A stretch of DNA of 64,000 nucleotides from Actinomycetota bacterium. Its GTDB lineage: Bacteria > Actinomycetota > Actinomycetes > Nanopelagicales > Nanopelagicaceae. How positions within the stretch are numbered: position 1 is the first letter of the stretch; every line of letters starts with the position of its first letter. The translations under genes were made by a program, and so were the position numbers. Under the pieces are notes generated by a model. The model saw only the letters and a program-made list of their open reading frames with translations, made no database searches and was not told the DNA's origin. Positions 1-64,000 of the stretch are shown here, one piece after another. The stretch covers positions 653 to 64,652 of the forward strand of contig CANBVR010000001.1 of NCBI GenBank assembly GCA_947372965.1, given 5' to 3'.

Positions 1-154
1 AAGCTTTTGATGATTTTCAAAAGGGCTTGCTAGGTACCGTTCCAGCAGAACATCAAAGCCCAAAGCGCCCATTAAATAGATCGGGAGCAGGAACAAAATT
101 AGGCGGAGATATCCGTGATGTTCACGGCGCACCAAAAGATGTTGTTGAGGGAAA

Positions 155-1543
155 TTAAAGATTCTTTAGCGCGCTGACAACCTTGCCGAGTGATTCTTTC
201 GCATCACCGAACAAGAGTGAGGTCTTTGGGTCATAGAGAAGTTCATTCTCAATTCCCGCAAATCCTGGGCGCATTGAACGCTTTAAAAAGATTACATTTC
301 CAGCGCTAGCTACATCCAATATCGGCATTCCATAAATTGGACATCCCGGTGTGGTCTTTGCGGCTGGGTTAACAACGTCATTTGCACCAACAACTAGAAC
401 AACATCAGTTTGTGGGAATGTCGGATTAATTTCTTCCATCTCAACTAATTGCTCATAAGGAACATTAGCTTCTGCAAGAAGTACGTTCATGTGCCCTGGC
501 ATACGTCCAGCAACTGGGTGAATTCCATAGGCAACTTCCACGCCTTTTGCTGTAAGTAAATCAGCAAGCTCACGAACGGTGTGTTGTGCTTGGGCTACAG
601 CCAGGCCGAAGCCAGGAACTACGACTACGCGTTGGGCATAGTTGAGAAGAATTGCAACATCATCTGGTGAACTTGATTTAACTGAGCGAGTTTCGGTAAC
701 TCCAGTTGCGGCTTGAGGTTTTGCAGTGAAAGCACCAAAGAGCGTACCGAATAATGAACGTCCCATGGCATCAGCCATCAAGCGGGTAAGAATTGTTCCA
801 GATGCACCAACAAGTGTTCCGGCAACTATGAGCAGAGTTGATTGAAGTACGTAACCGCTGGCGGCAACTGTTAATCCAGTAAATGCATTAAGAAGCGAGA
901 TAACAATTGGCACATCGGCGCCGCCAACAGGAAGTACAAAGAGCACTCCGAACAGGAGTGAAAGACCGCCCATAATTAGAAGTGGGGTATTCCCACCAGA
1001 TGCAATTGTCCAACCGCCAGTAGCAAGAACTGCGGCTAAGGTGCCAGCGATTAAAAAGCGACCACCAGGAAATACAACTGGACGAGTTGTCATTAATTCT
1101 TGCAACTTCATAAAGGTAATAACTGAACCAGAGAAGGAGGTACAGCCAACAATTACGGTGAAAACGGTTGCAACAATATTTGCTTTAGAAGGTGTTCCTT
1201 CGGCGCTTAAGTTCAGATATTCAACGATGGCAACTAACGCTGCAGCCCCGCCACCAACACCATTAAATAGTGCTACTAGCTGTGGCATTTGTGTCATTTG
1301 AATCTTGCGCGCAGCTGGTACGCCAACAATGACGCCAAAAGCAATAGCCGCCAAGATTAAGAATGTGTTGTGATGTTTGGTTGAGCCAGGGTCAAAGAAG
1401 ACCACAACGGTCGCCACTGTGGCACCAATAGCACCGATTTGATTTCCGCGACGAGCAGTCTTCGGTGCCGAAAGGCCCTTAAGAGCCAAAATAAATGAAA
1501 CGGCAACACCAAGTCCAATGACGGCATAAAGATTAGCGTTCAT
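155..1543 (-). CDS. pntB: NAD(P) transhydrogenase subunit beta
   Basis: 462-aa protein with a polytopic membrane N-terminal part and a soluble C-terminal NADP(H)-binding domain (VVPGFGLAVAQAQH, GANDVVNPAA, GMPILDV). Its start overlaps the stop of the upstream alpha-2 gene (shared nt 1543). Confidence 0.9.
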   Translation of the reverse strand: MNANLYAVIGLGVAVSFILALKGLSAPKTARRGNQIGAIGATVATVVVFFDPGSTKHHNTFLILAAIAFGVIVGVPAARKIQMTQMPQLVALFNGVGGGAAALVAIVEYLNLSAEGTPSKANIVATVFTVIVGCTSFSGSVITFMKLQELMTTRPVVFPGGRFLIAGTLAAVLATGGWTIASGGNTPLLIMGGLSLLFGVLFVLPVGGADVPIVISLLNAFTGLTVAASGYVLQSTLLIVAGTLVGASGTILTRLMADAMGRSLFGTLFGAFTAKPQAATGVTETRSVKSSSPDDVAILLNYAQRVVVVPGFGLAVAQAQHTVRELADLLTAKGVEVAYGIHPVAGRMPGHMNVLLAEANVPYEQLVEMEEINPTFPQTDVVLVVGANDVVNPAAKTTPGCPIYGMPILDVASAGNVIFLKRSMRPGFAGIENELLYDPKTSLLFGDAKESLGKVVSALKNL

Positions 1544-1830
1544 TATTTCTTACCGCCTTTGCCTTTAAACATCTCTAGCATTCGATCGGTAACCACAAAT
1601 CCGCCAACCATATTTATCGTTGCAAGTACTACTGCGATTATAGAAAGTGAAGTCTCAAGTCCGGTGGTTGCCTTATCGGCTACCAGAATCGCACCAACGA
1701 GAATAATTCCGTGGATTGCATTTGCACCTGACATCAATGGAGTATGAAGCGTGGTTGAAACTTTCGAGACTACTTCAAATCCTACGAAAATCGAGAGAAC
1801 GAAGATGGTCAAAATTGCCATAGTTGTCAT
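1543..1830 (-). CDS. pntAB: NAD(P) transhydrogenase subunit alpha part 2 (membrane part)
   Basis: 95-aa hydrophobic protein with 3-4 TM segments, sitting between pntAA and pntB. It overlaps both neighbours by 1-4 nt. This is the typical split three-gene pnt arrangement. Confidence 0.85.
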   Translation of the reverse strand: MTTMAILTIFVLSIFVGFEVVSKVSTTLHTPLMSGANAIHGIILVGAILVADKATTGLETSLSIIAVVLATINMVGGFVVTDRMLEMFKGKGGKK

Positions 1831-2957
1831 TTCTTGCCCTCCGGTGTGCGACGTGATCCGCCGAATGCAAGTGTTGCAGCATCGATAATTTCATCTGAAA
1901 AATCAGGAACAATTTCACCAGTCGGTTTACCATCGACGCTCTTTGCCATAAGAAGTAGAAGGTTTACGACATTTCGTGAGAACAACATCGAAGCGTGGTA
2001 CGGAAGTTGGCTTGGAACATCTTTGCCACCCCAAATTACTACGCCGTTTGAAGTTGTAATTGTTTCACCCGGCTTTGAACCTTCAACGTTTCCGCCAGTT
2101 TCTGCCGCAAGGTCAACAACCACAGAGCCTGATTTCATTGCTGAAACCATCTCGCCAGTTACGAGTCTTGGTGCTGGGCGGCCTGGAACTGCTGCAGTAG
2201 TGATTACAACATCGGCAGCTGCAAGGTAAGGCGTTAGAAGTTCACGCTGCTTTGCTGCGCGCTCTTCGGTCATTTCGCGGGCATATCCGCCAGCGCCTTC
2301 AAGAGCTTCAAGTTCTAAGGTAATGAACTTTGCACCCATTGATTTAACTTCGTCGGCTGAAGATGGGCGCACATCGTAAGCACTTACGACCGCGCCTAAT
2401 CTCTTTGCAGTTGCAATCGCTTGCAATCCAGCAACACCCGCGCCGAGTACAACTACTTGTGCGGGAGTTACAGTTCCTGCGGCAGTCATTAGAAGTGGAA
2501 AGAATCTTGGTGATAATTCGGCTCCAATAAGCGATGCACGATACCCAGCACAAAGTGCTTGTGAAGTAAGTGCGTCCATTGATTGTGCACGAGAGATACG
2601 TGGCACCAATTCAAGGGAGAGGGCAGTTACGCCAGCACTTGCCGCCGCTTCGATGGAATCAATAGAAGTTGTTGGAGATAAGAATGAGATTGTTAGTGCG
2701 CCTTTTTTAAGGGATTTGAATTGTTCTGGCGTAAGTGGTGAAACAGCAGCGACAACATCAGCATCAGCAATAACGTTTCCACTTTTAACACTCGCACCAG
2801 CGGCGGTGTATTCGGCATCAGTAAATCCCGATGCAGCACCAGCGCCTGTTTCAATCACAACTTCAAGGCCAGCTTTTGTTAGTTTTGAAATGATGTCGGG
2901 AACTAGTGCTACTCGCTTTTCACCAGCCCGAATCTCTTTGGCAACGGAAATTCGCAT
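1827..2957 (-). CDS. pntAA: NAD(P) transhydrogenase subunit alpha part 1 (alanine-dehydrogenase-like dI domain)
   Basis: 376 aa with Rossmann motif VVVLGAGVAGLQAI and an AlaDH/PNT-like N-terminus (MRISVAKEIRAGEKRVALVP). Confidence 0.9.
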   Translation of the reverse strand: MRISVAKEIRAGEKRVALVPDIISKLTKAGLEVVIETGAGAASGFTDAEYTAAGASVKSGNVIADADVVAAVSPLTPEQFKSLKKGALTISFLSPTTSIDSIEAAASAGVTALSLELVPRISRAQSMDALTSQALCAGYRASLIGAELSPRFFPLLMTAAGTVTPAQVVVLGAGVAGLQAIATAKRLGAVVSAYDVRPSSADEVKSMGAKFITLELEALEGAGGYAREMTEERAAKQRELLTPYLAAADVVITTAAVPGRPAPRLVTGEMVSAMKSGSVVVDLAAETGGNVEGSKPGETITTSNGVVIWGGKDVPSQLPYHASMLFSRNVVNLLLLMAKSVDGKPTGEIVPDFSDEIIDAATLAFGGSRRTPEGKK

Positions 2958-3010
2958 CTTCGAAGGCTAATACCTAAGTGCCCTTAGAGATAGCCAATTT
3001 GGGTTAAGTC

Positions 3011-3952
3011 TTAAATGTTACCCATCAGTTCACCGCGATTTAAATGGTAAAGAATTGCTTGGATCGTCGTGCGGCGGTGGTATGCCTCGCGCCAGACCAC
3101 AGACTTGGGTCCATCAATTACCTCTGCCGATACCTCTTCGCCTCTGTGGGCAGGTAAGCAATGCATAAAGATGGAATCAGAGCTAGCCAAATCCATCAAA
3201 TTCTTTGTAATAGCAAATGGTGCCAGTGCCTTTAATTTTTCAGAGCGAACTTCTTCCGGATCTCCCATCGACATCCAAACATCGGAGTAGATAACAGAAG
3301 AGCCTTTTGCAGCGCCTTCTGGATCGGTTAGAACTTCGATCTTTCCTCCGGATGAGGCCGCAATCCTTTGCGCTGTTGCGATTGCATCTGCTTTGGGGGC
3401 CCATTTCCCACCGGGAGTTGCGACAACAACATGTGCGCCAAGTATTGCTCCCATGGTCATCCAAGCGTTGGCCATATTGTTACCATCGCCGATATAAGTA
3501 AATTTGCGCCCAGAAATATCTTTACCGAATACTTCGCGAATTGTAATCCAGTCAGCAAGCAGCTGGGTTGGATGATCATCGTCAGTTAGGGCGTTGATAA
3601 CTGGAATTGTTGCCCATTTACCAAGCTCTTCGACATCACTTTGCGCAAAGGTGCGAACAATAAGAGCGCTGGCAAAGCCTGAAATTACTCGGGCAGTATC
3701 TGCAATTGTTTCACCGCGGCCAATTTGTAAGTCATCACCTCGAAGAAACATCGGGTGGCCACCAAGGTGGGCAACTGCAGTTTCTGATGCAAGTCTGGTT
3801 CGAGTTGATGATTTGGTCATATAGATAGCAACACTTTGATTTGCTAACGCACCACTAGAGCGAAGCGGGTTTTTAGCAAAATCTGCAGCGGTATCTAGGA
3901 GTAGTTCGACATCGGCGCGACTCAGATCAGCGGTACGAAGGAGATCTTTCAT
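3011..3952 (-). CDS. argF: ornithine carbamoyltransferase
   Basis: Motifs STRTR (carbamoyl-P binding), HPTQ, SDVWMSMG and HCLPAHRGEE. I moved the start to the internal ATG at 3950-3952 (MKDLLRTADLS), because the upstream 19 codons of the tracked ORF look non-native. Confidence 0.85.
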   Translation of the reverse strand: MKDLLRTADLSRADVELLLDTAADFAKNPLRSSGALANQSVAIYMTKSSTRTRLASETAVAHLGGHPMFLRGDDLQIGRGETIADTARVISGFASALIVRTFAQSDVEELGKWATIPVINALTDDDHPTQLLADWITIREVFGKDISGRKFTYIGDGNNMANAWMTMGAILGAHVVVATPGGKWAPKADAIATAQRIAASSGGKIEVLTDPEGAAKGSSVIYSDVWMSMGDPEEVRSEKLKALAPFAITKNLMDLASSDSIFMHCLPAHRGEEVSAEVIDGPKSVVWREAYHRRTTIQAILYHLNRGELMGNI

Positions 3953-3974
3953 TACGCAATAGTAAAGTAAGTAC

Positions 3975-4253
3975 ATGGGGATTTTTACTCGTAAAGGCTC
4001 AGATGGCAATGGGGTTGGTTTAGAGCCCTTTTCCGATCTCTTGACCGAAGACGATACCCGCCTAACTATTGATGAAGGCGATCACGAACGCTTCTCGCAC
4101 TATGTCCGCAAAGAAAAAATCGTCGAATCGGCTGTTACTGGCAAGCCAGTCCGAGCTCTCTGTGGAAAGAAATGGGTTCCGAGTCGCGATCCGGAAAAGT
4201 TTCCAATCTGCCCGATGTGCAAGAAAATTTATGAAGATCTCAAGCACGATTAG
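3975..4253 (+). CDS. DUF3039-family small conserved actinobacterial protein
   Basis: 92 aa with the characteristic ERFSHYVRK...[27 protein letters not shown] zinc-ribbon-like C-terminus. Confidence 0.7.
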   Translation: MGIFTRKGSDGNGVGLEPFSDLLTEDDTRLTIDEGDHERFSHYVRKEKIVESAVTGKPVRALCGKKWVPSRDPEKFPICPMCKKIYEDLKHD

Positions 4254-6027
4254 ATTCAAACGCACTTTTGCCTCACTCTTTGTAAGTGCCCTTTGTCTTG
4301 TACAACTGCTCTCGCCACTTCTATCTGAAAAGGCGCTCGCGGTTGAGGATAAACAACCAAGAAAGATTCTCTCTGGGTGGCTAACTGATTACAGCACCTA
4401 TGGTGATACCTCCAAAGGCCAGATACAAGGAATTGATTTTGTTGCCGCGCATGCAGAGCTTTACCAACAGGTACATCCATTCTGGTTTAACTTAAAGAGT
4501 GAGAGTTTAATTCAAGACAAATACGTAACAACTAATTCAATTCCTATGGATGTACCAATTGCAACCTTGAAAAGTCTTGGCATCAAACTTCTTCCAACTA
4601 TTACAGATGGAACTGCAAAAGGTGCACTATCTTCAATCTTAAGTAAGGACTCAACTAGGGCAACACTTATAAAGACGATCGTAGATTTAATTAACTCAAA
4701 AGGATTTGATGGTATCGATTTAGATTTTGAAGGGTTCGCCTTTGTCGATGCCAACACAACTTGGCCCACGATTCAACCTCGCTGGGTTAAATTCATTCAA
4801 GAACTATCTGCTGTTCTACATGCCCAAGGCAAACTCTTATCTGTTGATACGCCAGTTTTATTTGATCCGACAACTGGCAAGAAGGGCTATTACTTTTACG
4901 CTTGGAAAGAGATCGGTACTTATATCGATCGTTTAAATATCATGGCTTATGACTACCGATCTAAAACAAGTGGAGCTGGACCAAATGCGCCAATAACTTG
5001 GTTTGAGCCGGCAATTAATTATGCGATTGCATCAATGCCATCTTGGAAGATTTTTATAGGAACGCCAAATTATGGATACAACTGGGTTACACGAGTTGTT
5101 GGAGTTTGCCCGATGGATGTATCTGCAAGTGAATCGGTCGCTGCAGGTGGAGCAATAGTTCATCAAAATAGAATTGCACCAATTCTGGCAAAGCCTGGCG
5201 CAACTGTTACCTTCAGTCCCGCCTACGGAGAGACAAACATTGTTTATCAAAGCACCTTTAATGGCGTCACCAAAGCTGGCGCGAACACAAGTTGTACGAC
5301 TACCCATTCCGTTTGGTATGTCGATGCCCAGGGTTACACCGCACGCGCAAACTTAGTTGCAAAATATCAACTTGGTGGCATGAGTGAATGGGAAATTGGC
5401 TATGGAGATGCAACTGCTGCTGATGCAGTTAAAGCTGTTGCATTAGCCCTTGGCCAATATCGAGTATCGCTGGTCTTTAATACGGCGAAAGAGCGAGTTA
5501 ACTTTGGTGAAGGTACCTTATTTAATGGAACTTTCACGTTGACAGATGGCCGCCCGGTAGCAAACGTTCCAATTTTCGCCCAAATTACCCGACCAAGCGG
5601 AACTTCAAGAAAACAAATCGCAGTATCAGGAAATAACGGCGAGTTCAGCACTTCATTGATTCTTGGAAGCAGTGCGCAAATCTCATTTAGTACGGATGAA
5701 ACTTCGGATCGATTAGCCGGAACTACAACCTCTAAAAATATTGATGTTGTGCCTTTGATCTCTTGGAATTGCCCAACCTCTATGAAAATCGGAGCCAGCT
5801 ATTTAATAACTGGACAGGTGCAACCTAGATCCGCTGGGACGATTATCGCGCTTTCTGTCGACGGACAGGCAGTCTCGGGCGCGCAGAGTACGAGCGATGA
5901 GACTGGCAAATTTACAATTGCGTATTCATCAAAGTTGCCAGGCGCACACAAATTGAAGTTAACTGCAGCGCAGGGAACATCTTCAATTCAAGGCGAGTCC
6001 CAATCTTTTTCAGTTTTAGTACGGTAG
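4231..6027 (+). CDS. secreted glycoside hydrolase family 18 (chitinase-like) protein with C-terminal beta-rich/Ig-like region
   Basis: GH18 catalytic motif [13 protein letters not shown] (DxxDxDxE). A signal-peptide-like N-terminus follows the ATG at 4231 ([37 protein letters not shown]). The ~190-aa C-terminal Ser/Thr/Gly-rich segment looks like a beta-sandwich. The tracked ORF start at 4069 lies inside the DUF3039 gene and was rejected. Confidence 0.75.
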
Positions 6028-6031
6028 CCCA

Positions 6032-6319
6032 ATGGCAAAGATTCTTGAGAGCCCAGAGTTGAGCATTGATCAACTCATTGATCGTCCTTGGGTGACGATC
6101 GTTTGGGATGATCCAGTTAATCTCATGAACTATGTAACTCATGTATTCATAAAACTCTTTGGGTTTTCTAAAGAGCGAGCCCATGAATTAATGATGCAGG
6201 TACATACTGAAGGGCGCGCCGTAGTTTCTTCTGGTACGCGCGAAGAGATGGAGCGTGATGTTCAACGACTTCACGAGCATGGTTTGTGGGCCACGCTTCA
6301 AAGAGATGACAAGATATAG
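6032..6319 (+). CDS. clpS: ATP-dependent Clp protease adaptor ClpS
   Basis: 95 aa with the core [20 protein letters not shown]...[14 protein letters not shown], typical of ClpS. Confidence 0.9.
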
Positions 6320-6871
6320 ATGTCTAATTTTGAGAAGATAAATGGAGCCTTTACTCTAGATTTAACTTTAGATGAAGCACAGATATTAATAAATCTTGCA
6401 GAGCAGCTACTTGAATTATTAGGTGAGGGAGATTTCTTCCACCACTATTACAGTTCTGACCCTTTGGCACAGCTACTTGCGATGCCTGCAGAGATAGTTA
6501 CACCAGAAGACCCCGTTTTACTTCGCTTGCTTCCAAATGCATATGCCGATCCCGAAGCCGCTTCTGATTTTCGCAGATATACCGAACCACAATTGCGCGG
6601 CTCAAAGCAGCGTAACTTGCGATTGATTCGCGAAGAACTAACGATTTTGGTAGATGAAAATCATGGGGGAGTTATTGAAAATATTGATCCAGATATTTGG
6701 CTAAAGGCGCTAAATGATTTGCGTATCGCCCTTTCAGTTAGATTAGAGATCACTGAAGAAAGTTTCGAGAAATTTGAAATGATGCCAGATGATGAACCAG
6801 CGAAATCGGTTCATGCCGTCTACTACTGGCTTGGTTGGTTACAAGAAAACTTGTTAGAGTCACTCACATGA
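6320..6871 (+). CDS. DUF2017-family protein (conserved clpS neighbour in Actinomycetota)
   Basis: 183-aa acidic protein located directly after clpS and before mec, as in mycobacteria. The call rests on position and general resemblance only. Confidence 0.55.
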   Translation: MSNFEKINGAFTLDLTLDEAQILINLAEQLLELLGEGDFFHHYYSSDPLAQLLAMPAEIVTPEDPVLLRLLPNAYADPEAASDFRRYTEPQLRGSKQRNLRLIREELTILVDENHGGVIENIDPDIWLKALNDLRIALSVRLEITEESFEKFEMMPDDEPAKSVHAVYYWLGWLQENLLESLT

Positions 6872-7290
6872 CCCTTCGGATTTTGCAACGAGATGTAGAT
6901 GCAATTGTTGCTCAATCGAGAGCCGAGTACCCAGATGAGTGTTGCGGGGTAATACTTGGTCCGATTGGCTCCGATCTAGCAAACCGCCTAAAGCCGATGG
7001 TTAACGCTGCACATTCACCAACTTTTTATGAGTTTGACTCAAAAGATTTACTGGCGCTTTATCGCGAGGCTGATGAAAATGACGAAGAGTTAGTAGTCAT
7101 TTATCACTCTCATACAGAGACCGAGGCTTATCCATCTAGGACTGACATTGCTTATGCCTCTGAACCAAATGCCCATTACGTCTTAGTCTCTACACGCAAA
7201 GAACTTGCATCTAGCTATGAATTGCGCTCGTACCGAATTATCGATGGGGAAGTTACTGAAGAACCGGTTGAAATTCTTCTCGATTGGTAA
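6868..7290 (+). CDS. mec: JAMM/MPN+ metalloprotease Mec (CysO-processing)
   Basis: JAMM motif HSHTETEAYPSRTD, with upstream ECCG and E residues. The ATG at 6868 overlaps the stop of the upstream gene (ATGA). It sits immediately upstream of cysO-cysM. Confidence 0.85.
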   Translation: MTLRILQRDVDAIVAQSRAEYPDECCGVILGPIGSDLANRLKPMVNAAHSPTFYEFDSKDLLALYREADENDEELVVIYHSHTETEAYPSRTDIAYASEPNAHYVLVSTRKELASSYELRSYRIIDGEVTEEPVEILLDW

Positions 7291-7319
7291 GTATTTACTT
7301 CTTCTAGGATAATAAAGCC

Positions 7320-8560
<1,241 letters not shown>

Positions 8561-8579
8561 CCTTAGATAGACTTCTTCG

Positions 8580-9386
8580 GTGAGTTCACCGAAAATAACT
8601 AAAGAGTCACCAATTGGTATTTTCGACTCTGGTGTAGGTGGCTTAACAGTTGCACGATCAATTATTGATCAATTACCTGGTGAATCAATTCTTTATGTTG
8701 GCGATACTGCCCGCGGACCTTATGGACCACGACCTCTTGCCGAGGTTCGAACTTTTGCTCTAGAAATTCTTGATCAATTAGTTGCAGCGGGATGTAAGGC
8801 GATTGTTATTGCTTGTAACACCGCAAGTGCTGCGATGCTTCGCGATGCTCGCGAACGTTATGACATTCCGGTTCTCGAAGTTATCCAACCTGCCGCCAGG
8901 CGCGCCGTTTCGGCATCGCGATCTGGAAATGTTGGTGTGATTGGTACAAACGCCACAATCGAGTCAGGTGCTTACCTGGATGCTTTTGCTGCTGCGCCAC
9001 AGTTAAATATTTCTTCTGTCGCCTGCCCACTCTTTGTTGAATTTGTTGAACGTGGCGAGACTTCGGGCGCACAAATTACAAAGATTGCTAAAGACTATCT
9101 ACAACCTTTAATTGATAAGAAAATCGATACTTTAGTCCTCGGTTGTACGCACTACCCACTTCTTACCGGCGTTATCTCCTATGTAATGGGTAATGAAGTA
9201 ACTCTTGTCTCGAGCGCTGAGGAGACCGCTAAGGATCTTTACCGAACGCTGGTCGAAAAGGATTTACTCAACCTCTCAGGTCACCCAACCTATAAATTTG
9301 TTTCAACAGGGGAGAGCGAACTCTTCACAGGACTAGCTCGTAGATTCTTAGGTCCTGAAGTTGGCAAAGTCGAACGATCCATTTAA
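8580..9386 (+). CDS. murI: glutamate racemase
   Basis: Motifs [20 protein letters not shown] and LGCTHYPLL (the two catalytic Cys regions). Confidence 0.9.
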
Positions 9387-9421
9387 TTTATTATCAATTA
9401 ATTATCAATAAGGGGAAAAAG

Positions 9422-10153
9422 ATGTCAGCATCAAGAATTGATGGACGTACGTCAGACCAACTACGTCAAGTTAAGTTCACTCGCAATTGGCTCAACAACG
9501 CAGAAGGTTCGGTCCTAGTTGAATTCGGCAACACTCGAGTACTTTGCGTCGCCTCGTTTACACCAGGTGTCCCACGTTGGCTAACCGGCAAAGGGAAAGG
9601 TTGGGTCACCTCTGAGTATGCAATGTTGCCACGTGCTACGCACTCACGTTCAGATCGTGAAAGTGTTAAAGGAAAACTTGGAGGTCGTACTCAAGAAATT
9701 TCTCGTTTAGTTGGAAGATCACTTCGCGCAGTCGTTGATATGGATGTGCTTGGCGAAAATACAATTGTTATTGACTGTGATGTTCTTCAAGCAGATGGTG
9801 GAACTCGTACCGCTTCAATAACTGGAGCTTACGTTGCACTGTCAGATGCAATTACTTGGGCGAAGAAGCAAGGCCACGTTGGGGCAAATAAGAACCCGTT
9901 AGCACAGGGTGTTTCGGCGATAAGTGTTGGAATTATTAATGGCGTGCCAATGCTTGATCTTTGTTATGAAGAAGATGTAACTGCCGATACAGATATGAAT
10001 ATTGTGTGCACTGAAGATGGCAATTTCGTAGAAGTCCAAGGAACTGCCGAAGGAAAACCTTTTGATCGGGCGCTACTTAATCAACTTCTCGACCTTGGCA
10101 CCAAGGGCTGCAAAGAACTTGATTCCCTACAAAAAGCAGCGCTTTCAATTTAA
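9422..10153 (+). CDS. rph: ribonuclease PH
   Basis: 243 aa with RIDGR...[25 protein letters not shown] and [18 protein letters not shown]. Confidence 0.92.
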
Positions 10154-10157
10154 AAAG

Positions 10158-10772
10158 ATGCGCCAAATAGTTTTAGCCACACAAAACAAAGGCAAGATCA
10201 AAGAGTTTGAACGTTTACTTGCGGAATACGCAAGAGACATTCAAGTACTTGGGTTGGCAGAATTTCCTAATTTACCTGACGTTGAAGAGACCGGAAGAAC
10301 TTTTGTTGAGAACTCCTTATTAAAGTCGCGCGAAGTAAGTGCGTTCACTGGCCTTCCAGCAATTGCTGATGACAGTGGACTTTGTATTGACTATTTAAAT
10401 GGCGAACCAGGAATTTATTCAGCAAGGTGGTCAGGTGTTCACGGGGATGATCAAGCAAATATCGAAAAAGCACTTCGCGAATTGGCTGGGCTAAGCGATG
10501 TTGATCGGGGCGCTGAATTTCGGTGTGCGGTTTCACTTGTATTTCCTTCTGGGCACCAAAACTTTGGCTTAGAAATAATTGAGGAGGGTGAGTTGCGAGG
10601 GAGCATTACACACCAGCCACGAGGTTCAGCAGGCTTTGGCTATGACCCAATTTTCCAGCCGGCAGGACAAGAGCTAACGCTAGGAGAATTCGCTCAAGGC
10701 GAGAAAGATAAAATTAGTCACCGCGGGCGAGCGATGCGCAAAATCGCGCCACGACTGAGTGAGTCAATCTAG
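10158..10772 (+). CDS. rdgB: non-canonical purine NTP pyrophosphatase (RdgB/HAM1)
   Basis: IVLATQNKGKIKEF, ADDSGLCIDYLNGEPGIYSARW, FGYDPIF and ISHRGRA. I placed the start at the ATG at 10158, just after the rph stop. The tracked ORF start at 10062 lies inside rph. Confidence 0.9.
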   Translation: MRQIVLATQNKGKIKEFERLLAEYARDIQVLGLAEFPNLPDVEETGRTFVENSLLKSREVSAFTGLPAIADDSGLCIDYLNGEPGIYSARWSGVHGDDQANIEKALRELAGLSDVDRGAEFRCAVSLVFPSGHQNFGLEIIEEGELRGSITHQPRGSAGFGYDPIFQPAGQELTLGEFAQGEKDKISHRGRAMRKIAPRLSESI

Positions 10773-10838
10773 CCCAACTTGAACGCGGCTCTCCTGCGCT
10801 ATCCTTATACTTGTAAATCCATCTGAAGGAGTTTAAAA

Positions 10839-11717
10839 GTGGCAGTAAAGAAAACCGCAAAGAAGTCAGCCAAGAAGGCTGTTAAGAAATCTGCAGTCAA
10901 GAAGACTTCCGCCAAGAAAGCCGTTAAAAAATCTGCAGTCAAGAAGACTTCCGCCAAGAAGGCTGTTAAGAAGTCTGCTGTGAAAAAAACTGCCAAGCGA
11001 GCAGTTAAAAAGACGGTAAAGAAATCAACTATTAAGAAAAGTGCTAAGAAAGTTGCAAAGAAGAGCCCTGCGGCTTCGATCGTGATTCCACCAGTCCCAA
11101 CACCTGGAACTCGTATTGCGCCAAAATCAATTAACTCACTTCCAACAACTGGTACCGCAACAACTGGTACCGCAACAACTGGAAAAGAAATTTCTCCAGC
11201 GAATAAGAGTGCAGATAAATCTTCTAACCGGGTAATGATCGCAGTAGTAGTAGGAATTGTCCTGCTCGCTCTTGTTGTGGTCTCACGAAACTCATCTTCT
11301 TCTAAGAGCGATTCAGCTGCGCCTGCTGCATCAAATTCAGCATCAGCCGCGCCAGCTACACCAGATGCCTCGACTACACCTGAAGCAACTGCAGCTTCAA
11401 GTACAGCGGCAACACCATCAGCAGCAACAGCAGGCCACACTGAACCAAAAGGAATTGTTGCTCACTACACCGCAAATGGCGCCACAATTTTCTGGCAATC
11501 CCCAACAGAGACAACCGGACTTTCAAACTACAACGTTGAAATCCGCTCGAATGGCGGAGCTTGGAAGTTAATTTCTACCGTTCCTGCATCACAACTTTCA
11601 ATTGATATCACCAAAGGAGATGCGGTCGGTTGGTCATCATTCCGAGTCTCTTCTGTTTACTCAGATGGTCAAGTTATTGGTGGAAAGGTATTCGGTCTAC
11701 CAGGCCAATACGCTTAA
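10839..11717 (+). CDS. single-pass membrane protein with Lys/Ala-rich histone-H1-like N-terminal repeats, a Ser/Ala/Thr/Pro linker and a C-terminal fibronectin-III-like domain
   Basis: GTG start 9 nt after AAGGAG. Residues 1-76 are (S/T)AKKAVKKSAVKK-type repeats. One TM helix is VMIAVVVGIVLLALVVV (aa 132-149). The linker is low-complexity STAP. The C-terminal ~85 aa (IVAHYTANGATIFWQSP...YNVEIRSNGGAWKLIS...FRVSSVYSDG) look like FN3. Confidence 0.7.
   Translation: MAVKKTAKKSAKKAVKKSAVKKTSAKKAVKKSAVKKTSAKKAVKKSAVKKTAKRAVKKTVKKSTIKKSAKKVAKKSPAASIVIPPVPTPGTRIAPKSINSLPTTGTATTGTATTGKEISPANKSADKSSNRVMIAVVVGIVLLALVVVSRNSSSSKSDSAAPAASNSASAAPATPDASTTPEATAASSTAATPSAATAGHTEPKGIVAHYTANGATIFWQSPTETTGLSNYNVEIRSNGGAWKLISTVPASQLSIDITKGDAVGWSSFRVSSVYSDGQVIGGKVFGLPGQYA
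10869..10994 (+). repeat. three tandem 42-bp coding repeats (GCCAAGAAGGCTGTTAAGAAATCTGCAGTCAAGAAGACTTCC and variants)
   Basis: Units at 10869-10910, 10911-10952 and 10953-10994 are near-identical by direct reading. They encode the 14-aa AKKAVKKSAVKKT(S/A) unit. A second short repeat, ACAACTGGTACCGCA x2.5, follows at about 11146-11183. Confidence 0.9.
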
Positions 11718-11728
11718 TTAGTTACAGC

Positions 11729-13483
11729 TCAACCGAGAGCTTCTAAAATGGCAGCAACATAAACGTTGCTGCCATTTTCATTTAAATGCACGCCATCTGG
11801 TGCAAAGAATTCTGGATGATTTGATGAAATTTCCTGCCAATTTACTAAGGTTGTTTGCGGGTAGATTTTAATTACATCATCAATGATTTTGTTATTTTGA
11901 TCTTTCCAGGCCCGTGGGACTGAGGTATTTACCAAAATAATTCGCGGTTGATTCTTTAAAAGATCCAGCAATTTGATCAAATCATCACGAACGATTGTAT
12001 TGTTATTTCCTACGTCAAGCACAACGATTGAATCTGGAACCAAGTGTTGGTCGGCTTTAACTACATCTATAAGCTCCGCAAGTTGGCGGCCAACCCGGGC
12101 GTTAACTAGAGCGAGAGCCTTCTTACTAGCTAATTTATTCTTGATTCCGAGAATTACCGAATCTCCAGTCAGCCAAATTCCTTTGCTCGAGGCGGAAATA
12201 ACTGGTGCATCAATTTTCGTATCTTGCTTGATTACTACTACTTCGTGATAATTTCTATGCCAGGCCGTTGCACCAGAAGCCAAGGAAACTGCAGATACGA
12301 GAGAGATGCAGACCGCAACAAAGATTCGTTGTCGCCTTTGAATAACTTTTCCTCGGTATTTAATGCCGCGAAGCCAAGTTTGAACGACACCGCGACGAAT
12401 CGGAACTTCGAGATACCGGAGTGAAATATCTGCCAGGGCAAGTACTAGGAGAATTCGAGCTAAATCAAGAGCAATCGCCGAACCGGCCGCAAGGTCCACT
12501 GAGGGTCTTGTTACTTGGAAAACAACCCAGTGCCAAAGATAAATTCCATATGATCGGCGACCAATCCACAGCAATACCTTTGAACTTAGGATTGGCGCAA
12601 AACGCGATGCTGGATGCACCAAGGAGATAATTGTTGCGCAGCCAAACACTCCTGCCAGCGGAAAGGCTGCGCGGTACATGGCTGCGTTGCTCTCATTAAT
12701 GAAGAGAAAAGATGTGAGTAAACCAAATAGTCCGAACATTCCAATTCCATCAATAAAATCTTGCGCTCTCTGGGAGATCTCGGCTGTTAGATTTCTTGGA
12801 ATCCAACTAACTGCTAATGCTGATCCCAAAAATAAACCTAGACTGTGGGTATCAGAACCAAAGTAGATATGGCTAATGCGTCCAGAATTTGTGCTCTCTA
12901 CCCGAAGTGAAAAAAGGAAAAGGGAAACTCCAGATAAAAGTGCGATTAAAAGCGCCGCTCTGGCCACACTCTTTTTGCCATATTTACGCCAAATAAAATA
13001 TAAAACAAAGGGCCAGACGGCGTAAAATTGTGCTTCAACAGCTAATGACCAAGTGTGTTGCAGAAGTGGCGGCCTACCTGACGTGGCGAAGTAATCCTGG
13101 TGAAGTGAAACCAAGTGCCAGTTGTTTGTGCCAGTCAGAACAAAAGGCATATCAGAGAAAATTCTTTTGATTGAATCTGGTGCAACACTTGCCGAAATTA
13201 CTAGGGTTCCAATTACAACTGCGATTAGCCCAGGATATAGACGGCGAACTCTGGCCCAATAAAATTCCCGAAGATCAAGGCCATTAATACTTTCAATTGA
13301 ATCCAGAATTAATCGGGTAATTACATATCCAGAAATTACAAAGAAGAGATCTACTCCAAGAAAGCCACCAGGAATCCACTTGACTCCCAAGTGAAAGAGT
13401 AGGACGGCGGAAACTGCTATCGCTCGCAGTCCATCGATTGGTGGAATGTAACTCGATGTATTTTTGGAACGTTTTGAAGTCAT
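11729..13483 (-). CDS. acyltransferase-3 family membrane O-acyltransferase fused to a C-terminal SGNH/GDSL domain (OatA/OafA-like)
   Basis: 584 aa. The N-terminus IDGLRAIAVSAVLLFH is followed by about 10 TM segments. The C-terminal domain carries WLTGDSVILG (block I) and APDGVHLNENG (block V). Confidence 0.8.
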   Translation of the reverse strand: MTSKRSKNTSSYIPPIDGLRAIAVSAVLLFHLGVKWIPGGFLGVDLFFVISGYVITRLILDSIESINGLDLREFYWARVRRLYPGLIAVVIGTLVISASVAPDSIKRIFSDMPFVLTGTNNWHLVSLHQDYFATSGRPPLLQHTWSLAVEAQFYAVWPFVLYFIWRKYGKKSVARAALLIALLSGVSLFLFSLRVESTNSGRISHIYFGSDTHSLGLFLGSALAVSWIPRNLTAEISQRAQDFIDGIGMFGLFGLLTSFLFINESNAAMYRAAFPLAGVFGCATIISLVHPASRFAPILSSKVLLWIGRRSYGIYLWHWVVFQVTRPSVDLAAGSAIALDLARILLVLALADISLRYLEVPIRRGVVQTWLRGIKYRGKVIQRRQRIFVAVCISLVSAVSLASGATAWHRNYHEVVVIKQDTKIDAPVISASSKGIWLTGDSVILGIKNKLASKKALALVNARVGRQLAELIDVVKADQHLVPDSIVVLDVGNNNTIVRDDLIKLLDLLKNQPRIILVNTSVPRAWKDQNNKIIDDVIKIYPQTTLVNWQEISSNHPEFFAPDGVHLNENGSNVYVAAILEALG

Positions 13484-14262
13484 TACTTACGTTTTTTAGC
13501 AGGTGCTTTCTTGGCAACCTTCTTCACATGTGCTTTGGCAACCACCTCTTTTTTCTTTGGAATAGAGTTCTTTACTGGGCGATTTTGCTCATCAAGGTTG
13601 GAATCGACTTCACTTTGGAGTGTTGCTAGGCGATCAAAGGCAGTTTCCAAACGATTCTTGGTTTCGGCAATTGCCCGCTCCGCAGCGGTAAGAGACTGGG
13701 CTTGAATTCGATATAGTCGATCTGATTCAGAGATTGCAGAAGTCAACCAACCACGGAAACTTGAAATTTCACCTGTTGCTTCAGAGATCAGTCGCTCTGC
13801 TTCGCGCTTTGCCGATGAAGCCATTGCGGATGCTTCTCGTTTTGCTTCGATGACAAGAGTTTCTGCCTCTCGAATTACCTTATTACGAATTTCAGATGCT
13901 TCAGTTTCAGCAGTTTCAAGATACTTACGGCCACGAGACTCCGCACCGGAAAGGATCGACTTCGCTTTGGATTCAGCCGCGTCTAGCTTCTCCTTTGTGA
14001 TTTTAGCTGCTTCGGAGAGGGTGCGTTCGGCGGATGCATTTGCTCGAGACTCGCGAGTTTGCGCAGTCTTAATCAGACTCATTGCAGTTTCTGTTGCAAG
14101 AATCTCGAACTCTTCTTTCGTCAGACTTGTGATATCGCGACGAGAACGTAATTCATTTAGTTGAGCTTCGAGTTGGCGAATTCGCTCAACAGCATTCTCG
14201 TTTGGCGCAGCCTTAACTTCCTCTTTAAAACCTACCCAATTTCGAAAATTCTTCTCAGCCAT
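13483..14262 (-). CDS. coiled-coil protein with Lys-rich basic C-terminal tail
   Basis: 259 aa, almost entirely heptad-like A/E/R/K/S-rich helix. It ends in KKKEVVAKAHVKKVAKKAPAKKRK. Its stop overlaps the acyltransferase start (TAATG), which suggests co-translation. Confidence 0.6.
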   Translation of the reverse strand: MAEKNFRNWVGFKEEVKAAPNENAVERIRQLEAQLNELRSRRDITSLTKEEFEILATETAMSLIKTAQTRESRANASAERTLSEAAKITKEKLDAAESKAKSILSGAESRGRKYLETAETEASEIRNKVIREAETLVIEAKREASAMASSAKREAERLISEATGEISSFRGWLTSAISESDRLYRIQAQSLTAAERAIAETKNRLETAFDRLATLQSEVDSNLDEQNRPVKNSIPKKKEVVAKAHVKKVAKKAPAKKRK

Positions 14263-14410
14263 TTACTTACTCCTCTTTATTGGTACGGGGCCCCGAGCAG
14301 AGTCATATCTTAGGGTTTGTGCCTTAGCCTGAAAACTAATAGTTCTTGCACCGTACGCATGATTTGGCGGGGCAAAGTGGATGATTTACGAGTAATGGAT
14401 GAAAAAATGC

Positions 14411-14494
14411 TGGTGCGGGAGGCGGGACTTGAACCCGCACGTCCGAAGACACAGGTTCCTAAGACCTGCGTGTCTGCCATTTCACCACTCCCGC
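14411..14494 (-). tRNA. tRNA-Leu (anticodon UAG), CCA encoded
   Basis: The reverse complement reads GCGGGAG-TG-GTG-AAATGGCAGA-CAC-G-CAGGT-CTTAGGA-ACCTG-TGTCTTCGGACGT-GCGGG-TTCAAGT-CCCGC-CTCCCGC-A-CCA. It has a 7-bp acceptor stem, a long variable arm and a TTCAAGT T-loop. Confidence 0.92.
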
Positions 14495-14609
14495 GAGGAG
14501 TTAGTAAGAGAACATTAAAGGAGGAAGCACAAAAGCACCAAACTGAGGAATTTTCAGATTAAATTGCCTCATAGAAGCCCATCCGGGACTAACTAAATTG
14601 GAGCGATTA

Positions 14610-15767
14610 ATGGCATTCACACCAACAGCAGCAGACAAGTTCACCTTTGGACTTTGGACCGTTGGCTGGCAAGCGCGAGATCCCTTTGGCGATGCAACAC
14701 GTGGCGCACTCGATCCAGTTCGATCTGTAAATGAACTCGCATCACGTGGCGCATATGGCGTGACATTCCATGATGATGATCTGATTCCATTTGGTTCTGA
14801 TGAATCAACTCGTCAAGAACATATTGACCGATTCAAGAAGGCGCTATCTGAAACTGGAATGAAAGTTCCAATGGCAACAACAAATTTATTTACACATCCG
14901 ATCTTTAAAGATGGCGCTCTGACTGCAAATGAACCAGAAATCCGACGCTTTGCAATCTCAAAGGTCATGCGCAATATTGATCTAGCTGCCGAACTTGGTG
15001 CGGAGATTTATGTTTGCTGGGGCGGTCGCGAAGGCGCGGAGTCAGATGCTGCAAAGGATGGTTATGTTGCACTAGAACGCTATCGCGAAGGCTTTAACAT
15101 TCTTGGACAATATGTAATCGATAAGGGTTACAACATTAAATTTGCAATCGAACCAAAGCCAAACGAACCACGTGGCGATATCTTCTTGCCAACAATTGGT
15201 CACGCCCTTGCCTTTATCAATTCACTTGAACACCCAGAAATGGTTGGCGTAAATCCAGAAGTAGGCCACGAACAAATGGCTAACCTCAACTTTGTGCACG
15301 GAATTGCCCAAGCGCTCTTCCATAAGAAGTTGTTCCACATTGATCTAAATGGTCAACATGGTCCTAAGTTCGACCAGGATTTGGTCTTCGGGCATGGAGA
15401 TTTGAAGTCAGCCTTCTTCCTAGTAGATCTCCTAGAGCGCTACAACTACCAAGGTCCAAAGCATTTTGATTACAAGCCGGGTCGCACAGAAGATGATCGT
15501 GGTGTTTGGGTTTCTGCAACATCAAATATGCAGACCTATTTGGCACTTCGCGAACGTGCTCGTGCATTCCGCGCTGATCCACGTGTACAAGCTGCAATCA
15601 AAGATTCTCGCATTGATCAACTCGAGCAACCGACGTTGAAAACTGGCGAAACTTGGAAGGATCTAGTTTCAGTAAATGTTGATGTTGATGGTTTGGCGGC
15701 CCGTGGTTACCAATATGAAACTATCGATCAATTAGCAATCGAACATTTGATGGGCGTTGGTAAGTAA
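14610..15767 (+). CDS. xylA: xylose isomerase (class I, actinobacterial type)
   Basis: N-terminus [20 protein letters not shown], plus [23 protein letters not shown] and [12 protein letters not shown] preferred the ATG at 14610 to the tracked TTG at 14598. Confidence 0.9.
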
Positions 15768-16816
15768 GCGCAAACTCGACCTTGCGTTGTAAAACCAAGA
15801 TCAAATAAGGCTCGTATCCCGCTTCGAGTTACTGACTCGGGGCGGAGAATTATTGATGGAATTTTTATAGTCCCATTGTTTGTTACGCCATTGATGTTAT
15901 TCGGATTTTCGCCTGACAAAAGACTGCTCGCAAGCAAAGCAGTTGCTTGCGCCTCGAGGCGAGAATCTTTAAAGACAGTCATATAAATGTCGTTTGTTAA
16001 GAGGGCGGCCAATCCGGCATCCGTTGCATCTTGCGAAGTAACACACTTCGGTACTGGGCGACCCATTCGTTTAATTTCAGCGATCGCAGCCAGCGCAATT
16101 CCATCATTTCCAGCAATTAGCCCTTCAATTGGAACTGAGGAACTTAGTAGAACTCTACGAACAATCGGAGCTACTTCAATTGGATTCCAATCTGGAATCG
16201 CAATATTTTCGGCCAGAACCGCGGCGCCGGATTGGAACTTTTTAGTCAAGACTGAGAAGTTTCCCCTCGTAACATTTGTGGCATTTCCATCTGAGTCCGG
16301 ACCAAGCAATAGCAAAATATTAGGTTGGACAACTTTCTTGGCTGCAAGGCACTCGTTTAGAGCTTGTGCCTGCAGGTTGCCAATTTTCTCACCGTCGAAA
16401 GTAACAAAATATGAAGAAGAACCATTACTTGTTAAACGGTCATAATCAATAACAGGGACTCCCTGAGTCTTTGCTTTATCTTCAACTTGCTTTGCAGAGT
16501 TGGAATCAAGGTTTGCGATTACTAATACTTTGGCCCCTTCGGTTAATAGGCGGTCTGCAATCGTTTTAAAAGTTGTTTGGTTGCCAGCAGCATTTTCAAT
16601 TTTAATTCTTATGCCGGCCAAGGAAAATGCCGTAAGCAGAGCCTGACGATCTGAATCCTTCCATCTAGTTGAAGAGGAGGTATCGGGCAAAATAATTCCA
16701 ACGAAGCCCTGATTAATTGCAGCCTTTGTGGCATGGGTAGAACTAAATAGGTAAAAAGATCCTGCCATCAGGGTAAGTAACATGAAGGCGGCAACAATCT
16801 TGGTATTTATCTTCAC
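15728..16816 (-). CDS. periplasmic-binding-protein type I sugar-binding protein (XylF/RbsB-like), solitary
   Basis: A hydrophobic leader ([26 protein letters not shown]) is followed by [25 protein letters not shown] and VIDYDRL, typical of pentose-binding proteins. I placed the start at the GTG at 16816 (uncertain; the ATG at 16783 is also possible) so that it does not run into argS. Confidence 0.65.
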
Positions 16817-16879
16817 TTTATTAATCGCCCCCTTTAATGCACAATCACGACGCTTGAATCCTAGGGTAACCTTCTCTAA

Positions 16880-18547
16880 ATGAGCGCGGTACTGAGCATC
16901 CAAGATCAGATTAGCGCTGCCATTGTGCAAATTCTCCAAGGCGCTAAGAACCAACTCAATTGTGAACTCCCAACGCAGATCGCCCTAGAACGTCCAAAGA
17001 ATCGTGACCATGGAGATTATGCAACTTCTATTTCCCTGGCTCTAGCCAAACCTTCCGGCAAAGCCCCAAGAGAGATAGCTGAAATAATTAAAGTTGGTCT
17101 AGAAGCGCGTGAAGATATTGCAAAGGTTGATATCGCTGGTCCAGGGTTTATAAATATAACTTTGGCCAAGGCCAGCCAAGGCGCAACGATTGTAAATATT
17201 TTAGACAGTGGCGCAAAGTTTGGCCATGGCAAAGTATTGAGTGGCAAGAAGATAAATCTGGAATTCGTTAGCGCTAACCCGACAGGACCATTGCATCTTG
17301 GCCATACAAGATGGGCAGCAACTGGCGATGCGCTTGGTCGCGTCTTATCTGCAGCAGGTGCAGATGTAACTCGAGAATTTTATGTAAATGACCGTGGAAA
17401 TCAGATGGAACTCTTCGGTGCCTCACTTCGCACTGCCGCACTTGGGCAACCGCGTCCAGAAGATGGATATCACGGCGCATATATTGAGGACCTAGCAAAA
17501 GAAATCGTTGCTGCTCATCCAGAAGTATTGAAATTAGATGAAGCTCAGAGTATTTCTGCCTTTCGCGATTTTGGATACCACTTACAGCTCGACCAACAAC
17601 GTAAAGTATTGGATGCATTCAATACTCACTTCGACGTGTGGTTCTCAGAGAAAAGTTTGTATGAAGACAATTTTTTCCAGCACTGTCAAGATGTTTTAAA
17701 ATCTAAGGGCCATGTCTTTGATCTAGATGGCGCCACTTGGTTGCGGACAACAGATTTCGGTGATGATAAAGATCGTGTAATGGTTAAGTCTGATGGAACT
17801 TTGGCGTACTTTGCATCTGACTCGGCTTATTACATTTCAAAGCGCGAACGCGGTTTTGACATTCTTATATATATGCTCGGCGCCGATCACCATGGTTATG
17901 TCAATCGCTTGAAAGCCCTTGCTGCTTGCAATAACGATAATCCGGATTACAACATCGATGTCCTAATTGGCCAGATGGTAAAGATTATGGAAGGTGGGGA
18001 AGAGGTAAAGCTCTCCAAGCGGGCTGGAACAATAATTACCTTAGAAGAACTTGTTGAAAAAGTTGGAGTAGATGCCGCTCGTTACACCTTGATTCGTTAC
18101 CCAGTTAATACGCCAATGGTTATGGATGTGGATGTTCTACGTAGCCGAACCAATGAGAATCCGGTTTATTACGTGCAATATGCGCATGCTCGTATTTGTG
18201 GCGTACTTCGTAATGCGGCTGAACTTGGAATTAAATTTGGTACCGACCAAGTCCATCCAGAGCTACTAGTACACGAGCGTGAACGCGAATTAATTGGGCA
18301 ACTCGGCCAATTCCCTGGAGTTATTGCCTCAGCAGCAGAACTTCGCGAACCCCATCGCGTTGCTAGATATGTTGAAGAGCTCGCCGGTGTTTATCATCGC
18401 TTCTATGCTGATTGCCGCGTCCTTCCACTTGGAGATGAAGCACCATCGAACCTCCATAGCGCCCGCGCAACGCTCTGCCAAGCAACGGCGCAAGTCATTG
18501 CCAATGGCCTGGAACTCCTTGGTGTTAGCGCACCGGAGAAGATGTAA
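16880..18547 (+). CDS. argS: arginine--tRNA ligase
   Basis: 555 aa with an HIGH-like region (ANPTGPLHLGHTR), DHHGYVNRLK and MSKRAG-like KLSKRAGT. Confidence 0.92.
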   Translation: MSAVLSIQDQISAAIVQILQGAKNQLNCELPTQIALERPKNRDHGDYATSISLALAKPSGKAPREIAEIIKVGLEAREDIAKVDIAGPGFINITLAKASQGATIVNILDSGAKFGHGKVLSGKKINLEFVSANPTGPLHLGHTRWAATGDALGRVLSAAGADVTREFYVNDRGNQMELFGASLRTAALGQPRPEDGYHGAYIEDLAKEIVAAHPEVLKLDEAQSISAFRDFGYHLQLDQQRKVLDAFNTHFDVWFSEKSLYEDNFFQHCQDVLKSKGHVFDLDGATWLRTTDFGDDKDRVMVKSDGTLAYFASDSAYYISKRERGFDILIYMLGADHHGYVNRLKALAACNNDNPDYNIDVLIGQMVKIMEGGEEVKLSKRAGTIITLEELVEKVGVDAARYTLIRYPVNTPMVMDVDVLRSRTNENPVYYVQYAHARICGVLRNAAELGIKFGTDQVHPELLVHERERELIGQLGQFPGVIASAAELREPHRVARYVEELAGVYHRFYADCRVLPLGDEAPSNLHSARATLCQATAQVIANGLELLGVSAPEKM

Positions 18548-18551
18548 ATAA

Positions 18552-19904
18552 ATGAAATTCTTACAAAGCGTCTTTTCAATCAACTCTGAGATGGTCAATG
18601 GTGAGTTGGTAATTGGTGGTTGCAAATCCTCATTATTAGCAAAAGAATTTGGCACGCCTCTATTTATTATCGATGAAAACGATTTCAATACTCGCTTAAA
18701 GTCTTGGAAGTCAGCCCTAGATCGCCACTTTGGAGCTCAAGCCGGAACGGTTTACTACGCTTCTAAATCTTTTATCTCGATAGAGGTTGCAAAATGGATT
18801 AGCAGTTCTGGAATTGGCATCGATGTCTGCAGTGGTGGCGAACTAGCCGTTGCACTTGCGGCGAACTTTGATCCAGCAAAAATTGAACTACATGGAAATA
18901 ACAAGTCAGAGGCTGAAATTCGAAGCGCTATCAAAGCTGGTGTTGCAAAGATTGTGATTGATTCTCACCAAGAGATCGAACGTGTTAATCGCATTGCTAA
19001 AGAATTTGGAGTCATCCAAACTGTATTGATTCGATTAACTCCTGGGGTCGAGGCTCACACCCACGAATTTATTTCAACGGCCCACGAAGATGTGAAATTT
19101 GGCTTCTCAATCTCAAGTGGTGATGCAACTAAGGCAGCGCAAGAAGTAGAAGCGTTAGCAAACCTTCACCTAGCTGGAATTCATTGCCACATCGGCTCAC
19201 AGATTTTCGAGTCTGAGGGATTTGAAACTGCAGCGACTCGGTTGATTGAGTTCTTGGCGCAATTTCGTGATCGCAATTCCCGTGAGCTTCCCGAGTTAGA
19301 TCTCGGCGGCGGTTACGGAGTTGCTTACGTTGAGGGTGAAACAACTTACGATCCAGACCTAGCAATGTCGGCGATCGCTTCTCTTGTGAAAGATCAATGC
19401 GCCAAGCACAAACTGGTCGTGCCTACTGTTTCAATTGAACCAGGTCGCGCCATTTCGGCGCCAACAACGACAACTCTTTATGAAGTAGGTACTACCAAGA
19501 ATGTAACTCTTGATGAAGGTGGCATTCGCCGTTACATTGCAGTAGATGGTGGAATGAGCGACAATATTCGCCCGGCACTTTACGGCGCCGAATATTCTGC
19601 GCTCCTGGCTAACCGCACCTCGACTTCAAGTGAAATTTCATCGCGTCTAGTTGGAAAGCACTGCGAAAGTGGTGACATCATCATTCGCGAAATAGATCTC
19701 CCATCAGATATTGGACCAGGAGATTTAATTGCGATCCCAACAACTGGTGCATACGGCAGAAGTATGGCCAGCAATTACAACCATATGCCGCGCCCAGCAG
19801 TTGTGGCCGTTAATGATGGAACCGCTCGCGTAATTTTGCGGCGCGAGACGCAAGAAGACCTACTTTCCCTTGATGTCACTGAGGCTCCCCGCGTAATTAA
19901 TTAG
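18552..19904 (+). CDS. lysA: diaminopimelate decarboxylase
   Basis: Fold-III PLP decarboxylase with YASKSF (PLP Lys), HCHIGSQI, DLGGGYGV, EPGRAI and CESGD. Confidence 0.9.
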   Translation: MKFLQSVFSINSEMVNGELVIGGCKSSLLAKEFGTPLFIIDENDFNTRLKSWKSALDRHFGAQAGTVYYASKSFISIEVAKWISSSGIGIDVCSGGELAVALAANFDPAKIELHGNNKSEAEIRSAIKAGVAKIVIDSHQEIERVNRIAKEFGVIQTVLIRLTPGVEAHTHEFISTAHEDVKFGFSISSGDATKAAQEVEALANLHLAGIHCHIGSQIFESEGFETAATRLIEFLAQFRDRNSRELPELDLGGGYGVAYVEGETTYDPDLAMSAIASLVKDQCAKHKLVVPTVSIEPGRAISAPTTTTLYEVGTTKNVTLDEGGIRRYIAVDGGMSDNIRPALYGAEYSALLANRTSTSSEISSRLVGKHCESGDIIIREIDLPSDIGPGDLIAIPTTGAYGRSMASNYNHMPRPAVVAVNDGTARVILRRETQEDLLSLDVTEAPRVIN

Positions 19905-19939
19905 TCATTTGCGCGTCGGAAATAGGGGAGAATAAGGCC

Positions 19940-21247
19940 ATGTTAGAAAAGGCTCAATCAGGCAAGACCTTGCGCGTAGGAATGATTGGCTGCGGTGTTG
20001 TCGGCAGCGAAGTCGCCCGCCTGCTTGTTGCCAATGCCGATGACCTCTCGGCTCGTTCAGGTGCCAAACTTGAACTAGTTAAAATTTCAGTGCGCGATAC
20101 CTCAATTAGCCGCCCAGGAATTCCAAAAGAACTTTTCACTACTGATTCTGATTCAATCGTAAATGATCCAAATATTGATCTGGTGATTGAAGTTATGGGT
20201 GGGATCGAACCGGCTTATGAATTAATCCTTACCGCCATGAAAAATGGCAAAGCAGTTGTTACTGCAAATAAAGCCTTACTTGCAAAATTCGGCAGCGAAC
20301 TTTTCCATGCATCGGATGAGGCAGATGTAGATTTCTATTACGAAGCAGCCGTTGCGGGCGCTATTCCAATTCTTCGCCCACTTGCAGAATCGCTGGTTGG
20401 TGATCACGTTGAACGTGTTATGGGAATTATCAATGGAACTACTAACTACATTCTTACCAAGATGGATGAAACTGGCGCCTCCTTTGATTCAGCGCTTAAG
20501 GAAGCCCAAGCACTTGGCTATGCCGAGGCGGATCCAACTGCAGATATTGAAGCCTTTGATGCAGCCGCAAAAGCGGCAATCCTTGCTGGGTTGGCATTTC
20601 ATACAGTTGTAACTGATGCAGATGTTTACCGCGAGGGCATTACCAAAATTACCGCTGAGGATGTTGCAGTCGCTAAAGAGATGGGTTTTGCGATCAAACT
20701 ATTGGCAGTTGCAGAGGCAAATGATGATGAGAGCATTACCGTTCGCGTGCATCCAACTTTGATTCCACGCACCCATCCACTTGCATCAGTTCGTGAAGCC
20801 TTTAACGCCGTATTCGTTCGTTGTGAATCTGCCGGTGATCTTATGTTCTACGGCCGTGGCGCGGGTGGCACCCCAACAGCTTCTGCCATCTTGGGAGATT
20901 TAGTTGCCGTTGCACGTAATCGAATTGAAGGAAGCCTTGGGCCGACGGAAACCGATTATGCCCATCTAAAGATTGCCCCAATTGGCGCAACACGTACTCG
21001 CTATTCAATCCGGATGGATGTTAAAGATATTCCGGGTGTTTTGGCATCAGTTGCAAACGTCTTTGCCGCAAATGATGTTTCGATTCTTACTGTTCGCCAA
21101 GATGGCCGTGGCGCAGAAGCTGAATTAATAGTCCTTACCCACTTAGCCACGGAATCTTCCTTGGCGCAAACGGTAAAACAATTAGAGAAATTAGATACGG
21201 TTAAGCACGTAACTAGCGTTATTCGTGTGGAAGGAACCATTGCATGA
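19940..21247 (+). CDS. hom: homoserine dehydrogenase
   Basis: [12 protein letters not shown] Rossmann motif, [33 protein letters not shown] and a C-terminal ACT domain. Confidence 0.9.
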
Positions 21248-22323
21248 ACCTCTTTAAGAAAAAGGGTGCGCATCAATGGCGCGGAGTGATCGAGGAATAT
21301 CGCGATCGCCTACCGGTTTCCAATAAAACCCCAATCATTTCTTTGCGTGAAGGTGGCACGCCGCTAGTTCATGCCCAAACTCTTTCAGAAATGCTAGATA
21401 ACGATGTTTGGTTAAAAGTAGAAGGTGCAAACCCAACTGGTTCTTTTAAAGATCGTGGAATGACAATGGCGATGTCGAAGGCTGCCGAAGTTGGGGCCAA
21501 GGCAGTTATCTGTGCATCTACTGGAAATACTTCTGCCTCTGCTGCCGCTTACGCAACAAAGGCGGGAATGCGTCCAGTTGTTCTAGTGCCAGATGGAAAA
21601 ATTGCGATGGGTAAGTTGGCACAAGCAATTGCTCATGGGGGAGTTCTGCTTCAGGTACAAGGTAACTTTGATGATTGCTTAAATCTCGCACGTGAGTTAT
21701 CTGATAACTATCCAGTTGCACTTGTTAACTCAGTTAATCCATTTCGAATTGAAGGTCAAAAGACCGCTAGCTTTGAAGTTGTAGATATGTTGGGCGATGC
21801 GCCAGATCTTCACGTACTTCCAGTCGGTAACGCGGGAAATATCACCGCTTACTGGAAGGGTTACAAGGAGTACTACAGCGATGGCATGTCTAAGAAGTTG
21901 CCACAGATGTGGGGCTTTCAAGCAGCAGGCGCTGCGCCAATCGTTAATGGGGTAGTGGTTAAGAATCCAGAAACTATCGCAACTGCAATTCGAATTGGTA
22001 ACCCAGCATCATGGCAGCAAGCAGTTGAGGCTCGTGACTCTTCAGGTGGTCTAATTGATTCAGTGACCGATGAAGAAATTCTTTCGGCTTATCGTTTTGT
22101 CTCTTCTAAGGAAGGCATCTTTGTTGAACCTTCATCTGCCGCGGGAATTGCGGGATTAATTAAGAAGCAATCTGAAGGAAAACTTCCAAAGGGCAAGAAG
22201 ATTGTGATTACTGTTACTGGAAATGGCTTGAAAGATGTTAATTGGGTCCTAGATCATGCTGCCGCGCCAACAGTTATTCCAGTTGATGTGAAAAAAGCCG
22301 CTCAAGTAATTGGACTTGCCTAA
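21244..22323 (+). CDS. thrC: threonine synthase
   Basis: [27 protein letters not shown] (PLP Lys) and ASTGNTSAS. Its start overlaps the hom stop. Confidence 0.9.
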
Positions 22324-23261
22324 TGTCCGCGCGCCTTAGTTTTAAAGCCGCAATGGTTCAAGTTTCTGTTCCAGCTTCAAGTGCAAACCTTGGCCCCGGT
22401 TTTGATTGCTTAGGCCTTGCCTTGGAATTGCGTGATCGCTATGCGGCGCAAATTCTAGATACACCTGAAATTGATGTTGATGTAACTGGTGAAGGCGCAT
22501 CTGAAATAAAGGGCGATAAATCAAACCTGGTAATCAAAGCGATGATTCGTGGCTTTGAACATATGGGTTCAAAAGAATTTTCTGGTAATAAAGGGCGCGG
22601 TATTGCTCTTCGTCAATTAAATGTAATCCCTCATGGTCGTGGCCTTGGATCATCCGCAGCGGCAATTGTTGGCGGACTTTATCTAGCTCGCGAACTAGTT
22701 CTTGGTGGCGAACAACTTCTTACTGACGAAGCAATTATTCAGATTGGTACCGAAATTGAGGGCCATCCTGACAATATCGCTGCTGCCGTATTAGGCGGTG
22801 CAACAATCGCTTGGACCGAAAATGAAGCAGGATATGGCGTTGGAATCAAAGTAGATTCAAAAATAAAGGCGTTGGTCTTTATTCCAGAAGCTCACCTTTC
22901 AACTTCAAAGGCTCGCAAGTTACTGCCAGAATCAATTCCACATCGTGATGCTTCCCTTAATTCTGCACACACCGCGCTCTTAGTTCACGCCCTTCAATCA
23001 CGACCAGATTTACTTTTGACGGCCACTCAAGATTTTCTACATCAGCAATATCGCACAGAGGCGATGCCAAAGTCGATTGCCCTTGTAAATAAATTGCGCG
23101 CAGCAGGAGTTGCAGCAATGGTCTCTGGCGCTGGACCATCAGTTCTGGTCTTGCACACATTGGGTGATGTTGAAGTTGAAGATCTAATCAAGGTTGCAAC
23201 TGGCTCATTTACCGCACAGAAATTGGCCATTTCGCCGCGCGGAGTTGCTTCCAACCACTAA
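22323..23261 (+). CDS. thrB: homoserine kinase
   Basis: GHMP kinase with VPASSANLGPGFD and PHGRGLGSSAAAIV. Its start overlaps the thrC stop. Confidence 0.9.
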   Translation: MSARLSFKAAMVQVSVPASSANLGPGFDCLGLALELRDRYAAQILDTPEIDVDVTGEGASEIKGDKSNLVIKAMIRGFEHMGSKEFSGNKGRGIALRQLNVIPHGRGLGSSAAAIVGGLYLARELVLGGEQLLTDEAIIQIGTEIEGHPDNIAAAVLGGATIAWTENEAGYGVGIKVDSKIKALVFIPEAHLSTSKARKLLPESIPHRDASLNSAHTALLVHALQSRPDLLLTATQDFLHQQYRTEAMPKSIALVNKLRAAGVAAMVSGAGPSVLVLHTLGDVEVEDLIKVATGSFTAQKLAISPRGVASNH

Positions 23262-23412
23262 ATTGCCCGCCCTAACTAGGGTGTGCTAGGTTTACCCCAT
23301 CAGGTCGCCGAGAAATCTTCGGTAAATGCACCAGATAATCCCCAAATTAAATCCATAAATTGCAAAATATTTTAACTTTGCGAAATCTATAGAAATGAAG
23401 AAATAAACAAAT

Positions 23413-25068
23413 ATGGCAACAGCAAAAGATAACGGCGAACTATCAGCGATGCTTCTTCCTGAGTTGAAGAAGGTTGCAGGGCAACTTGGTATTGAAGACG
23501 CCGCCGCAATGAAGAAGGCAGATCTAGTTACAGCGATCGCAGACCTTCAAGCTTCTAACCGCGAGGCCGCGAAGGCTGAACGCGAAGCAAAGCGCGCAGA
23601 GCGCGATGCTCGCCGCAAGGGTGGCAATAAAAATTCAGATAAGAATTCAAATAAAAGCAACGATTCAGATAACGATTCAGATGATGATGGCGAAGATCAG
23701 GGTTCTAACCCAAATGATTCTTCGGATTCAAACAATGATCGTAATGATCGTGGCGATCGCAATAACCGTAATGATCGCAATAACCGTAATGATCGTGGAA
23801 ATCGAAGAGATCGTGGAGATCGTAATGATCGCGGCGATCGCAACAATCGCTTCCGTGATCGTGGAAATCGTGAAGAGCGCGAAATTCAAATCTCTGAAGA
23901 CGATGTCTTACTTCCAGTTGGTGGCTTGCTAGATATTCTCGATAGCTATGCATTTATTCGCACCGGCGGATACTTGGCAAGCTCGAACGATGTATATGTT
24001 TCACTCCAACAAGTTCGTCGTTACGGACTTCGTAAGGGCGATGTACTCACTGGTTCAGTTCGCCAACCACGCGAAGGTGAGCGCAAGGAAAAGTTCAACG
24101 CACTTGTTCGCGTCGAGATGGTTAATGGCGCAGATCCAGAAACTTCAAAGGAACGCGTTGAGTTTTCAAAGCTCGTACCTTTGTATCCACAAGAGCGCCT
24201 ACGCCTTGAAACTGAACCAAACATTCTTACAACTCGCGTAATCGATCTAATCTCACCTATTGGTAAGGGTCAGCGCGGACTAATCGTTTCACCACCTAAG
24301 GCTGGTAAGACGATGGTTCTGCAATCAATTGCAAATGCGATCACAACGAATAATCCAGAATGTCACTTGATGGTTGTTCTAGTTGATGAGCGTCCAGAAG
24401 AAGTTACCGATATGCAACGCTCTATCAAGGGTGAAGTAATCGCCTCAACTTTCGATCGTCCAGCAGATGACCACACCTCAGTAGCCGAACTAGCAATCGA
24501 GCGCGCAAAGCGTTTGGTCGAACTTGGCCACGACGTTGTTGTCCTTCTCGACTCAATTACTCGTTTAGGTCGTGCTTACAACATTGCTGCTCCAGCATCA
24601 GGACGTATTCTCTCTGGTGGTGTGGATTCAGCTGCTTTGTATCCACCAAAGAAGTTCTTCGGCGCTGCTCGTAACGTTGAAAATGGCGGTTCACTTACAA
24701 TTCTTGCAACGGCTCTTATCGATACTGGTTCGAAGATGGATGAAGTTATCTTCGAAGAGTTCAAGGGAACCGGAAACATGGAACTTATCCTCAACCGTAA
24801 GTTCGCAGATAAGCGCATCTTCCCAGCCGTTGATGTTGTTGCATCTGGTACTCGTAAGGAAGAAATCCTTATGGGAACCGAAGAGCTTTCAATTGTTTGG
24901 CGTCTTCGTCGCGTACTTCACGCACTGGAGCCACAACAAGCACTCGAACTATTGCTCGAGCGCATGAAGGGCACAAAGTCGAACGTTGAATTCTTGATGC
25001 AGATCCAGAAGACAACAAACGCAGAAGGTGGCCTTGCTGCTACCGCTTCAGGCACAAAAGAGGCTTAA
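23413..25068 (+). CDS. rho: transcription termination factor Rho with long N/D/R-rich N-terminal insertion
   Basis: It has a Rho N-terminal helix bundle (LPELKKVAGQLGIEDAAAMKKADLV) and a ~105-aa low-complexity insert. These are followed by a cold-shock-like RNA-binding domain (GYAFIR-type: SYAFIRTGGYL), Walker A (PPKAGKT) and the RecA-like domain. Confidence 0.92.
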   Translation: MATAKDNGELSAMLLPELKKVAGQLGIEDAAAMKKADLVTAIADLQASNREAAKAEREAKRAERDARRKGGNKNSDKNSNKSNDSDNDSDDDGEDQGSNPNDSSDSNNDRNDRGDRNNRNDRNNRNDRGNRRDRGDRNDRGDRNNRFRDRGNREEREIQISEDDVLLPVGGLLDILDSYAFIRTGGYLASSNDVYVSLQQVRRYGLRKGDVLTGSVRQPREGERKEKFNALVRVEMVNGADPETSKERVEFSKLVPLYPQERLRLETEPNILTTRVIDLISPIGKGQRGLIVSPPKAGKTMVLQSIANAITTNNPECHLMVVLVDERPEEVTDMQRSIKGEVIASTFDRPADDHTSVAELAIERAKRLVELGHDVVVLLDSITRLGRAYNIAAPASGRILSGGVDSAALYPPKKFFGAARNVENGGSLTILATALIDTGSKMDEVIFEEFKGTGNMELILNRKFADKRIFPAVDVVASGTRKEEILMGTEELSIVWRLRRVLHALEPQQALELLLERMKGTKSNVEFLMQIQKTTNAEGGLAATASGTKEA

Positions 25069-25165
25069 TTTTCTTAAATAGCCCCCAAAGGCTAAACTTC
25101 CCATCCGAGATCAAACCGGACTGGTTCACGGATAAAGCCGACCCAGTCACACCTAGGAGATAAAA

Positions 25166-25381
25166 ATGAAGTCAGAGATTCACCCAAATTATTTAGAGAC
25201 CACTGTTACTTGTGGTTGCGGTGAAGTTTTCACAACCCGCAGCACAAAAGAATCTGGCTCAATTTACGTTGAAGTTTGTTCTGTCTGCCATCCGTTCTAC
25301 ACCGGCAAGCAACGTATCCTCGATACTGGTGGCCGCGTAGCTAAGTTCGAAGAGCGTTTCGGTAAGAAAACAGCTAACTAG
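25166..25381 (+). CDS. rpmE: 50S ribosomal protein L31 (Zn-ribbon type)
   Basis: 71 aa starting MKSEIHPNY, with CGCG...[12 protein letters not shown]. Confidence 0.92.
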
Positions 25382-25390
25382 CTTTCTTAA

Positions 25391-25436
25391 AGACCGTACC
25401 AAGTTCGCAAAGCGCGAGCTAGGTGCGGTCTTTTTA
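25391..25436 (+). terminator. putative intrinsic terminator after rpmE
   Basis: AGACCGTACC (25391-25400) pairs with GGTGCGGTCT (25422-25431), with one G:U pair, and is followed by TTTTTATTT. The loop is long (about 21 nt), so the structure is imperfect. Confidence 0.55.
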
Positions 25437-25468
25437 TTTGGATTAATTATTCTTAGAAAGGAGTGATC

Positions 25469-26551
25469 ATGGCAGCGGACAGTAGATTCCCAAATGTTCC
25501 AGCCCTATTGGCGGAGTACGAAGAACTTGAAAAGCAGATGGCCGATCCATCGATTCACTCCGACCAAGGTCAAGCGCGCAAATTAGGTAAGCGATATGCA
25601 GCACTCGGTCCAGTTATTGCTGGATATCGCGCCTGGGTATCTGCGCAAGAAGATTTAATTGCCGGAAAAGAGATGGCGGCAGATGATCCGGATTTTGCAA
25701 GCGAGATCCCGGCACTTGAAGAAAATTTGGCACAGAGCGAATCTAAATTAGAGGAGTTGCTGTTGCCTCGCGACCCTAACGATGATCGCGATGTAATTTT
25801 GGAAGTTAAGGCTGGAGTTGGCGGCGATGAATCTGCCCTCTTTGCCGGTGACTTATTGCGGATGTACCAACGATATGCCGAGAAGCACAATTGGAAATGC
25901 GAAATTATTGATTATGCTGAATCTGAGATGGGTGGCTATAAAGAAATTTCAATGGCTATTAAATCAAAGGGCATCGCCGAGCCTGGCCAATCTCCTTATG
26001 CAAAATTAAAGTTTGAAGGCGGAGTTCACCGCGTCCAACGTGTTCCAGAAACTGAGAGCCAGGGACGAATTCATACATCTGCCGCTGGTGTTCTTATCTT
26101 GGCTGAAGCAGATGAAGTCGATGTTGAGATCCGCCAACAAGATTTACGTATCGATGTTTATCGCTCTTCGGGCCCAGGTGGTCAATCAGTTAATACAACT
26201 GACTCTGCTGTTCGAATCACTCACATTCCAACTGGGGTAGTGGTCTCGTGTCAGAATGAGAAATCACAATTACAGAATAAGGAATCAGCGATGCGTATCT
26301 TGCGGGCGCGCCTTTTGGCACATGCTCAAGAGCAGGCTGATGCAGAAGCTGCGATTGCCAGAAAGCAACAGGTTCGAACCGTGGATCGCTCCGAGCGAAT
26401 TCGTACCTATAACTTTCCAGAAAATCGCCTCAGCGATCACCGCGTTAACTTCAAGTCTTCAAACCTAGATGCTGTTTTGAATGGTGAATTAGATCCAGTT
26501 ATCGATGCCTTGCTTGAAGCAGACAAGATTGCAAAGCTAGCTGCGAGTTAA
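25469..26551 (+). CDS. prfA: peptide chain release factor 1
   Basis: PAT-type recognition region, GGQ motif ([24 protein letters not shown]), and an AAGGAG SD 6 nt before the ATG at 25469. Confidence 0.92.
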
Positions 26552-26556
26552 TACCA

Positions 26557-27402
26557 GTGAGCGTTAGAGAACTCCTCAAGTTTGGCAAGGAACAACTGGC
26601 AACTAAGAATATTGGTGCAGTTGATGCCGAACTTTTACTGGCAAATATCCTCGGGGTTAATCGAATGGAGCTGCACTCCAAAGTTATCGAAATGGATGCC
26701 GAGCAAGCCCAAGAGAACAAAGAGCTCTACACCAAAGCGATTGCCCAAAGACTTACCGGAATGCCGACTCAATATATTGTCGGTACTGCGCCATTTAGAT
26801 ATTTGGAATATGAAGTTGGGCCTGGGGTCTTAATTCCTCGCCCAGAAACCGAACTGTTAGTTGATGAAGTCCTCCACCAACTAAATACCTTTGCCGAACC
26901 TGTAAGCGTTGTTGATCTCGGATCAGGCACCGGCGCAATTGCAATCTCAATATCAAGTGAGACATCCGGCAAGAAAGAGATTCACGTAGTTGCTGTCGAA
27001 AAGTCACCCGAAGCACTTATCTGGCTAAATAAGAATATTGCAAAGCATGATGTCCCGGTTCGGATAATTGAAAGTGATGCCGCGCATGCGCTGGAAGGAA
27101 TTAAGTGCGATGTCGTTGTCGCTAACCCACCATATCTTCCAGATGGCGCAAAGGTCCCGCAAGAATTAATCTTTGAACCAGCGATGGCGCTCTTTGGTGG
27201 CCCGGCAAATGGGATGGCAATCCCAAATGAATTTATTAAAGCTGCGGCACGACTTTTAAAGAGCGGTGGTCTTTTTGCGATCGAACACAATGAACTTCAA
27301 GGCCCGCTCATAGCCAATGAGCTAGAGGCCGACTTTGAAGCGATCGCACTACACAATGATTTAACGCAGCGCCCGCGCTTTACAACTGCAAGACGAAAGT
27401 AA
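26557..27402 (+). CDS. prmC: release-factor glutamine N5-methyltransferase
   Basis: SAM-binding DLGSGTGAI and catalytic VVANPPYLP, directly downstream of prfA. Confidence 0.88.
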   Translation: MSVRELLKFGKEQLATKNIGAVDAELLLANILGVNRMELHSKVIEMDAEQAQENKELYTKAIAQRLTGMPTQYIVGTAPFRYLEYEVGPGVLIPRPETELLVDEVLHQLNTFAEPVSVVDLGSGTGAIAISISSETSGKKEIHVVAVEKSPEALIWLNKNIAKHDVPVRIIESDAAHALEGIKCDVVVANPPYLPDGAKVPQELIFEPAMALFGGPANGMAIPNEFIKAAARLLKSGGLFAIEHNELQGPLIANELEADFEAIALHNDLTQRPRFTTARRK

Positions 27403-28629
27403 CTACAGAAGCCCCATTTTCTTGCCGGCCTGCGATAAAGATTCGCGTGCCTTTGGATGGGCTGCAAAGTTAATTAAATTCTGCGCCTGTTCAGTTTGGG
27501 ATCTACCAAAGCACCTGGCGACACCGTTCTCTGTAACAACAAATGAATGCTGAAAACTCGTAACTGCTTCATCGACAAGTGGGATTATGTTTGAGGATCC
27601 ACTTTTCTCGTGCCAGGAAGGAAGGGCCATAAATGAATGGCCACCGCGGGAGTGGAGCGAGCCAACTATAAAATCTGTGGAACCACCAAAGCCAGAATAT
27701 ATTCGACCTCGAACTCTTGATGCGTTTGCTTGGTCATAAAGATCTACTTGAAGTGCGGCATTAACTGAAGTCATTCGCGCTTGTTTGGCTATTTGACTCG
27801 GATCATTTGTCTTTTCGGTACGAAGCATCTGAACGCGGCGATTTAAATGCAACCAGTCATAAAGTTCGCGGGAGCCAAAGACAAAGGATGCGGTGATTGG
27901 CACCTCATCATCAAGGGCGCCGACTTTGTGAAGATTTAAAACCCCATCACTAAACATCTCAGTCCAGATTCGAAGCCCACTTCGTTTTTGAAGAAGTTCG
28001 AGTACTGCATCGGGGACCGCGCCAATTCCCATTTGCAAGGTTGATTGATCCTTCACAAGCTCGGCGATCTTTTCCCCGATTGCTTTAGCCGTGGGAGTTA
28101 GATGGATTGGATGGTGCTCGGCGAGCGGTTCATCTACTTCAATTAAGAAATCAATTTCATTTTCATAGATTTGTGCATCGCCATAGGTGTACGGCATCTG
28201 CTTATTCGATTGGGCAACAACAATTCCACCGCGTGCCCGAACTGTCTCAATCGCAGCGGGAAGAATATTTACTTCCGTGCCAAGTGAAACGGTATCAAAG
28301 CGCCGTTGCGAGGTATGGAGAAGGACAATGTCGGGAATCAAATGATCTCTAATAAGAACAGGCAAGAGACTAAGCCGAGAAGGCACATAATCAAGGCGAG
28401 GAGAGTTTCGCATTCCTGGCCCCACAAAGGCGGTCTCGTACTTAACGCCCTCGCGATCTGGAATTCCAATCTGCGCGTTTAGCATGTGAAGGGTGTAGTT
28501 CGGCACAACCGAATCGAAAGCTTCCAGCAAAGTCTTTGGGGTTGCAAAATTGCCCGAAGCCAAGACTCGTGGATTACTTGGGATATCTTGAAGTACTCGC
28601 TTGAACTCTTCGACAGTAATTGTGCGCAC
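27403..28629 (-). CDS. acetyl-CoA hydrolase/transferase family protein (4-hydroxybutyrate/succinyl-CoA:acetate CoA-transferase-like)
   Basis: 408 aa with C-terminal-domain motifs SVNAALQVDLYDQANAS and SGFGGSTDFIVGS. The overall length and layout fit the family. Confidence 0.7.
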   Translation of the reverse strand: MRTITVEEFKRVLQDIPSNPRVLASGNFATPKTLLEAFDSVVPNYTLHMLNAQIGIPDREGVKYETAFVGPGMRNSPRLDYVPSRLSLLPVLIRDHLIPDIVLLHTSQRRFDTVSLGTEVNILPAAIETVRARGGIVVAQSNKQMPYTYGDAQIYENEIDFLIEVDEPLAEHHPIHLTPTAKAIGEKIAELVKDQSTLQMGIGAVPDAVLELLQKRSGLRIWTEMFSDGVLNLHKVGALDDEVPITASFVFGSRELYDWLHLNRRVQMLRTEKTNDPSQIAKQARMTSVNAALQVDLYDQANASRVRGRIYSGFGGSTDFIVGSLHSRGGHSFMALPSWHEKSGSSNIIPLVDEAVTSFQHSFVVTENGVARCFGRSQTEQAQNLINFAAHPKARESLSQAGKKMGLL

Positions 28630-28706
28630 GGCTTTATCTTCGCAGATTCAAATTCCCCAATGTACCAAAAGGCGAGGGCTGGCCCTTACGCGATAGGGTT
28701 AGCGAT

Positions 28707-30224
28707 ATGACCACTACCTTTCAGGCCGTTGACCCAACTACTGGTGAAAAATTTGGTGCTTCGTTTAATGAGAGCTCTGCCCAAGATGTAGTTGATGCAA
28801 TTACTAAAGCAGCAAAAACAAAGAGCGCATTTGCGGCAACTTCGCCAGCAAAACGTGCAGCAATCTTGCGAGCGATTGGCGCGGCAATCGAATCTCGTCG
28901 CGAGAAGCTAATCGAAGTAACGATGAAAGAGACTGCGCTTCCAAGTGGTCGCTTGACCGGTGAGCTTTCAAGAACTGTCTTCCAACTTGAACAATTTGCC
29001 TTGCAGGTTGAATCCGGCGCACATCTCCAAGCCGTTATTGATTTGCCAGATACAAATTGGGTTCCAGCTGCAAGACCTGATATTCGTAAAGCAAACCAGA
29101 GCCTTGGCGTTGTCGGAATATTTGCGGCATCAAACTTCCCATTCGCATTTTCAGTAATAGGTGGCGACAGCGCATCAGCGCTAGCTGCAGGATGCACAGT
29201 TGTTGTTAAAGCACATCCATCGCACCCAAATACCTGTCAGATCATGCACGAAGCGGTTGTTGAAGGTTTGGAAAAAGAGGGAATTAGTGGCGATGCCTTT
29301 GGCATGGTTCAGGGTCTTTCTCCAGATCTGACTTATGCAATTGTTAATAACCCAGAGATAACAGCAATCGGATTTACCGGCTCTGGTTTAGTTGGAAAGA
29401 TTCTTGTAAATGCCGCTGCAAAGCGCGAAGTACCTATTCCGGTATTTGCCGAAATGGGTTCGTTAAATCCAGTTTTCTTTACGCCAAAAGTTTTAGCAGA
29501 GAAGGCTGCAGACTTGGCAAAAGCAGCTCTTGATTCTGCGACTTTGGGCTCTGGTCAGTTCTGCACCAAGCCAGGAATTTTGGTAATTCCTACTGGCGCA
29601 GAAGGCGATAACTTTGTGAAAGAAGTTGAGAGCTATCTTGGAACGTTAAATGTGGCGCCACTTTTAAATAAGGGGATTGCAGATCGTTACGGCAGCGCAA
29701 TTGCAGAGTTAGCCAAGAGTTCTGATCTCAAAGTTATTTCCGGAAATCCCACTTCAGGTGGCTTTGGCGTAACCCCAACTGTCTTTGTAGTTGATTGGGC
29801 TAAGGCGAGCCACGAATTATTGGAAGAGCACTTTGGTCCAACCACCGTAATCATTCGCGCCGATTTCAAAGATTTTGTCGAAGTTGCAAGTGGCCTTGAA
29901 GGTCAACTCTGCGCAGCACTCCATGCAACTAGTGGTGAAAAAGTTCAAGAACTTCTAGGCGCGCTATCTCAAAAAGCTGGTCGTGTGATTATGAATGGTT
30001 TTCCAACCGCAGTTGCCGTGACCGCGGCGATGCAACATGGAGGTCAATGGCCATCATCTTCTAGCCACACGACATCTGTTGGCTTGGATTCAGTATTTCG
30101 CTTTGTGCGCCCAGTGGCTCACCAAGGTTTTGCCGATGAGCTACTTCCACCAGCGCTACAAAATGCAAATCCATGGAAGATTTCTAGAACTGTTAATGGA
30201 AAAGTAAGTAAGGATTCAATTTAA
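28707..30224 (+). CDS. NAD(P)+ aldehyde dehydrogenase, alpha-ketoglutarate-semialdehyde (2,5-dioxovalerate) dehydrogenase-like
   Basis: ALDH motifs FTGSGLVGKIL and EMGSLNPVF (Glu), and catalytic Cys in GQFCTKPG, a signature I associate with the KGSADH-type subfamily. The start is the ATG at 28707 (MTTTFQAVDPTTGE). The tracked start at 28620 overlaps the divergent gene. Confidence 0.75.
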   Translation: MTTTFQAVDPTTGEKFGASFNESSAQDVVDAITKAAKTKSAFAATSPAKRAAILRAIGAAIESRREKLIEVTMKETALPSGRLTGELSRTVFQLEQFALQVESGAHLQAVIDLPDTNWVPAARPDIRKANQSLGVVGIFAASNFPFAFSVIGGDSASALAAGCTVVVKAHPSHPNTCQIMHEAVVEGLEKEGISGDAFGMVQGLSPDLTYAIVNNPEITAIGFTGSGLVGKILVNAAAKREVPIPVFAEMGSLNPVFFTPKVLAEKAADLAKAALDSATLGSGQFCTKPGILVIPTGAEGDNFVKEVESYLGTLNVAPLLNKGIADRYGSAIAELAKSSDLKVISGNPTSGGFGVTPTVFVVDWAKASHELLEEHFGPTTVIIRADFKDFVEVASGLEGQLCAALHATSGEKVQELLGALSQKAGRVIMNGFPTAVAVTAAMQHGGQWPSSSSHTTSVGLDSVFRFVRPVAHQGFADELLPPALQNANPWKISRTVNGKVSKDSI

Positions 30225-30823
30225 TGCCAGATCTAACAAACGCCCTTGCTGCTGCGCGTAATGCAGTCACGACAGAAATAGCCGCGCTTGAGAATTTCTC
30301 GCAGGGTTTAGATGAAAAATTAACCGATGCCCTTGAATTACTGGTTGCCTGCAAAGGTCATGTAATTGTTACTGGACTTGGTAAGTCAGGTTTAGTGGGC
30401 GCAAAGATTTCAGCAACGCTAGCCTCAACCGGAACACCATCTTTCTTCTTGCACTCCGCCGATGCGCTTCACGGCGACTCCGGAGCAATAACAAAAGATG
30501 ATCTAGTGATCGCAATCTCTAACTCCGGTGAGACTGCGGAAGTGATTGCTGTTGCCAAAATGGCAAAGGGATGGGGCAATAAGGTAATTGCAATTACTGG
30601 AAAGCATGCTTCTACTCTTTCAACCAGTGCTGATGCACTTCTAGATATTGCATTTGAAAAAGAGGCTGATCCACTCAATTTGGCACCAACTACATCCACA
30701 ACTTTGACTTTGGTTTTGGGCGATGCAATCGCAAGTGCCCTTATGAGTTACAAGAATTTCACCGCTGCCGATTTTGGTAAGCGACATCCGGGCGGCGCCC
30801 TTGGTAAGGCAACTAATAAGTGA
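30224..30823 (+). CDS. SIS-domain sugar-phosphate isomerase (KpsF/GutQ-like SIS module without CBS pair)
   Basis: 199 aa with VTGLGKSGLVGAKISATLASTGTPSFFLHSADALHGDSG and ISNSGET. Its start overlaps the ALDH stop (TAATG). Confidence 0.7.
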   Translation: MPDLTNALAAARNAVTTEIAALENFSQGLDEKLTDALELLVACKGHVIVTGLGKSGLVGAKISATLASTGTPSFFLHSADALHGDSGAITKDDLVIAISNSGETAEVIAVAKMAKGWGNKVIAITGKHASTLSTSADALLDIAFEKEADPLNLAPTTSTTLTLVLGDAIASALMSYKNFTAADFGKRHPGGALGKATNK

Positions 30824-31734
30824 GTGCCCGCGTAACAACTTTTGGTTCATTTATGATGGACCTTGTTGCATACACACCACGACGTCCAAAAGCGGGAGAG
30901 ACTTTCCGCGGTACCAGTTTTTCAATTGCCTTGGGTGGCAAGGGATTTAATCAAGCGATTGCTGCTGGTCGCGCCGGAGTTAAGTCGGCGATGCTTGGAA
31001 ATCTTGGCCAAGATTCATTCGGCGATGATTTTATGGCTGGGTTTAAAGCCGAAGGCGTCCAAGCAACAGATATCGAAAGATCGAAGGAGCTTGGCACCGG
31101 AGTAGGACATATTTCAGTTCAGACCACAGATGGCGATAATTCAATTATTATCATTCCGCAATCAAATGATTTAGGCGATGCCGCCTATGTAGAACGACAT
31201 AAGCAGACCATCATTGATTCAGATATTTTGTTACTTCAATTAGAGCTTCCAATAGATGGCACAGTTCATGCCGCAAAGATCGCCAAAGAAAATGGCGTAA
31301 AGGTAGTTCTAACACCAGCCCCAGTAGCGCCTCTTGACCCATACATTGGTTTGGTTGATGTTGTGGTTCCAAATGAAGGTGAAGCAGCTGAGTTGACTGG
31401 AATTACTTCAAGCGTAGAAGAACAAGCAAAAGCTCTAGCAAAGATGATGGGCTGTAAAGATATTGTTATAACTCTTGGACCAAAAGGCGCCTTTGTCACC
31501 GATGGAACAAGAAGTGAAACGATCTTGGCCCCCAAAGTAGATGCGATCGACACAGTAGGAGCTGGCGACACCATGTGTGCCAACCTTGCCGCGCGGTTGG
31601 CCCTTGGTGATGATATTTTCACCGCAGCAAAGTTTGGCGTCTATGCCGCTACGTTGAAGGTCACAAGAAAAGGTGCGGCGATGGCTTCACCAAAGCCAGA
31701 AGAAGTTCTAGCATTCATTAACTCAAACAGCTAA
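30820..31734 (+). CDS. rbsK: ribokinase (PfkB family)
   Basis: GGKGFNQA motif and the anion-hole/ATP motif DTVGAGDTMCANLA. The GTG start overlaps the upstream stop. rbsD follows. Confidence 0.8.
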   Translation: MSARVTTFGSFMMDLVAYTPRRPKAGETFRGTSFSIALGGKGFNQAIAAGRAGVKSAMLGNLGQDSFGDDFMAGFKAEGVQATDIERSKELGTGVGHISVQTTDGDNSIIIIPQSNDLGDAAYVERHKQTIIDSDILLLQLELPIDGTVHAAKIAKENGVKVVLTPAPVAPLDPYIGLVDVVVPNEGEAAELTGITSSVEEQAKALAKMMGCKDIVITLGPKGAFVTDGTRSETILAPKVDAIDTVGAGDTMCANLAARLALGDDIFTAAKFGVYAATLKVTRKGAAMASPKPEEVLAFINSNS

Positions 31735-31753
31735 GAAGAAACAAGGGGAAATA

Positions 31754-32149
31754 ATGAAATACACCGGAATCATCAATCGCGATATCTCTTCAATGGTTGC
31801 ACGTACTGGTCACTTTGATCGCATTGTTGTTTCAGATGCCGGTTTTCCAATCCCAGCTGGTGTTGAGTGCATCGATCTATCAATGGGACCAAATTTGCCA
31901 AAAGTTGTCGATGTTCTAAAGATGCTGACTCTTGAATTACCGATTGAGCAATTCTGGTTTGCCGAAGAAATTCAACCAAGCAAGGACGAGCGCGCGAAGG
32001 AACTTTCTGCGATCATGACGAAGGCTGAATGCATTCCTTTGCCACACGCAGAATTTAAGAAGCTTGCCTATGGCGCAGTTGGTGTTATTCGTACTGGTGA
32101 TTACCTTGCATGGGGCAATGTAATGATCGCCTCAGGCGTGGCTTACTAA
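31754..32149 (+). CDS. rbsD: D-ribose pyranase
   Basis: 131 aa with the MKYTGIINRDISSMVARTGHFDRIVVSDAGFPIP pattern typical of RbsD/FucU. Confidence 0.8.
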   Translation: MKYTGIINRDISSMVARTGHFDRIVVSDAGFPIPAGVECIDLSMGPNLPKVVDVLKMLTLELPIEQFWFAEEIQPSKDERAKELSAIMTKAECIPLPHAEFKKLAYGAVGVIRTGDYLAWGNVMIASGVAY

Positions 32150-32887
32150 CTCCTGAACTTCATTCGGAAGTGGATCGGCCAATCTAAAGCCTACGCTTCG
32201 GATTACGGCAATAACTTCTGGCCCACCATTTTGGCGAATCTTGGTTCTGATACGAGAAGCATGGGAATCAACAATGTGGTCAGTTCCAATACCTTTCATA
32301 ACGCCAATCGCTTCAAGGATCTGATTGCGCGAGAAGACGCGTTGCGGATTTTCCATTAACAATTGCAGAAATTGATATTCCATATTTGTGAGTTGTACAA
32401 CGTTCTCGCCGATCTTAAATAGGTGCTGGGCTAGATCCATCTGCAGAGTTCCCCAGGTCAAGATATTTGCCCGTGGTGCTCGTTGGGTCTGCCCGCGCTT
32501 TAATTGCTGGGTGATCCTTGAAGTGAGAATCTTGCTATCGATTGGCTTTGAAACGTAATCATCGGCACCAGCTCCCATAACCATCTCTTCGTCAACGACT
32601 TCATCGCGGCTAGTTAGCATGATGATTGGAACAGTTGAGGCGGCACGGACCCAGCGACAGACTTCTAGACTCTGTAATTGAGCATGGCCAAGGTGGAGAA
32701 TTACCAAACTAAAATCGTGCTGTTCAAATATTTCGCGGCTTTCAATTGGTGAAGGGGTGTCATAAACGACAAAGCCCATTAACTCAAGATGCAATCTAAC
32801 CGAAAGCCGATCATCGGGATTGTCTTCAAGGAGAAGTACGTTATTTGGTGGTGTTGTATGTTCGGTGACATCCATTTTGATGCTCAC
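32132..32887 (-). CDS. OmpR/PhoB-family response regulator, atypical (His at phospho-acceptor position), orphan
   Basis: Receiver domain (LLLEDNPDD ... SLVILHLGH ... IIMLTSRD ... DDYVSKP) plus a winged-helix output (LTNMEYQFLQLLMENPQRVFSRNQIL...VDSHASRIRTKI...IRSVGFRL). Codon 65 (32693-32695, CAC) encodes His where the family has the phosphorylated Asp. The start may be GTG at 32887 or ATG at 32875. Confidence 0.8.
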   Translation of the reverse strand: MSIKMDVTEHTTPPNNVLLLEDNPDDRLSVRLHLELMGFVVYDTPSPIESREIFEQHDFSLVILHLGHAQLQSLEVCRWVRAASTVPIIMLTSRDEVVDEEMVMGAGADDYVSKPIDSKILTSRITQQLKRGQTQRAPRANILTWGTLQMDLAQHLFKIGENVVQLTNMEYQFLQLLMENPQRVFSRNQILEAIGVMKGIGTDHIVDSHASRIRTKIRQNGGPEVIAVIRSVGFRLADPLPNEVQELVSHA

Positions 32888-33056
32888 ATTTCTCTATTAA
32901 ATGCAGGGATTTGAGAAATTTTTCGAGCTTTTGATCTGAACCCACTCCTCTTTGCTGTTCATTAGTAATTTTAGCGCCGCGTGGATTCTGAGAGGCCTTT
33001 TAGCGAGTGCTAACCCTATTTAGAATAATTTGAGGGTACGTAAAATAGAGTTGAGC

Positions 33057-33084
33057 GTGAGGAAATCGTGAGGAAATCGTGAGG
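33057..33084 (+). promoter_or_regulatory. 11-bp tandem direct repeat GTGAGGAAATC x2 plus GTGAGG (candidate OmpR-type binding site or leader element)
   Basis: Direct reading gives GTGAGGAAATC (33057-33067), GTGAGGAAATC (33068-33078) and GTGAGG (33079-33084). It lies in the 218-bp divergent intergenic region, 22 nt upstream of the ATG at 33106. A TAAAAT -10-like hexamer sits at 33041-33046. Confidence 0.5.
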
Positions 33085-33105
33085 TTTGATTAATAGGGTC
33101 CGATT

Positions 33106-33705
33106 ATGGAGCTGATTGCAAAAGAGCCTAAATCCAAGGTTTCAAGGACCCGTTTGCAAAGGCAAATTAGGACCGCGATGTTTATTTTTGCGCTTTCACT
33201 AATTATAGTTTTTTTCGCCTTGGTAACTTTATTCAATTCTTCGAATCAAAATTCAACTTGGCGCACAAAGGCGCTGAGTGCCCAGATAGCACTAAATCAA
33301 GGACAATTGGAAACTTTGGTTAAATCCGAGAAGTTGACGGTTTTTTGGGCTGGCCCAAAAGTTAACTCTTTATATACGTTAGATGCCTCAAGCTCTGATC
33401 GCACAGTAATTAGATATGTCGAAGTTAATCATTCAAAAACATCCGTATTAGGGTCGAGCCGTCAGATAGCAACTTATAAATCAGAAAACGCCTATTCCGA
33501 TGGAATTATTGCAGCATCAAGCGCGGGAAATATTGGTTTTCGAAATCCAGATGGGGCGATCGTTTTTTATGCGGCTAATCGACTCTCAAATGTTTACTTG
33601 GCAATTCCCAAAATTAAATATCAAATTGAAATCTATGACCCCATTAGGGGTCAAGCATTGAGTTTGGCGGCACTCACCGGACAAATAACCAGAATTGGAA
33701 AGTAA
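33106..33705 (+). CDS. hypothetical membrane-anchored protein (N-terminal TM, extracytoplasmic ~150-aa domain)
   Basis: 199 aa. A basic N-terminus is followed by one TM helix ([20 protein letters not shown]). I recognise no family motif. Confidence 0.55.
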
Positions 33706-33706
33706 A

Positions 33707-34855
33707 ATGAGCCTACAAATATCTTCAAAAGCTCTTTTGATCGTAAGTTCAATATCGCTAACGCTTGCTGCTGCAACAGGAAGTTTTGCAGTAACTGAAG
33801 CTACTGGTACGACGCACTTTATTTCCAAAGAGTTGGTGCAAAGCGCTTATGATGGTGCGGTCTGTAAAGTTGGGGCGACAGGAACATCAGGGTCGAATGG
33901 CGAGACAGGAACAACTGGCGCAGTCGGTGCTACCGGCGTAAAAGGAGATTGTGGAGCAACCGGTGCTCCCGGCGCAGATACCAAGTGGAGCGCCGTAAGC
34001 GAAGATATTGTTCCAACGGAGGATAATAAGTTTTCAATCGGCACCTTTGAAAAACGATGGAAATCTTTACAACTTGGTCCCGGCACGCTTTATATTCAAG
34101 ATAAAGTTACCGGAAATCAAGCTGGCTTAACGGTTAATGCCGGCACACTTTTACTAGATGGAGCTGACTCACTTCGTATTGGAAATATTCAATTTACAAG
34201 TACTGGACTTAAATCGACGCTTACCGATCAGGATATTACGATTGGTGCACTTGGTGATCGTGGTTATCTAACTCTTGCGAGAGCACTTAAATTTCCAGAT
34301 GGAACTTCGCAATCGACTGCAATGTTGAATGGATTGACAGGGCCACAAGGAGCTTCCGGTCCACAAGGAGCTTCCGGTCCACAAGGGCCACAGGGAATTC
34401 AAGGTGCTATTGGTTTAACGGGACCACAAGGAATCCCTGGCGTTGCAGTAAATATGAAAGGCTCGTTTGCCACCCTCGCTGCTTTTACATCAGCCGCGCT
34501 TATTGGGGCGCCCGGTGATGCGTGGATTATTGTCGCGAATGGTGCGCTAATGGTTTGGAATACGTTGACCACTTCTTGGGATGATGTTGGACATCTTCAA
34601 GGTCCACAAGGACTGAAAGGCGATACGGGAGCAACTGGCGCACCGGGAGCAACTGGCGCACCGGGAGCGACAGGACCAAAGGGCGAAACAGGAACTGCGG
34701 GAGCAACTGGCCCAGCCGGAACTATTGCCCCTTATGGAAAGCAATATGTTTGCGTTGTACCTTCAGGCACAAAGCGAGTCATGTATTGGGGAACTTGTTC
34801 AAGTCAAGGTCTGACTGGAACTGAGTATTTCATCCTTGCAACCTTCCCATTCTAG
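33707..34855 (+). CDS. secreted collagen-like triple-helix repeat protein with tail-fibre-like non-collagenous domains
   Basis: Signal-peptide-like N-terminus ([28 protein letters not shown]). It carries three uninterrupted G-X-Y runs of 11, 12 and 13 triplets. Intervening segments contain [18 protein letters not shown] and [33 protein letters not shown], patterns I associate with phage tail fibres. The ATG at 33707 follows the upstream stop by 1 nt. Confidence 0.8.
33872..33973 (+). repeat. collagenous G-X-Y run 1 (11 triplets)
   Basis: Encodes [34 protein letters not shown]. Confidence 0.9.
34331..34441 (+). repeat. collagenous G-X-Y run 2 (12 triplets) containing an 18-nt perfect tandem duplication
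   Basis: Encodes [37 protein letters not shown]. At the DNA level, GGTCCACAAGGAGCTTCC is tandemly repeated. Confidence 0.9.
34601..34720 (+). repeat. collagenous G-X-Y run 3 (13 triplets) containing an 18-nt tandem duplication
   Basis: Encodes [40 protein letters not shown]. At the DNA level, GGAGCAACTGGCGCACCG is present twice. Confidence 0.9.
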
Positions 34856-34867
34856 GAAGGTAAATAA

Positions 34868-35722
34868 TTAAGCTTGGTAGTTTTTGAAGTGATTGGTGAT
34901 CTGGCCAATTCCATCAATGCCGGTCACAACAGTCTCGCCACCTTTTAGATATTTGGTTGGCTTGAAGCCCATACCAACACCTTGCGGGGTACCAGTGTTG
35001 ATGATATCGCCGGCGCAAAGTTCCATAACCTGGGAGATATACCAAACGCAGTAAGAGATATCAAAGATCATGTCATTGGTATTTGAATCTTGACGAGTCT
35101 CACCATCTACGGTGCACCAGACGCGAAGATTTTCTGGGTTTGGCATCTCATCTGTAGTCACAATCCAAGGACCAACCGGATTAAAGGTTGGGAAAGACTT
35201 TCCCTTTACCCATTGGCCACCACGTTCAACTTGCCAATAGCGTTCAGAGACATCTTGAGAAACCGTGTAACCAAGGATGTAATCCTTAGCCTCTTCTGGT
35301 GACTTTAGATAAAGCGCCTTCTTCTTCATTACGACACAGATCTCAACTTCATAATCCGTCTTCTCTGAATTTGGCGGAACAATTACATCATCATTGCCAC
35401 CAACAACTGTATCTGGCGCCTTCATAAAGATAATTGGTTCTTTTGGTGATTCAGCGCCGGTTTCTGCCGCATGTTGGGCGTAATTAAGACCAACACAAAT
35501 TGCCTTTGTTGGGCGAGCAACTGGTGAACCTAGTCGGTAATCAGAAATCTTTACCCGGGGGCGAGATGAAAGGTCTAGCTTTGCAACCTTCTCGTAGGCA
35601 CCGGCTTCGAGTTCAACGCGGTTCCAATCTGCGATCACATCATCGATAAATACCGCTTCGGTTTCACTAACGATTACAGCCGGCTTCTCGCGGTTAAATT
35701 CACCAAGACGTGCGATGCGCAT
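34868..35722 (-). CDS. fumarylacetoacetate hydrolase (FAH) family enzyme (2-keto-3-deoxy-pentonate dehydratase XylX-like or diketo-acid hydrolase)
   Basis: 284 aa with the FAH-fold C-terminal domain pattern KAICVGLNYAQHAAE, DYEVEICVVM, GKSFPTFNPVGPW and GDIINTGTPQGVG. Confidence 0.75.
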   Translation of the reverse strand: MRIARLGEFNREKPAVIVSETEAVFIDDVIADWNRVELEAGAYEKVAKLDLSSRPRVKISDYRLGSPVARPTKAICVGLNYAQHAAETGAESPKEPIIFMKAPDTVVGGNDDVIVPPNSEKTDYEVEICVVMKKKALYLKSPEEAKDYILGYTVSQDVSERYWQVERGGQWVKGKSFPTFNPVGPWIVTTDEMPNPENLRVWCTVDGETRQDSNTNDMIFDISYCVWYISQVMELCAGDIINTGTPQGVGMGFKPTKYLKGGETVVTGIDGIGQITNHFKNYQA

Positions 35723-35799
35723 CTCATTCCCTTTCGCTTCAAGTTCTAGTAGATTTCCGATCGTAAGGATCAGAATAAGAGCCTATCAAACTATTTATC

Positions 35800-37545
35800 T
35801 TGAGAGATTGGAAATCCGTGAGCGAGAAGGAATATGCCCGCCGAAGTGAAAATTGGTTTAAGGCAGAAGGCAAGCACGGATATATCTATCGCGAACGTTT
35901 TCGTAATATGGGCTTTGGCTCCGAAGTTTTCTCAGATAAACCTGTAATTGGAATTGCCACAACTTGGTCAGAGCTAAATCCTTGCAATGCCCACCTAGAT
36001 CGCGTTGCCGAAGCGGTTAAGCGCGGAGTCTGGGAAGCGGGCGGTTTTCCACTCGAATTTCCTACGATGTCACTTGGCGAGCCAGTGCAACGTCCAACCA
36101 CAATGCTCTGGCGCAACTTGCTTGCGATGGAGACCGAAGAGTTAATTCGTTCTAATCCTTTAGATGGCGTAATTCTTCTTGCAGGTTGCGATAAGACACC
36201 ACCGGGAATGTTGATGGGCGCAGCATCTGTCGATCTACCTACTTTGATGATCACTGGCGGACCGATGTTAAACGGTCGCTACAAAGGTGAAACCCTAGGT
36301 TCTGGAACTGCCGTTTGGAAATACTCTGAACAAATTCGCGCCGGCAAATTAAGTATTGAAGAGTTCTTCCAGATGGAATCTTGCTCTGCTCGTTCAAATG
36401 GTTCATGTATGACGATGGGAACTGCCTCAACTATGGCTTGCGTGACCGAAGCCCTTGGCGTTCAACTCCCAGGCTCTGCTGCAATCCCTGCCGTGGATGC
36501 TCGCCGATTCTCAACTTCACAAGAAGCCGGCCGTCGTATTGTTCAAATGGTTTATGACGATCAGAAACTCTCAACAGTTCTAACTCGCGAAGCTTTCGAA
36601 AATGCTATCAAAGTAAATGCTGCAATCGGTGGTTCTACGAATGCGGTAGTTCATCTACTTGCAATCGCCGGACGAATCGGTGTTGATCTTGAACTAGATG
36701 ATTTCGATCGCCTAGCCCGCGAAGTACCAGTACTCGTTAACTTGATGCCATCTGGAAAGTATTTGATGGAAGAGTTCTTTGATGCCGGTGGCCTTCCTGC
36801 TGTTATGAAGGAGATCGAAGGCATGCTCCACACCGAGCACATCACGGTTTCTGGAAAGAGCGTTAAGGAAAATATTAAAGAAGCTGAATCCTGGAATAAG
36901 GATGTAATTACACCTGCATCGGCGCCATTCCAAAAGGCCGGTTCTGGAATTGTTGTACTCAAGGGATCACTTGCACCAGATGGTTGTGTTTTAAAGGTTT
37001 CCGCCGCAACCCCAGAGTTGATGGTTCACACCGGACCAGCTTTAGTATTTGAAGAGATTGAAGATTATTTAATTGCCTCTGAAGATATGAATCTTCCAGT
37101 TACTAAAGATACGGTACTAGTTCTTAAGCATGCTGGTCCTCGTGGATTCCCAGGATTTCCAGAAGTTGGAAATATGCCAATCCCGCGCAAACTTCTCGAA
37201 CAGGGAATTACCGACATGGTTCGCATCTCTGATGCACGTATGTCAGGTACTGCTTACGGAACTGTTCTATTACATACATCTCCTGAAGCCGCAGTCGGTG
37301 GACCACTTGCACTTGCTAGAACTGGCGACATGATCGAACTCAATGTGCCAAATCGTTCAATTAATATCTTGGTCTCAGAAGAAGAGATGGCAAAGCGCAA
37401 AGCTGAGTGGAAAGCACCAGAACCTAAATACACACGTGGCTGGGGTAAGTTGTATTACGAGACTGTCGAGCAAGCCCACCTTGGTGCAGATTTAGATTTC
37501 CTTCGTGGCTCATCCGGCAGCTACATTCCACGCCACTCGCATTAA
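35800..37545 (+). CDS. IlvD/Edd-family sugar-acid dehydratase (pentonate/hexonate dehydratase-like) copy 1
   Basis: 581 aa with PVIGIATTWSELNPCNAHL, LLAGCDKTPPGMLMG (Fe-S Cys), SCSARSNGSCMTMGTASTM and ISDARMSGTAYGT. The start is uncertain (TTG at 35800 or GTG at 35818). Confidence 0.8.
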   Translation: MRDWKSVSEKEYARRSENWFKAEGKHGYIYRERFRNMGFGSEVFSDKPVIGIATTWSELNPCNAHLDRVAEAVKRGVWEAGGFPLEFPTMSLGEPVQRPTTMLWRNLLAMETEELIRSNPLDGVILLAGCDKTPPGMLMGAASVDLPTLMITGGPMLNGRYKGETLGSGTAVWKYSEQIRAGKLSIEEFFQMESCSARSNGSCMTMGTASTMACVTEALGVQLPGSAAIPAVDARRFSTSQEAGRRIVQMVYDDQKLSTVLTREAFENAIKVNAAIGGSTNAVVHLLAIAGRIGVDLELDDFDRLAREVPVLVNLMPSGKYLMEEFFDAGGLPAVMKEIEGMLHTEHITVSGKSVKENIKEAESWNKDVITPASAPFQKAGSGIVVLKGSLAPDGCVLKVSAATPELMVHTGPALVFEEIEDYLIASEDMNLPVTKDTVLVLKHAGPRGFPGFPEVGNMPIPRKLLEQGITDMVRISDARMSGTAYGTVLLHTSPEAAVGGPLALARTGDMIELNVPNRSINILVSEEEMAKRKAEWKAPEPKYTRGWGKLYYETVEQAHLGADLDFLRGSSGSYIPRHSH

Positions 37546-37557
37546 GTAACGGAGAAA

Positions 37558-38796
37558 TCAAAACGGCTTAGCAAACTCCGTTTGTTCAATCGCTTCTAGT
37601 TCCAATAAGCGATTCCACTTTGCGGTGCGATCTGCGCCGTGGGTCGAGCCAACCTTTATTTGTTCTGCGCGCCAGCCGGTAGCCAAATCTGCGAGCCAAG
37701 AATCTTCGGTCTCACCGCTTCGAGCGCTTACGACGGTTCGAAATCCTGCTGCTTGTGCGGTCTGCAATACATGGTGAGTATCAGTAACTAACCCATTTTG
37801 ATTGGCTTTAATCAGAATCGCATTGGCCGAGCTTTCGGCAATTCCACGATCCAAGCGGGTGTGGTTGGTTGTAAACAAATCGTCACCAAGTATCTGCAAA
37901 GAATCAGGAACTTGAGAAGTGAACTCGGCCCAGGCGGCCCAATCATCTTCAGCTAGGGGATCTTCAATCGAAATGATCGGATGTTCATTTACTAGTTTTG
38001 CCATGAAGGAAACGAATTGGGAAGAAGTGAATTCTCTTCCGATAGTTGGTAGTGAGTACTTTCCATTTTCAAAAAATTGAGTTGAAGCAATATCTAGCGC
38101 CAGGCTTACTTGTGAGCCAACTTGTAGACCTACTTCTTCGATGGAATTGGTGACAAATTCGCAAGCAGCATCGATAGATGTAAAGGCAAGGCCGAGGCCA
38201 CCTTCATCAGCAATTAAGTGTGCTGGACCAATTTTGGCACCACGTTTTGCCGCATTCTCGCGAATAGCCCTTACCCACGTTATTGCTTCATTAAAAGAGC
38301 TTGCCCCATTTGGAAGTACCAAGATATCTTGAATATCCATAGTGCGATTTGCATGTGCGCCGCCAGAGAGAATGTTCACCATTGGCATTGGAATTAAGAG
38401 TGGACCTTTTGGCTGAAATAGTCGCGCCATGGAAATTCCTTTTGCACCAGCGCTTGCTTTGGTCACGGCCAGTGAAACTGCAAGTGTGGCATTTGCTCCG
38501 AGAACGTGATGATCACTAGAGGGATCTAATTTCTTGAGTATTTCATCGGCGTGGGTCAGATCGCACTCGGCGCCTATTAACTTGGGGGCTATAACTTCGT
38601 TTATATTCTTACAAGCTTGCAATACGCCCAGACCATCTTGATCACGAAGTTCTTTTGCTTCATGCGCGCCTGTAGATGCGCCAGAGGGAACTCTAGCGGT
38701 ATGCACTTGTCCATCAACCAAAGTTATTGTTACGGCAACCGTTGGACGACCGCGCGAATCTAGAACTTGATAGCCAATTAAATTATCGATGATCAT
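37558..38796 (-). CDS. enolase-family paralogue (divergent phosphopyruvate-hydratase-like)
   Basis: 412 aa with VLDSRGRPTV, PSGASTGAHEA, SGGAHA, ADEGG, LALDIAS, SIEDP, LGDDL, LIKANQ, SARSGETED and QIKVG. The metal ligands and both catalytic Lys are present. The canonical QEF Glu reads QDI, and the canonical SHRSGETED His reads Ala (codon at 37723-37725, GCT). Confidence 0.75.
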   Translation of the reverse strand: MIIDNLIGYQVLDSRGRPTVAVTITLVDGQVHTARVPSGASTGAHEAKELRDQDGLGVLQACKNINEVIAPKLIGAECDLTHADEILKKLDPSSDHHVLGANATLAVSLAVTKASAGAKGISMARLFQPKGPLLIPMPMVNILSGGAHANRTMDIQDILVLPNGASSFNEAITWVRAIRENAAKRGAKIGPAHLIADEGGLGLAFTSIDAACEFVTNSIEEVGLQVGSQVSLALDIASTQFFENGKYSLPTIGREFTSSQFVSFMAKLVNEHPIISIEDPLAEDDWAAWAEFTSQVPDSLQILGDDLFTTNHTRLDRGIAESSANAILIKANQNGLVTDTHHVLQTAQAAGFRTVVSARSGETEDSWLADLATGWRAEQIKVGSTHGADRTAKWNRLLELEAIEQTEFAKPF

Positions 38797-39767
38797 GCAA
38801 ATAACTCCTCAAAAGCAATATTTTCATTTGAAAGTGCCGTAGCGCTCAGTGCCAAAACTCGAGCTTGTCCGGCTTCATCTAAGTAATTAACCAATGAAAC
38901 CCCCTCAACTCGCGCCCGTGCAATTAGTGCCACATGCTGCGCCAGGCTTGGAGCGATTTCTAAGTTGGAATCTCTGGCATAAGAATCTCTAAAGTTGATA
39001 GCGGTATCACGAATCTTGCTTCGGACAAGTGGGTCGGAAGTTCGCAAGAATTTACAGAGCAGATGTGCGCTTACAAATGCGAGATCAAATACTGGATTTC
39101 CGGTATGGGCGACCTCAAAATCCAAAACTATTGGCTTGTGCTCGGCTGTTATCAAAATATTCTTAGGGGAGAAGTCTCCGTGAACCAGAGTTAACTTAAC
39201 AGTTGTGACCTCTTCGATTAACTTCGCTATTGAAGCAGCTAGCCCGGGATTCTTTCTTGCAACCGAGCGATAAAAGGGAGTTACGCGCAATTGCTCGAAG
39301 AGTGAGTCCTCGGAGTAATCACTGCGCACTTGAGAATTTGTGGCGCCAAAGTTATGCCAAGTAGCCAATATTTCACCTAGGTCGGCGCCAATGCTTGGAT
39401 GAATTACTCCATCTAGTAAATCAAGCTTCCAATTGGTGCATGAATCTGGAAGCCGAGACATGGTCAATGTAAATGTGTCGGCATCTAAATCGATTAGCTC
39501 TGGAACACTTTGTGGAGTTAGGGAATGCAAGAGTTTCATCGCATTGGCTTCAACGATCGCACGTCTTTGATCAGCTTTCCAAACTGAAGCCACCTTCAGC
39601 TCTGGAAGGGCTTGCTTTACAACCAAACTCTTTTCCGGAGTACGCACTGCAAGAACTACACAAGAGACGCCACCGGTTAGCACTTCAACTTGGGCGTCAC
39701 CAGTTATTAAACCTCGTGAATTTAAATAACCAACAACCGAACCTTCATCCAGTAGTTCTTGGCTCAT
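38793..39767 (-). CDS. MtnK-like / APH-fold small-molecule kinase
   Basis: 324 aa with VVKQALPELKVASVWKADQRRAIVEANAM (resembling the methylthioribose-kinase N-lobe), LVHGDFSPKNIL (catalytic loop) and VLDFEVAHTGNPVFDLA. Its stop overlaps the enolase-paralogue start (ATGA). Confidence 0.7.
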   Translation of the reverse strand: MSQELLDEGSVVGYLNSRGLITGDAQVEVLTGGVSCVVLAVRTPEKSLVVKQALPELKVASVWKADQRRAIVEANAMKLLHSLTPQSVPELIDLDADTFTLTMSRLPDSCTNWKLDLLDGVIHPSIGADLGEILATWHNFGATNSQVRSDYSEDSLFEQLRVTPFYRSVARKNPGLAASIAKLIEEVTTVKLTLVHGDFSPKNILITAEHKPIVLDFEVAHTGNPVFDLAFVSAHLLCKFLRTSDPLVRSKIRDTAINFRDSYARDSNLEIAPSLAQHVALIARARVEGVSLVNYLDEAGQARVLALSATALSNENIAFEELFA

Positions 39768-39787
39768 ATCAAGTTTTTACTTACTTA

Positions 39788-40474
39788 TCAGATGGTGCGG
39801 GCGATAGAAAAGCCGCGATCAACAAAGATACTCTGGCCAGAAATTCCGGTATTGATATCAGTGCCGAGCATAAAGATGGCGTTAGCAACATCTTCTGGTG
39901 TTGGAAGTTTTCCGGTTGGGGTTTGATCCAAAACATTTTTGATCTGTTCTGGCTTTAAGGTCCGCGCAACCATTGGGCTATTTACGATTCCTGGCAATAC
40001 GCCATTTACCAAAATTCCCTTTGCTCTTCCAAGATCAACTGCAAGAGAACGAACCAAGCCACCCACGGCAGCCTTGGTTACTGAGTAAGCAAACTTTTCT
40101 TGGCGAGTAAGTTGTTCCCAGAGGGAAGAGATAATTACAACTCGGCCACCTTCGGCGATTAAGTCATGAGCCATAAGCGCAGAGATGGTGTTGGCAATAA
40201 AAGCCACATTTGCTTCAAAGAGTTTTGCTAAGTCTTCTGGCGAACCATCCATAACTGAACCGTTTACATTATCGCCTTGGGCAAAAACAATTGATTCAAA
40301 TTTCTTTCCAGCCAATTTAGGATCGAGTGCGCCCTTTGTAAGGGGCAACAAGACATCGCAGTCATTTACAACTTTGCGAACGCCGCAGATTGAATCCCAA
40401 CCTTCGGCTTTGTATTTCTTCTCAGTTGCTCCACCTAAGGTTCCAGTTGCACCAAAAATTAATAGATTCGGCAT
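39788..40474 (-). CDS. short-chain dehydrogenase/reductase (SDR)
   Basis: 228 aa with IFGATGTLGGA and the YSVTKAA (YxxxK) catalytic motif. Confidence 0.75.
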   Translation of the reverse strand: MPNLLIFGATGTLGGATEKKYKAEGWDSICGVRKVVNDCDVLLPLTKGALDPKLAGKKFESIVFAQGDNVNGSVMDGSPEDLAKLFEANVAFIANTISALMAHDLIAEGGRVVIISSLWEQLTRQEKFAYSVTKAAVGGLVRSLAVDLGRAKGILVNGVLPGIVNSPMVARTLKPEQIKNVLDQTPTGKLPTPEDVANAIFMLGTDINTGISGQSIFVDRGFSIARTI

Positions 40475-41397
40475 TACTTCTCGAAACCATAACGCGTAAG
40501 CATTGAGTGGCCAATTGATGCCCGACGAACTCGCTCGCGCGCTGTTGCTTCGATCATGCCTTGAATATGGCCACCAGCTGGGTACAAACCAGGGGAGTTT
40601 CGAACAGTGAACTTGAGATAGATCGGTGAAGAAACACGAACTAGATCTGGCACTTCGTAGTGGCGAACCGCGCCACCAAAATCATCTGGCGCTTCAACAT
40701 AAACATCAACTGGAATATCAACTTGTGCGCGAATTGCCGCAATTTGTTGGAGTGAAAGATCTGTTGAAAGGTTAAGAGTTGAGGCACCTAGATCTTCATA
40801 TAACTTTGCGGTTGCTGGGTTATTGCAGGTAAGAGCAACTGAAGTCTTGAGGATGAAATCACCAGGTAGATCGCCATTTTTGCGCGCCTTGCCAAGGACA
40901 TCTAATAAACCAGCATCGCCAACCAGTACCGAACGAAGGCCAAGGTCTGCTGCATGTAATACATCCTCAACGGCATAACGAAGTTGATCGCCACCGCGAA
41001 GTGATGGATAAGCAACTGCGCCTGATGCTGACACTGGAGTCTTACCGATATCCCATGAAGCACGTGGGCCAACGAATAAACAGACCTCAATATTCTCGCT
41101 CTTGCCCATTGCGATCATCTCTTTAATTTCATCATCGGTCTGCAACATAATTCCGGAGCCTTGTGAGATGCGGTGGATTGTAAGTTTGCGCTTCTTGGCT
41201 TCATCTAAAACGGCTTTAAAAGCAGCGGGACCTTCAACGGAAGGAATTTCGATCTTCCAGCGAGCGCCATCTGAAAATCGCTTTTCTGACTCTGGTAAGC
41301 CATCTGCATCTTGTGATTGGACGCCTTGCTTACCAAGAAGTGCTATCGATTTCTTCATCGGACCTTGGGCATCGCGAGTTGATGGCCAGTTGCTCAT
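40474..41397 (-). CDS. hypothetical protein, unknown family (possibly alpha/beta-barrel-like)
   Basis: 307-aa soluble protein with no motif I can name. Its stop overlaps the SDR start (TAATG), and it lies 23 nt downstream of the lactonase gene. Confidence 0.5.
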   Translation of the reverse strand: MSNWPSTRDAQGPMKKSIALLGKQGVQSQDADGLPESEKRFSDGARWKIEIPSVEGPAAFKAVLDEAKKRKLTIHRISQGSGIMLQTDDEIKEMIAMGKSENIEVCLFVGPRASWDIGKTPVSASGAVAYPSLRGGDQLRYAVEDVLHAADLGLRSVLVGDAGLLDVLGKARKNGDLPGDFILKTSVALTCNNPATAKLYEDLGASTLNLSTDLSLQQIAAIRAQVDIPVDVYVEAPDDFGGAVRHYEVPDLVRVSSPIYLKFTVRNSPGLYPAGGHIQGMIEATARERVRRASIGHSMLTRYGFEK

Positions 41398-41420
41398 TTA
41401 TTTATCTCGTTTCTATTTAT

Positions 41421-42302
41421 TTACTTAATTGGAAAAAGGACAGGTGCTAGGCCACCAACTTTTGGTCGGTAGCTAAAGGTCTTACCCCAGTCTTTGCCAG
41501 GATTTTCTACGCCATCATGTGCAGAAGTGATGATCAAAGTTCCAAGATCTTTACCAACGAAGGCGCAAGAAGTTGGCATTGGGACGCCGACTTCGAGCTC
41601 TTGGGTTAAATTGAAATCTTTATCGAAGTGACGAAGGACCCCACCGCTCCAGAATGCGACCCAGACGCCATCTTCGGCATCCATACATAAGCCATCTGGT
41701 AGCCCTTGTGAATCATCGGTCACCCGCCAGCGAACTTTTCGGTTTGAAACTTCGCCGTTGATGTAATCAAAGGTATCGATCGACTTTGCCATGGTGTCGA
41801 CGTAAACCATCGTCTTGCCATCTTTCGTCCAACCTAAACCGTTGGAAAGTGAGATGCCATCGACCATCTTCTTAATAGAAAGGTCATCTTTACTCATTCG
41901 ATAGAGACCACATGCGTTTGGATGCGCTGCCCAGTCATAAGGCATTGATCCCAGCCACAGATGTCCATCCGGTGCAACCTTGGCATCATTCCAACGTTCT
42001 GGGAAAGAATCTGCTTTGCCATTTGCATCTGGGCGAGTTTGTAATTTGGTGATCACACCTTCTTTCGTGCGGCGGATCGGACCATTGGCTGTACCCAAGA
42101 TGTGGCTGTAATCGGTACACGGAATTACAAATGAAACATGCTCGTTGGTTTCATAACCGTTGATCTCGCCCGTCTCAAAATTCTTGAAGTAGACCTTGCT
42201 GTTGTAGATATCGACCCACCAGATCCATTCATTATTCGGACCGATAGCTACTGGACCTTCGCCAACCTGACAGGCCCGGTCATCCCAAATCTCAAGAGTC
42301 AT
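41421..42302 (-). CDS. SMP-30/gluconolactonase/LRE-family sugar lactonase
   Basis: 293 aa with beta-propeller-like repeats: CQVGEGPVA, NDAKVAPDGHLWLG, SNGLGWT, PDGLCMDAEDGVWVAFW. Confidence 0.8.
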   Translation of the reverse strand: MTLEIWDDRACQVGEGPVAIGPNNEWIWWVDIYNSKVYFKNFETGEINGYETNEHVSFVIPCTDYSHILGTANGPIRRTKEGVITKLQTRPDANGKADSFPERWNDAKVAPDGHLWLGSMPYDWAAHPNACGLYRMSKDDLSIKKMVDGISLSNGLGWTKDGKTMVYVDTMAKSIDTFDYINGEVSNRKVRWRVTDDSQGLPDGLCMDAEDGVWVAFWSGGVLRHFDKDFNLTQELEVGVPMPTSCAFVGKDLGTLIITSAHDGVENPGKDWGKTFSYRPKVGGLAPVLFPIK

Positions 42303-42337
42303 ACTCGGACTATAAAGGATTGACCCCCTCCGCTACT

Positions 42338-43114
42338 ATGGTTCACATGAGTGAAGTTGACCTTACGAGTTTTAGTAACCAAAACGTTATCGTTACCGGC
42401 GCCGCAAGTGGCATTGGAAAATCTGCCGCAATCTTGCTCGCGGACAGAGGCGCAAATGTGATCGCCTTGGATATGAATGAGGCGGGGCTAAAAGAGACGG
42501 TCGCAACTATCACCGCAGCTGGTGGCAAAGCCACTTACAAGCAATTAGATATTTCAAAGCAGGATGCGGTGCTCTCTTGCGTCGCTGCGATTCAAAAAGA
42601 GGTAGGCCAGGTTCATGCGCTCGCAAACTCTGCTGGAATTTCTGGCAAAACCGGCATCATGGCCGAAAACGTTGAGTGGGCTGATTTCATTCGCGCAATC
42701 GAAATTAATCTTTACGGTGCTATTTGGTTAACCCAGGCACTTCTTCCGGCAATGAAAGAAGCAAAGTACGGTCGAATTGTTCACTTGGCATCAATCGCTG
42801 GAAAAGAAGGCAATCCAGGAATGTCTCCTTACAACACTGCAAAGGCCGGGCTGATTGGATTTGTTAAAGGCGTAGCAAAGGAAGCTGCAACATTTGGCAT
42901 CACCATCAACGCCATTGCACCTGCAGTTATTCGCACGCCTATTAATGCAACAGTGGCAAAAGAAGTTCAGGATTATATGGTTAGCAAGATTCCAGTTGGC
43001 CGTCTTGGCGAGCCAGAAGAGGTTGCTGAGTTAATCGCCTTTGCCGCTTCAAAGGCCTGTTCATTCACAACCGGATTCACCTTTGATATATCCGGTGGTC
43101 GCGCAACTTACTAG
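42338..43114 (+). CDS. SDR (FabG-like sugar/sugar-acid dehydrogenase)
   Basis: VIVTGAASGIGKS, NSAGI and the YNTAKAG catalytic motif. The start is uncertain (TTG at 42320, ATG at 42338 or 42347). Confidence 0.75.
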   Translation: MVHMSEVDLTSFSNQNVIVTGAASGIGKSAAILLADRGANVIALDMNEAGLKETVATITAAGGKATYKQLDISKQDAVLSCVAAIQKEVGQVHALANSAGISGKTGIMAENVEWADFIRAIEINLYGAIWLTQALLPAMKEAKYGRIVHLASIAGKEGNPGMSPYNTAKAGLIGFVKGVAKEAATFGITINAIAPAVIRTPINATVAKEVQDYMVSKIPVGRLGEPEEVAELIAFAASKACSFTTGFTFDISGGRATY

Positions 43115-43126
43115 TTGTAAAAATTA

Positions 43127-44062
43127 ATGGCTGATCTATTTACCTTCGGTGAGGCGATGGCCTTGTTTATGTCAACCGACACCGATTCGGTAAAGACCGC
43201 ACGAAACTATGCGATGTCAGCCGCTGGCGCAGAAGGAAATGTTGCTGTTGCCGCTCATCGACTTGGCCTAGATGTTTATTACCAAACAAAACTCGGTAAA
43301 GATTTTCTTGGCGATAACGTCCTTGCTCAATTTAAGGCTGAAGGCTTGGAAACCAGCCACTTCTTGCGAAGCGATAACTACACCGGAACGCTGGTTAGAA
43401 ATCGTGGCCAAGAAGAACCACTTGATGTTACATACCTGCGTAAATGTGCCGCTGCCTCAACTTTTCAACCATCAGATATTGATGAAGAAGTTCTCAAGAA
43501 TTCGAGATGGCTCCATGTCTCGGGAATTACCGTTGCCCTCTCTGATTCTGCGCGAGATACCGTGGCGCATGCCTTAGAAATTGGGCGTAAACATAATTTG
43601 CGAATCAGCTTTGATTTAAATATCCGCCGCAAATTGTGGAGCGAAGAGAAAGCCTCGAACACCCTTCGGGAGTTGGCGCATGACCTTGAATTATTAACAG
43701 GCGGCGTGGATGAATATGAATTGGTATTTGGTACTAAAGATCCAGAAGAGAATTTTAAAATTGCCGCAAGCAAAGGTATTAAGACTTTGATTATGACTGC
43801 TGGACCTGGGTTGATGAGAATTATGCACAACGGCAAGCGCTTTGATTTCCAACCTGAGGTCGTAAAGATTGTTGATCCAGTTGGTTCTGGCGATGCCTTT
43901 ATCTCCGGAACCATTTGCGGATTATTAGCGGGGCTAGAACTAGTTGATGCCATAAAACAGGGAAGCAAATGCGGTGCAATTGTCGCGAGTACGATGGGGG
44001 ACTGGGCCGGAATGGTTAATGGAGTTGGCGGTCTTCTGCCAAAAGAAGTTTGGGGAGAATAA
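43127..44062 (+). CDS. kdgK: 2-dehydro-3-deoxygluconokinase-like PfkB sugar-acid kinase
   Basis: 311-aa PfkB family protein with DPVGSGDAFISG. It is immediately followed by the eda-type aldolase gene. Confidence 0.7.
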   Translation: MADLFTFGEAMALFMSTDTDSVKTARNYAMSAAGAEGNVAVAAHRLGLDVYYQTKLGKDFLGDNVLAQFKAEGLETSHFLRSDNYTGTLVRNRGQEEPLDVTYLRKCAAASTFQPSDIDEEVLKNSRWLHVSGITVALSDSARDTVAHALEIGRKHNLRISFDLNIRRKLWSEEKASNTLRELAHDLELLTGGVDEYELVFGTKDPEENFKIAASKGIKTLIMTAGPGLMRIMHNGKRFDFQPEVVKIVDPVGSGDAFISGTICGLLAGLELVDAIKQGSKCGAIVASTMGDWAGMVNGVGGLLPKEVWGE

Positions 44063-44671
44063 ATGAGCGCATCAGTTAATTTTGATTCGGGGCTGGTTGC
44101 CATCATCCGCACCAAGACCACCGAAGAAGGTCGAACCTTTGCCAAAGCTCTCGTTGAAGCTGGCGTGGATTTAATCGAGTTCACCACGACTACTCCGGGC
44201 GTCTTTGATTTGATTGAAGAATTTGCCGGTGACTCCCGTACTCAAGTTGGGCTTGGAACTGCAATGAATAAGAAGCATGTTGCAAATGGAAAAAAAGCGG
44301 GCGCAAAGTTTGTAATCTCACCACATACTTCAAAAGAAGTTATTCGAGTAACTAAGAAAGCCAATCTAATTTCTATCCCTGGCGTTGCCACTCCTACAGA
44401 AGTTGCCGATGCTCTTCGACATGGCGCAGATATGCTCAAATTCTTTCCAGCATCCTCACTTGGACCAAATTATTTGAAATCTGTCCGTGATCCATTCCCA
44501 GGTCAAACTTGGTTTGCCACTGGTGGAATTACCGTAGATTCCATTGACTCATGGGTAAAGGCCGGATGCTCTGGTTTTGGTTTAGGTGGACCACTTACAA
44601 ATAGTGGGCTAGATCAGATCGCTAATCGCGTGGCAGAATTTAGAAAGGCAATCGGGGAGGCTCGCAAGTGA
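44063..44671 (+). CDS. eda: KDPG/KHG (Eda-type) class I aldolase
   Basis: 202 aa with VAIIRT, IEFTTTTPG, ISPH and Schiff-base Lys context LKFFPASSLG. Confidence 0.8.
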   Translation: MSASVNFDSGLVAIIRTKTTEEGRTFAKALVEAGVDLIEFTTTTPGVFDLIEEFAGDSRTQVGLGTAMNKKHVANGKKAGAKFVISPHTSKEVIRVTKKANLISIPGVATPTEVADALRHGADMLKFFPASSLGPNYLKSVRDPFPGQTWFATGGITVDSIDSWVKAGCSGFGLGGPLTNSGLDQIANRVAEFRKAIGEARK

Positions 44672-45426
44672 AGTTAAAAGATCGCCACGTTTATGTAACC
44701 GGCGGAGCTGATGGGATTGGCGCTGCAATAGTTTTAGATGCCGCCGAAGCTGGTTCCAAAGTTTCATTTTGCGATTTAAACGTTGAAAAAGGAAAGGCTT
44801 ACGAGGCTGAATTAAAGAGCCAAGGCCACCGAGCTTTCTTCCACGAAGGCAACGTTGGAAAAACCGAATCAATGCAAATTGTTTTTGCCGCAATCACCAA
44901 AGAGTTCGGCGATGTTTATGGTCTAGTAAATAATGCAGGAAGAAATGCCTACAACGATCCGGTCGAAATGACTGAGGCCGAGTGGGAAGATTTTATGAAC
45001 GTTGATTTCAAAAGCGTCTGGACTAATTCAAAATTAGTTCTTCCAGCTATGCGTAAGAATAAATTTGGTTCAATCGTTAACATCTCTTCCATCCACGCCC
45101 GCATGTCATATATGAATTACTTCCCATATGCCGCAGCCAAGGCAGGAATTATTGGCCTAACTCGTAACCTTTCGTTAGATGAAGCCAAGCATGGAATCCG
45201 CGTGAACTCCGTTCTTCCAGGGTTTACCTTGACGCCCATGGTTGAGGATTACTTTGTTAAGAACCCTGAAAAGCGCGCCGAAGCTCTCTCCGTCCAACCA
45301 ATGGGTCGAATGGCTCAACCTTCAGAAATTGCAAAGGTAGTTACTTTCCTGCTGACAGATGATGCCTCATTTGTTAATGGCGCCGATTGGATTATCGACG
45401 GCGGCTTATCTCAGAGGTTTGCTTAA
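44668..45426 (+). CDS. SDR
   Basis: VTGGADGIGAAI, NNAG and YAAAKAG. The GTG start overlaps the eda stop. Confidence 0.75.
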   Translation: MKLKDRHVYVTGGADGIGAAIVLDAAEAGSKVSFCDLNVEKGKAYEAELKSQGHRAFFHEGNVGKTESMQIVFAAITKEFGDVYGLVNNAGRNAYNDPVEMTEAEWEDFMNVDFKSVWTNSKLVLPAMRKNKFGSIVNISSIHARMSYMNYFPYAAAKAGIIGLTRNLSLDEAKHGIRVNSVLPGFTLTPMVEDYFVKNPEKRAEALSVQPMGRMAQPSEIAKVVTFLLTDDASFVNGADWIIDGGLSQRFA

Positions 45427-46424
45427 CCCTCAACAACCAGCGCGACTTTGCCGCGAGGTGCCGGTGCATTTTTCAGGGCATCTAGCGCAGCTTCAAAATC
45501 TGCAAGCGCAAATTTATGAGTCACTAAATTAGTTAAATCCAAAGCGCCAGAGTTCATTAGTTCAACGCACTTCTTCCAAGCACTTAGTGACGATCCAAAG
45601 GAACCAATAATGTTTAAATCATTATTGATCACATCATCAATCAAGATGGCAGCGCTCTTCCCAAATCCTGGGTAGCCAAGTAAAACCAGAGTGCCACCAC
45701 GTACGAGTTGACGCACGGCTGCCTCAATTCGGCTTGTTGCGCCGGCGGCTTCAATTATCAGGTCATATTTATCTGAGGTTGCAGAAGTTAAGAAAAAATC
45801 TACTCCCGCACCGGCGGCAATTTCTTCTTGTCCCGATTTAAGGCCAAGCATGTGAACGACCTTTGCGGAATATGTTTTTGCCATAGTTGCCGCAATCAAA
45901 GCGATTGTGCCATCGCCAATAATTAAAACTTTTGCGCCCGGCTTTGGCTTCGCCTTGATAAATGCCTGTGTGACAACTGCGGTTGGTTCTGCAAGAACCG
46001 CGGTCTCATTAGTCACTGAGCTCTTAACTTCATGGGCCAACCAAGCTGGAACGGTAATTAAGTCGGCAGCAGCGCCAGGTCTTGTGAATCCAATTTCATC
46101 GTAAGTAAGGCAGCGATTGGTGTCACCATTTTCGCATTCAAAACAGTTTTGGCAAGGAATGATTCCAGTAACAACTATTCGACTACCAATAGCAGGGGAA
46201 GTAACTCCCGCACCGACTCCAATAACTTCCCCAACCCACTCATGTCCCAAACTCGAGGGATATTTAACGAAAGCTGGATCACCATCACCGGCAATAATTT
46301 CGAGATCAGTTCCACAAATGCCGGCAAGGATTGGTTTTACGAGAATTTCACCAGACGCAGGTATTGGGTCTGAAACTTCAAGAAGTTCGGCTTTCTTATC
46401 GCCAGAAGTAAAGAGTGCTTTCAT
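45423..46424 (-). CDS. Zn-dependent medium-chain alcohol/polyol dehydrogenase
   Basis: GICGTDLE, GHEWVGEV, structural-Zn Cys cluster CQNCFECENGDTNRC and GDGTIAL Rossmann motif. Confidence 0.8.
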   Translation of the reverse strand: MKALFTSGDKKAELLEVSDPIPASGEILVKPILAGICGTDLEIIAGDGDPAFVKYPSSLGHEWVGEVIGVGAGVTSPAIGSRIVVTGIIPCQNCFECENGDTNRCLTYDEIGFTRPGAAADLITVPAWLAHEVKSSVTNETAVLAEPTAVVTQAFIKAKPKPGAKVLIIGDGTIALIAATMAKTYSAKVVHMLGLKSGQEEIAAGAGVDFFLTSATSDKYDLIIEAAGATSRIEAAVRQLVRGGTLVLLGYPGFGKSAAILIDDVINNDLNIIGSFGSSLSAWKKCVELMNSGALDLTNLVTHKFALADFEAALDALKNAPAPRGKVALVVEG

Positions 46425-46482
46425 AGTGAAATAGATAATACCTGCTGCAGTTAATTATCAAAGCAAGGGTAGACTTCCAAAG

Positions 46483-48207
46483 GTGAGCAAGTTACGCAGC
46501 GATGAGTGGTTCTCGGGAGATGATGAAGTAGCTCTCTCGCACCGCGTAGTGATGGCGGCGATAGGCCAAGAGGTTTTGGCGGATAACACCAAGCCAATTA
46601 TTGGAATAGCAGATTCTTCAAGTGAATTAAATCCTTGCAATTTGCCGCTTAGAAATTTCATCCCGGAATTAAAAAGAGGAATCACCGAAGCTGGTGGAAT
46701 TCCGGTTGTCTTTCCAGTTATGTCTCTTGGCGAAGATTTAATGAAGCCAAGTGCGATGCTTTATCGAAATATGCTCTCTATGGAAGTAGAGGAGTATCTT
46801 CGTTCAAATCCACTAGATGGAGTTGTATTACTTGCTAATTGCGATAAAAGTGTTCCTGGTGCACTTATGGGAGCGATTAGCACCGACTTGCCAACAATCA
46901 TGTTTACCGCAGGAGCTAGGCCGATTGCGCAATTCAAAGGTAAGCGAATTGGAACGGGTACTGATCTATGGCGAACTTGGTCAGATTACCGCGCTAAGAA
47001 AATTTCTGAAAAGGAATGGAAAGAATTTGAAAGCTGTCTAAATTGTGGCCTTGGGGCGTGCAACACAATGGGAACCGCTTCTTCAGTAGCGCTCATGGTG
47101 GAAGCACTTGGAATGTCGCTCCCTGGAACTTCAGTAATCCCAGAGAATGATCCGGCGCGCGTAGTTGCAGCTTTTAATTCGGGCAGAGCGATTGTGGAGA
47201 TGGTGAGGAAAAATCGCACACCAGCCTCAATCATGACCCCCGGCGCTTTTAGAAATGCAATGCGCACTTTGCATGCTTGTGGGGGGTCGACAAATGCAAT
47301 CATCCATCTTCTCGCACTCTCTGGGCGAATTGCGGGTGGGTTATCGATTGATCAGATAAATGATCTTGGTAAAGGAATTGCTGTACTTGCAGATGTCGAG
47401 CCATCTGGTGCACAGATGATTCAAGATTTCAATAGCGCTGGCGGCCTTCCTGCGCTCGTAAGTGAAATTGCAGAGCACTTTGAGTTGTCAGAAAAGACTC
47501 TGACTGGGCAGAGCTGGAAAGAAATTATCATTGGCGCCGAAAGTAAAAACTCTTCAATTCGAAATTCAAAAGATCCAACCTACCCCACAGCCGCCTTTGC
47601 AATTGTCAAAGGATCACTCGCTCCAAATGGCGCAGTTATAAAAGTTTCGGCAGCATCAAACGAGCTTTTAAAGCACACCGGCCCAGCTGTCGTCTTTCAT
47701 GGATATCAAGATATGCGCACCAGAATTGATGATCCAGATTTAGAAATTACAAAAGATAGCGTTTTGGTATTAAAGGATTGTGGTCCAGTGGGAGTTCCTG
47801 GGATGCCAGAGTGGGGGATGATCCCAGTTCCAAAGCGATTATTAGAAGCCGGCGTTTTAGATATGGTCCGAATTTCAGATGCTCGAATGAGCGGAACATC
47901 CTTTGGAACCTGCGTCCTCCATGTGGCACCCGAATCGGCAGTTGGTGGCCCATTGGGATTAGTCCAAGATGGTGATCTAATAGAACTAGACGTTCTTTCC
48001 GGTTCGTTAAATTTATTGGTTTCGGCAGAAGAGTTAACAACTCGAAAGAAAAATTGGACAGCGCCAATTTCTGAACATTTGCGAGGCTGGCCGGCGCTTT
48101 ATCAAAGTCACGTCATGCAAGCAGACCTTGGATGTGACTTAGATTTCCTTCGCCCAAAAAATCAGGCGCAAATGCGCTTCATTCCTCCAGTTGTTGGCCG
48201 TTCTTAA
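46483..48207 (+). CDS. IlvD/Edd-family sugar-acid dehydratase copy 2
   Basis: 574 aa with PIIGIADSSSELNPCN, LLANCDKSVPGALMG, CLNCGLGACNTMGTASS and ISDARMSGTSFGT. GTG start. Confidence 0.8.
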   Translation: MSKLRSDEWFSGDDEVALSHRVVMAAIGQEVLADNTKPIIGIADSSSELNPCNLPLRNFIPELKRGITEAGGIPVVFPVMSLGEDLMKPSAMLYRNMLSMEVEEYLRSNPLDGVVLLANCDKSVPGALMGAISTDLPTIMFTAGARPIAQFKGKRIGTGTDLWRTWSDYRAKKISEKEWKEFESCLNCGLGACNTMGTASSVALMVEALGMSLPGTSVIPENDPARVVAAFNSGRAIVEMVRKNRTPASIMTPGAFRNAMRTLHACGGSTNAIIHLLALSGRIAGGLSIDQINDLGKGIAVLADVEPSGAQMIQDFNSAGGLPALVSEIAEHFELSEKTLTGQSWKEIIIGAESKNSSIRNSKDPTYPTAAFAIVKGSLAPNGAVIKVSAASNELLKHTGPAVVFHGYQDMRTRIDDPDLEITKDSVLVLKDCGPVGVPGMPEWGMIPVPKRLLEAGVLDMVRISDARMSGTSFGTCVLHVAPESAVGGPLGLVQDGDLIELDVLSGSLNLLVSAEELTTRKKNWTAPISEHLRGWPALYQSHVMQADLGCDLDFLRPKNQAQMRFIPPVVGRS

Positions 48208-48330
48208 TTCATTTTGTAATCAGAATTTAACCACGATGGTTATATGCAAGAGGCGATCTACACTCTAAAGTTCCTTAAACAAATGAGCCGACTTCTGCCT
48301 TTTTGAAGCGGTCCGGATTAAGGAGAAGGA

Positions 48331-49617
48331 ATGCGCAGAAAATCTCTACTCGCTGGCGTTGTTTCAGCCGCGCTACTTGTTGCGGGTATTGGAACGTCAC
48401 TGACTTCAGCACAAGCTGCAGGTACAACAATTACCATCTGGCACAACCTTGGTACAACTCAGAATGCTGAGGCAGTTAAGGCGCTAACAGATGCATATTC
48501 CAAGAAGAACCCAGGTGTAACTTTCAAACTAGTTGATCAACCTGGTGATAACTATTTCGCTCTGCTTCAAGCAGCAGCAGTTTCAAAGAAGGGTCCAGAT
48601 CTAGCACTAATGTGGACTGGTCTTTTTGCGCTTCAATACAAGAGCTACCTGCAAAATCTTAAGGGCGTAGTTTCTGATGCGGCACTCGCAAATGAAGGTT
48701 CACTAAATTGGTCTGCAAATAATTTTGATGCCAAGAATGGACCTTATGTAATGCCGTTCGACCGTCAGTTCTACATTGGTTTTTATAACAAGGCAGCCTT
48801 TGCAAAGGCCGGCGTAAAGAGTGTTCCAACAAACTGGAACGATCTTTACTCTGCATGTACAAAGCTAAAGAGCGCTGGATACACCCCAATTGTTTACGGT
48901 AATGGTGGCCAGAGCCTTGGCGCGCTTTACTACCCTTGGTATGACGCGAGCTACATTGCGATCGGGCAATCATCTGTTTCCGGTCTTCGCGATCTTTACA
49001 GTGGCGCAAATCAATGGAACTCAGCAAAGAATGTTGATTCTTACAACAAGTACGCAGCACTTAAGACAAAGGGTTGCACAAATGCTGACGTATTGACCAA
49101 GACCAATAACGTTGAAGATTTCATCGGCGGAAAAGCTGCAATGATCATCGACGGAACTTGGGATACCAAGAAGTTCACTGATGCGATGAAGACAAACGTT
49201 GCAGCATTCATCCCTCCATTCTCAGATAAGCCAATCAAGGGCGTCGTTGAATTTGCTGGTCAAGGCCTTGCTATGACCAACTATTCAAAGAACCAAAAGG
49301 CCGCTGGTGCATTCCTTACTTGGATGACAACTATGGATGCAGCAAAGATTGTTGATGGCGTTGGCTTAATCCCTAACGTAAATGGTTCATCGACCTCAAA
49401 CCCAGTCAACCAACAGATGTTGGACTTTGCTTCAAAGCAAGGTTTCACTCGTTACCCAATGCTTGATAACGTCCTTCAAGGTGATGTTGTTGATGCAGGT
49501 AATAAGATCTTGCCTTCTATTCTCGGAGGTAAGACATCTGTAGCCGATGGGTTAAAGCAGATGACTCAAGTTTGGAAGAATCTTCCTGCTGCAAAGCGCG
49601 GAGCTTCCTACAACTAA
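48331..49617 (+). CDS. ABC sugar transporter substrate-binding protein (CUT1/family-1 type), system 1
   Basis: 428 aa with a signal peptide (MRRKSLLAGVVSAALLVAGIGTSLTSAQA) and typical extracellular solute-binding family-1 composition. Two permease genes follow. Confidence 0.8.
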   Translation: MRRKSLLAGVVSAALLVAGIGTSLTSAQAAGTTITIWHNLGTTQNAEAVKALTDAYSKKNPGVTFKLVDQPGDNYFALLQAAAVSKKGPDLALMWTGLFALQYKSYLQNLKGVVSDAALANEGSLNWSANNFDAKNGPYVMPFDRQFYIGFYNKAAFAKAGVKSVPTNWNDLYSACTKLKSAGYTPIVYGNGGQSLGALYYPWYDASYIAIGQSSVSGLRDLYSGANQWNSAKNVDSYNKYAALKTKGCTNADVLTKTNNVEDFIGGKAAMIIDGTWDTKKFTDAMKTNVAAFIPPFSDKPIKGVVEFAGQGLAMTNYSKNQKAAGAFLTWMTTMDAAKIVDGVGLIPNVNGSSTSNPVNQQMLDFASKQGFTRYPMLDNVLQGDVVDAGNKILPSILGGKTSVADGLKQMTQVWKNLPAAKRGASYN

Positions 49618-49638
49618 AGTCAGTTAAGTAATTCGGGG

Positions 49639-49664
49639 TGGGGACTAATATAAATTGGTCCCCA
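49639..49664 (+). terminator. intercistronic hairpin after SBP gene (possible attenuator/mRNA stabiliser)
   Basis: TGGGGAC (49639-49645) pairs with GTCCCCA (49658-49664) across a 12-nt loop, followed by TCTTTA. The U-tract is weak. Confidence 0.35.
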
Positions 49665-49701
49665 TCTTTACTCTCACAGAAGTTAGGAATCAAAACCGGC
49701 A

Positions 49702-50580
49702 ATGAAAAAGGCGAGTCCGCTCTTTAGGCAGCGCCGACGGTCGGGAATTTTATTTTCGTTACCAGCTTTCATTTTGGTCGCCGCATTTTTGGGAATCCCA
49801 ATTATTCAGGCCGGCTTCTTTTCATTCACGGAATGGAACGGCATAACTTCAATCTGGCATGGTGTGAGCACTTACAATCACGAGCTCCACAATCCAATTT
49901 TCTGGCGGGTACTTCAAAATAATGGCTTTCTTTTACTTGGAGTTCCGATAGCAATTCTCTTCCCAATGGGCGTAGCCTTTTTATTAAATGAAAAGGTTTA
50001 CGGCTGGCGTATCTTTCGAAGTATTTATTTTCTGCCAACCGCCATCTCTTGGGTTGTCATCGGAATGGTTTCGATGCGCTTCTTTGCGCAAGAGGGGTTG
50101 CTAAATGGTCTTCTACGTAGCATCGGCCTCGGATTCATCAAGACCGATTTCCTCTCCTCAGAACAAGGTGCGCTCTTCGCGGTAGGAATTACTTTTATTT
50201 GGTCGATGGTGGGAACTAATACGATTATTTTCTTGACTGGTATGGCCACTTTGGATCAATCTCTAAATGAAGCAGCTCGAATGGATGGCGCCGGAAACTT
50301 TCGAATCTTCCGAAGTATTACCTTGCCGCAATTGCGCCGTTTCATTCAATTCTCTTTCATCATTACTGTCATTAGCGCCTTTACTGCGCTCTTTAGCTTG
50401 ATCTTCGTTATGACCGGAGGTGGGCCGGGATTTGGTACAACCACCTTGGAGTTTTTTATCTATCAAAGCGCATTCTCACGCGGTGAATTTGGAACGGGCG
50501 CAATGCTAGGGGTCATCCTCTTCATCATGATGGCTATTCTAGGAATCGGTCAACTTCTTTTGATGAGAAGCGAGGACTAA
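49702..50580 (+). CDS. ABC sugar transporter permease (MalF-like), system 1
   Basis: 6-TM protein with the EAA loop EAARMDGAGNFRIFRSITLPQL. Confidence 0.85.
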   Translation: MKKASPLFRQRRRSGILFSLPAFILVAAFLGIPIIQAGFFSFTEWNGITSIWHGVSTYNHELHNPIFWRVLQNNGFLLLGVPIAILFPMGVAFLLNEKVYGWRIFRSIYFLPTAISWVVIGMVSMRFFAQEGLLNGLLRSIGLGFIKTDFLSSEQGALFAVGITFIWSMVGTNTIIFLTGMATLDQSLNEAARMDGAGNFRIFRSITLPQLRRFIQFSFIITVISAFTALFSLIFVMTGGGPGFGTTTLEFFIYQSAFSRGEFGTGAMLGVILFIMMAILGIGQLLLMRSED

Positions 50581-50583
50581 CAA

Positions 50584-51399
50584 ATGAGAAGCAATCGTTT
50601 TGGGTTAAAGAAAGTAATTGCTTTTATATCGATGGTAATTCTGGCGATTGTGATGCTCTACCCATTCTTTTTCATGATCAGCACTTCTCTCAAATCTAAG
50701 GCGCAGTATTTTGGTGCGCCAGGACATTCGCTTGATTCCTGGAAAAAACTTTTTTCAGTTCTGCCAGTTGGTAAGCAACTTCTAAATTCCACAATTGTTT
50801 GCGCTGGATCAATCGTGATAATTCTGATCGTTTCAACGATGGCCGGATTTGCGATGGCTAAATTGCGATCAAAGGCGTCACCGGTAATCTTCGTTGGAAT
50901 TGTTGGGGCGATGCTTATTCCGCTGCAATCAATCATCATCCCGGCCTATATCAATGCAAGTAAATTGAATTTACTTAGTGGCTATTGGGGAGCGATCTTT
51001 GTCTATGCCGCCCTCGGCACGCCATTTGCAACTTTCTTGATGACATCATATTTCCGAGGCATTCCGGATGATCTCGTAGAGGCCTCTGTTGTTGATGGCT
51101 TGAGCTATTACGGAACGTTTATCCGCATCGCTTTGCCCCTTGCGGTACCTGCAATTATCACGGTTGTGGTCCTTCAATTTATTCAGATTTGGGATGACCT
51201 ATTAGTTGGGTTGCTCTTTATCCAAGAGCCTGCCTACAGAACTATTACCGTTGGCTTGGGCGCCCTATCTGCTGGACGAGTAACTGATATTCCGGTTCTT
51301 ATGGCAGGTTCAATAGTTTCTGCCATTCCAGCTGTTGCGGTATATCTAATCTTCCAGCGACAATTAGTAAATGGACTCACAGCAGGCATTGGAAAGTAA
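50584..51399 (+). CDS. ABC sugar transporter permease (MalG-like), system 1
   Basis: EAA loop EASVVDGLSYYGTFIRIALPLAVP. Confidence 0.85.
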   Translation: MRSNRFGLKKVIAFISMVILAIVMLYPFFFMISTSLKSKAQYFGAPGHSLDSWKKLFSVLPVGKQLLNSTIVCAGSIVIILIVSTMAGFAMAKLRSKASPVIFVGIVGAMLIPLQSIIIPAYINASKLNLLSGYWGAIFVYAALGTPFATFLMTSYFRGIPDDLVEASVVDGLSYYGTFIRIALPLAVPAIITVVVLQFIQIWDDLLVGLLFIQEPAYRTITVGLGALSAGRVTDIPVLMAGSIVSAIPAVAVYLIFQRQLVNGLTAGIGK

Positions 51400-52281
51400 A
51401 TGAAGATTGTCGTAACTGGCGCTACCGGATTACTCGGAAGCCACACTGCAAAGTTTCTAGCAAGCCAGGGGCATGAAGTAGTTGGCGTTGATCGCAAAGC
51501 TGGGGAAGTAGAAGGCGTAAAGATTGTTGTTGGCGACATCAGCGATCTGGCTTTCTGTGACAGTGTTATTGCTGGCGCCGATGGCGTCGTGCACTTGGGA
51601 GCTATACCAAACCCAATCGATGTTCGTCAGTATGAAGTATTTAAGAACAACACAGTTTCTACCTTCGCAGTATTTACTGCTGCAGCCCAAGCAAAAGTTA
51701 AAACTGTTGTTTATGCCTCAAGTCTTTCGGCCTATGGCTTTGCTTATTCCGATGAATGGACCTCACCGCTTTTTGTTCCAGTAGATGAATCGCACCCGAT
51801 GATTTACGAAGAGAGTTATGCACTTTCAAAGGAAGTAAATGAACTTTCGGCAAAAATGTGGTCCAAGCGTTGTGACACAGCTTTTGTTGCAATGCGTTTT
51901 CCCTGGACGAATATGCCGGATAAGACTTTGGAGCTGGCACGCCGTTTTGAATTAGAAGAAACTGGCCAAGTACTAGATGAGAACCCAAGGTTTCCACCAG
52001 GAATTGTTTCGAAAATCCTTTGGACCTATTTAGATTTGCGCGATGCAACTGCCGCGATCGAAGTTGTTTTGAAGAGCGATATAAAAGGCGCCCATGCATT
52101 TAACTTTGCTGCCCCAGATACGATGGCTAAAAAGCCGACCGCAGAATTGATGGCCAGATTCCACCCAAAGAGCGAGGTCCGTGGCGATATTTCGGGTCAT
52201 AAAGCCCCGCTATCTAGCCAGGCATTTATCGATACCTTCGGCTATCAGCCCCAATATCTCTTCAATCGGGACGAAATTTAG
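51400..52281 (+). CDS. NAD-dependent epimerase/dehydratase family protein
   Basis: MKIVVTGATGLLGSH Rossmann motif and YALSK catalytic motif. It starts directly after the permease stop. Confidence 0.7.
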   Translation: MKIVVTGATGLLGSHTAKFLASQGHEVVGVDRKAGEVEGVKIVVGDISDLAFCDSVIAGADGVVHLGAIPNPIDVRQYEVFKNNTVSTFAVFTAAAQAKVKTVVYASSLSAYGFAYSDEWTSPLFVPVDESHPMIYEESYALSKEVNELSAKMWSKRCDTAFVAMRFPWTNMPDKTLELARRFELEETGQVLDENPRFPPGIVSKILWTYLDLRDATAAIEVVLKSDIKGAHAFNFAAPDTMAKKPTAELMARFHPKSEVRGDISGHKAPLSSQAFIDTFGYQPQYLFNRDEI

Positions 52282-52310
52282 GCTCAGATTTTCCTTGGAT
52301 TAGTCCAAAA

Positions 52311-52353
52311 TTGCCCATTTTTGATAACGAAAGCGTTATCCCGAAATGGGCAA
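52311..52353. promoter_or_regulatory. nested inverted repeat (17 bp of pairing) between the two ABC operons
   Basis: TTGCCCATTT-TT-GATAACG-AAAG-CGTTATC-CCG-AAATGGGCAA, read directly. There is no U-tract on the plus strand, so it is not a canonical intrinsic terminator. Confidence 0.5.
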
Positions 52354-52447
52354 AATATGTTGAAAATAATCACCCCTACCCCAAAGATTGCACCTAAGTG
52401 CAGGGGCAGCCTTGCATAAACCTACTTCTACGTAGAATGGAAACTGA

Positions 52448-53725
52448 ATGCTAAAAAAGTCAAAACTAGCAATCGTTCTTGCTGCGGTTGGTGCACTTGT
52501 TGCAACAACAGTTCCAGCATCACACGCTGCTACAAATAAGCAATTAGAAATCTTCACCTGGTGGGCATCAGGCGGAGAAGCTGCAGGTCTTGCAGGAATG
52601 ACCTCAGAGTTCACAAAGCAAAACCCAGACACACCATTTATCAACGCATCAGTAGCTGGTGCTGCTGGCGTTAACGCAAAGGGTGTTCTTGTATCACGTA
52701 TGGCTGCAGGTAACCCACCTGATACTTTCCAAGCTCACGCTGGTGCAGAACTTTCTTCATACGTAAAGGCTGGTCAAGTTGAAGACCTAACATTCCTTTA
52801 CAAGCAAGAAGGTTGGGACAAAGTATTCCCAGCTGGTCTTATTAAGACACTTACAACAAACGGAAAGATTTACTCTGTTCCTGTAAACATCCACCGTGCA
52901 AACGTTCTATGGTGGAACCCAGCAACAGCTAAGAAGGTCGGCGTAAAGGCTGCACCAAAGACAATCGAAGCAATGATTGCTGACATGGCTAAGGCTAAGA
53001 AGGCTGGCATTGACGGAATCGCACTAGCTGGTAACGGCGACTGGGCGATTGCTCACCTATTCGATGTTGTTCTTCTTGGAACAATGGGAGCTGCTAAGTA
53101 CGACGGTCTATGGAAGGGCAAAACAGCCTGGACATCTCCAGAAGTATCAAAGGCAGTAGATAACCTAGGAAAGATTCTTTCTTACGGAAATGCTTCAAAG
53201 TCACTTGACTGGCCAGATGCTGGCAAGCTTGTAACTGGTGGCAAGGCTCTTTACTTCATCATGGGTGACTGGGCTTCATCACAATGGCAATCAGACGGCC
53301 TAAAGCTAGGTACTGATTACACATGGGCACCAGCTCCAAACTCAGTTGATAAGTCACCTGTTTACATGTGGCTATCAGACTCATTCACACTTCCAAAGGG
53401 TGCTGTAAACCGCGATGCAGGTATTGCATGGCTTAAGGTTTGCGGATCACTTGCAGGACAAGATGCGTTCAACCCTAAGAAGGGTTCAATTGCAGTCCGT
53501 AAGGATTCAAACCCAGCACTTTATGACAGCTACCTACAAGCTGCTATGAAGGAATGGAAAGTCGACACACTAGTTGGTTCAACTGTTCACGGCGTTAACT
53601 ACGGAAACGCTGGAATGGCTGCATACGACTCAGCAGTCGGCAAGTTCTACACAGGTGGAGGCAAGGACAAGGCTGGCCTAGTTAAGGCTCTTGTTGCTGC
53701 TTACAAGGCTAACGCTGCTGCATAA
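52448..53725 (+). CDS. ABC sugar transporter substrate-binding protein, system 2
   Basis: 425 aa with a signal peptide (MLKKSKLAIVLAAVGALVATTVPASHA) followed by LEIFTWWASGGE. Two permease genes follow. Confidence 0.8.
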   Translation: MLKKSKLAIVLAAVGALVATTVPASHAATNKQLEIFTWWASGGEAAGLAGMTSEFTKQNPDTPFINASVAGAAGVNAKGVLVSRMAAGNPPDTFQAHAGAELSSYVKAGQVEDLTFLYKQEGWDKVFPAGLIKTLTTNGKIYSVPVNIHRANVLWWNPATAKKVGVKAAPKTIEAMIADMAKAKKAGIDGIALAGNGDWAIAHLFDVVLLGTMGAAKYDGLWKGKTAWTSPEVSKAVDNLGKILSYGNASKSLDWPDAGKLVTGGKALYFIMGDWASSQWQSDGLKLGTDYTWAPAPNSVDKSPVYMWLSDSFTLPKGAVNRDAGIAWLKVCGSLAGQDAFNPKKGSIAVRKDSNPALYDSYLQAAMKEWKVDTLVGSTVHGVNYGNAGMAAYDSAVGKFYTGGGKDKAGLVKALVAAYKANAAA

Positions 53726-53772
53726 GCTGCCTTAGTTTCACCAGTAAGAAGAACTAGCAAGAAATTGCAAAG

Positions 53773-53802
53773 ATTCTGGTGGGGGTAAATCCCCACCAGA
53801 AT
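53773..53802 (+). terminator. hairpin after SBP gene (terminator/attenuator)
   Basis: ATTCTGGTGGGG (53773-53784) and CCCCACCAGAAT (53791-53802) form a perfect 12-bp stem with a 6-nt loop, followed by only TTG. Confidence 0.55.
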
Positions 53803-53887
53803 TTGCAGTTATAGGGCATATATACGACTAGAGTTCGTGAATACTTCCGAACTGGTCATAAAATTTTTTGAGAGGTGCGTGTAACTA

Positions 53888-54799
53888 GTGGCGCTAACAC
53901 TTAGCCGCAAGAAGAGAATTTCAAGTCCGTGGGGTGGATTCTTCTTCGTTCTACCTTCAATCATTGCAGTAGCAGTCTTCGTATACGGAATGATCGGCTG
54001 GACACTTAAATTCTCGCTAAGTAACCGCACTAATGCTTGGTCGAAAGATAATAGTTTTGCTGGCTTAAAGAACTTCACTGGACTTCTAGAAGATCCAGAA
54101 TTTACTCATGCTTTTGGCAACTTGATGAAGTTCACCGTGGTCTTTATGTTCGGAACTTTGCTCTCCGGTTTGATCATGTCGCTACTCCTTGAAAAAGGAA
54201 TTCGCGGAGAAGGTTTCTTCCGTTCGATCTATCTCTATCCAATGGCAATCTCATTTATCGCAATGGGAACTTCTTGGCGATGGTTGATGGACTCAGCTCG
54301 CGATGACAAGGGAACAGGTCTTAATCACCTCTTCCACATGGCGCATTTAAATTTCTTGCAAAACGATTGGTACTCATCAGAGAAGGCATCGATGTATGCG
54401 ATGGCCTTACCTGCAATCTGGCAGATGTCAGGTTATGTAATGGCGCTCTTCCTTGCCGGGTTCCGCGGAATCCCAGATGACCTTCGCGAAGCAGCTCGAG
54501 TAGATGGTGCTACCGAATTTAAGATTTATCGCCACATCCTCTTCCCACAGCTAAAGCCAACTTTTCTAACCGTTCTTATTATCTTGGGCCATATTTCTAT
54601 GAAGGTCTTTGATTTAATTTACGGTATTGCTACAAAGTCTTATGTAACAAAGGTTCTTGCAATTTATATGTGGCAAGTTATCTTCGATTTCCAGAATTAC
54701 GCAAAGGGCTCGGCGATTGCCATGGTTATCTTGGTAATTATTGCTGTTGTAGTTATTCCATACTTGATTTACGTGAATAAGACAGAGGAGATGAAGTAA
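53888..54799 (+). CDS. ABC sugar transporter permease, system 2
   Basis: GTG start, 6 TM segments, EAA loop EAARVDGATEFKIYRHILFPQLKP. Confidence 0.85.
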   Translation: MALTLSRKKRISSPWGGFFFVLPSIIAVAVFVYGMIGWTLKFSLSNRTNAWSKDNSFAGLKNFTGLLEDPEFTHAFGNLMKFTVVFMFGTLLSGLIMSLLLEKGIRGEGFFRSIYLYPMAISFIAMGTSWRWLMDSARDDKGTGLNHLFHMAHLNFLQNDWYSSEKASMYAMALPAIWQMSGYVMALFLAGFRGIPDDLREAARVDGATEFKIYRHILFPQLKPTFLTVLIILGHISMKVFDLIYGIATKSYVTKVLAIYMWQVIFDFQNYAKGSAIAMVILVIIAVVVIPYLIYVNKTEEMK

Positions 54800-55695
54800 T
54801 GAGTTCTGACCTAGTCGATCGCGTAACGCAATCTAAGGATATTTCCCGGAATAAGAAGAAGCTTGATGGCGTTGGCCAATTTTGGTTGGTCTTCCGCTAT
54901 ATCGCGCTAACAATCCTTTTTGTTATCGCAGCTCTTCCTATTTACATCATGGTTGTTAACTCAGTTAAAGGAATTACTGGCGTTACACAATCAGCGGCTT
55001 TCCTACCACCGAGCCATCTGAACTTTGGTGCCTGGGGTCCAACTTGGAAGGTCTTGCGCGAGCCAATGCAGCGCACTCTCTTCTTCGTGCTTCAGTCTTC
55101 AATCATTTCTGCAATTGTCGGATCCATTAACGGTTTCGTATTTGCAAAGTGGAAGTTCAAGGGTTCAACCTTTATCTTCACACTCTTCCTATTCGGAATG
55201 TTTATTCCTTACCAAGCAATCATGATTCCTTTGACTCAGTTCAACCACTGGGCTGGAATTGGTGGAACGATTTACGTTTTGGTTGTTGCTCACGTTATCT
55301 ACGGTATTCCGATCTGTACTTTGATCTTCCGTAACTACTACGCAGCAATTCCAAATGAATTGATCGAGGCTGCTCGTGTTGATGGCGCCGGAATGGTTCG
55401 AATCTTCCGCACAATCATCTTGCCGCTATCAATCCCAGGATTCGTTGTTGTTCTGATCTGGCAGTTCACCTCTGCTTGGAATGACTTCCTCTTCGCGATC
55501 TTCCTTACAGGTGGATCACCAAAGCTTGCTGTTGCAACTACCGCACTAAACTTCATTACCGGTTCAGGTAATCAGGTTTATTACGGAAACAACATGACAG
55601 CTTCGCTGATTGTTTCGATCCCAACCTTGTTGGTTTATATGTTCCTAGGTCGTTACTTCTTGCGTGGTCTGCTATCTGGATCGCTAAAGGGTTAA
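54799..55695 (+). CDS. ABC sugar transporter permease, system 2
   Basis: EAA loop EAARVDGAGMVRIFRTIILPLS. Its start overlaps the upstream stop. Confidence 0.85.
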   Translation: MSSDLVDRVTQSKDISRNKKKLDGVGQFWLVFRYIALTILFVIAALPIYIMVVNSVKGITGVTQSAAFLPPSHLNFGAWGPTWKVLREPMQRTLFFVLQSSIISAIVGSINGFVFAKWKFKGSTFIFTLFLFGMFIPYQAIMIPLTQFNHWAGIGGTIYVLVVAHVIYGIPICTLIFRNYYAAIPNELIEAARVDGAGMVRIFRTIILPLSIPGFVVVLIWQFTSAWNDFLFAIFLTGGSPKLAVATTALNFITGSGNQVYYGNNMTASLIVSIPTLLVYMFLGRYFLRGLLSGSLKG

Positions 55696-55715
55696 AACTT
55701 CCTTAACCTTATTTA

Positions 55716-56609
55716 ATGATCAGAGGCGTATACCCAGTAATACAGATGCCCCTAGATGTCGATGAAAATATCGATTCAGAGGTATTAGCCAAAGAGATCG
55801 ATTGGCTCCTTGGAGAAGGAAGCGTTGGAATTGTTCTTGCAATGGTTTCAGAAGTTTTGCGCTTTAGCCATGATGAACGTCGAGAGCAATGGCAATTAAC
55901 GTTAAAACTATTAGCTGGTAGAGCTCCGCTTGTGGCAAGCGTGGGAGCAGAGAGCACGGCAATTGCTGTGCGATTAGCAAAGTTTGCCGAAATAGATGGC
56001 GCTGCCGCACTCATGGCAACGCCGCCAACTTCCTTCCCAGCTACTGAAGATGAGATCTATAACTACTACCGATCAATCATCGATAGCGTCAAGATTCCGG
56101 TAATTGTTCAAGATGCCAGCAATTACATGGGGCAACCACTTTCAATCTCGCTATACGAAAAGCTTTTATCCGAGTATGGAAATAAACGAGTGCAATTTAA
56201 GCCAGAGGCAAAGCCAGTTAAAGATCGAATGCAAGAACTTCAGAATGTGGCACAGGGGCAAGCTCTTGTCTTTGAAGGACAAAGTGGCCTTGATTTAATT
56301 GATACTCATCCACTTGGATTATTTGGAACGATGCCAGGGGCTGACATTATTTGGGCAATTGTGAAGTTATGGAACGTTCTTGAGGCTGGCGAAATTGACC
56401 GCGCACAAAAGATTCATGCATGTGTCGCTAGGCTTGTTGGATATCAGATCAACTTGGATGCGTACGTAGCAGTTGAGAAGTATTTACTTGTTAAGCAGGG
56501 GATTTTTACTTCAACCAAGCAGCGCGGTCCAGTTATCTTTAAATTAGATGAAAAGCAAAAGGCTGAGATCGATCAGATCTTTGCCGAATTAAAGGCTCTC
56601 TGCTCTTAA
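55716..56609 (+). CDS. DapA/NAL (dihydrodipicolinate synthase) family lyase, divergent
   Basis: 297 aa with the family layout: GVYPVIQMP..., a helix-rich TIM barrel, and a Lys in VQFKPEAKP at the expected position. The usual GTTGE motif is replaced by AMVSEV, so the assignment is tentative. Confidence 0.5.
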   Translation: MIRGVYPVIQMPLDVDENIDSEVLAKEIDWLLGEGSVGIVLAMVSEVLRFSHDERREQWQLTLKLLAGRAPLVASVGAESTAIAVRLAKFAEIDGAAALMATPPTSFPATEDEIYNYYRSIIDSVKIPVIVQDASNYMGQPLSISLYEKLLSEYGNKRVQFKPEAKPVKDRMQELQNVAQGQALVFEGQSGLDLIDTHPLGLFGTMPGADIIWAIVKLWNVLEAGEIDRAQKIHACVARLVGYQINLDAYVAVEKYLLVKQGIFTSTKQRGPVIFKLDEKQKAEIDQIFAELKALCS

Positions 56610-57256
56610 AGAACACCGTACTTAGCAAAGGCGGCCGAAGGGGACATTCCCTCTTTGACCGCCTTTCTAAATAGATTCTCACCTGAGTTCTTCTCAATTA
56701 CTCGCTCAACCACCGCATCGATTGCCGCCTTTGGCACGATTGTCACACCATCGCTATCGCCAACAATAAGATCCCCAGGATTAATAGTCACACCATCGAT
56801 AACTCCTGGAACGTTATGTTCCACAACTTCATAGCGGCCATTGATATCTACTGGGAGAGTTCCGGTTGCAAAGATCTTAAAACCCATTGCATCAGTACGT
56901 GAAAGGTCGCGAGTTGGACCATCAGTAAGTGCACCAGCAACACCCTTGAACGCGCACGCAGTTGATAGGAGCTCACCCCAGAATGCGGCGCGGCCAGTAC
57001 GATTTGTTGGAGTTACGTAAACCTGATCGGTTTGGACGGCATCTAGCGCTTTTAATAAGCCAACATATGGAACTTCTGGGAAATCAAAAACTTCTTCAAG
57101 GCGAACCGGGAAGGCATATCCCATCATGATTCCGCTGCCAGAGATCATCTTGATATCTTCAGCAAGAACTTGGTTTGTGTAACCAAGAGCATCTAAACAG
57201 TCAGATGCGAGGGCGGAAGTGAATATCTTTCGAAGCTCTTGTAGATCGTGTTCCAT
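56606..57256 (-). CDS. RraA-family protein (HMG/CHA aldolase / oxaloacetate decarboxylase-like)
   Basis: 216 aa with AFWGELLSTA and PGDLIVGDSDGVTIVPK, typical of the RraA/DlpA fold. Confidence 0.65.
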   Translation of the reverse strand: MEHDLQELRKIFTSALASDCLDALGYTNQVLAEDIKMISGSGIMMGYAFPVRLEEVFDFPEVPYVGLLKALDAVQTDQVYVTPTNRTGRAAFWGELLSTACAFKGVAGALTDGPTRDLSRTDAMGFKIFATGTLPVDINGRYEVVEHNVPGVIDGVTINPGDLIVGDSDGVTIVPKAAIDAVVERVIEKNSGENLFRKAVKEGMSPSAAFAKYGVL

Positions 57257-58150
57257 TTAGCCCCACACCTCATTGATCTTTGACTTAAGGAAATTAGCGC
57301 TTTCAATCATCTGTCCCATGCCATCAACGCCATCTTCAATTGAAACCCAGCCGGTAAAGCCAACGCTCTTTAGGATTCTAAAGATTGCATCGTAATCATT
57401 TAGCCCTTTACCGATAACGCCATGCTTGAAGAATGAAACATAACCAGCGGTGCCACCTTCTTGGGCGCGCAGGTCTGCAATGGTGCCACTTGCCAGGTAA
57501 CGATCAGAGGCGCCCATAGAGATAACGCGGTGCTTTACCTTCTCCAAAAGTTCAAGCGGTTCTTCACCAGCGGCAATGGCATTTGATGGATCAAATTGCA
57601 CGCCAAAGATAGGTGAATCAATTCGGTTTACTAAATCAACAAAGACATCCATCATCTGAGCAAACTCAGGCTCGGTCCAGAAATCATCTTTGTAGTGGTT
57701 TTCAATAACCAAGGTAACGCCGAGTTTTTCAGCCTCAACCAGACACTTTTCAATCGAATCAACGACATAGCCCATACCTCCTTCGCGAGTTATATCTTTG
57801 CGGCGTTGGCCAGATAGAACGCGACAGAGTTTTGCGCCAAGTTCGGCTGACATGCGAATCGAATGGATCTCGTGATCGACCTGCTTTTGGCGAAGCTCTG
57901 GATCTGGAATGGTGAAATCAGGGGAGCAGCACATCATTGGAATAGTCATTCCAGCCGCTTCGACATATTTACGAATCTTTGGCCAATTGGCTTCATCTTT
58001 AAAGTCGTGAAAGTTGTTATACATCTCAAGGCCTGGAATCTCCATGGCGCCAGCCATATCAATCCACTCGTAAATTGATAACTTATCTGGGGCTACTAGA
58101 TCTTTAATCCAACCCTTTGGAAAAGCGGCGATCTGTGGTTTGGTGCTCAT
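57257..58150 (-). CDS. xylose-isomerase-like TIM-barrel sugar(-phosphate) isomerase/epimerase
   Basis: 297 aa with the LVIENH metal-binding pattern, FDPSN and WVSIED, typical of the AP-endonuclease-2/xylose-isomerase-like TIM family. Confidence 0.65.
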   Translation of the reverse strand: MSTKPQIAAFPKGWIKDLVAPDKLSIYEWIDMAGAMEIPGLEMYNNFHDFKDEANWPKIRKYVEAAGMTIPMMCCSPDFTIPDPELRQKQVDHEIHSIRMSAELGAKLCRVLSGQRRKDITREGGMGYVVDSIEKCLVEAEKLGVTLVIENHYKDDFWTEPEFAQMMDVFVDLVNRIDSPIFGVQFDPSNAIAAGEEPLELLEKVKHRVISMGASDRYLASGTIADLRAQEGGTAGYVSFFKHGVIGKGLNDYDAIFRILKSVGFTGWVSIEDGVDGMGQMIESANFLKSKINEVWG

Positions 58151-58920
58151 TAATTCTTCTCCGGATTTCTACCAATGAATGTGAATTGTTCTAGGTCTAA
58201 GACTGTTGCGGTAAATGGAATTGATTCATCACTTATCCAATAGAGGCAACCTTCAGCAAGTTGTTCTGGCGTGCTCATGGTTCCAAATGGCACATCAGAT
58301 TTAGGCAAGTTATTCCACCAACCTTCTGGCATGCCTTGTTCAACTTTCATCTTCTTCTCCCGATCGGTCAAAATCCAACCAGGGTTAATTTGATTTACTC
58401 GAACGCCTTTAACGCCATTAGCGTTACCAAGATTGCGAGTCATAGTGACCATCGCGCCTTTGCTCATTGAGTATGCCAAGAGATTCGCTTCGCCCGCATG
58501 GGCATTTACAGAGCCGATATTTAGAACTGCGCCCTTATTCTTCTTTAGCTCTGGGAAACAAGCTTGGATTAAAAAGAGCGGAGCATGCAGATTTACTTGC
58601 ATCATCTTTAGGTAATTTTCGTAATCTAAGTTCTCTACATTTGATTGATCAAACATTGCCGCGCAATTAACAAGTGAATCGATACGGCCAAAGGCAGCCA
58701 CGCAATCTGCGGCAATCTTCTTAGGGCTATTTGGATCAAGCAGATCGGCAATTGAGAGCGATGCGTTGGATCCAAGTTCTGCGACCAAAGCCTTGCCTTC
58801 AGATTCAACTATGCCGGTAATTAATACTTTTCCACCTTCACGAACGACCACACGAGCAAGGGCAGCGCCAATTCCAGATGTGCCACCGGTAATAATTACG
58901 ACCTTATCTCTTAAGCGCAT
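58150..58920 (-). CDS. SDR
   Basis: VIITGGTSGIGAAL, NCAA and YSMSKGA. Confidence 0.75.
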   Translation of the reverse strand: MRLRDKVVIITGGTSGIGAALARVVVREGGKVLITGIVESEGKALVAELGSNASLSIADLLDPNSPKKIAADCVAAFGRIDSLVNCAAMFDQSNVENLDYENYLKMMQVNLHAPLFLIQACFPELKKNKGAVLNIGSVNAHAGEANLLAYSMSKGAMVTMTRNLGNANGVKGVRVNQINPGWILTDREKKMKVEQGMPEGWWNNLPKSDVPFGTMSTPEQLAEGCLYWISDESIPFTATVLDLEQFTFIGRNPEKN

Positions 58921-58925
58921 AATAT

Positions 58926-59951
58926 TTAGGCCGGCTTAATAACAGACTTGATGAATTCACCAGAGTGCATCTTTTCAAAAGCGGTCTGCCATTGCTCTAC
59001 TGGGAAGGTGCCGCCAAGAACTGGAGTTAGATCTAATTGCTTGGTACCGAGCATTCGAAGTACGCGCTCCCACATTGGCCAGTTGTGGCTAAAGGAACCT
59101 TCTAGGCGAACATTCTTTTGTACTAGTGGATCTAGTGAGAAGTTAACTGGTTGTGGTCCCCAGCCAACTTTGGAGATCCAGCCATTGGGTCGAATTGTTT
59201 CTAACGCAATCTTTAGCGTTGCAGAGACGCCAGCCGCATCGACAACGCCATCGACGCCAAGACCATCGACAGTCATCGCCCATTCTTTTGGATCGCCAAT
59301 AATTACATCGCAGCCATATTTCTTTGCTACCTCTAAGCGAGCTTTATCGCGATCAAGACCAACGATTGCAACTTGGGCGCCAGCCATACGTGCCATTGCT
59401 GCAGAGAGAATTCCAATTGGTCCAGGTCCTAATACAAGGATGCGATCTCCCGGACGAACATGTCCTGGTGCAATAGTTGCCGAGTATGCAACTGAACATG
59501 GCTCGGTCATTGATGCGTGATCAAAGGAAACTGAATCTGGAATCTTGTGAAGCAAACGTGATGCCACCTTTGTGTAACGTGTCATTGCGCCATTTACCCC
59601 ATAGCCAAAGCCTTTTCGGCTTGGATCTAAGTTATAAAGGCCTTGACGTGACATCGCACCATGCATATTCACTTCGGCAGCAGTTTCTGAGACAACGCGA
59701 TCGCCAACTTTCCAGCCCACCACTCGCTCGCCAACTTCATCTACTACGCCAGCAAATTCGTGGCCCAAAACTACTGGATAATTAACCGGCCAAGAGTTGG
59801 TGCCTTCCCATTGGTGCAAGTCTGAACCGCAGACAGAAGCAGCTTCCACTTTCAGAATTACATCTTCTGGCCCAGGAGTTGGGCGCTCTACCTCGCGTAC
59901 TTCAACAGAATGTGGCTCAGAAGAAAAGTTAACAACCGCTAGTGATTTCAT
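58926..59951 (-). CDS. Zn-dependent medium-chain polyol/alcohol dehydrogenase
   Basis: CGSDLHQW, GHEFAGVV and VLGPGPIG. Confidence 0.8.
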   Translation of the reverse strand: MKSLAVVNFSSEPHSVEVREVERPTPGPEDVILKVEAASVCGSDLHQWEGTNSWPVNYPVVLGHEFAGVVDEVGERVVGWKVGDRVVSETAAEVNMHGAMSRQGLYNLDPSRKGFGYGVNGAMTRYTKVASRLLHKIPDSVSFDHASMTEPCSVAYSATIAPGHVRPGDRILVLGPGPIGILSAAMARMAGAQVAIVGLDRDKARLEVAKKYGCDVIIGDPKEWAMTVDGLGVDGVVDAAGVSATLKIALETIRPNGWISKVGWGPQPVNFSLDPLVQKNVRLEGSFSHNWPMWERVLRMLGTKQLDLTPVLGGTFPVEQWQTAFEKMHSGEFIKSVIKPA

Positions 59952-59953
59952 CC

Positions 59954-60664
59954 TTACTTCTCATTCTTTACTTTTACATCGCCAAAGCCATGGACTGCTT
60001 CACAGATCTTGCGCAAAACTTCTTCTACATTTCCAGCGCCGCGGCTAAACGAATCTGCATCGATGGCTAGGGGAGCGCCAATTACAACTAGTGGTGCGCC
60101 ATATGAAGGGCAGGCGATCGCTTGTTCGAGCGATAAACCACCAACTGCTTGAACTGGAACTGATACCGCATCAACAACCTCACGGAGTTGATCTAATGGA
60201 TTTGGCATCCGATGGCCGGCGGCGGCAATTCCACGGCGCTCGTCATAACCAATATGGTGAATCACCATGTCACAACCAAGTTCTTCTAATTCTCGGGCGC
60301 CTTGGACCATATCGGGACAACCAAGGTTGTCGCCCATTACCTTTGCACCAAAATCATGACCTGCTTGAACTACACACTTGATTGTTTCTGGATGTGAGCG
60401 AGCCATAACAACTACATGCGTTGCTCCTGCCTTTGCCATCATCTCAGCTTCGAGATAACCACCGTCCATTGTCTTTAGATCAGCAACAATTGGGTGGTTT
60501 GGAAACTCAGCGCGAAGTGCTTTTACTCCGTGCAATCCTTCGGCGAGAATGAAAGGCGTTCCGGCTTCTAGCCAATCAACACCAGCGCGAACGGCCGTGT
60601 GCGCCATCTCCATCGCTTCTTTGATATCTGTTAGGTCGAGTGAGACTTGCACAATTGGTTTCAT
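59954..60664 (-). CDS. OMP-decarboxylase-superfamily enzyme: 3-hexulose-6-phosphate synthase / 3-keto-L-gulonate-6-phosphate decarboxylase-like
   Basis: IVQVSLDLTD, WLEAGTPFI, VADLKTMDGG and AVGGLSLEQA match the HPS/KGPDC pattern. Confidence 0.7.
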   Translation of the reverse strand: MKPIVQVSLDLTDIKEAMEMAHTAVRAGVDWLEAGTPFILAEGLHGVKALRAEFPNHPIVADLKTMDGGYLEAEMMAKAGATHVVVMARSHPETIKCVVQAGHDFGAKVMGDNLGCPDMVQGARELEELGCDMVIHHIGYDERRGIAAAGHRMPNPLDQLREVVDAVSVPVQAVGGLSLEQAIACPSYGAPLVVIGAPLAIDADSFSRGAGNVEEVLRKICEAVHGFGDVKVKNEK

Positions 60665-60728
60665 GGCCTCGAGTTTAGTCCGAATTGTTATGAATTAGAC
60701 CTTCCCTTAGATAACGATTTGGTGGAGA

Positions 60729-61799
60729 ATGCACCAAATGGCAACCAACCTTGGAAGTTTTTCCGACCTTCCAGCCGCCTTAAATTTCCAGCCACCACAG
60801 CACCCGCAAATTGATCGGGATGGCTTACTAAAACTTTTTGGACAACTTCCAAAATTTCCAACCGACTTTAAAATCCAACGCGGAAATACCTTTACGCACG
60901 AGGGCGTAACGATCACTGAAATTTCTTGGGATGTCGGATTTGGTCCTCGCACCGAGGCTTACTTGCTTACCCCAGAAGGAATTTCGCAACCTCTTCCAGG
61001 TGCGCTCTTCTTGCACAGCCACGATGATGTAAAAAGTTATGGCAAAGAGAAAGTTGTTGTCGGCGCCAAAGAGCTACCGGATGATCTTAAGTGGGTGCAA
61101 CGAGATCATTACGGTGAACGGGGAGCTGCCAATGAATTAGCCAAGCGGGGATATGCTGTATTGGCCTTTGATTGTTTTCTCTGGGGATCACGTCGATTCG
61201 ATGAAAGCACGATGCCAGATCGCTTGAAAGAAATATTAGGAGCAGATAAATACGAAACTCTTTCCATTATGCAAGAGTCGATGTCAATCTCCAAGTACTT
61301 AAGTCTGATGGGAACAACCTTGGCGGGGCTTTTAAATTTTGATGACCGCGTCGCTTTTGAAGTTGCAAAAACACTTCCAGAGATAAACGGATCGATCTCG
61401 GCAGTTGGCTTATCCGGTGGTGGTTGTCGAGCAATTTATCTACATGCGACCAATCCAGAACTTAAGGCAACCGTAAGCGTTGGGGCGATGGCTACTTATG
61501 AATCGCTTTTGGATATCCATGTTGCACCGCATTCTTGGATGTTCTTTCCGCAAGGACTGGCAAAAGTGAGTGATTGGCCAGGTGTGGCAATGATTAACAC
61601 CAGGACACCAATCTATGTTCAATTCTGCGGAAATGATCAACTCTTCACAAAAGAGGGAATGGCTGATGCCAATGGCCAATTAAGCGCATATTTCACAGAA
61701 AAAGGCGGGAAATACAATTCGGATTTCTATCCCGTGCGCCACTCCTTTACAGTTGAGATGCAAGATGATGCCTTTGATTGGATGAGCAAGCATGCGTAA
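60729..61799 (+). CDS. alpha/beta-hydrolase (esterase; dienelactone-hydrolase/acetyl-esterase-like)
   Basis: 356 aa with nucleophile elbow VGLSGGG and an HSHD-containing N-terminal part. Its stop overlaps the uxaC start by 8 nt. Confidence 0.6.
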   Translation: MHQMATNLGSFSDLPAALNFQPPQHPQIDRDGLLKLFGQLPKFPTDFKIQRGNTFTHEGVTITEISWDVGFGPRTEAYLLTPEGISQPLPGALFLHSHDDVKSYGKEKVVVGAKELPDDLKWVQRDHYGERGAANELAKRGYAVLAFDCFLWGSRRFDESTMPDRLKEILGADKYETLSIMQESMSISKYLSLMGTTLAGLLNFDDRVAFEVAKTLPEINGSISAVGLSGGGCRAIYLHATNPELKATVSVGAMATYESLLDIHVAPHSWMFFPQGLAKVSDWPGVAMINTRTPIYVQFCGNDQLFTKEGMADANGQLSAYFTEKGGKYNSDFYPVRHSFTVEMQDDAFDWMSKHA

Positions 61800-63177
61800 G
61801 AATCGTTTTTTGGGCGAGGATAAATTTGCCCGCGAGCTCTACACAATCATGAGTGAATATCGCATTCTCTCGCCACACGGCCATGTTGATGCCAAGATGT
61901 TGGCAGAAAATAAGCACTTCACCAATCCGGTGGAACTTTTAATTACTCCTGATCACTACGTGACCCGGATGCTTCATTCCCAGGGCATTTCCTATGAATC
62001 ACTTGGAATTCCACATAAGGATGGCACGAGAAATTTCGTTCAGCCCCGCGATGTTTGGCGCACATTGGCCAGCAATTGGCATCTCTTTAGATCAACGCCT
62101 TCGCGCATTTGGATGGAGGAGACCTTTGCTTCTCTCTTTGAGATTGAAGAGGAATTAAATTCTGAAAATTCCGATCTAATATTCGATCAAATCTCGGAGA
62201 AACTCTCACAAGATTCTTATCGCCCGCAGGAACTCTTTAAGCGCTTTGATATTGAAGTTCTGGCAACAACGGACAGTCCTTCTGATTCCCTTGAGCACCA
62301 CGATTACTTGCGCGAGTTAAATCTCGGTGGCCGAATCATTCCAACCTTTAGACCAGATGATGTAAGTGATCCAGGAAGAAGTGACTGGAATGAATCAATA
62401 ACAAAGTTACAAGAAACTTCTGGCGTTCATATTGATACCTTTGCAGATTTACTACTAGCTTTGAAGAAGCGTCGTTTACTCTTTTCGAAGATGGGCGCTA
62501 CCGCAACAGATCACGGAGTTTTCTCGCCACAAACCTTGAAGCTCTCAAGTAATGAAAAGGAACGACTCTTTCTAGCAATTAAGAGTGAGACTCGTAGCCA
62601 AAAAGATATTGAAACATTCCGAGCAGTAATGCTCTTCGAGCACGGCAAAATGGCTGCCGATGATGGCTTAGTCATGCAACTTCATCCAGGTTCTCTTCGC
62701 AATTACGACCAGAAGATCTTTGATATTTATGGCGCAGATCGTGGCTTTGATATTCCAACTGCAACGACTTACACAAAGGAATTACAGCCACTCCTAAATG
62801 AAGTTGGGAACCACCCACAATTCAAGATGGTTATCTTCACCTTAGATGAATCAACCTATTCCAGAGAACTTGCACCTTTAGCGGGCGCCTATTCTGGAGT
62901 TCGCCTGGGGCCACCTTGGTGGTTCCATGATTCGCTAAATGGCATGGAGCGTTGGCGTGATGCGGTTACTGAAACGGCTGGCTACTACAACACGGTTGGG
63001 TTCATCGATGACACTCGTGCATTCTGTTCAATTCCGGTGCGCCACGATATTGCCCGCAGATTTGATTCAAAGTATCTCGCACGAGAAGTTGCTCGCGATC
63101 GCTTGCGTGAAAATGAAGCGATCGATCTAGCTTCGGACTTGGCATATAACTTGTCGAAGAATTTCTTTAACCTTTAG
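61792..63177 (+). CDS. uxaC: uronate (glucuronate/galacturonate) isomerase
   Basis: 461 aa. FLGEDKFARELYTIMSEYRILSPHGHVD matches the UxaC N-terminal HxH metal motif, with WWF and a C-terminal pattern consistent with the family. Confidence 0.85.
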   Translation: MRKNRFLGEDKFARELYTIMSEYRILSPHGHVDAKMLAENKHFTNPVELLITPDHYVTRMLHSQGISYESLGIPHKDGTRNFVQPRDVWRTLASNWHLFRSTPSRIWMEETFASLFEIEEELNSENSDLIFDQISEKLSQDSYRPQELFKRFDIEVLATTDSPSDSLEHHDYLRELNLGGRIIPTFRPDDVSDPGRSDWNESITKLQETSGVHIDTFADLLLALKKRRLLFSKMGATATDHGVFSPQTLKLSSNEKERLFLAIKSETRSQKDIETFRAVMLFEHGKMAADDGLVMQLHPGSLRNYDQKIFDIYGADRGFDIPTATTYTKELQPLLNEVGNHPQFKMVIFTLDESTYSRELAPLAGAYSGVRLGPPWWFHDSLNGMERWRDAVTETAGYYNTVGFIDDTRAFCSIPVRHDIARRFDSKYLAREVARDRLRENEAIDLASDLAYNLSKNFFNL

Positions 63178-63187
63178 TGGGTAAGAA

Positions 63188-64000
63188 ATGATTGATGTAA
63201 TCCACTTAGGTTTAGGCGCCTTTCATCGCGCCCACCAAGCGGTTTATTTCCAAGATGCTGGGCTTAAGGTTGCGGCAGTCTCCATGCGCAAGAGCGATGT
63301 CGCAGATTCTTTCAACGCCCTTGGTTGTAAATACAATGTTGTTTCGCGAAGTAAATCTGGCGAACAAGTAAAAGAGATTACCGCCATCACCGAAGCTCTT
63401 TTCTATGAGCGAGATGTTCAACGATTATTGGAGATCGCTAAATCCCCTGAGTTAAAGGCAATTACTCTGACCGTCACCGAGAAGGCATATCGAAACGATG
63501 GGCCACAAAGTGTTCCGGCCCGGATCGCCAATCTTTTGACGGCAAGATTTGACGCAAAGCAGGGAAGTATTGCAATCATTTCTTGCGACAACATGCCTAA
63601 GAATTCGGCGCTAATCAAGTCGCTTGTTCTAGAAGTTTTAAAAGAGCGAAACCAATTAGAAGTTGCCGATTGGGTGGAACGAGAAGTTCGAGCACCTAAT
63701 TCGATGATCGATCGCATCGTTCCCGCCATTACAAATGAGAAGTCAGAGATAACAACAGAACCATTTACTCAATGGGTAGTTGAGACTGATCGCCTGCAGG
63801 ATATTTTGGCGCCCGTAGGTGTTCAATTTGTGCCAGATGTTCGCCCCTTTGAAATTGCAAAGATTCGACTATTCAACGGTGTTCACTCAGCCCTTGCCTA
63901 TATCGGCGAACTTGAAGGAATTGAATATGTCCACGAAGTAATCGAACATCCGATCTATGGCTCTTTTGTTAAGAAGTTGCAAGAATCTGAAGCTATTAAA
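63188..64000 (+). CDS. mannitol-dehydrogenase-family reductase (fructuronate/tagaturonate reductase-like), 3' truncated by window end
   Basis: My own translation from the ATG at 63188 stays open to the window end (271 codons). It reads MIDVIHLGLGAFHRAHQAVY..., IISCDNMPKN, MIDRIVPA, EPFTQWVVE and KIRLFNGVHSALAY. Confidence 0.8.
   Translation, partial: MIDVIHLGLGAFHRAHQAVYFQDAGLKVAAVSMRKSDVADSFNALGCKYNVVSRSKSGEQVKEITAITEALFYERDVQRLLEIAKSPELKAITLTVTEKAYRNDGPQSVPARIANLLTARFDAKQGSIAIISCDNMPKNSALIKSLVLEVLKERNQLEVADWVEREVRAPNSMIDRIVPAITNEKSEITTEPFTQWVVETDRLQDILAPVGVQFVPDVRPFEIAKIRLFNGVHSALAYIGELEGIEYVHEVIEHPIYGSFVKKLQESEAIK

Follow-up and report, generated by a model that had tools for sequence, protein, structure and literature searches.

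A coupled APH-superfamily kinase and enolase paralogue in a sugar-acid catabolic operon of a Nanopelagicales genome

Known sugar-acid routes and the layout of the locus

In the lower branch of non-phosphorylative Entner-Doudoroff (ED)-type and glycerate pathways, a hydroxy-acid is converted via a 2-phospho-acid to phosphoenolpyruvate (PEP), with glyceraldehyde dehydrogenase or tartronate-semialdehyde reductase, a glycerate 2-kinase (GarK/GlxK or the MOFRL class) and enolase as its enzymes. To our knowledge, the diketo-hydrolase ('Route III') pathways described so far end at pyruvate plus lactate or glycolate. Their enzymes follow the sequence sugar dehydrogenase, lactonase, dehydratase, 2-keto-3-deoxy-acid 4-dehydrogenase and FAH hydrolase, and such pathways have been described for L-fucose, L-rhamnose and pentoses (PMC6336799, PMC11199699). 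We analysed a 64,000-nucleotide stretch (the window) of the streamlined, 1.3-Mb genome of a freshwater Nanopelagicales (acI) actinobacterium, in which a five-gene operon is embedded in a sugar/sugar-acid island of about 30 kb. The window and many related loci share the Route III set of SDRs, lactonase, IlvD or MR_MLE dehydratase and FAH hydrolase; unlike Route III, they place a kinase-enolase pair beside the hydrolase, or fuse it to the hydrolase. The neighbours of the pair also match those of the lower ED-type branch (aldolases, aldehyde dehydrogenase and sugar-acid dehydratases), but this module brings its own modified enolase. A sequence-only reading of the DNA had matched the operon to no textbook pathway, which was an overstatement, since non-phosphorylative ED-type routes run at their lower end through glycerate kinase, 2-phosphoglycerate (2-PG) and enolase.

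All five open reading frames lie on the minus strand. The first encodes a 293-aa lactonase of the SMP-30/gluconolactonase family (41421-42302), followed after a 23-nt gap by a 307-aa U32-like TIM-barrel protein (40474-41397), whose stop codon shares 1 base with the ATG of a short classical SDR of 228 aa (TAATG; 39788-40474; Pfam adh_short_C2 and adh_short). A 20-nt gap separates this SDR from a 324-aa APH-superfamily kinase of MtnK-like fold (38793-39767), and the kinase gene overlaps by 4 nt (ATGA) that of a 412-aa enolase-subgroup paralogue (37558-38796). The listing of open reading frames and a reading of the junctions thus bore out the five tightly packed genes first noted from sequence. 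Co-transcription and translational coupling, also proposed then, hold as well: the gene order is found again in related genomes and 52 of 63 pairs, taken from different species, retain the 4-nt kinase-enolase overlap, so the packing is not a matter of chance. Promoter-like and terminator-like matches inside the operon showed no excess over shuffled expectation.

Converging on the enolase gene from the plus strand is an IlvD/Edd-family sugar-acid dehydratase (35800-37545), which scores 850.7 bits against NF009559 (L-arabinonate dehydratase; cutoff 882) and 872.9 bits against NF004784, and is syntenic in 27 related loci. Beyond it, on the minus strand, lies a FAH-family acylpyruvate (2,4-diketo-3-deoxy-aldonate) hydrolase (34868-35722; Pfam FAA_hydrolase, 232 bits), which reaches 264.9 bits against the 2,4-didehydro-3-deoxy-L-rhamnonate hydrolase model NF053535, whose cutoff is 500. 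On the other flank, a divergent plus-strand operon (42320-45426; Pfam and NCBIfam assignments) encodes an SDR (264 aa), a KDG/KDGal kinase (PfkB), a KDPG/KDPGal aldolase and another SDR (252 aa), and is syntenic in loci L001-L007 and L014-L022. The five genes are one operon within an oxidative sugar/sugar-acid catabolic island.

Upstream genes and the kinase-enolase core

Conservation of the operon is nested, and it is modular rather than a single evolutionary unit. The lactonase covers the full Pfam SGL profile (196.7 bits, positions 1-246 of 246), yet it is a variable and dispensable first gene: only 12 of 30 related U32-containing loci have it immediately 5' of the U32-like gene. An earlier proposal that lactonase and SDR form the entry to a sugar-oxidation route is weakened by this patchy occurrence and by the 228-aa SDR, which is not evidently a sugar dehydrogenase; its motifs are GATGTLG and YSVTK, and its PDB relatives are generic only. 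The 307-aa protein, previously labelled unknown, matches part of the Peptidase_U32 profile (E 3.8e-9; 84 of 233 positions). Searching the PDB with its sequence gave no match, while its AF2 model (pLDDT 86) has an eight-fold beta/alpha pattern and finds class II aldolases and the U32 protein Mk0906 as top Foldseek matches (TM ~0.45-0.5). The family is strongly conserved (mean column identity 75%), with orthologues of 62-65% identity in other oxidative sugar operons that have neither the kinase nor the enolase. In 33 acI loci the pair is preceded by the U32-like gene and the SDR, and in 32 of the 33 U32-containing loci the SDR is the one in the middle, next to the kinase. One large acI group has both genes ahead of the pair in all its members, and their products presumably make the compound that the kinase acts on.

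The evolutionarily fixed core of the operon is its last two genes, the translationally coupled kinase and enolase paralogue. Among 74 GTDB loci with enough sequence, the enolase lies directly 3' of the kinase in 71, spanning Nanopelagicales, Acidimicrobiia, Microbacterium, Streptomyces, Terrabacter, Thermoleophilia, Gaiellales and Dormibacteraeota. The two are joined in a natural fusion (P0388), and one Acidimicrobiaceae MAG carries two pairs (L079 and L082). This co-occurrence check upholds the suggestion that kinase and paralogue act together; a literature search found no paper describing the pair.

The kinase matches Pfam APH (E 4.9e-16) and has 494 matching clusters (50% identity) at E<1e-30; in the genome collection, only about 60 acI species representatives carry it. 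Its closest relative in fold and by named HMM is the 5-methylthioribose kinase MtnK, with the related 5-deoxyribose kinase DrdK. The AF2 model (pLDDT 96) retrieves MtnK at TMq 0.82-0.85 and then PsiK, and the HGD...N catalytic loop and D-x-E motif of MtnK are shared, all invariant residues being present (K51, H196-G-D198, N203 and D216-x-E218). The kinase is nonetheless only ~18-20% identical to MtnK, about 70 residues shorter and far below the cutoff of the MtnK model (TIGR01767 MTRK; 69.5 bits against 275), so that of the initial label 'MtnK-like' the fold survives and the MtnK identity does not. Its loci, unlike the setting of MtnK, have no methionine-salvage genes nearby, and its partner is an enolase, which requires a carboxylate substrate. 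Nor, with its APH/MtnK fold, is it related to any of the three known classes of glycerate kinase. It belongs to a new family of APH-superfamily small-molecule kinases, MtnK-like in fold but not MtnK.

The paralogue (Enolase_N and Enolase_C) scores 409.6 bits against TIGR01060, above the cutoff of 300, and is 45-50% identical to solved bacterial enolases. With glycolytic enolase (EC 4.2.1.11) it shares the two-domain fold, the Mg ligands, the Ser39 loop, the base Lys345, Glu211, Lys396, Gln167 and the phosphate-binding Arg374/Ser375. PDB alignments, in contrast, show QEFMI replaced by QDILV and SHRSGE by SARSGE, which in this operon's copy correspond to Glu168 to Asp and His373 to Ala; Glu168 is a catalytic residue of enolase according to the Catalytic Site Atlas. 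The changes Glu168 to Asp and His373 to Ala/Gly occur in 120 of 120 homologues and in all 66 pair-linked sequences, as well as in copies beside fused kinases. Pair-linked paralogues further differ from enolase by the invariant N155S, G207A and T394V, and frequently by N162R (Arg162 in 57 of 66 sequences), E251Q and I346N. The active-site residues are the same whichever of the three acI operon contexts the paralogue comes from, and also beyond acI. Because the residues for binding a 2-phospho-carboxylate and abstracting its alpha-proton are retained, an enol-phosphate product, as first hypothesised, seems reasonable on sequence grounds.

Partner genes and a candidate route to PEP

The genes found with the pair in other loci bear on its substrate. 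A FAH hydrolase adjoins it in 25 loci and forms one protein with the kinase in P0467/L097; a D-2-hydroxyacid dehydrogenase forms a kinase fusion of its own in P0480/L096 and is a neighbour elsewhere; and an aldehyde dehydrogenase lies near the pair in 26 loci. Partners and fusions of this kind put the kinase substrate after the step of C-C cleavage and point to a C3 hydroxy-acid, most simply D-glycerate, leading via 2-PG to PEP. The FAH, D-2-hydroxyacid dehydrogenase, aldehyde dehydrogenase and FMN_dh partners could each yield a 2-hydroxy C3 acid, which suggests the same. One operon (L099) combines DeoC-aldolase, FGGY-kinase, enolase, ADH and Aldedh genes; in another locus (L046), an FMN-dependent 2-hydroxyacid dehydrogenase (Pfam FMN_dh) and a D-2-hydroxyacid dehydrogenase adjoin the pair, and in a further one (L037) its neighbour is a PPDK gene. 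A galactose theme is suggested by GH2 glycosidases in two loci (L089 and L097), by a glucose/galactose-type binding protein (E 7e-100 to PDB 2B3B) directly 5' of the pair in a second acI context, and by the L-arabinonate-dehydratase-like IlvD of the window.

We therefore tentatively propose, at somewhat less than even confidence, that the pair converts a C3 2-hydroxy-acid from sugar oxidation, most simply D-glycerate, via its 2-phospho-acid to PEP. A sugar, likely of the L-arabinose, D-galactose or 6-deoxyhexose type, would be oxidised to its aldonate by an SDR and lactonase and dehydrated by the IlvD-type enzyme. The resulting 2-keto-3-deoxy acid would be split either through KDG kinase and KDPG aldolase or through a 4-dehydrogenase and FAH hydrolase. 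The kinase would then phosphorylate the non-pyruvate fragment on O2 and the paralogue would dehydrate the product to PEP; glycerate as substrate, the phosphorylation site, the direction and the product are inferred. If so, the second half of the sugar would enter central metabolism as PEP. That the paralogue's active-site residues do not differ between contexts is easier to reconcile with a single small intermediate shared by all of them than with a separate substrate for each sugar.

Several observations count against the glycerate route. An enzyme for ordinary 2-PG would be expected to keep Glu168 and His373, and a second enolase for that substrate is not obviously needed in a streamlined 1.3-Mb genome. 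On 6-deoxyhexoses or pentoses, moreover, the FAH route gives lactate or glycolate, neither of which an enolase-type enzyme can use. The operon at L037 also has a canonical class I glycerate kinase (Pfam Gly_kinase, 284 bits) 19 nt 3' of the paralogue; this is an addition to the module that sets it further apart from the lower ED-type branch, and it raises the possibility that the new kinase is not a D-glycerate kinase.

Alternative substrates for the pair

The remodelled pocket and the canonical glycerate kinase within a single operon keep a non-canonical substrate plausible. The kinase might make a 2-phospho-acid that housekeeping enolase cannot use, such as 2-phospho-L-glycerate, a 2-phospho-tetronate (erythronate/threonate) or another C3-substituted 3-hydroxy acid, which the paralogue would convert to PEP or a PEP analogue. 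We consider such neofunctionalisation rather unlikely, though it would account for the smaller side chains that the invariant changes at Glu168 and His373 put beside the C3-OH site, for the accompanying N155S, G207A, E251Q, N162R, I346N and T394V, and for the coupling, occasional fusion and retention of the pair even in streamlined genomes. The occurrence of FMN_dh and D-2-hydroxyacid dehydrogenases next to the pair suggests that the stereochemistry of the 2-hydroxy acid is important, but fusion to a D-specific enzyme speaks for an acid of D configuration, for instance D-glycerate, and the neighbourhoods offer no evident source of a C4 acid. Asp168 and Glu211 are, besides, both acidic, so the chemistry still looks like hydroxide loss. 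PEP-forming or PEP-consuming chemistry on modified 2-phospho-acids has precedents in PhpH, an enolase homologue of phosphinothricin biosynthesis, and ComA, the phosphosulfolactate synthase called 'an enolase that is not an enolase'; PhpH, however, serves antibiotic biosynthesis, ComA has another fold, and neither is known to occur with an APH-family kinase in catabolic operons. A more specific variant, which we regard as highly improbable, runs the ComA reaction in reverse on a true enolase fold, the paralogue eliminating sulfite from 2-phospho-3-sulfolactate to leave PEP after phosphorylation of 3-sulfolactate from a sulfo-sugar pathway. SDR, SMP-30 lactonase, IlvD/Edd dehydratase, aldolase and aldehyde dehydrogenase together make a set similar to that of the sulfo-ED pathway, and the larger C3 pocket with its new Arg162 could accommodate a sulfonate. 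The putative sulfonate site nevertheless retains the acidic Asp168 and Glu211, no annotated neighbourhood contained a sulfoquinovosidase (GH31) or a sulfite exporter, and what turned up instead were GH2 glycosidases and a Glc/Gal-type binding protein; a literature search found no desulfonating route of this kind.

The sequence-only reading had favoured a phospho-aldonate, probably phosphorylated at position 2, that the paralogue dehydrates to an enol-phosphate. Spelled out for a C5/C6 aldonate phosphorylated on O2, the product would be a 2-phosphoenol-3-deoxy-aldonate, and the pair would do the work of IlvD- or MR-type sugar-acid dehydratases in an ATP-neutral way. The enlarged pocket near C3, the sugar-sized ligands of the kinase's nearest structural relatives (MtnK and PsiK), the constant setting of the pair in sugar-acid clusters and the D-2-hydroxyacid dehydrogenase fusions, which could be 2-ketoaldonate reductases, are all compatible with this. 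The case is weakened, and the reading made improbable, by the sameness of the active site despite differing sugars and dehydratases (IlvD, MR_MLE or none) and by FAH and aldehyde-dehydrogenase partners and fusions that put the kinase after C-C cleavage. A conventional dehydratase nearly always adjoins the pair, leaving no gap to fill, and in one acI context only a Glc/Gal ABC transporter precedes the pair, with no sugar dehydrogenase or lactonase. Scarcely credible, finally, is that the gene is simply the organism's glycolytic enolase beside a functionally unrelated kinase, even though it exceeds the NCBI enolase equivalog cutoff and is named 'enolase' in public sources. It is unlikely to be the housekeeping eno: every copy has other residues in place of Glu168 and His373, the gene is always directly 3' of, or fused to, a specific kinase in sugar-acid operons, unlike glycolytic enolase, and that kinase occurs in so few acI species representatives. 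The clade is also present in three genera that possess ordinary enolases (Streptomyces, Microbacterium and Terrabacter), and twice over in the Acidimicrobiaceae MAG with two pairs.

The operon, its surroundings and its conserved core

The sequence-only reading had described a tightly packed operon at 37558-42302, and the ORF listing returned five minus-strand genes at exactly the positions it gave: an SMP-30/gluconolactonase (41421-42302, 293 aa), a U32-like protein (40474-41397, 307 aa), a classical SDR (39788-40474, 228 aa), an APH-family kinase (38793-39767, 324 aa) and an enolase paralogue (37558-38796, 412 aa). The junctions read off the sequence likewise agree with that description, being in order a 23-nt gap, a 1-nt overlap (TAATG), a 20-nt gap and a 4-nt overlap (ATGA), and promoter- and terminator-like matches within the five-gene block showed no excess over shuffled expectation. 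The lactonase matches PF08450 over its full length (196.7 bits, profile positions 1-246 of 246), and by this profile is a member of the SMP-30/gluconolactonase family. Its start (42302) is separated by 17 nt (42303-42319) from the TTG start of a divergent SDR at 42320; this TTG is a mechanical call, in-frame Met codons lie a few residues downstream, and the start is probably further in, for example at one of these codons. From homologue names and related loci, the source organism is a freshwater Nanopelagicales (acI) actinobacterium.

The operon sits within a sugar and sugar-acid island of ~30 kb. On one flank lies an IlvD-type dehydratase, scoring 850.7 bits against a cutoff of 882 with the L-arabinonate dehydratase model, adjoined by an acylpyruvate hydrolase of the FAH family (Pfam/NCBIfam). 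The other flank is a divergent operon of four genes, two for SDRs and, between them, one each for a KDG/KDGal kinase and a KDPG-type aldolase. More distant genes encode two CUT1 ABC transporters and, besides a Zn-ADH and another IlvD/Edd dehydratase (46483-48207), an aldolase of DHDPS type, a protein resembling RraA, a decarboxylase of the KGPDC/HUMPS family and the glucuronate isomerase UxaC, while the island genes within 42320-63177 also include an NAD-epimerase, a xylose-isomerase-like TIM barrel and a dienelactone-hydrolase-like protein. Just outside the island, the 386-aa product of a plus-strand gene (33695-34855) carries G-x-y repeats like those of collagen (Pfam Collagen, E 9.6e-21), and the gene upstream of it (33106-33705, plus strand) encodes a 199-aa protein whose N-terminus has a hydrophobic stretch and for which Pfam gave no match.

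Recurrence of the last two genes had been raised as a matter for neighbourhood searches, and the pair does recur. A scan with the kinase alignment, using one genome per species, gave at least 596 hits, of which the best 80 loci were analysed, with downstream enolases detected by tblastn using the window proteins. Among these, an enolase homologue lies directly 3' of the kinase on the same strand at 71 of the 74 loci whose sequence was long enough; at locus L091 an enolase homologue begins ~0.8 kb downstream of the kinase. The kinase stop and enolase start share a 4-nt overlap in 52/63 pairs. Pair-bearing taxa among the best 80 loci comprise Nanopelagicales, Acidimicrobiia, Microbacterium, Streptomyces and Terrabacter, together with Thermoleophilia, Gaiellales, Solirubrobacterales and Dormibacteraeota. 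The hits include three complete genomes, which contribute only one pair each, and one Acidimicrobiaceae MAG has two separate pairs in a single bin (L079 and L082). Carriers of the pair with a complete genome include Ca. Planktophila versatilis MMS-IA-79 (NZ_CP016774.1), OZ254174.1, OZ254162.1 and Microbacterium awajiense JCM 16544.

The whole cassette is retained in relatives at 70-90% identity. Within the best 80 loci, the U32-like gene accompanies the pair at 33, all of them acI, and the 228-aa SDR is present at 32 of these 33; the lactonase stands directly upstream in only 12 of 30 U32-containing loci. The operon is thus nested, and its core is the kinase and the enolase paralogue.

In acI the pair ends three kinds of operon: the window's own arrangement of U32-like gene, SDR, kinase and enolase beside IlvD and FAH genes (context A); a sugar ABC transporter followed by kinase and enolase (context B), with a binding protein that hits the glucose/galactose-binding protein of Thermus at E 7e-100; and an MR_MLE acid-sugar dehydratase followed by the pair (context C). 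Outside acI the commonest order is FAH, SDR, kinase, enolase, SDR, with MR_MLE dehydratases, lactonase, aldehyde dehydrogenase, KDPG aldolase and GH2 glycosidase as companions. FAH hydrolase, aldehyde dehydrogenase and D-2-hydroxyacid dehydrogenase recur as partners, and at L046 (5445-7686) a D-2-hydroxyacid dehydrogenase and an FMN-dependent 2-hydroxyacid dehydrogenase (Pfam FMN_dh) stand side by side, adjoining the pair. At L037 a class I glycerate kinase (12248-13396; Pfam Gly_kinase, 284 bits) follows the paralogue by 19 nt in the same operon, and a PPDK gene (5103-7841) lies near the pair.

At the Terrabacter terrigena locus (L093), an FbiC-like radical-SAM gene (12617-14791) with two Radical_SAM stretches and a CofH_C domain lies ~0.3 kb downstream of the pair, after a 101-aa ORF, and a luciferase-like monooxygenase (5432-6448) lies upstream. 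The FbiC-like neighbour could reflect a tie to PEP-dependent F420 synthesis, or coincidence.

The kinase family and the enolase clade

An exhaustive search of 1.84 billion representatives recovered 494 kinase-family clusters at E<1e-30, several of which are fusion proteins. In P0388 the kinase is fused to the enolase itself, beside genes for FAH, an MR_MLE dehydratase and a 2-hydroxyacid dehydrogenase. The other fusions are each followed by an enolase gene: a D-2-hydroxyacid dehydrogenase-kinase (P0480, with a 4-nt overlap), an FAH hydrolase-kinase (P0467, with SDRs and a GH2 glycosidase nearby), an FGGY kinase-kinase (P0506, whose operon also encodes an aldehyde dehydrogenase, two Zn-ADHs and a DeoC-type aldolase) and a PfkB-kinase (P0435).

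The structural model of the kinase is confident (pLDDT 96), and Foldseek places MtnK nearest (TMq 0.82-0.85; 2pyw, 2pun, 2olc), followed by PsiK. As in MtnK, the kinase has the APH fold, with invariant H196-G-D198, N203 and the Mg-binding D216-F-E218, but it scores only 69.5 bits with TIGR01767, below the cutoff of 275, and PDB MtnK matches it by sequence at E 8.7e-8 only. Among Pfam-annotated neighbours in L001-L007, L095-L100 and the window there are no methionine-salvage genes (mtnA, mtnB or others). A role in methionine or 5-deoxyribose salvage (MtnK/DrdK) was therefore rejected, the HMM score being far under cutoff and mtnA/mtnB-type neighbours absent. Searches for homology to the PF02595, MOFRL and plant GLYK families were also negative, with matches to APH-type families only, and an E. 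coli GarK query found nothing within the window and a separate gene in L037. The kinase may work in the manner of a glycerate kinase, yet it stands outside the class I, II and III families.

By profile the paralogue is recognisable as an enolase-family protein, scoring 409.6 bits with TIGR01060 (cutoff 300) and matching both PF03952 and PF00113. Alignment to solved enolases revealed two active-site changes (yeast numbering throughout), QEFMI to QDILV and SHRSGE to SARSGE, that is, Glu168 to Asp and His373 to Ala. Glu168 is among the catalytic enolase residues in the Catalytic Site Atlas, as quoted in PMC4922564, and the canonical His373 position is beside the C3 hydroxyl. Asp168 with Ala or Gly at 373 occurs in 120/120 of the closest homologues and in all 66 pair-linked sequences of the genome scan; residue 373 is Gly in the fused copy, and both changes also mark the copies adjacent to the other fusions. 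Relative to the E. coli, Chloroflexus and Campylobacter enolases, N155S, M170L, G207A, I380L and T394V are also invariant in the clade, and N162R (57/66), E251Q (64/66) and I346N are frequent.

The window protein keeps the Mg ligands Ser39, Asp246, Glu295 and Asp320, the base Lys345, the acid Glu211, Lys396, Gln167 and the phosphate-site residues Arg374 and Ser375. Metal, base, acid and phosphate-site residues are kept in 66/66 pair-linked homologues, with minor exceptions in the Ser39 loop of three non-acI sequences. We read this pattern as predicting that the paralogue still binds a 2-phospho-carboxylate, abstracts the alpha-proton and expels a leaving group from C3, in a pocket where remodelling near the leaving group has favoured smaller side chains. 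The remodelled residues are identical across all operon contexts; context-specific paralogue specificities within acI were discarded, as the active-site columns are the same in all three. By sequence, the paralogue is a member of a distinct, signature-bearing enolase clade.

Candidate reactions of the pair

FAH, aldehyde dehydrogenase and both 2-hydroxyacid dehydrogenase types each make or interconvert small 2-hydroxy-acids. Since enolase chemistry requires a 3-hydroxyl and these partners yield small 2-hydroxy-acids, the simplest common substrate is D-glycerate. We therefore tentatively propose, at slightly below even confidence, that the pair converts D-glycerate to PEP: the kinase would phosphorylate D-glycerate to 2-phospho-D-glycerate, which the paralogue would turn into PEP. 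The same two steps are the usual end of non-phosphorylative sugar routes, and the pair is proposed to work as a kinase-dehydratase module just as glycerate kinase and enolase do, although its components come from a new kinase family and from an enolase clade with its own residue signature. The PPDK gene beside the L037 pair fits PEP as the product. Were this proposal true, the kinase would add to the three classes of glycerate (hydroxy-acid) kinase a fourth one unrelated to them, and for hexoses the FAH "diketo-hydrolase" routes would acquire an ending that yields PEP. Among other small substrates, 2-phospho-lactate and 2-phospho-glycolate are ruled out by chemistry, neither having a beta-leaving group; phosphate elimination from 3-PG was rejected because the site for the C2-phosphate is wholly intact and ATP would be wasted.

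Three observations sit uneasily with D-glycerate as the substrate. Invariant replacement of Glu168 by Asp and of His373 by Ala or Gly is unexpected for ordinary 2-PG dehydration, as is the retention of a dedicated coupled or fused enolase in ~1.3-Mb genomes, and the canonical class I glycerate kinase within the L037 pair operon does not fit. These make a non-canonical substrate a serious alternative, namely that the pair handles a 2-hydroxy-acid other than D-glycerate and gives an energy-rich enol phosphate. L-glycerate, a tetronate or aldonate, and a C3 acid bearing another leaving group are candidates, and to all of them jointly we assign a considerable probability that stays well short of even. 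A small acid (L-glycerate or tetronate) ranks highest among them. The idea of the sequence-only reading, that the kinase makes a phospho-aldonate which the paralogue dehydrates to an enol-phosphate, ranks lower: the paralogue active site is invariant across sugar contexts, a conventional dehydratase adjoins the pair almost always, and the fusions put the kinase after C-C cleavage. Sulfolactate desulfonation ranks lowest; the set of SDR, lactonase and IlvD resembles the sulfo-ED pathway, but the glycosidases are GH2 rather than GH31, a sulfite exporter was not seen in the annotated neighbourhoods, and two acidic residues stay at the leaving-group site. The enolase subgroup is generally regarded as isofunctional, and it may hold a widespread, functionally divergent clade marked by the changes at 168 and 373. 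If so, the paralogue would be the first catabolic enzyme of the enolase subgroup with a new substrate, as part of a substrate-level route not recognised before in Actinomycetota, among them the most abundant bacteria of fresh water.

The plainer possibility, that the paralogue is simply the housekeeping glycolytic enolase, is unlikely given its altered catalytic-site residues and strict linkage to the kinase. The clade also occurs in Streptomyces, Microbacterium and Terrabacter, and the Acidimicrobiaceae MAG has two pairs. Moreover, genome analyses of cultured isolates are reported to find the glycolytic (EMP) pathway in every acI/Nanopelagicales genus or strain examined (PMC5301498; PMC12817590), whereas the kinase is found in only ~60 acI species representatives of the genome collection, among the matches listed, which counts against a housekeeping role.

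The choice between D-glycerate and another acid is approachable with a pair of soluble enzymes that also occur naturally as one fused protein. Freshwater bacterioplankton is dominated by the acI Nanopelagicales, which feed on algal sugars, and an unassigned step in their small genomes bears on models of carbon flow.

Public names, the U32-like protein and the short SDR

Full-text literature searches found no description of the kinase-enolase pair or of a sugar-pathway role for the U32-like protein. Public collections give identical sequences (37558-41397) the labels "enolase", "5-methylthioribose kinase" and, for the U32-like protein, "hypothetical protein" or "U32 family peptidase". The kinase label and the peptidase label are probably wrong, through over-annotation by nearest family, and the name "enolase" hides a distinct clade.

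The U32-like protein matches PF01136 at 36.6 bits (cutoff 22.4), over profile positions 7-90 of 233 only, and scores 18 bits with the TrhP model, whose cutoff is 534. Its model is a TIM barrel (pLDDT 86), for which Foldseek retrieves, all weakly (TM ~0.5), generic TIM barrels, class II aldolases and, from the U32 family, Mk0906. Conserved Cys ligands for a 4Fe-4S cluster define the U32-type Fe-S hydroxylases. Unlike UbiU/V, TrhP and RlhA, the U32-like protein is without this conserved set; it has two Cys, of which Cys106 is invariant and Cys191 nearly invariant among 38 homologues. With a partial match and the Cys cluster absent, it is probably neither a peptidase nor an Fe-S hydroxylase. PDB sequence searches with this protein and with the 228-aa SDR gave no specific matches.

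In other bacteria, orthologues 62-65% identical to the U32-like protein occur in loci that have neither the kinase nor the enolase. In six non-acI metagenome contigs (L008-L013) they lie within operons of lactonase, DHDPS, PfkB, KDPG-aldolase, MR_MLE, SDR and U32 genes, which then continue with a family III CoA-transferase, an enoyl-CoA hydratase, a metallo-beta-lactamase-fold protein and GH88.
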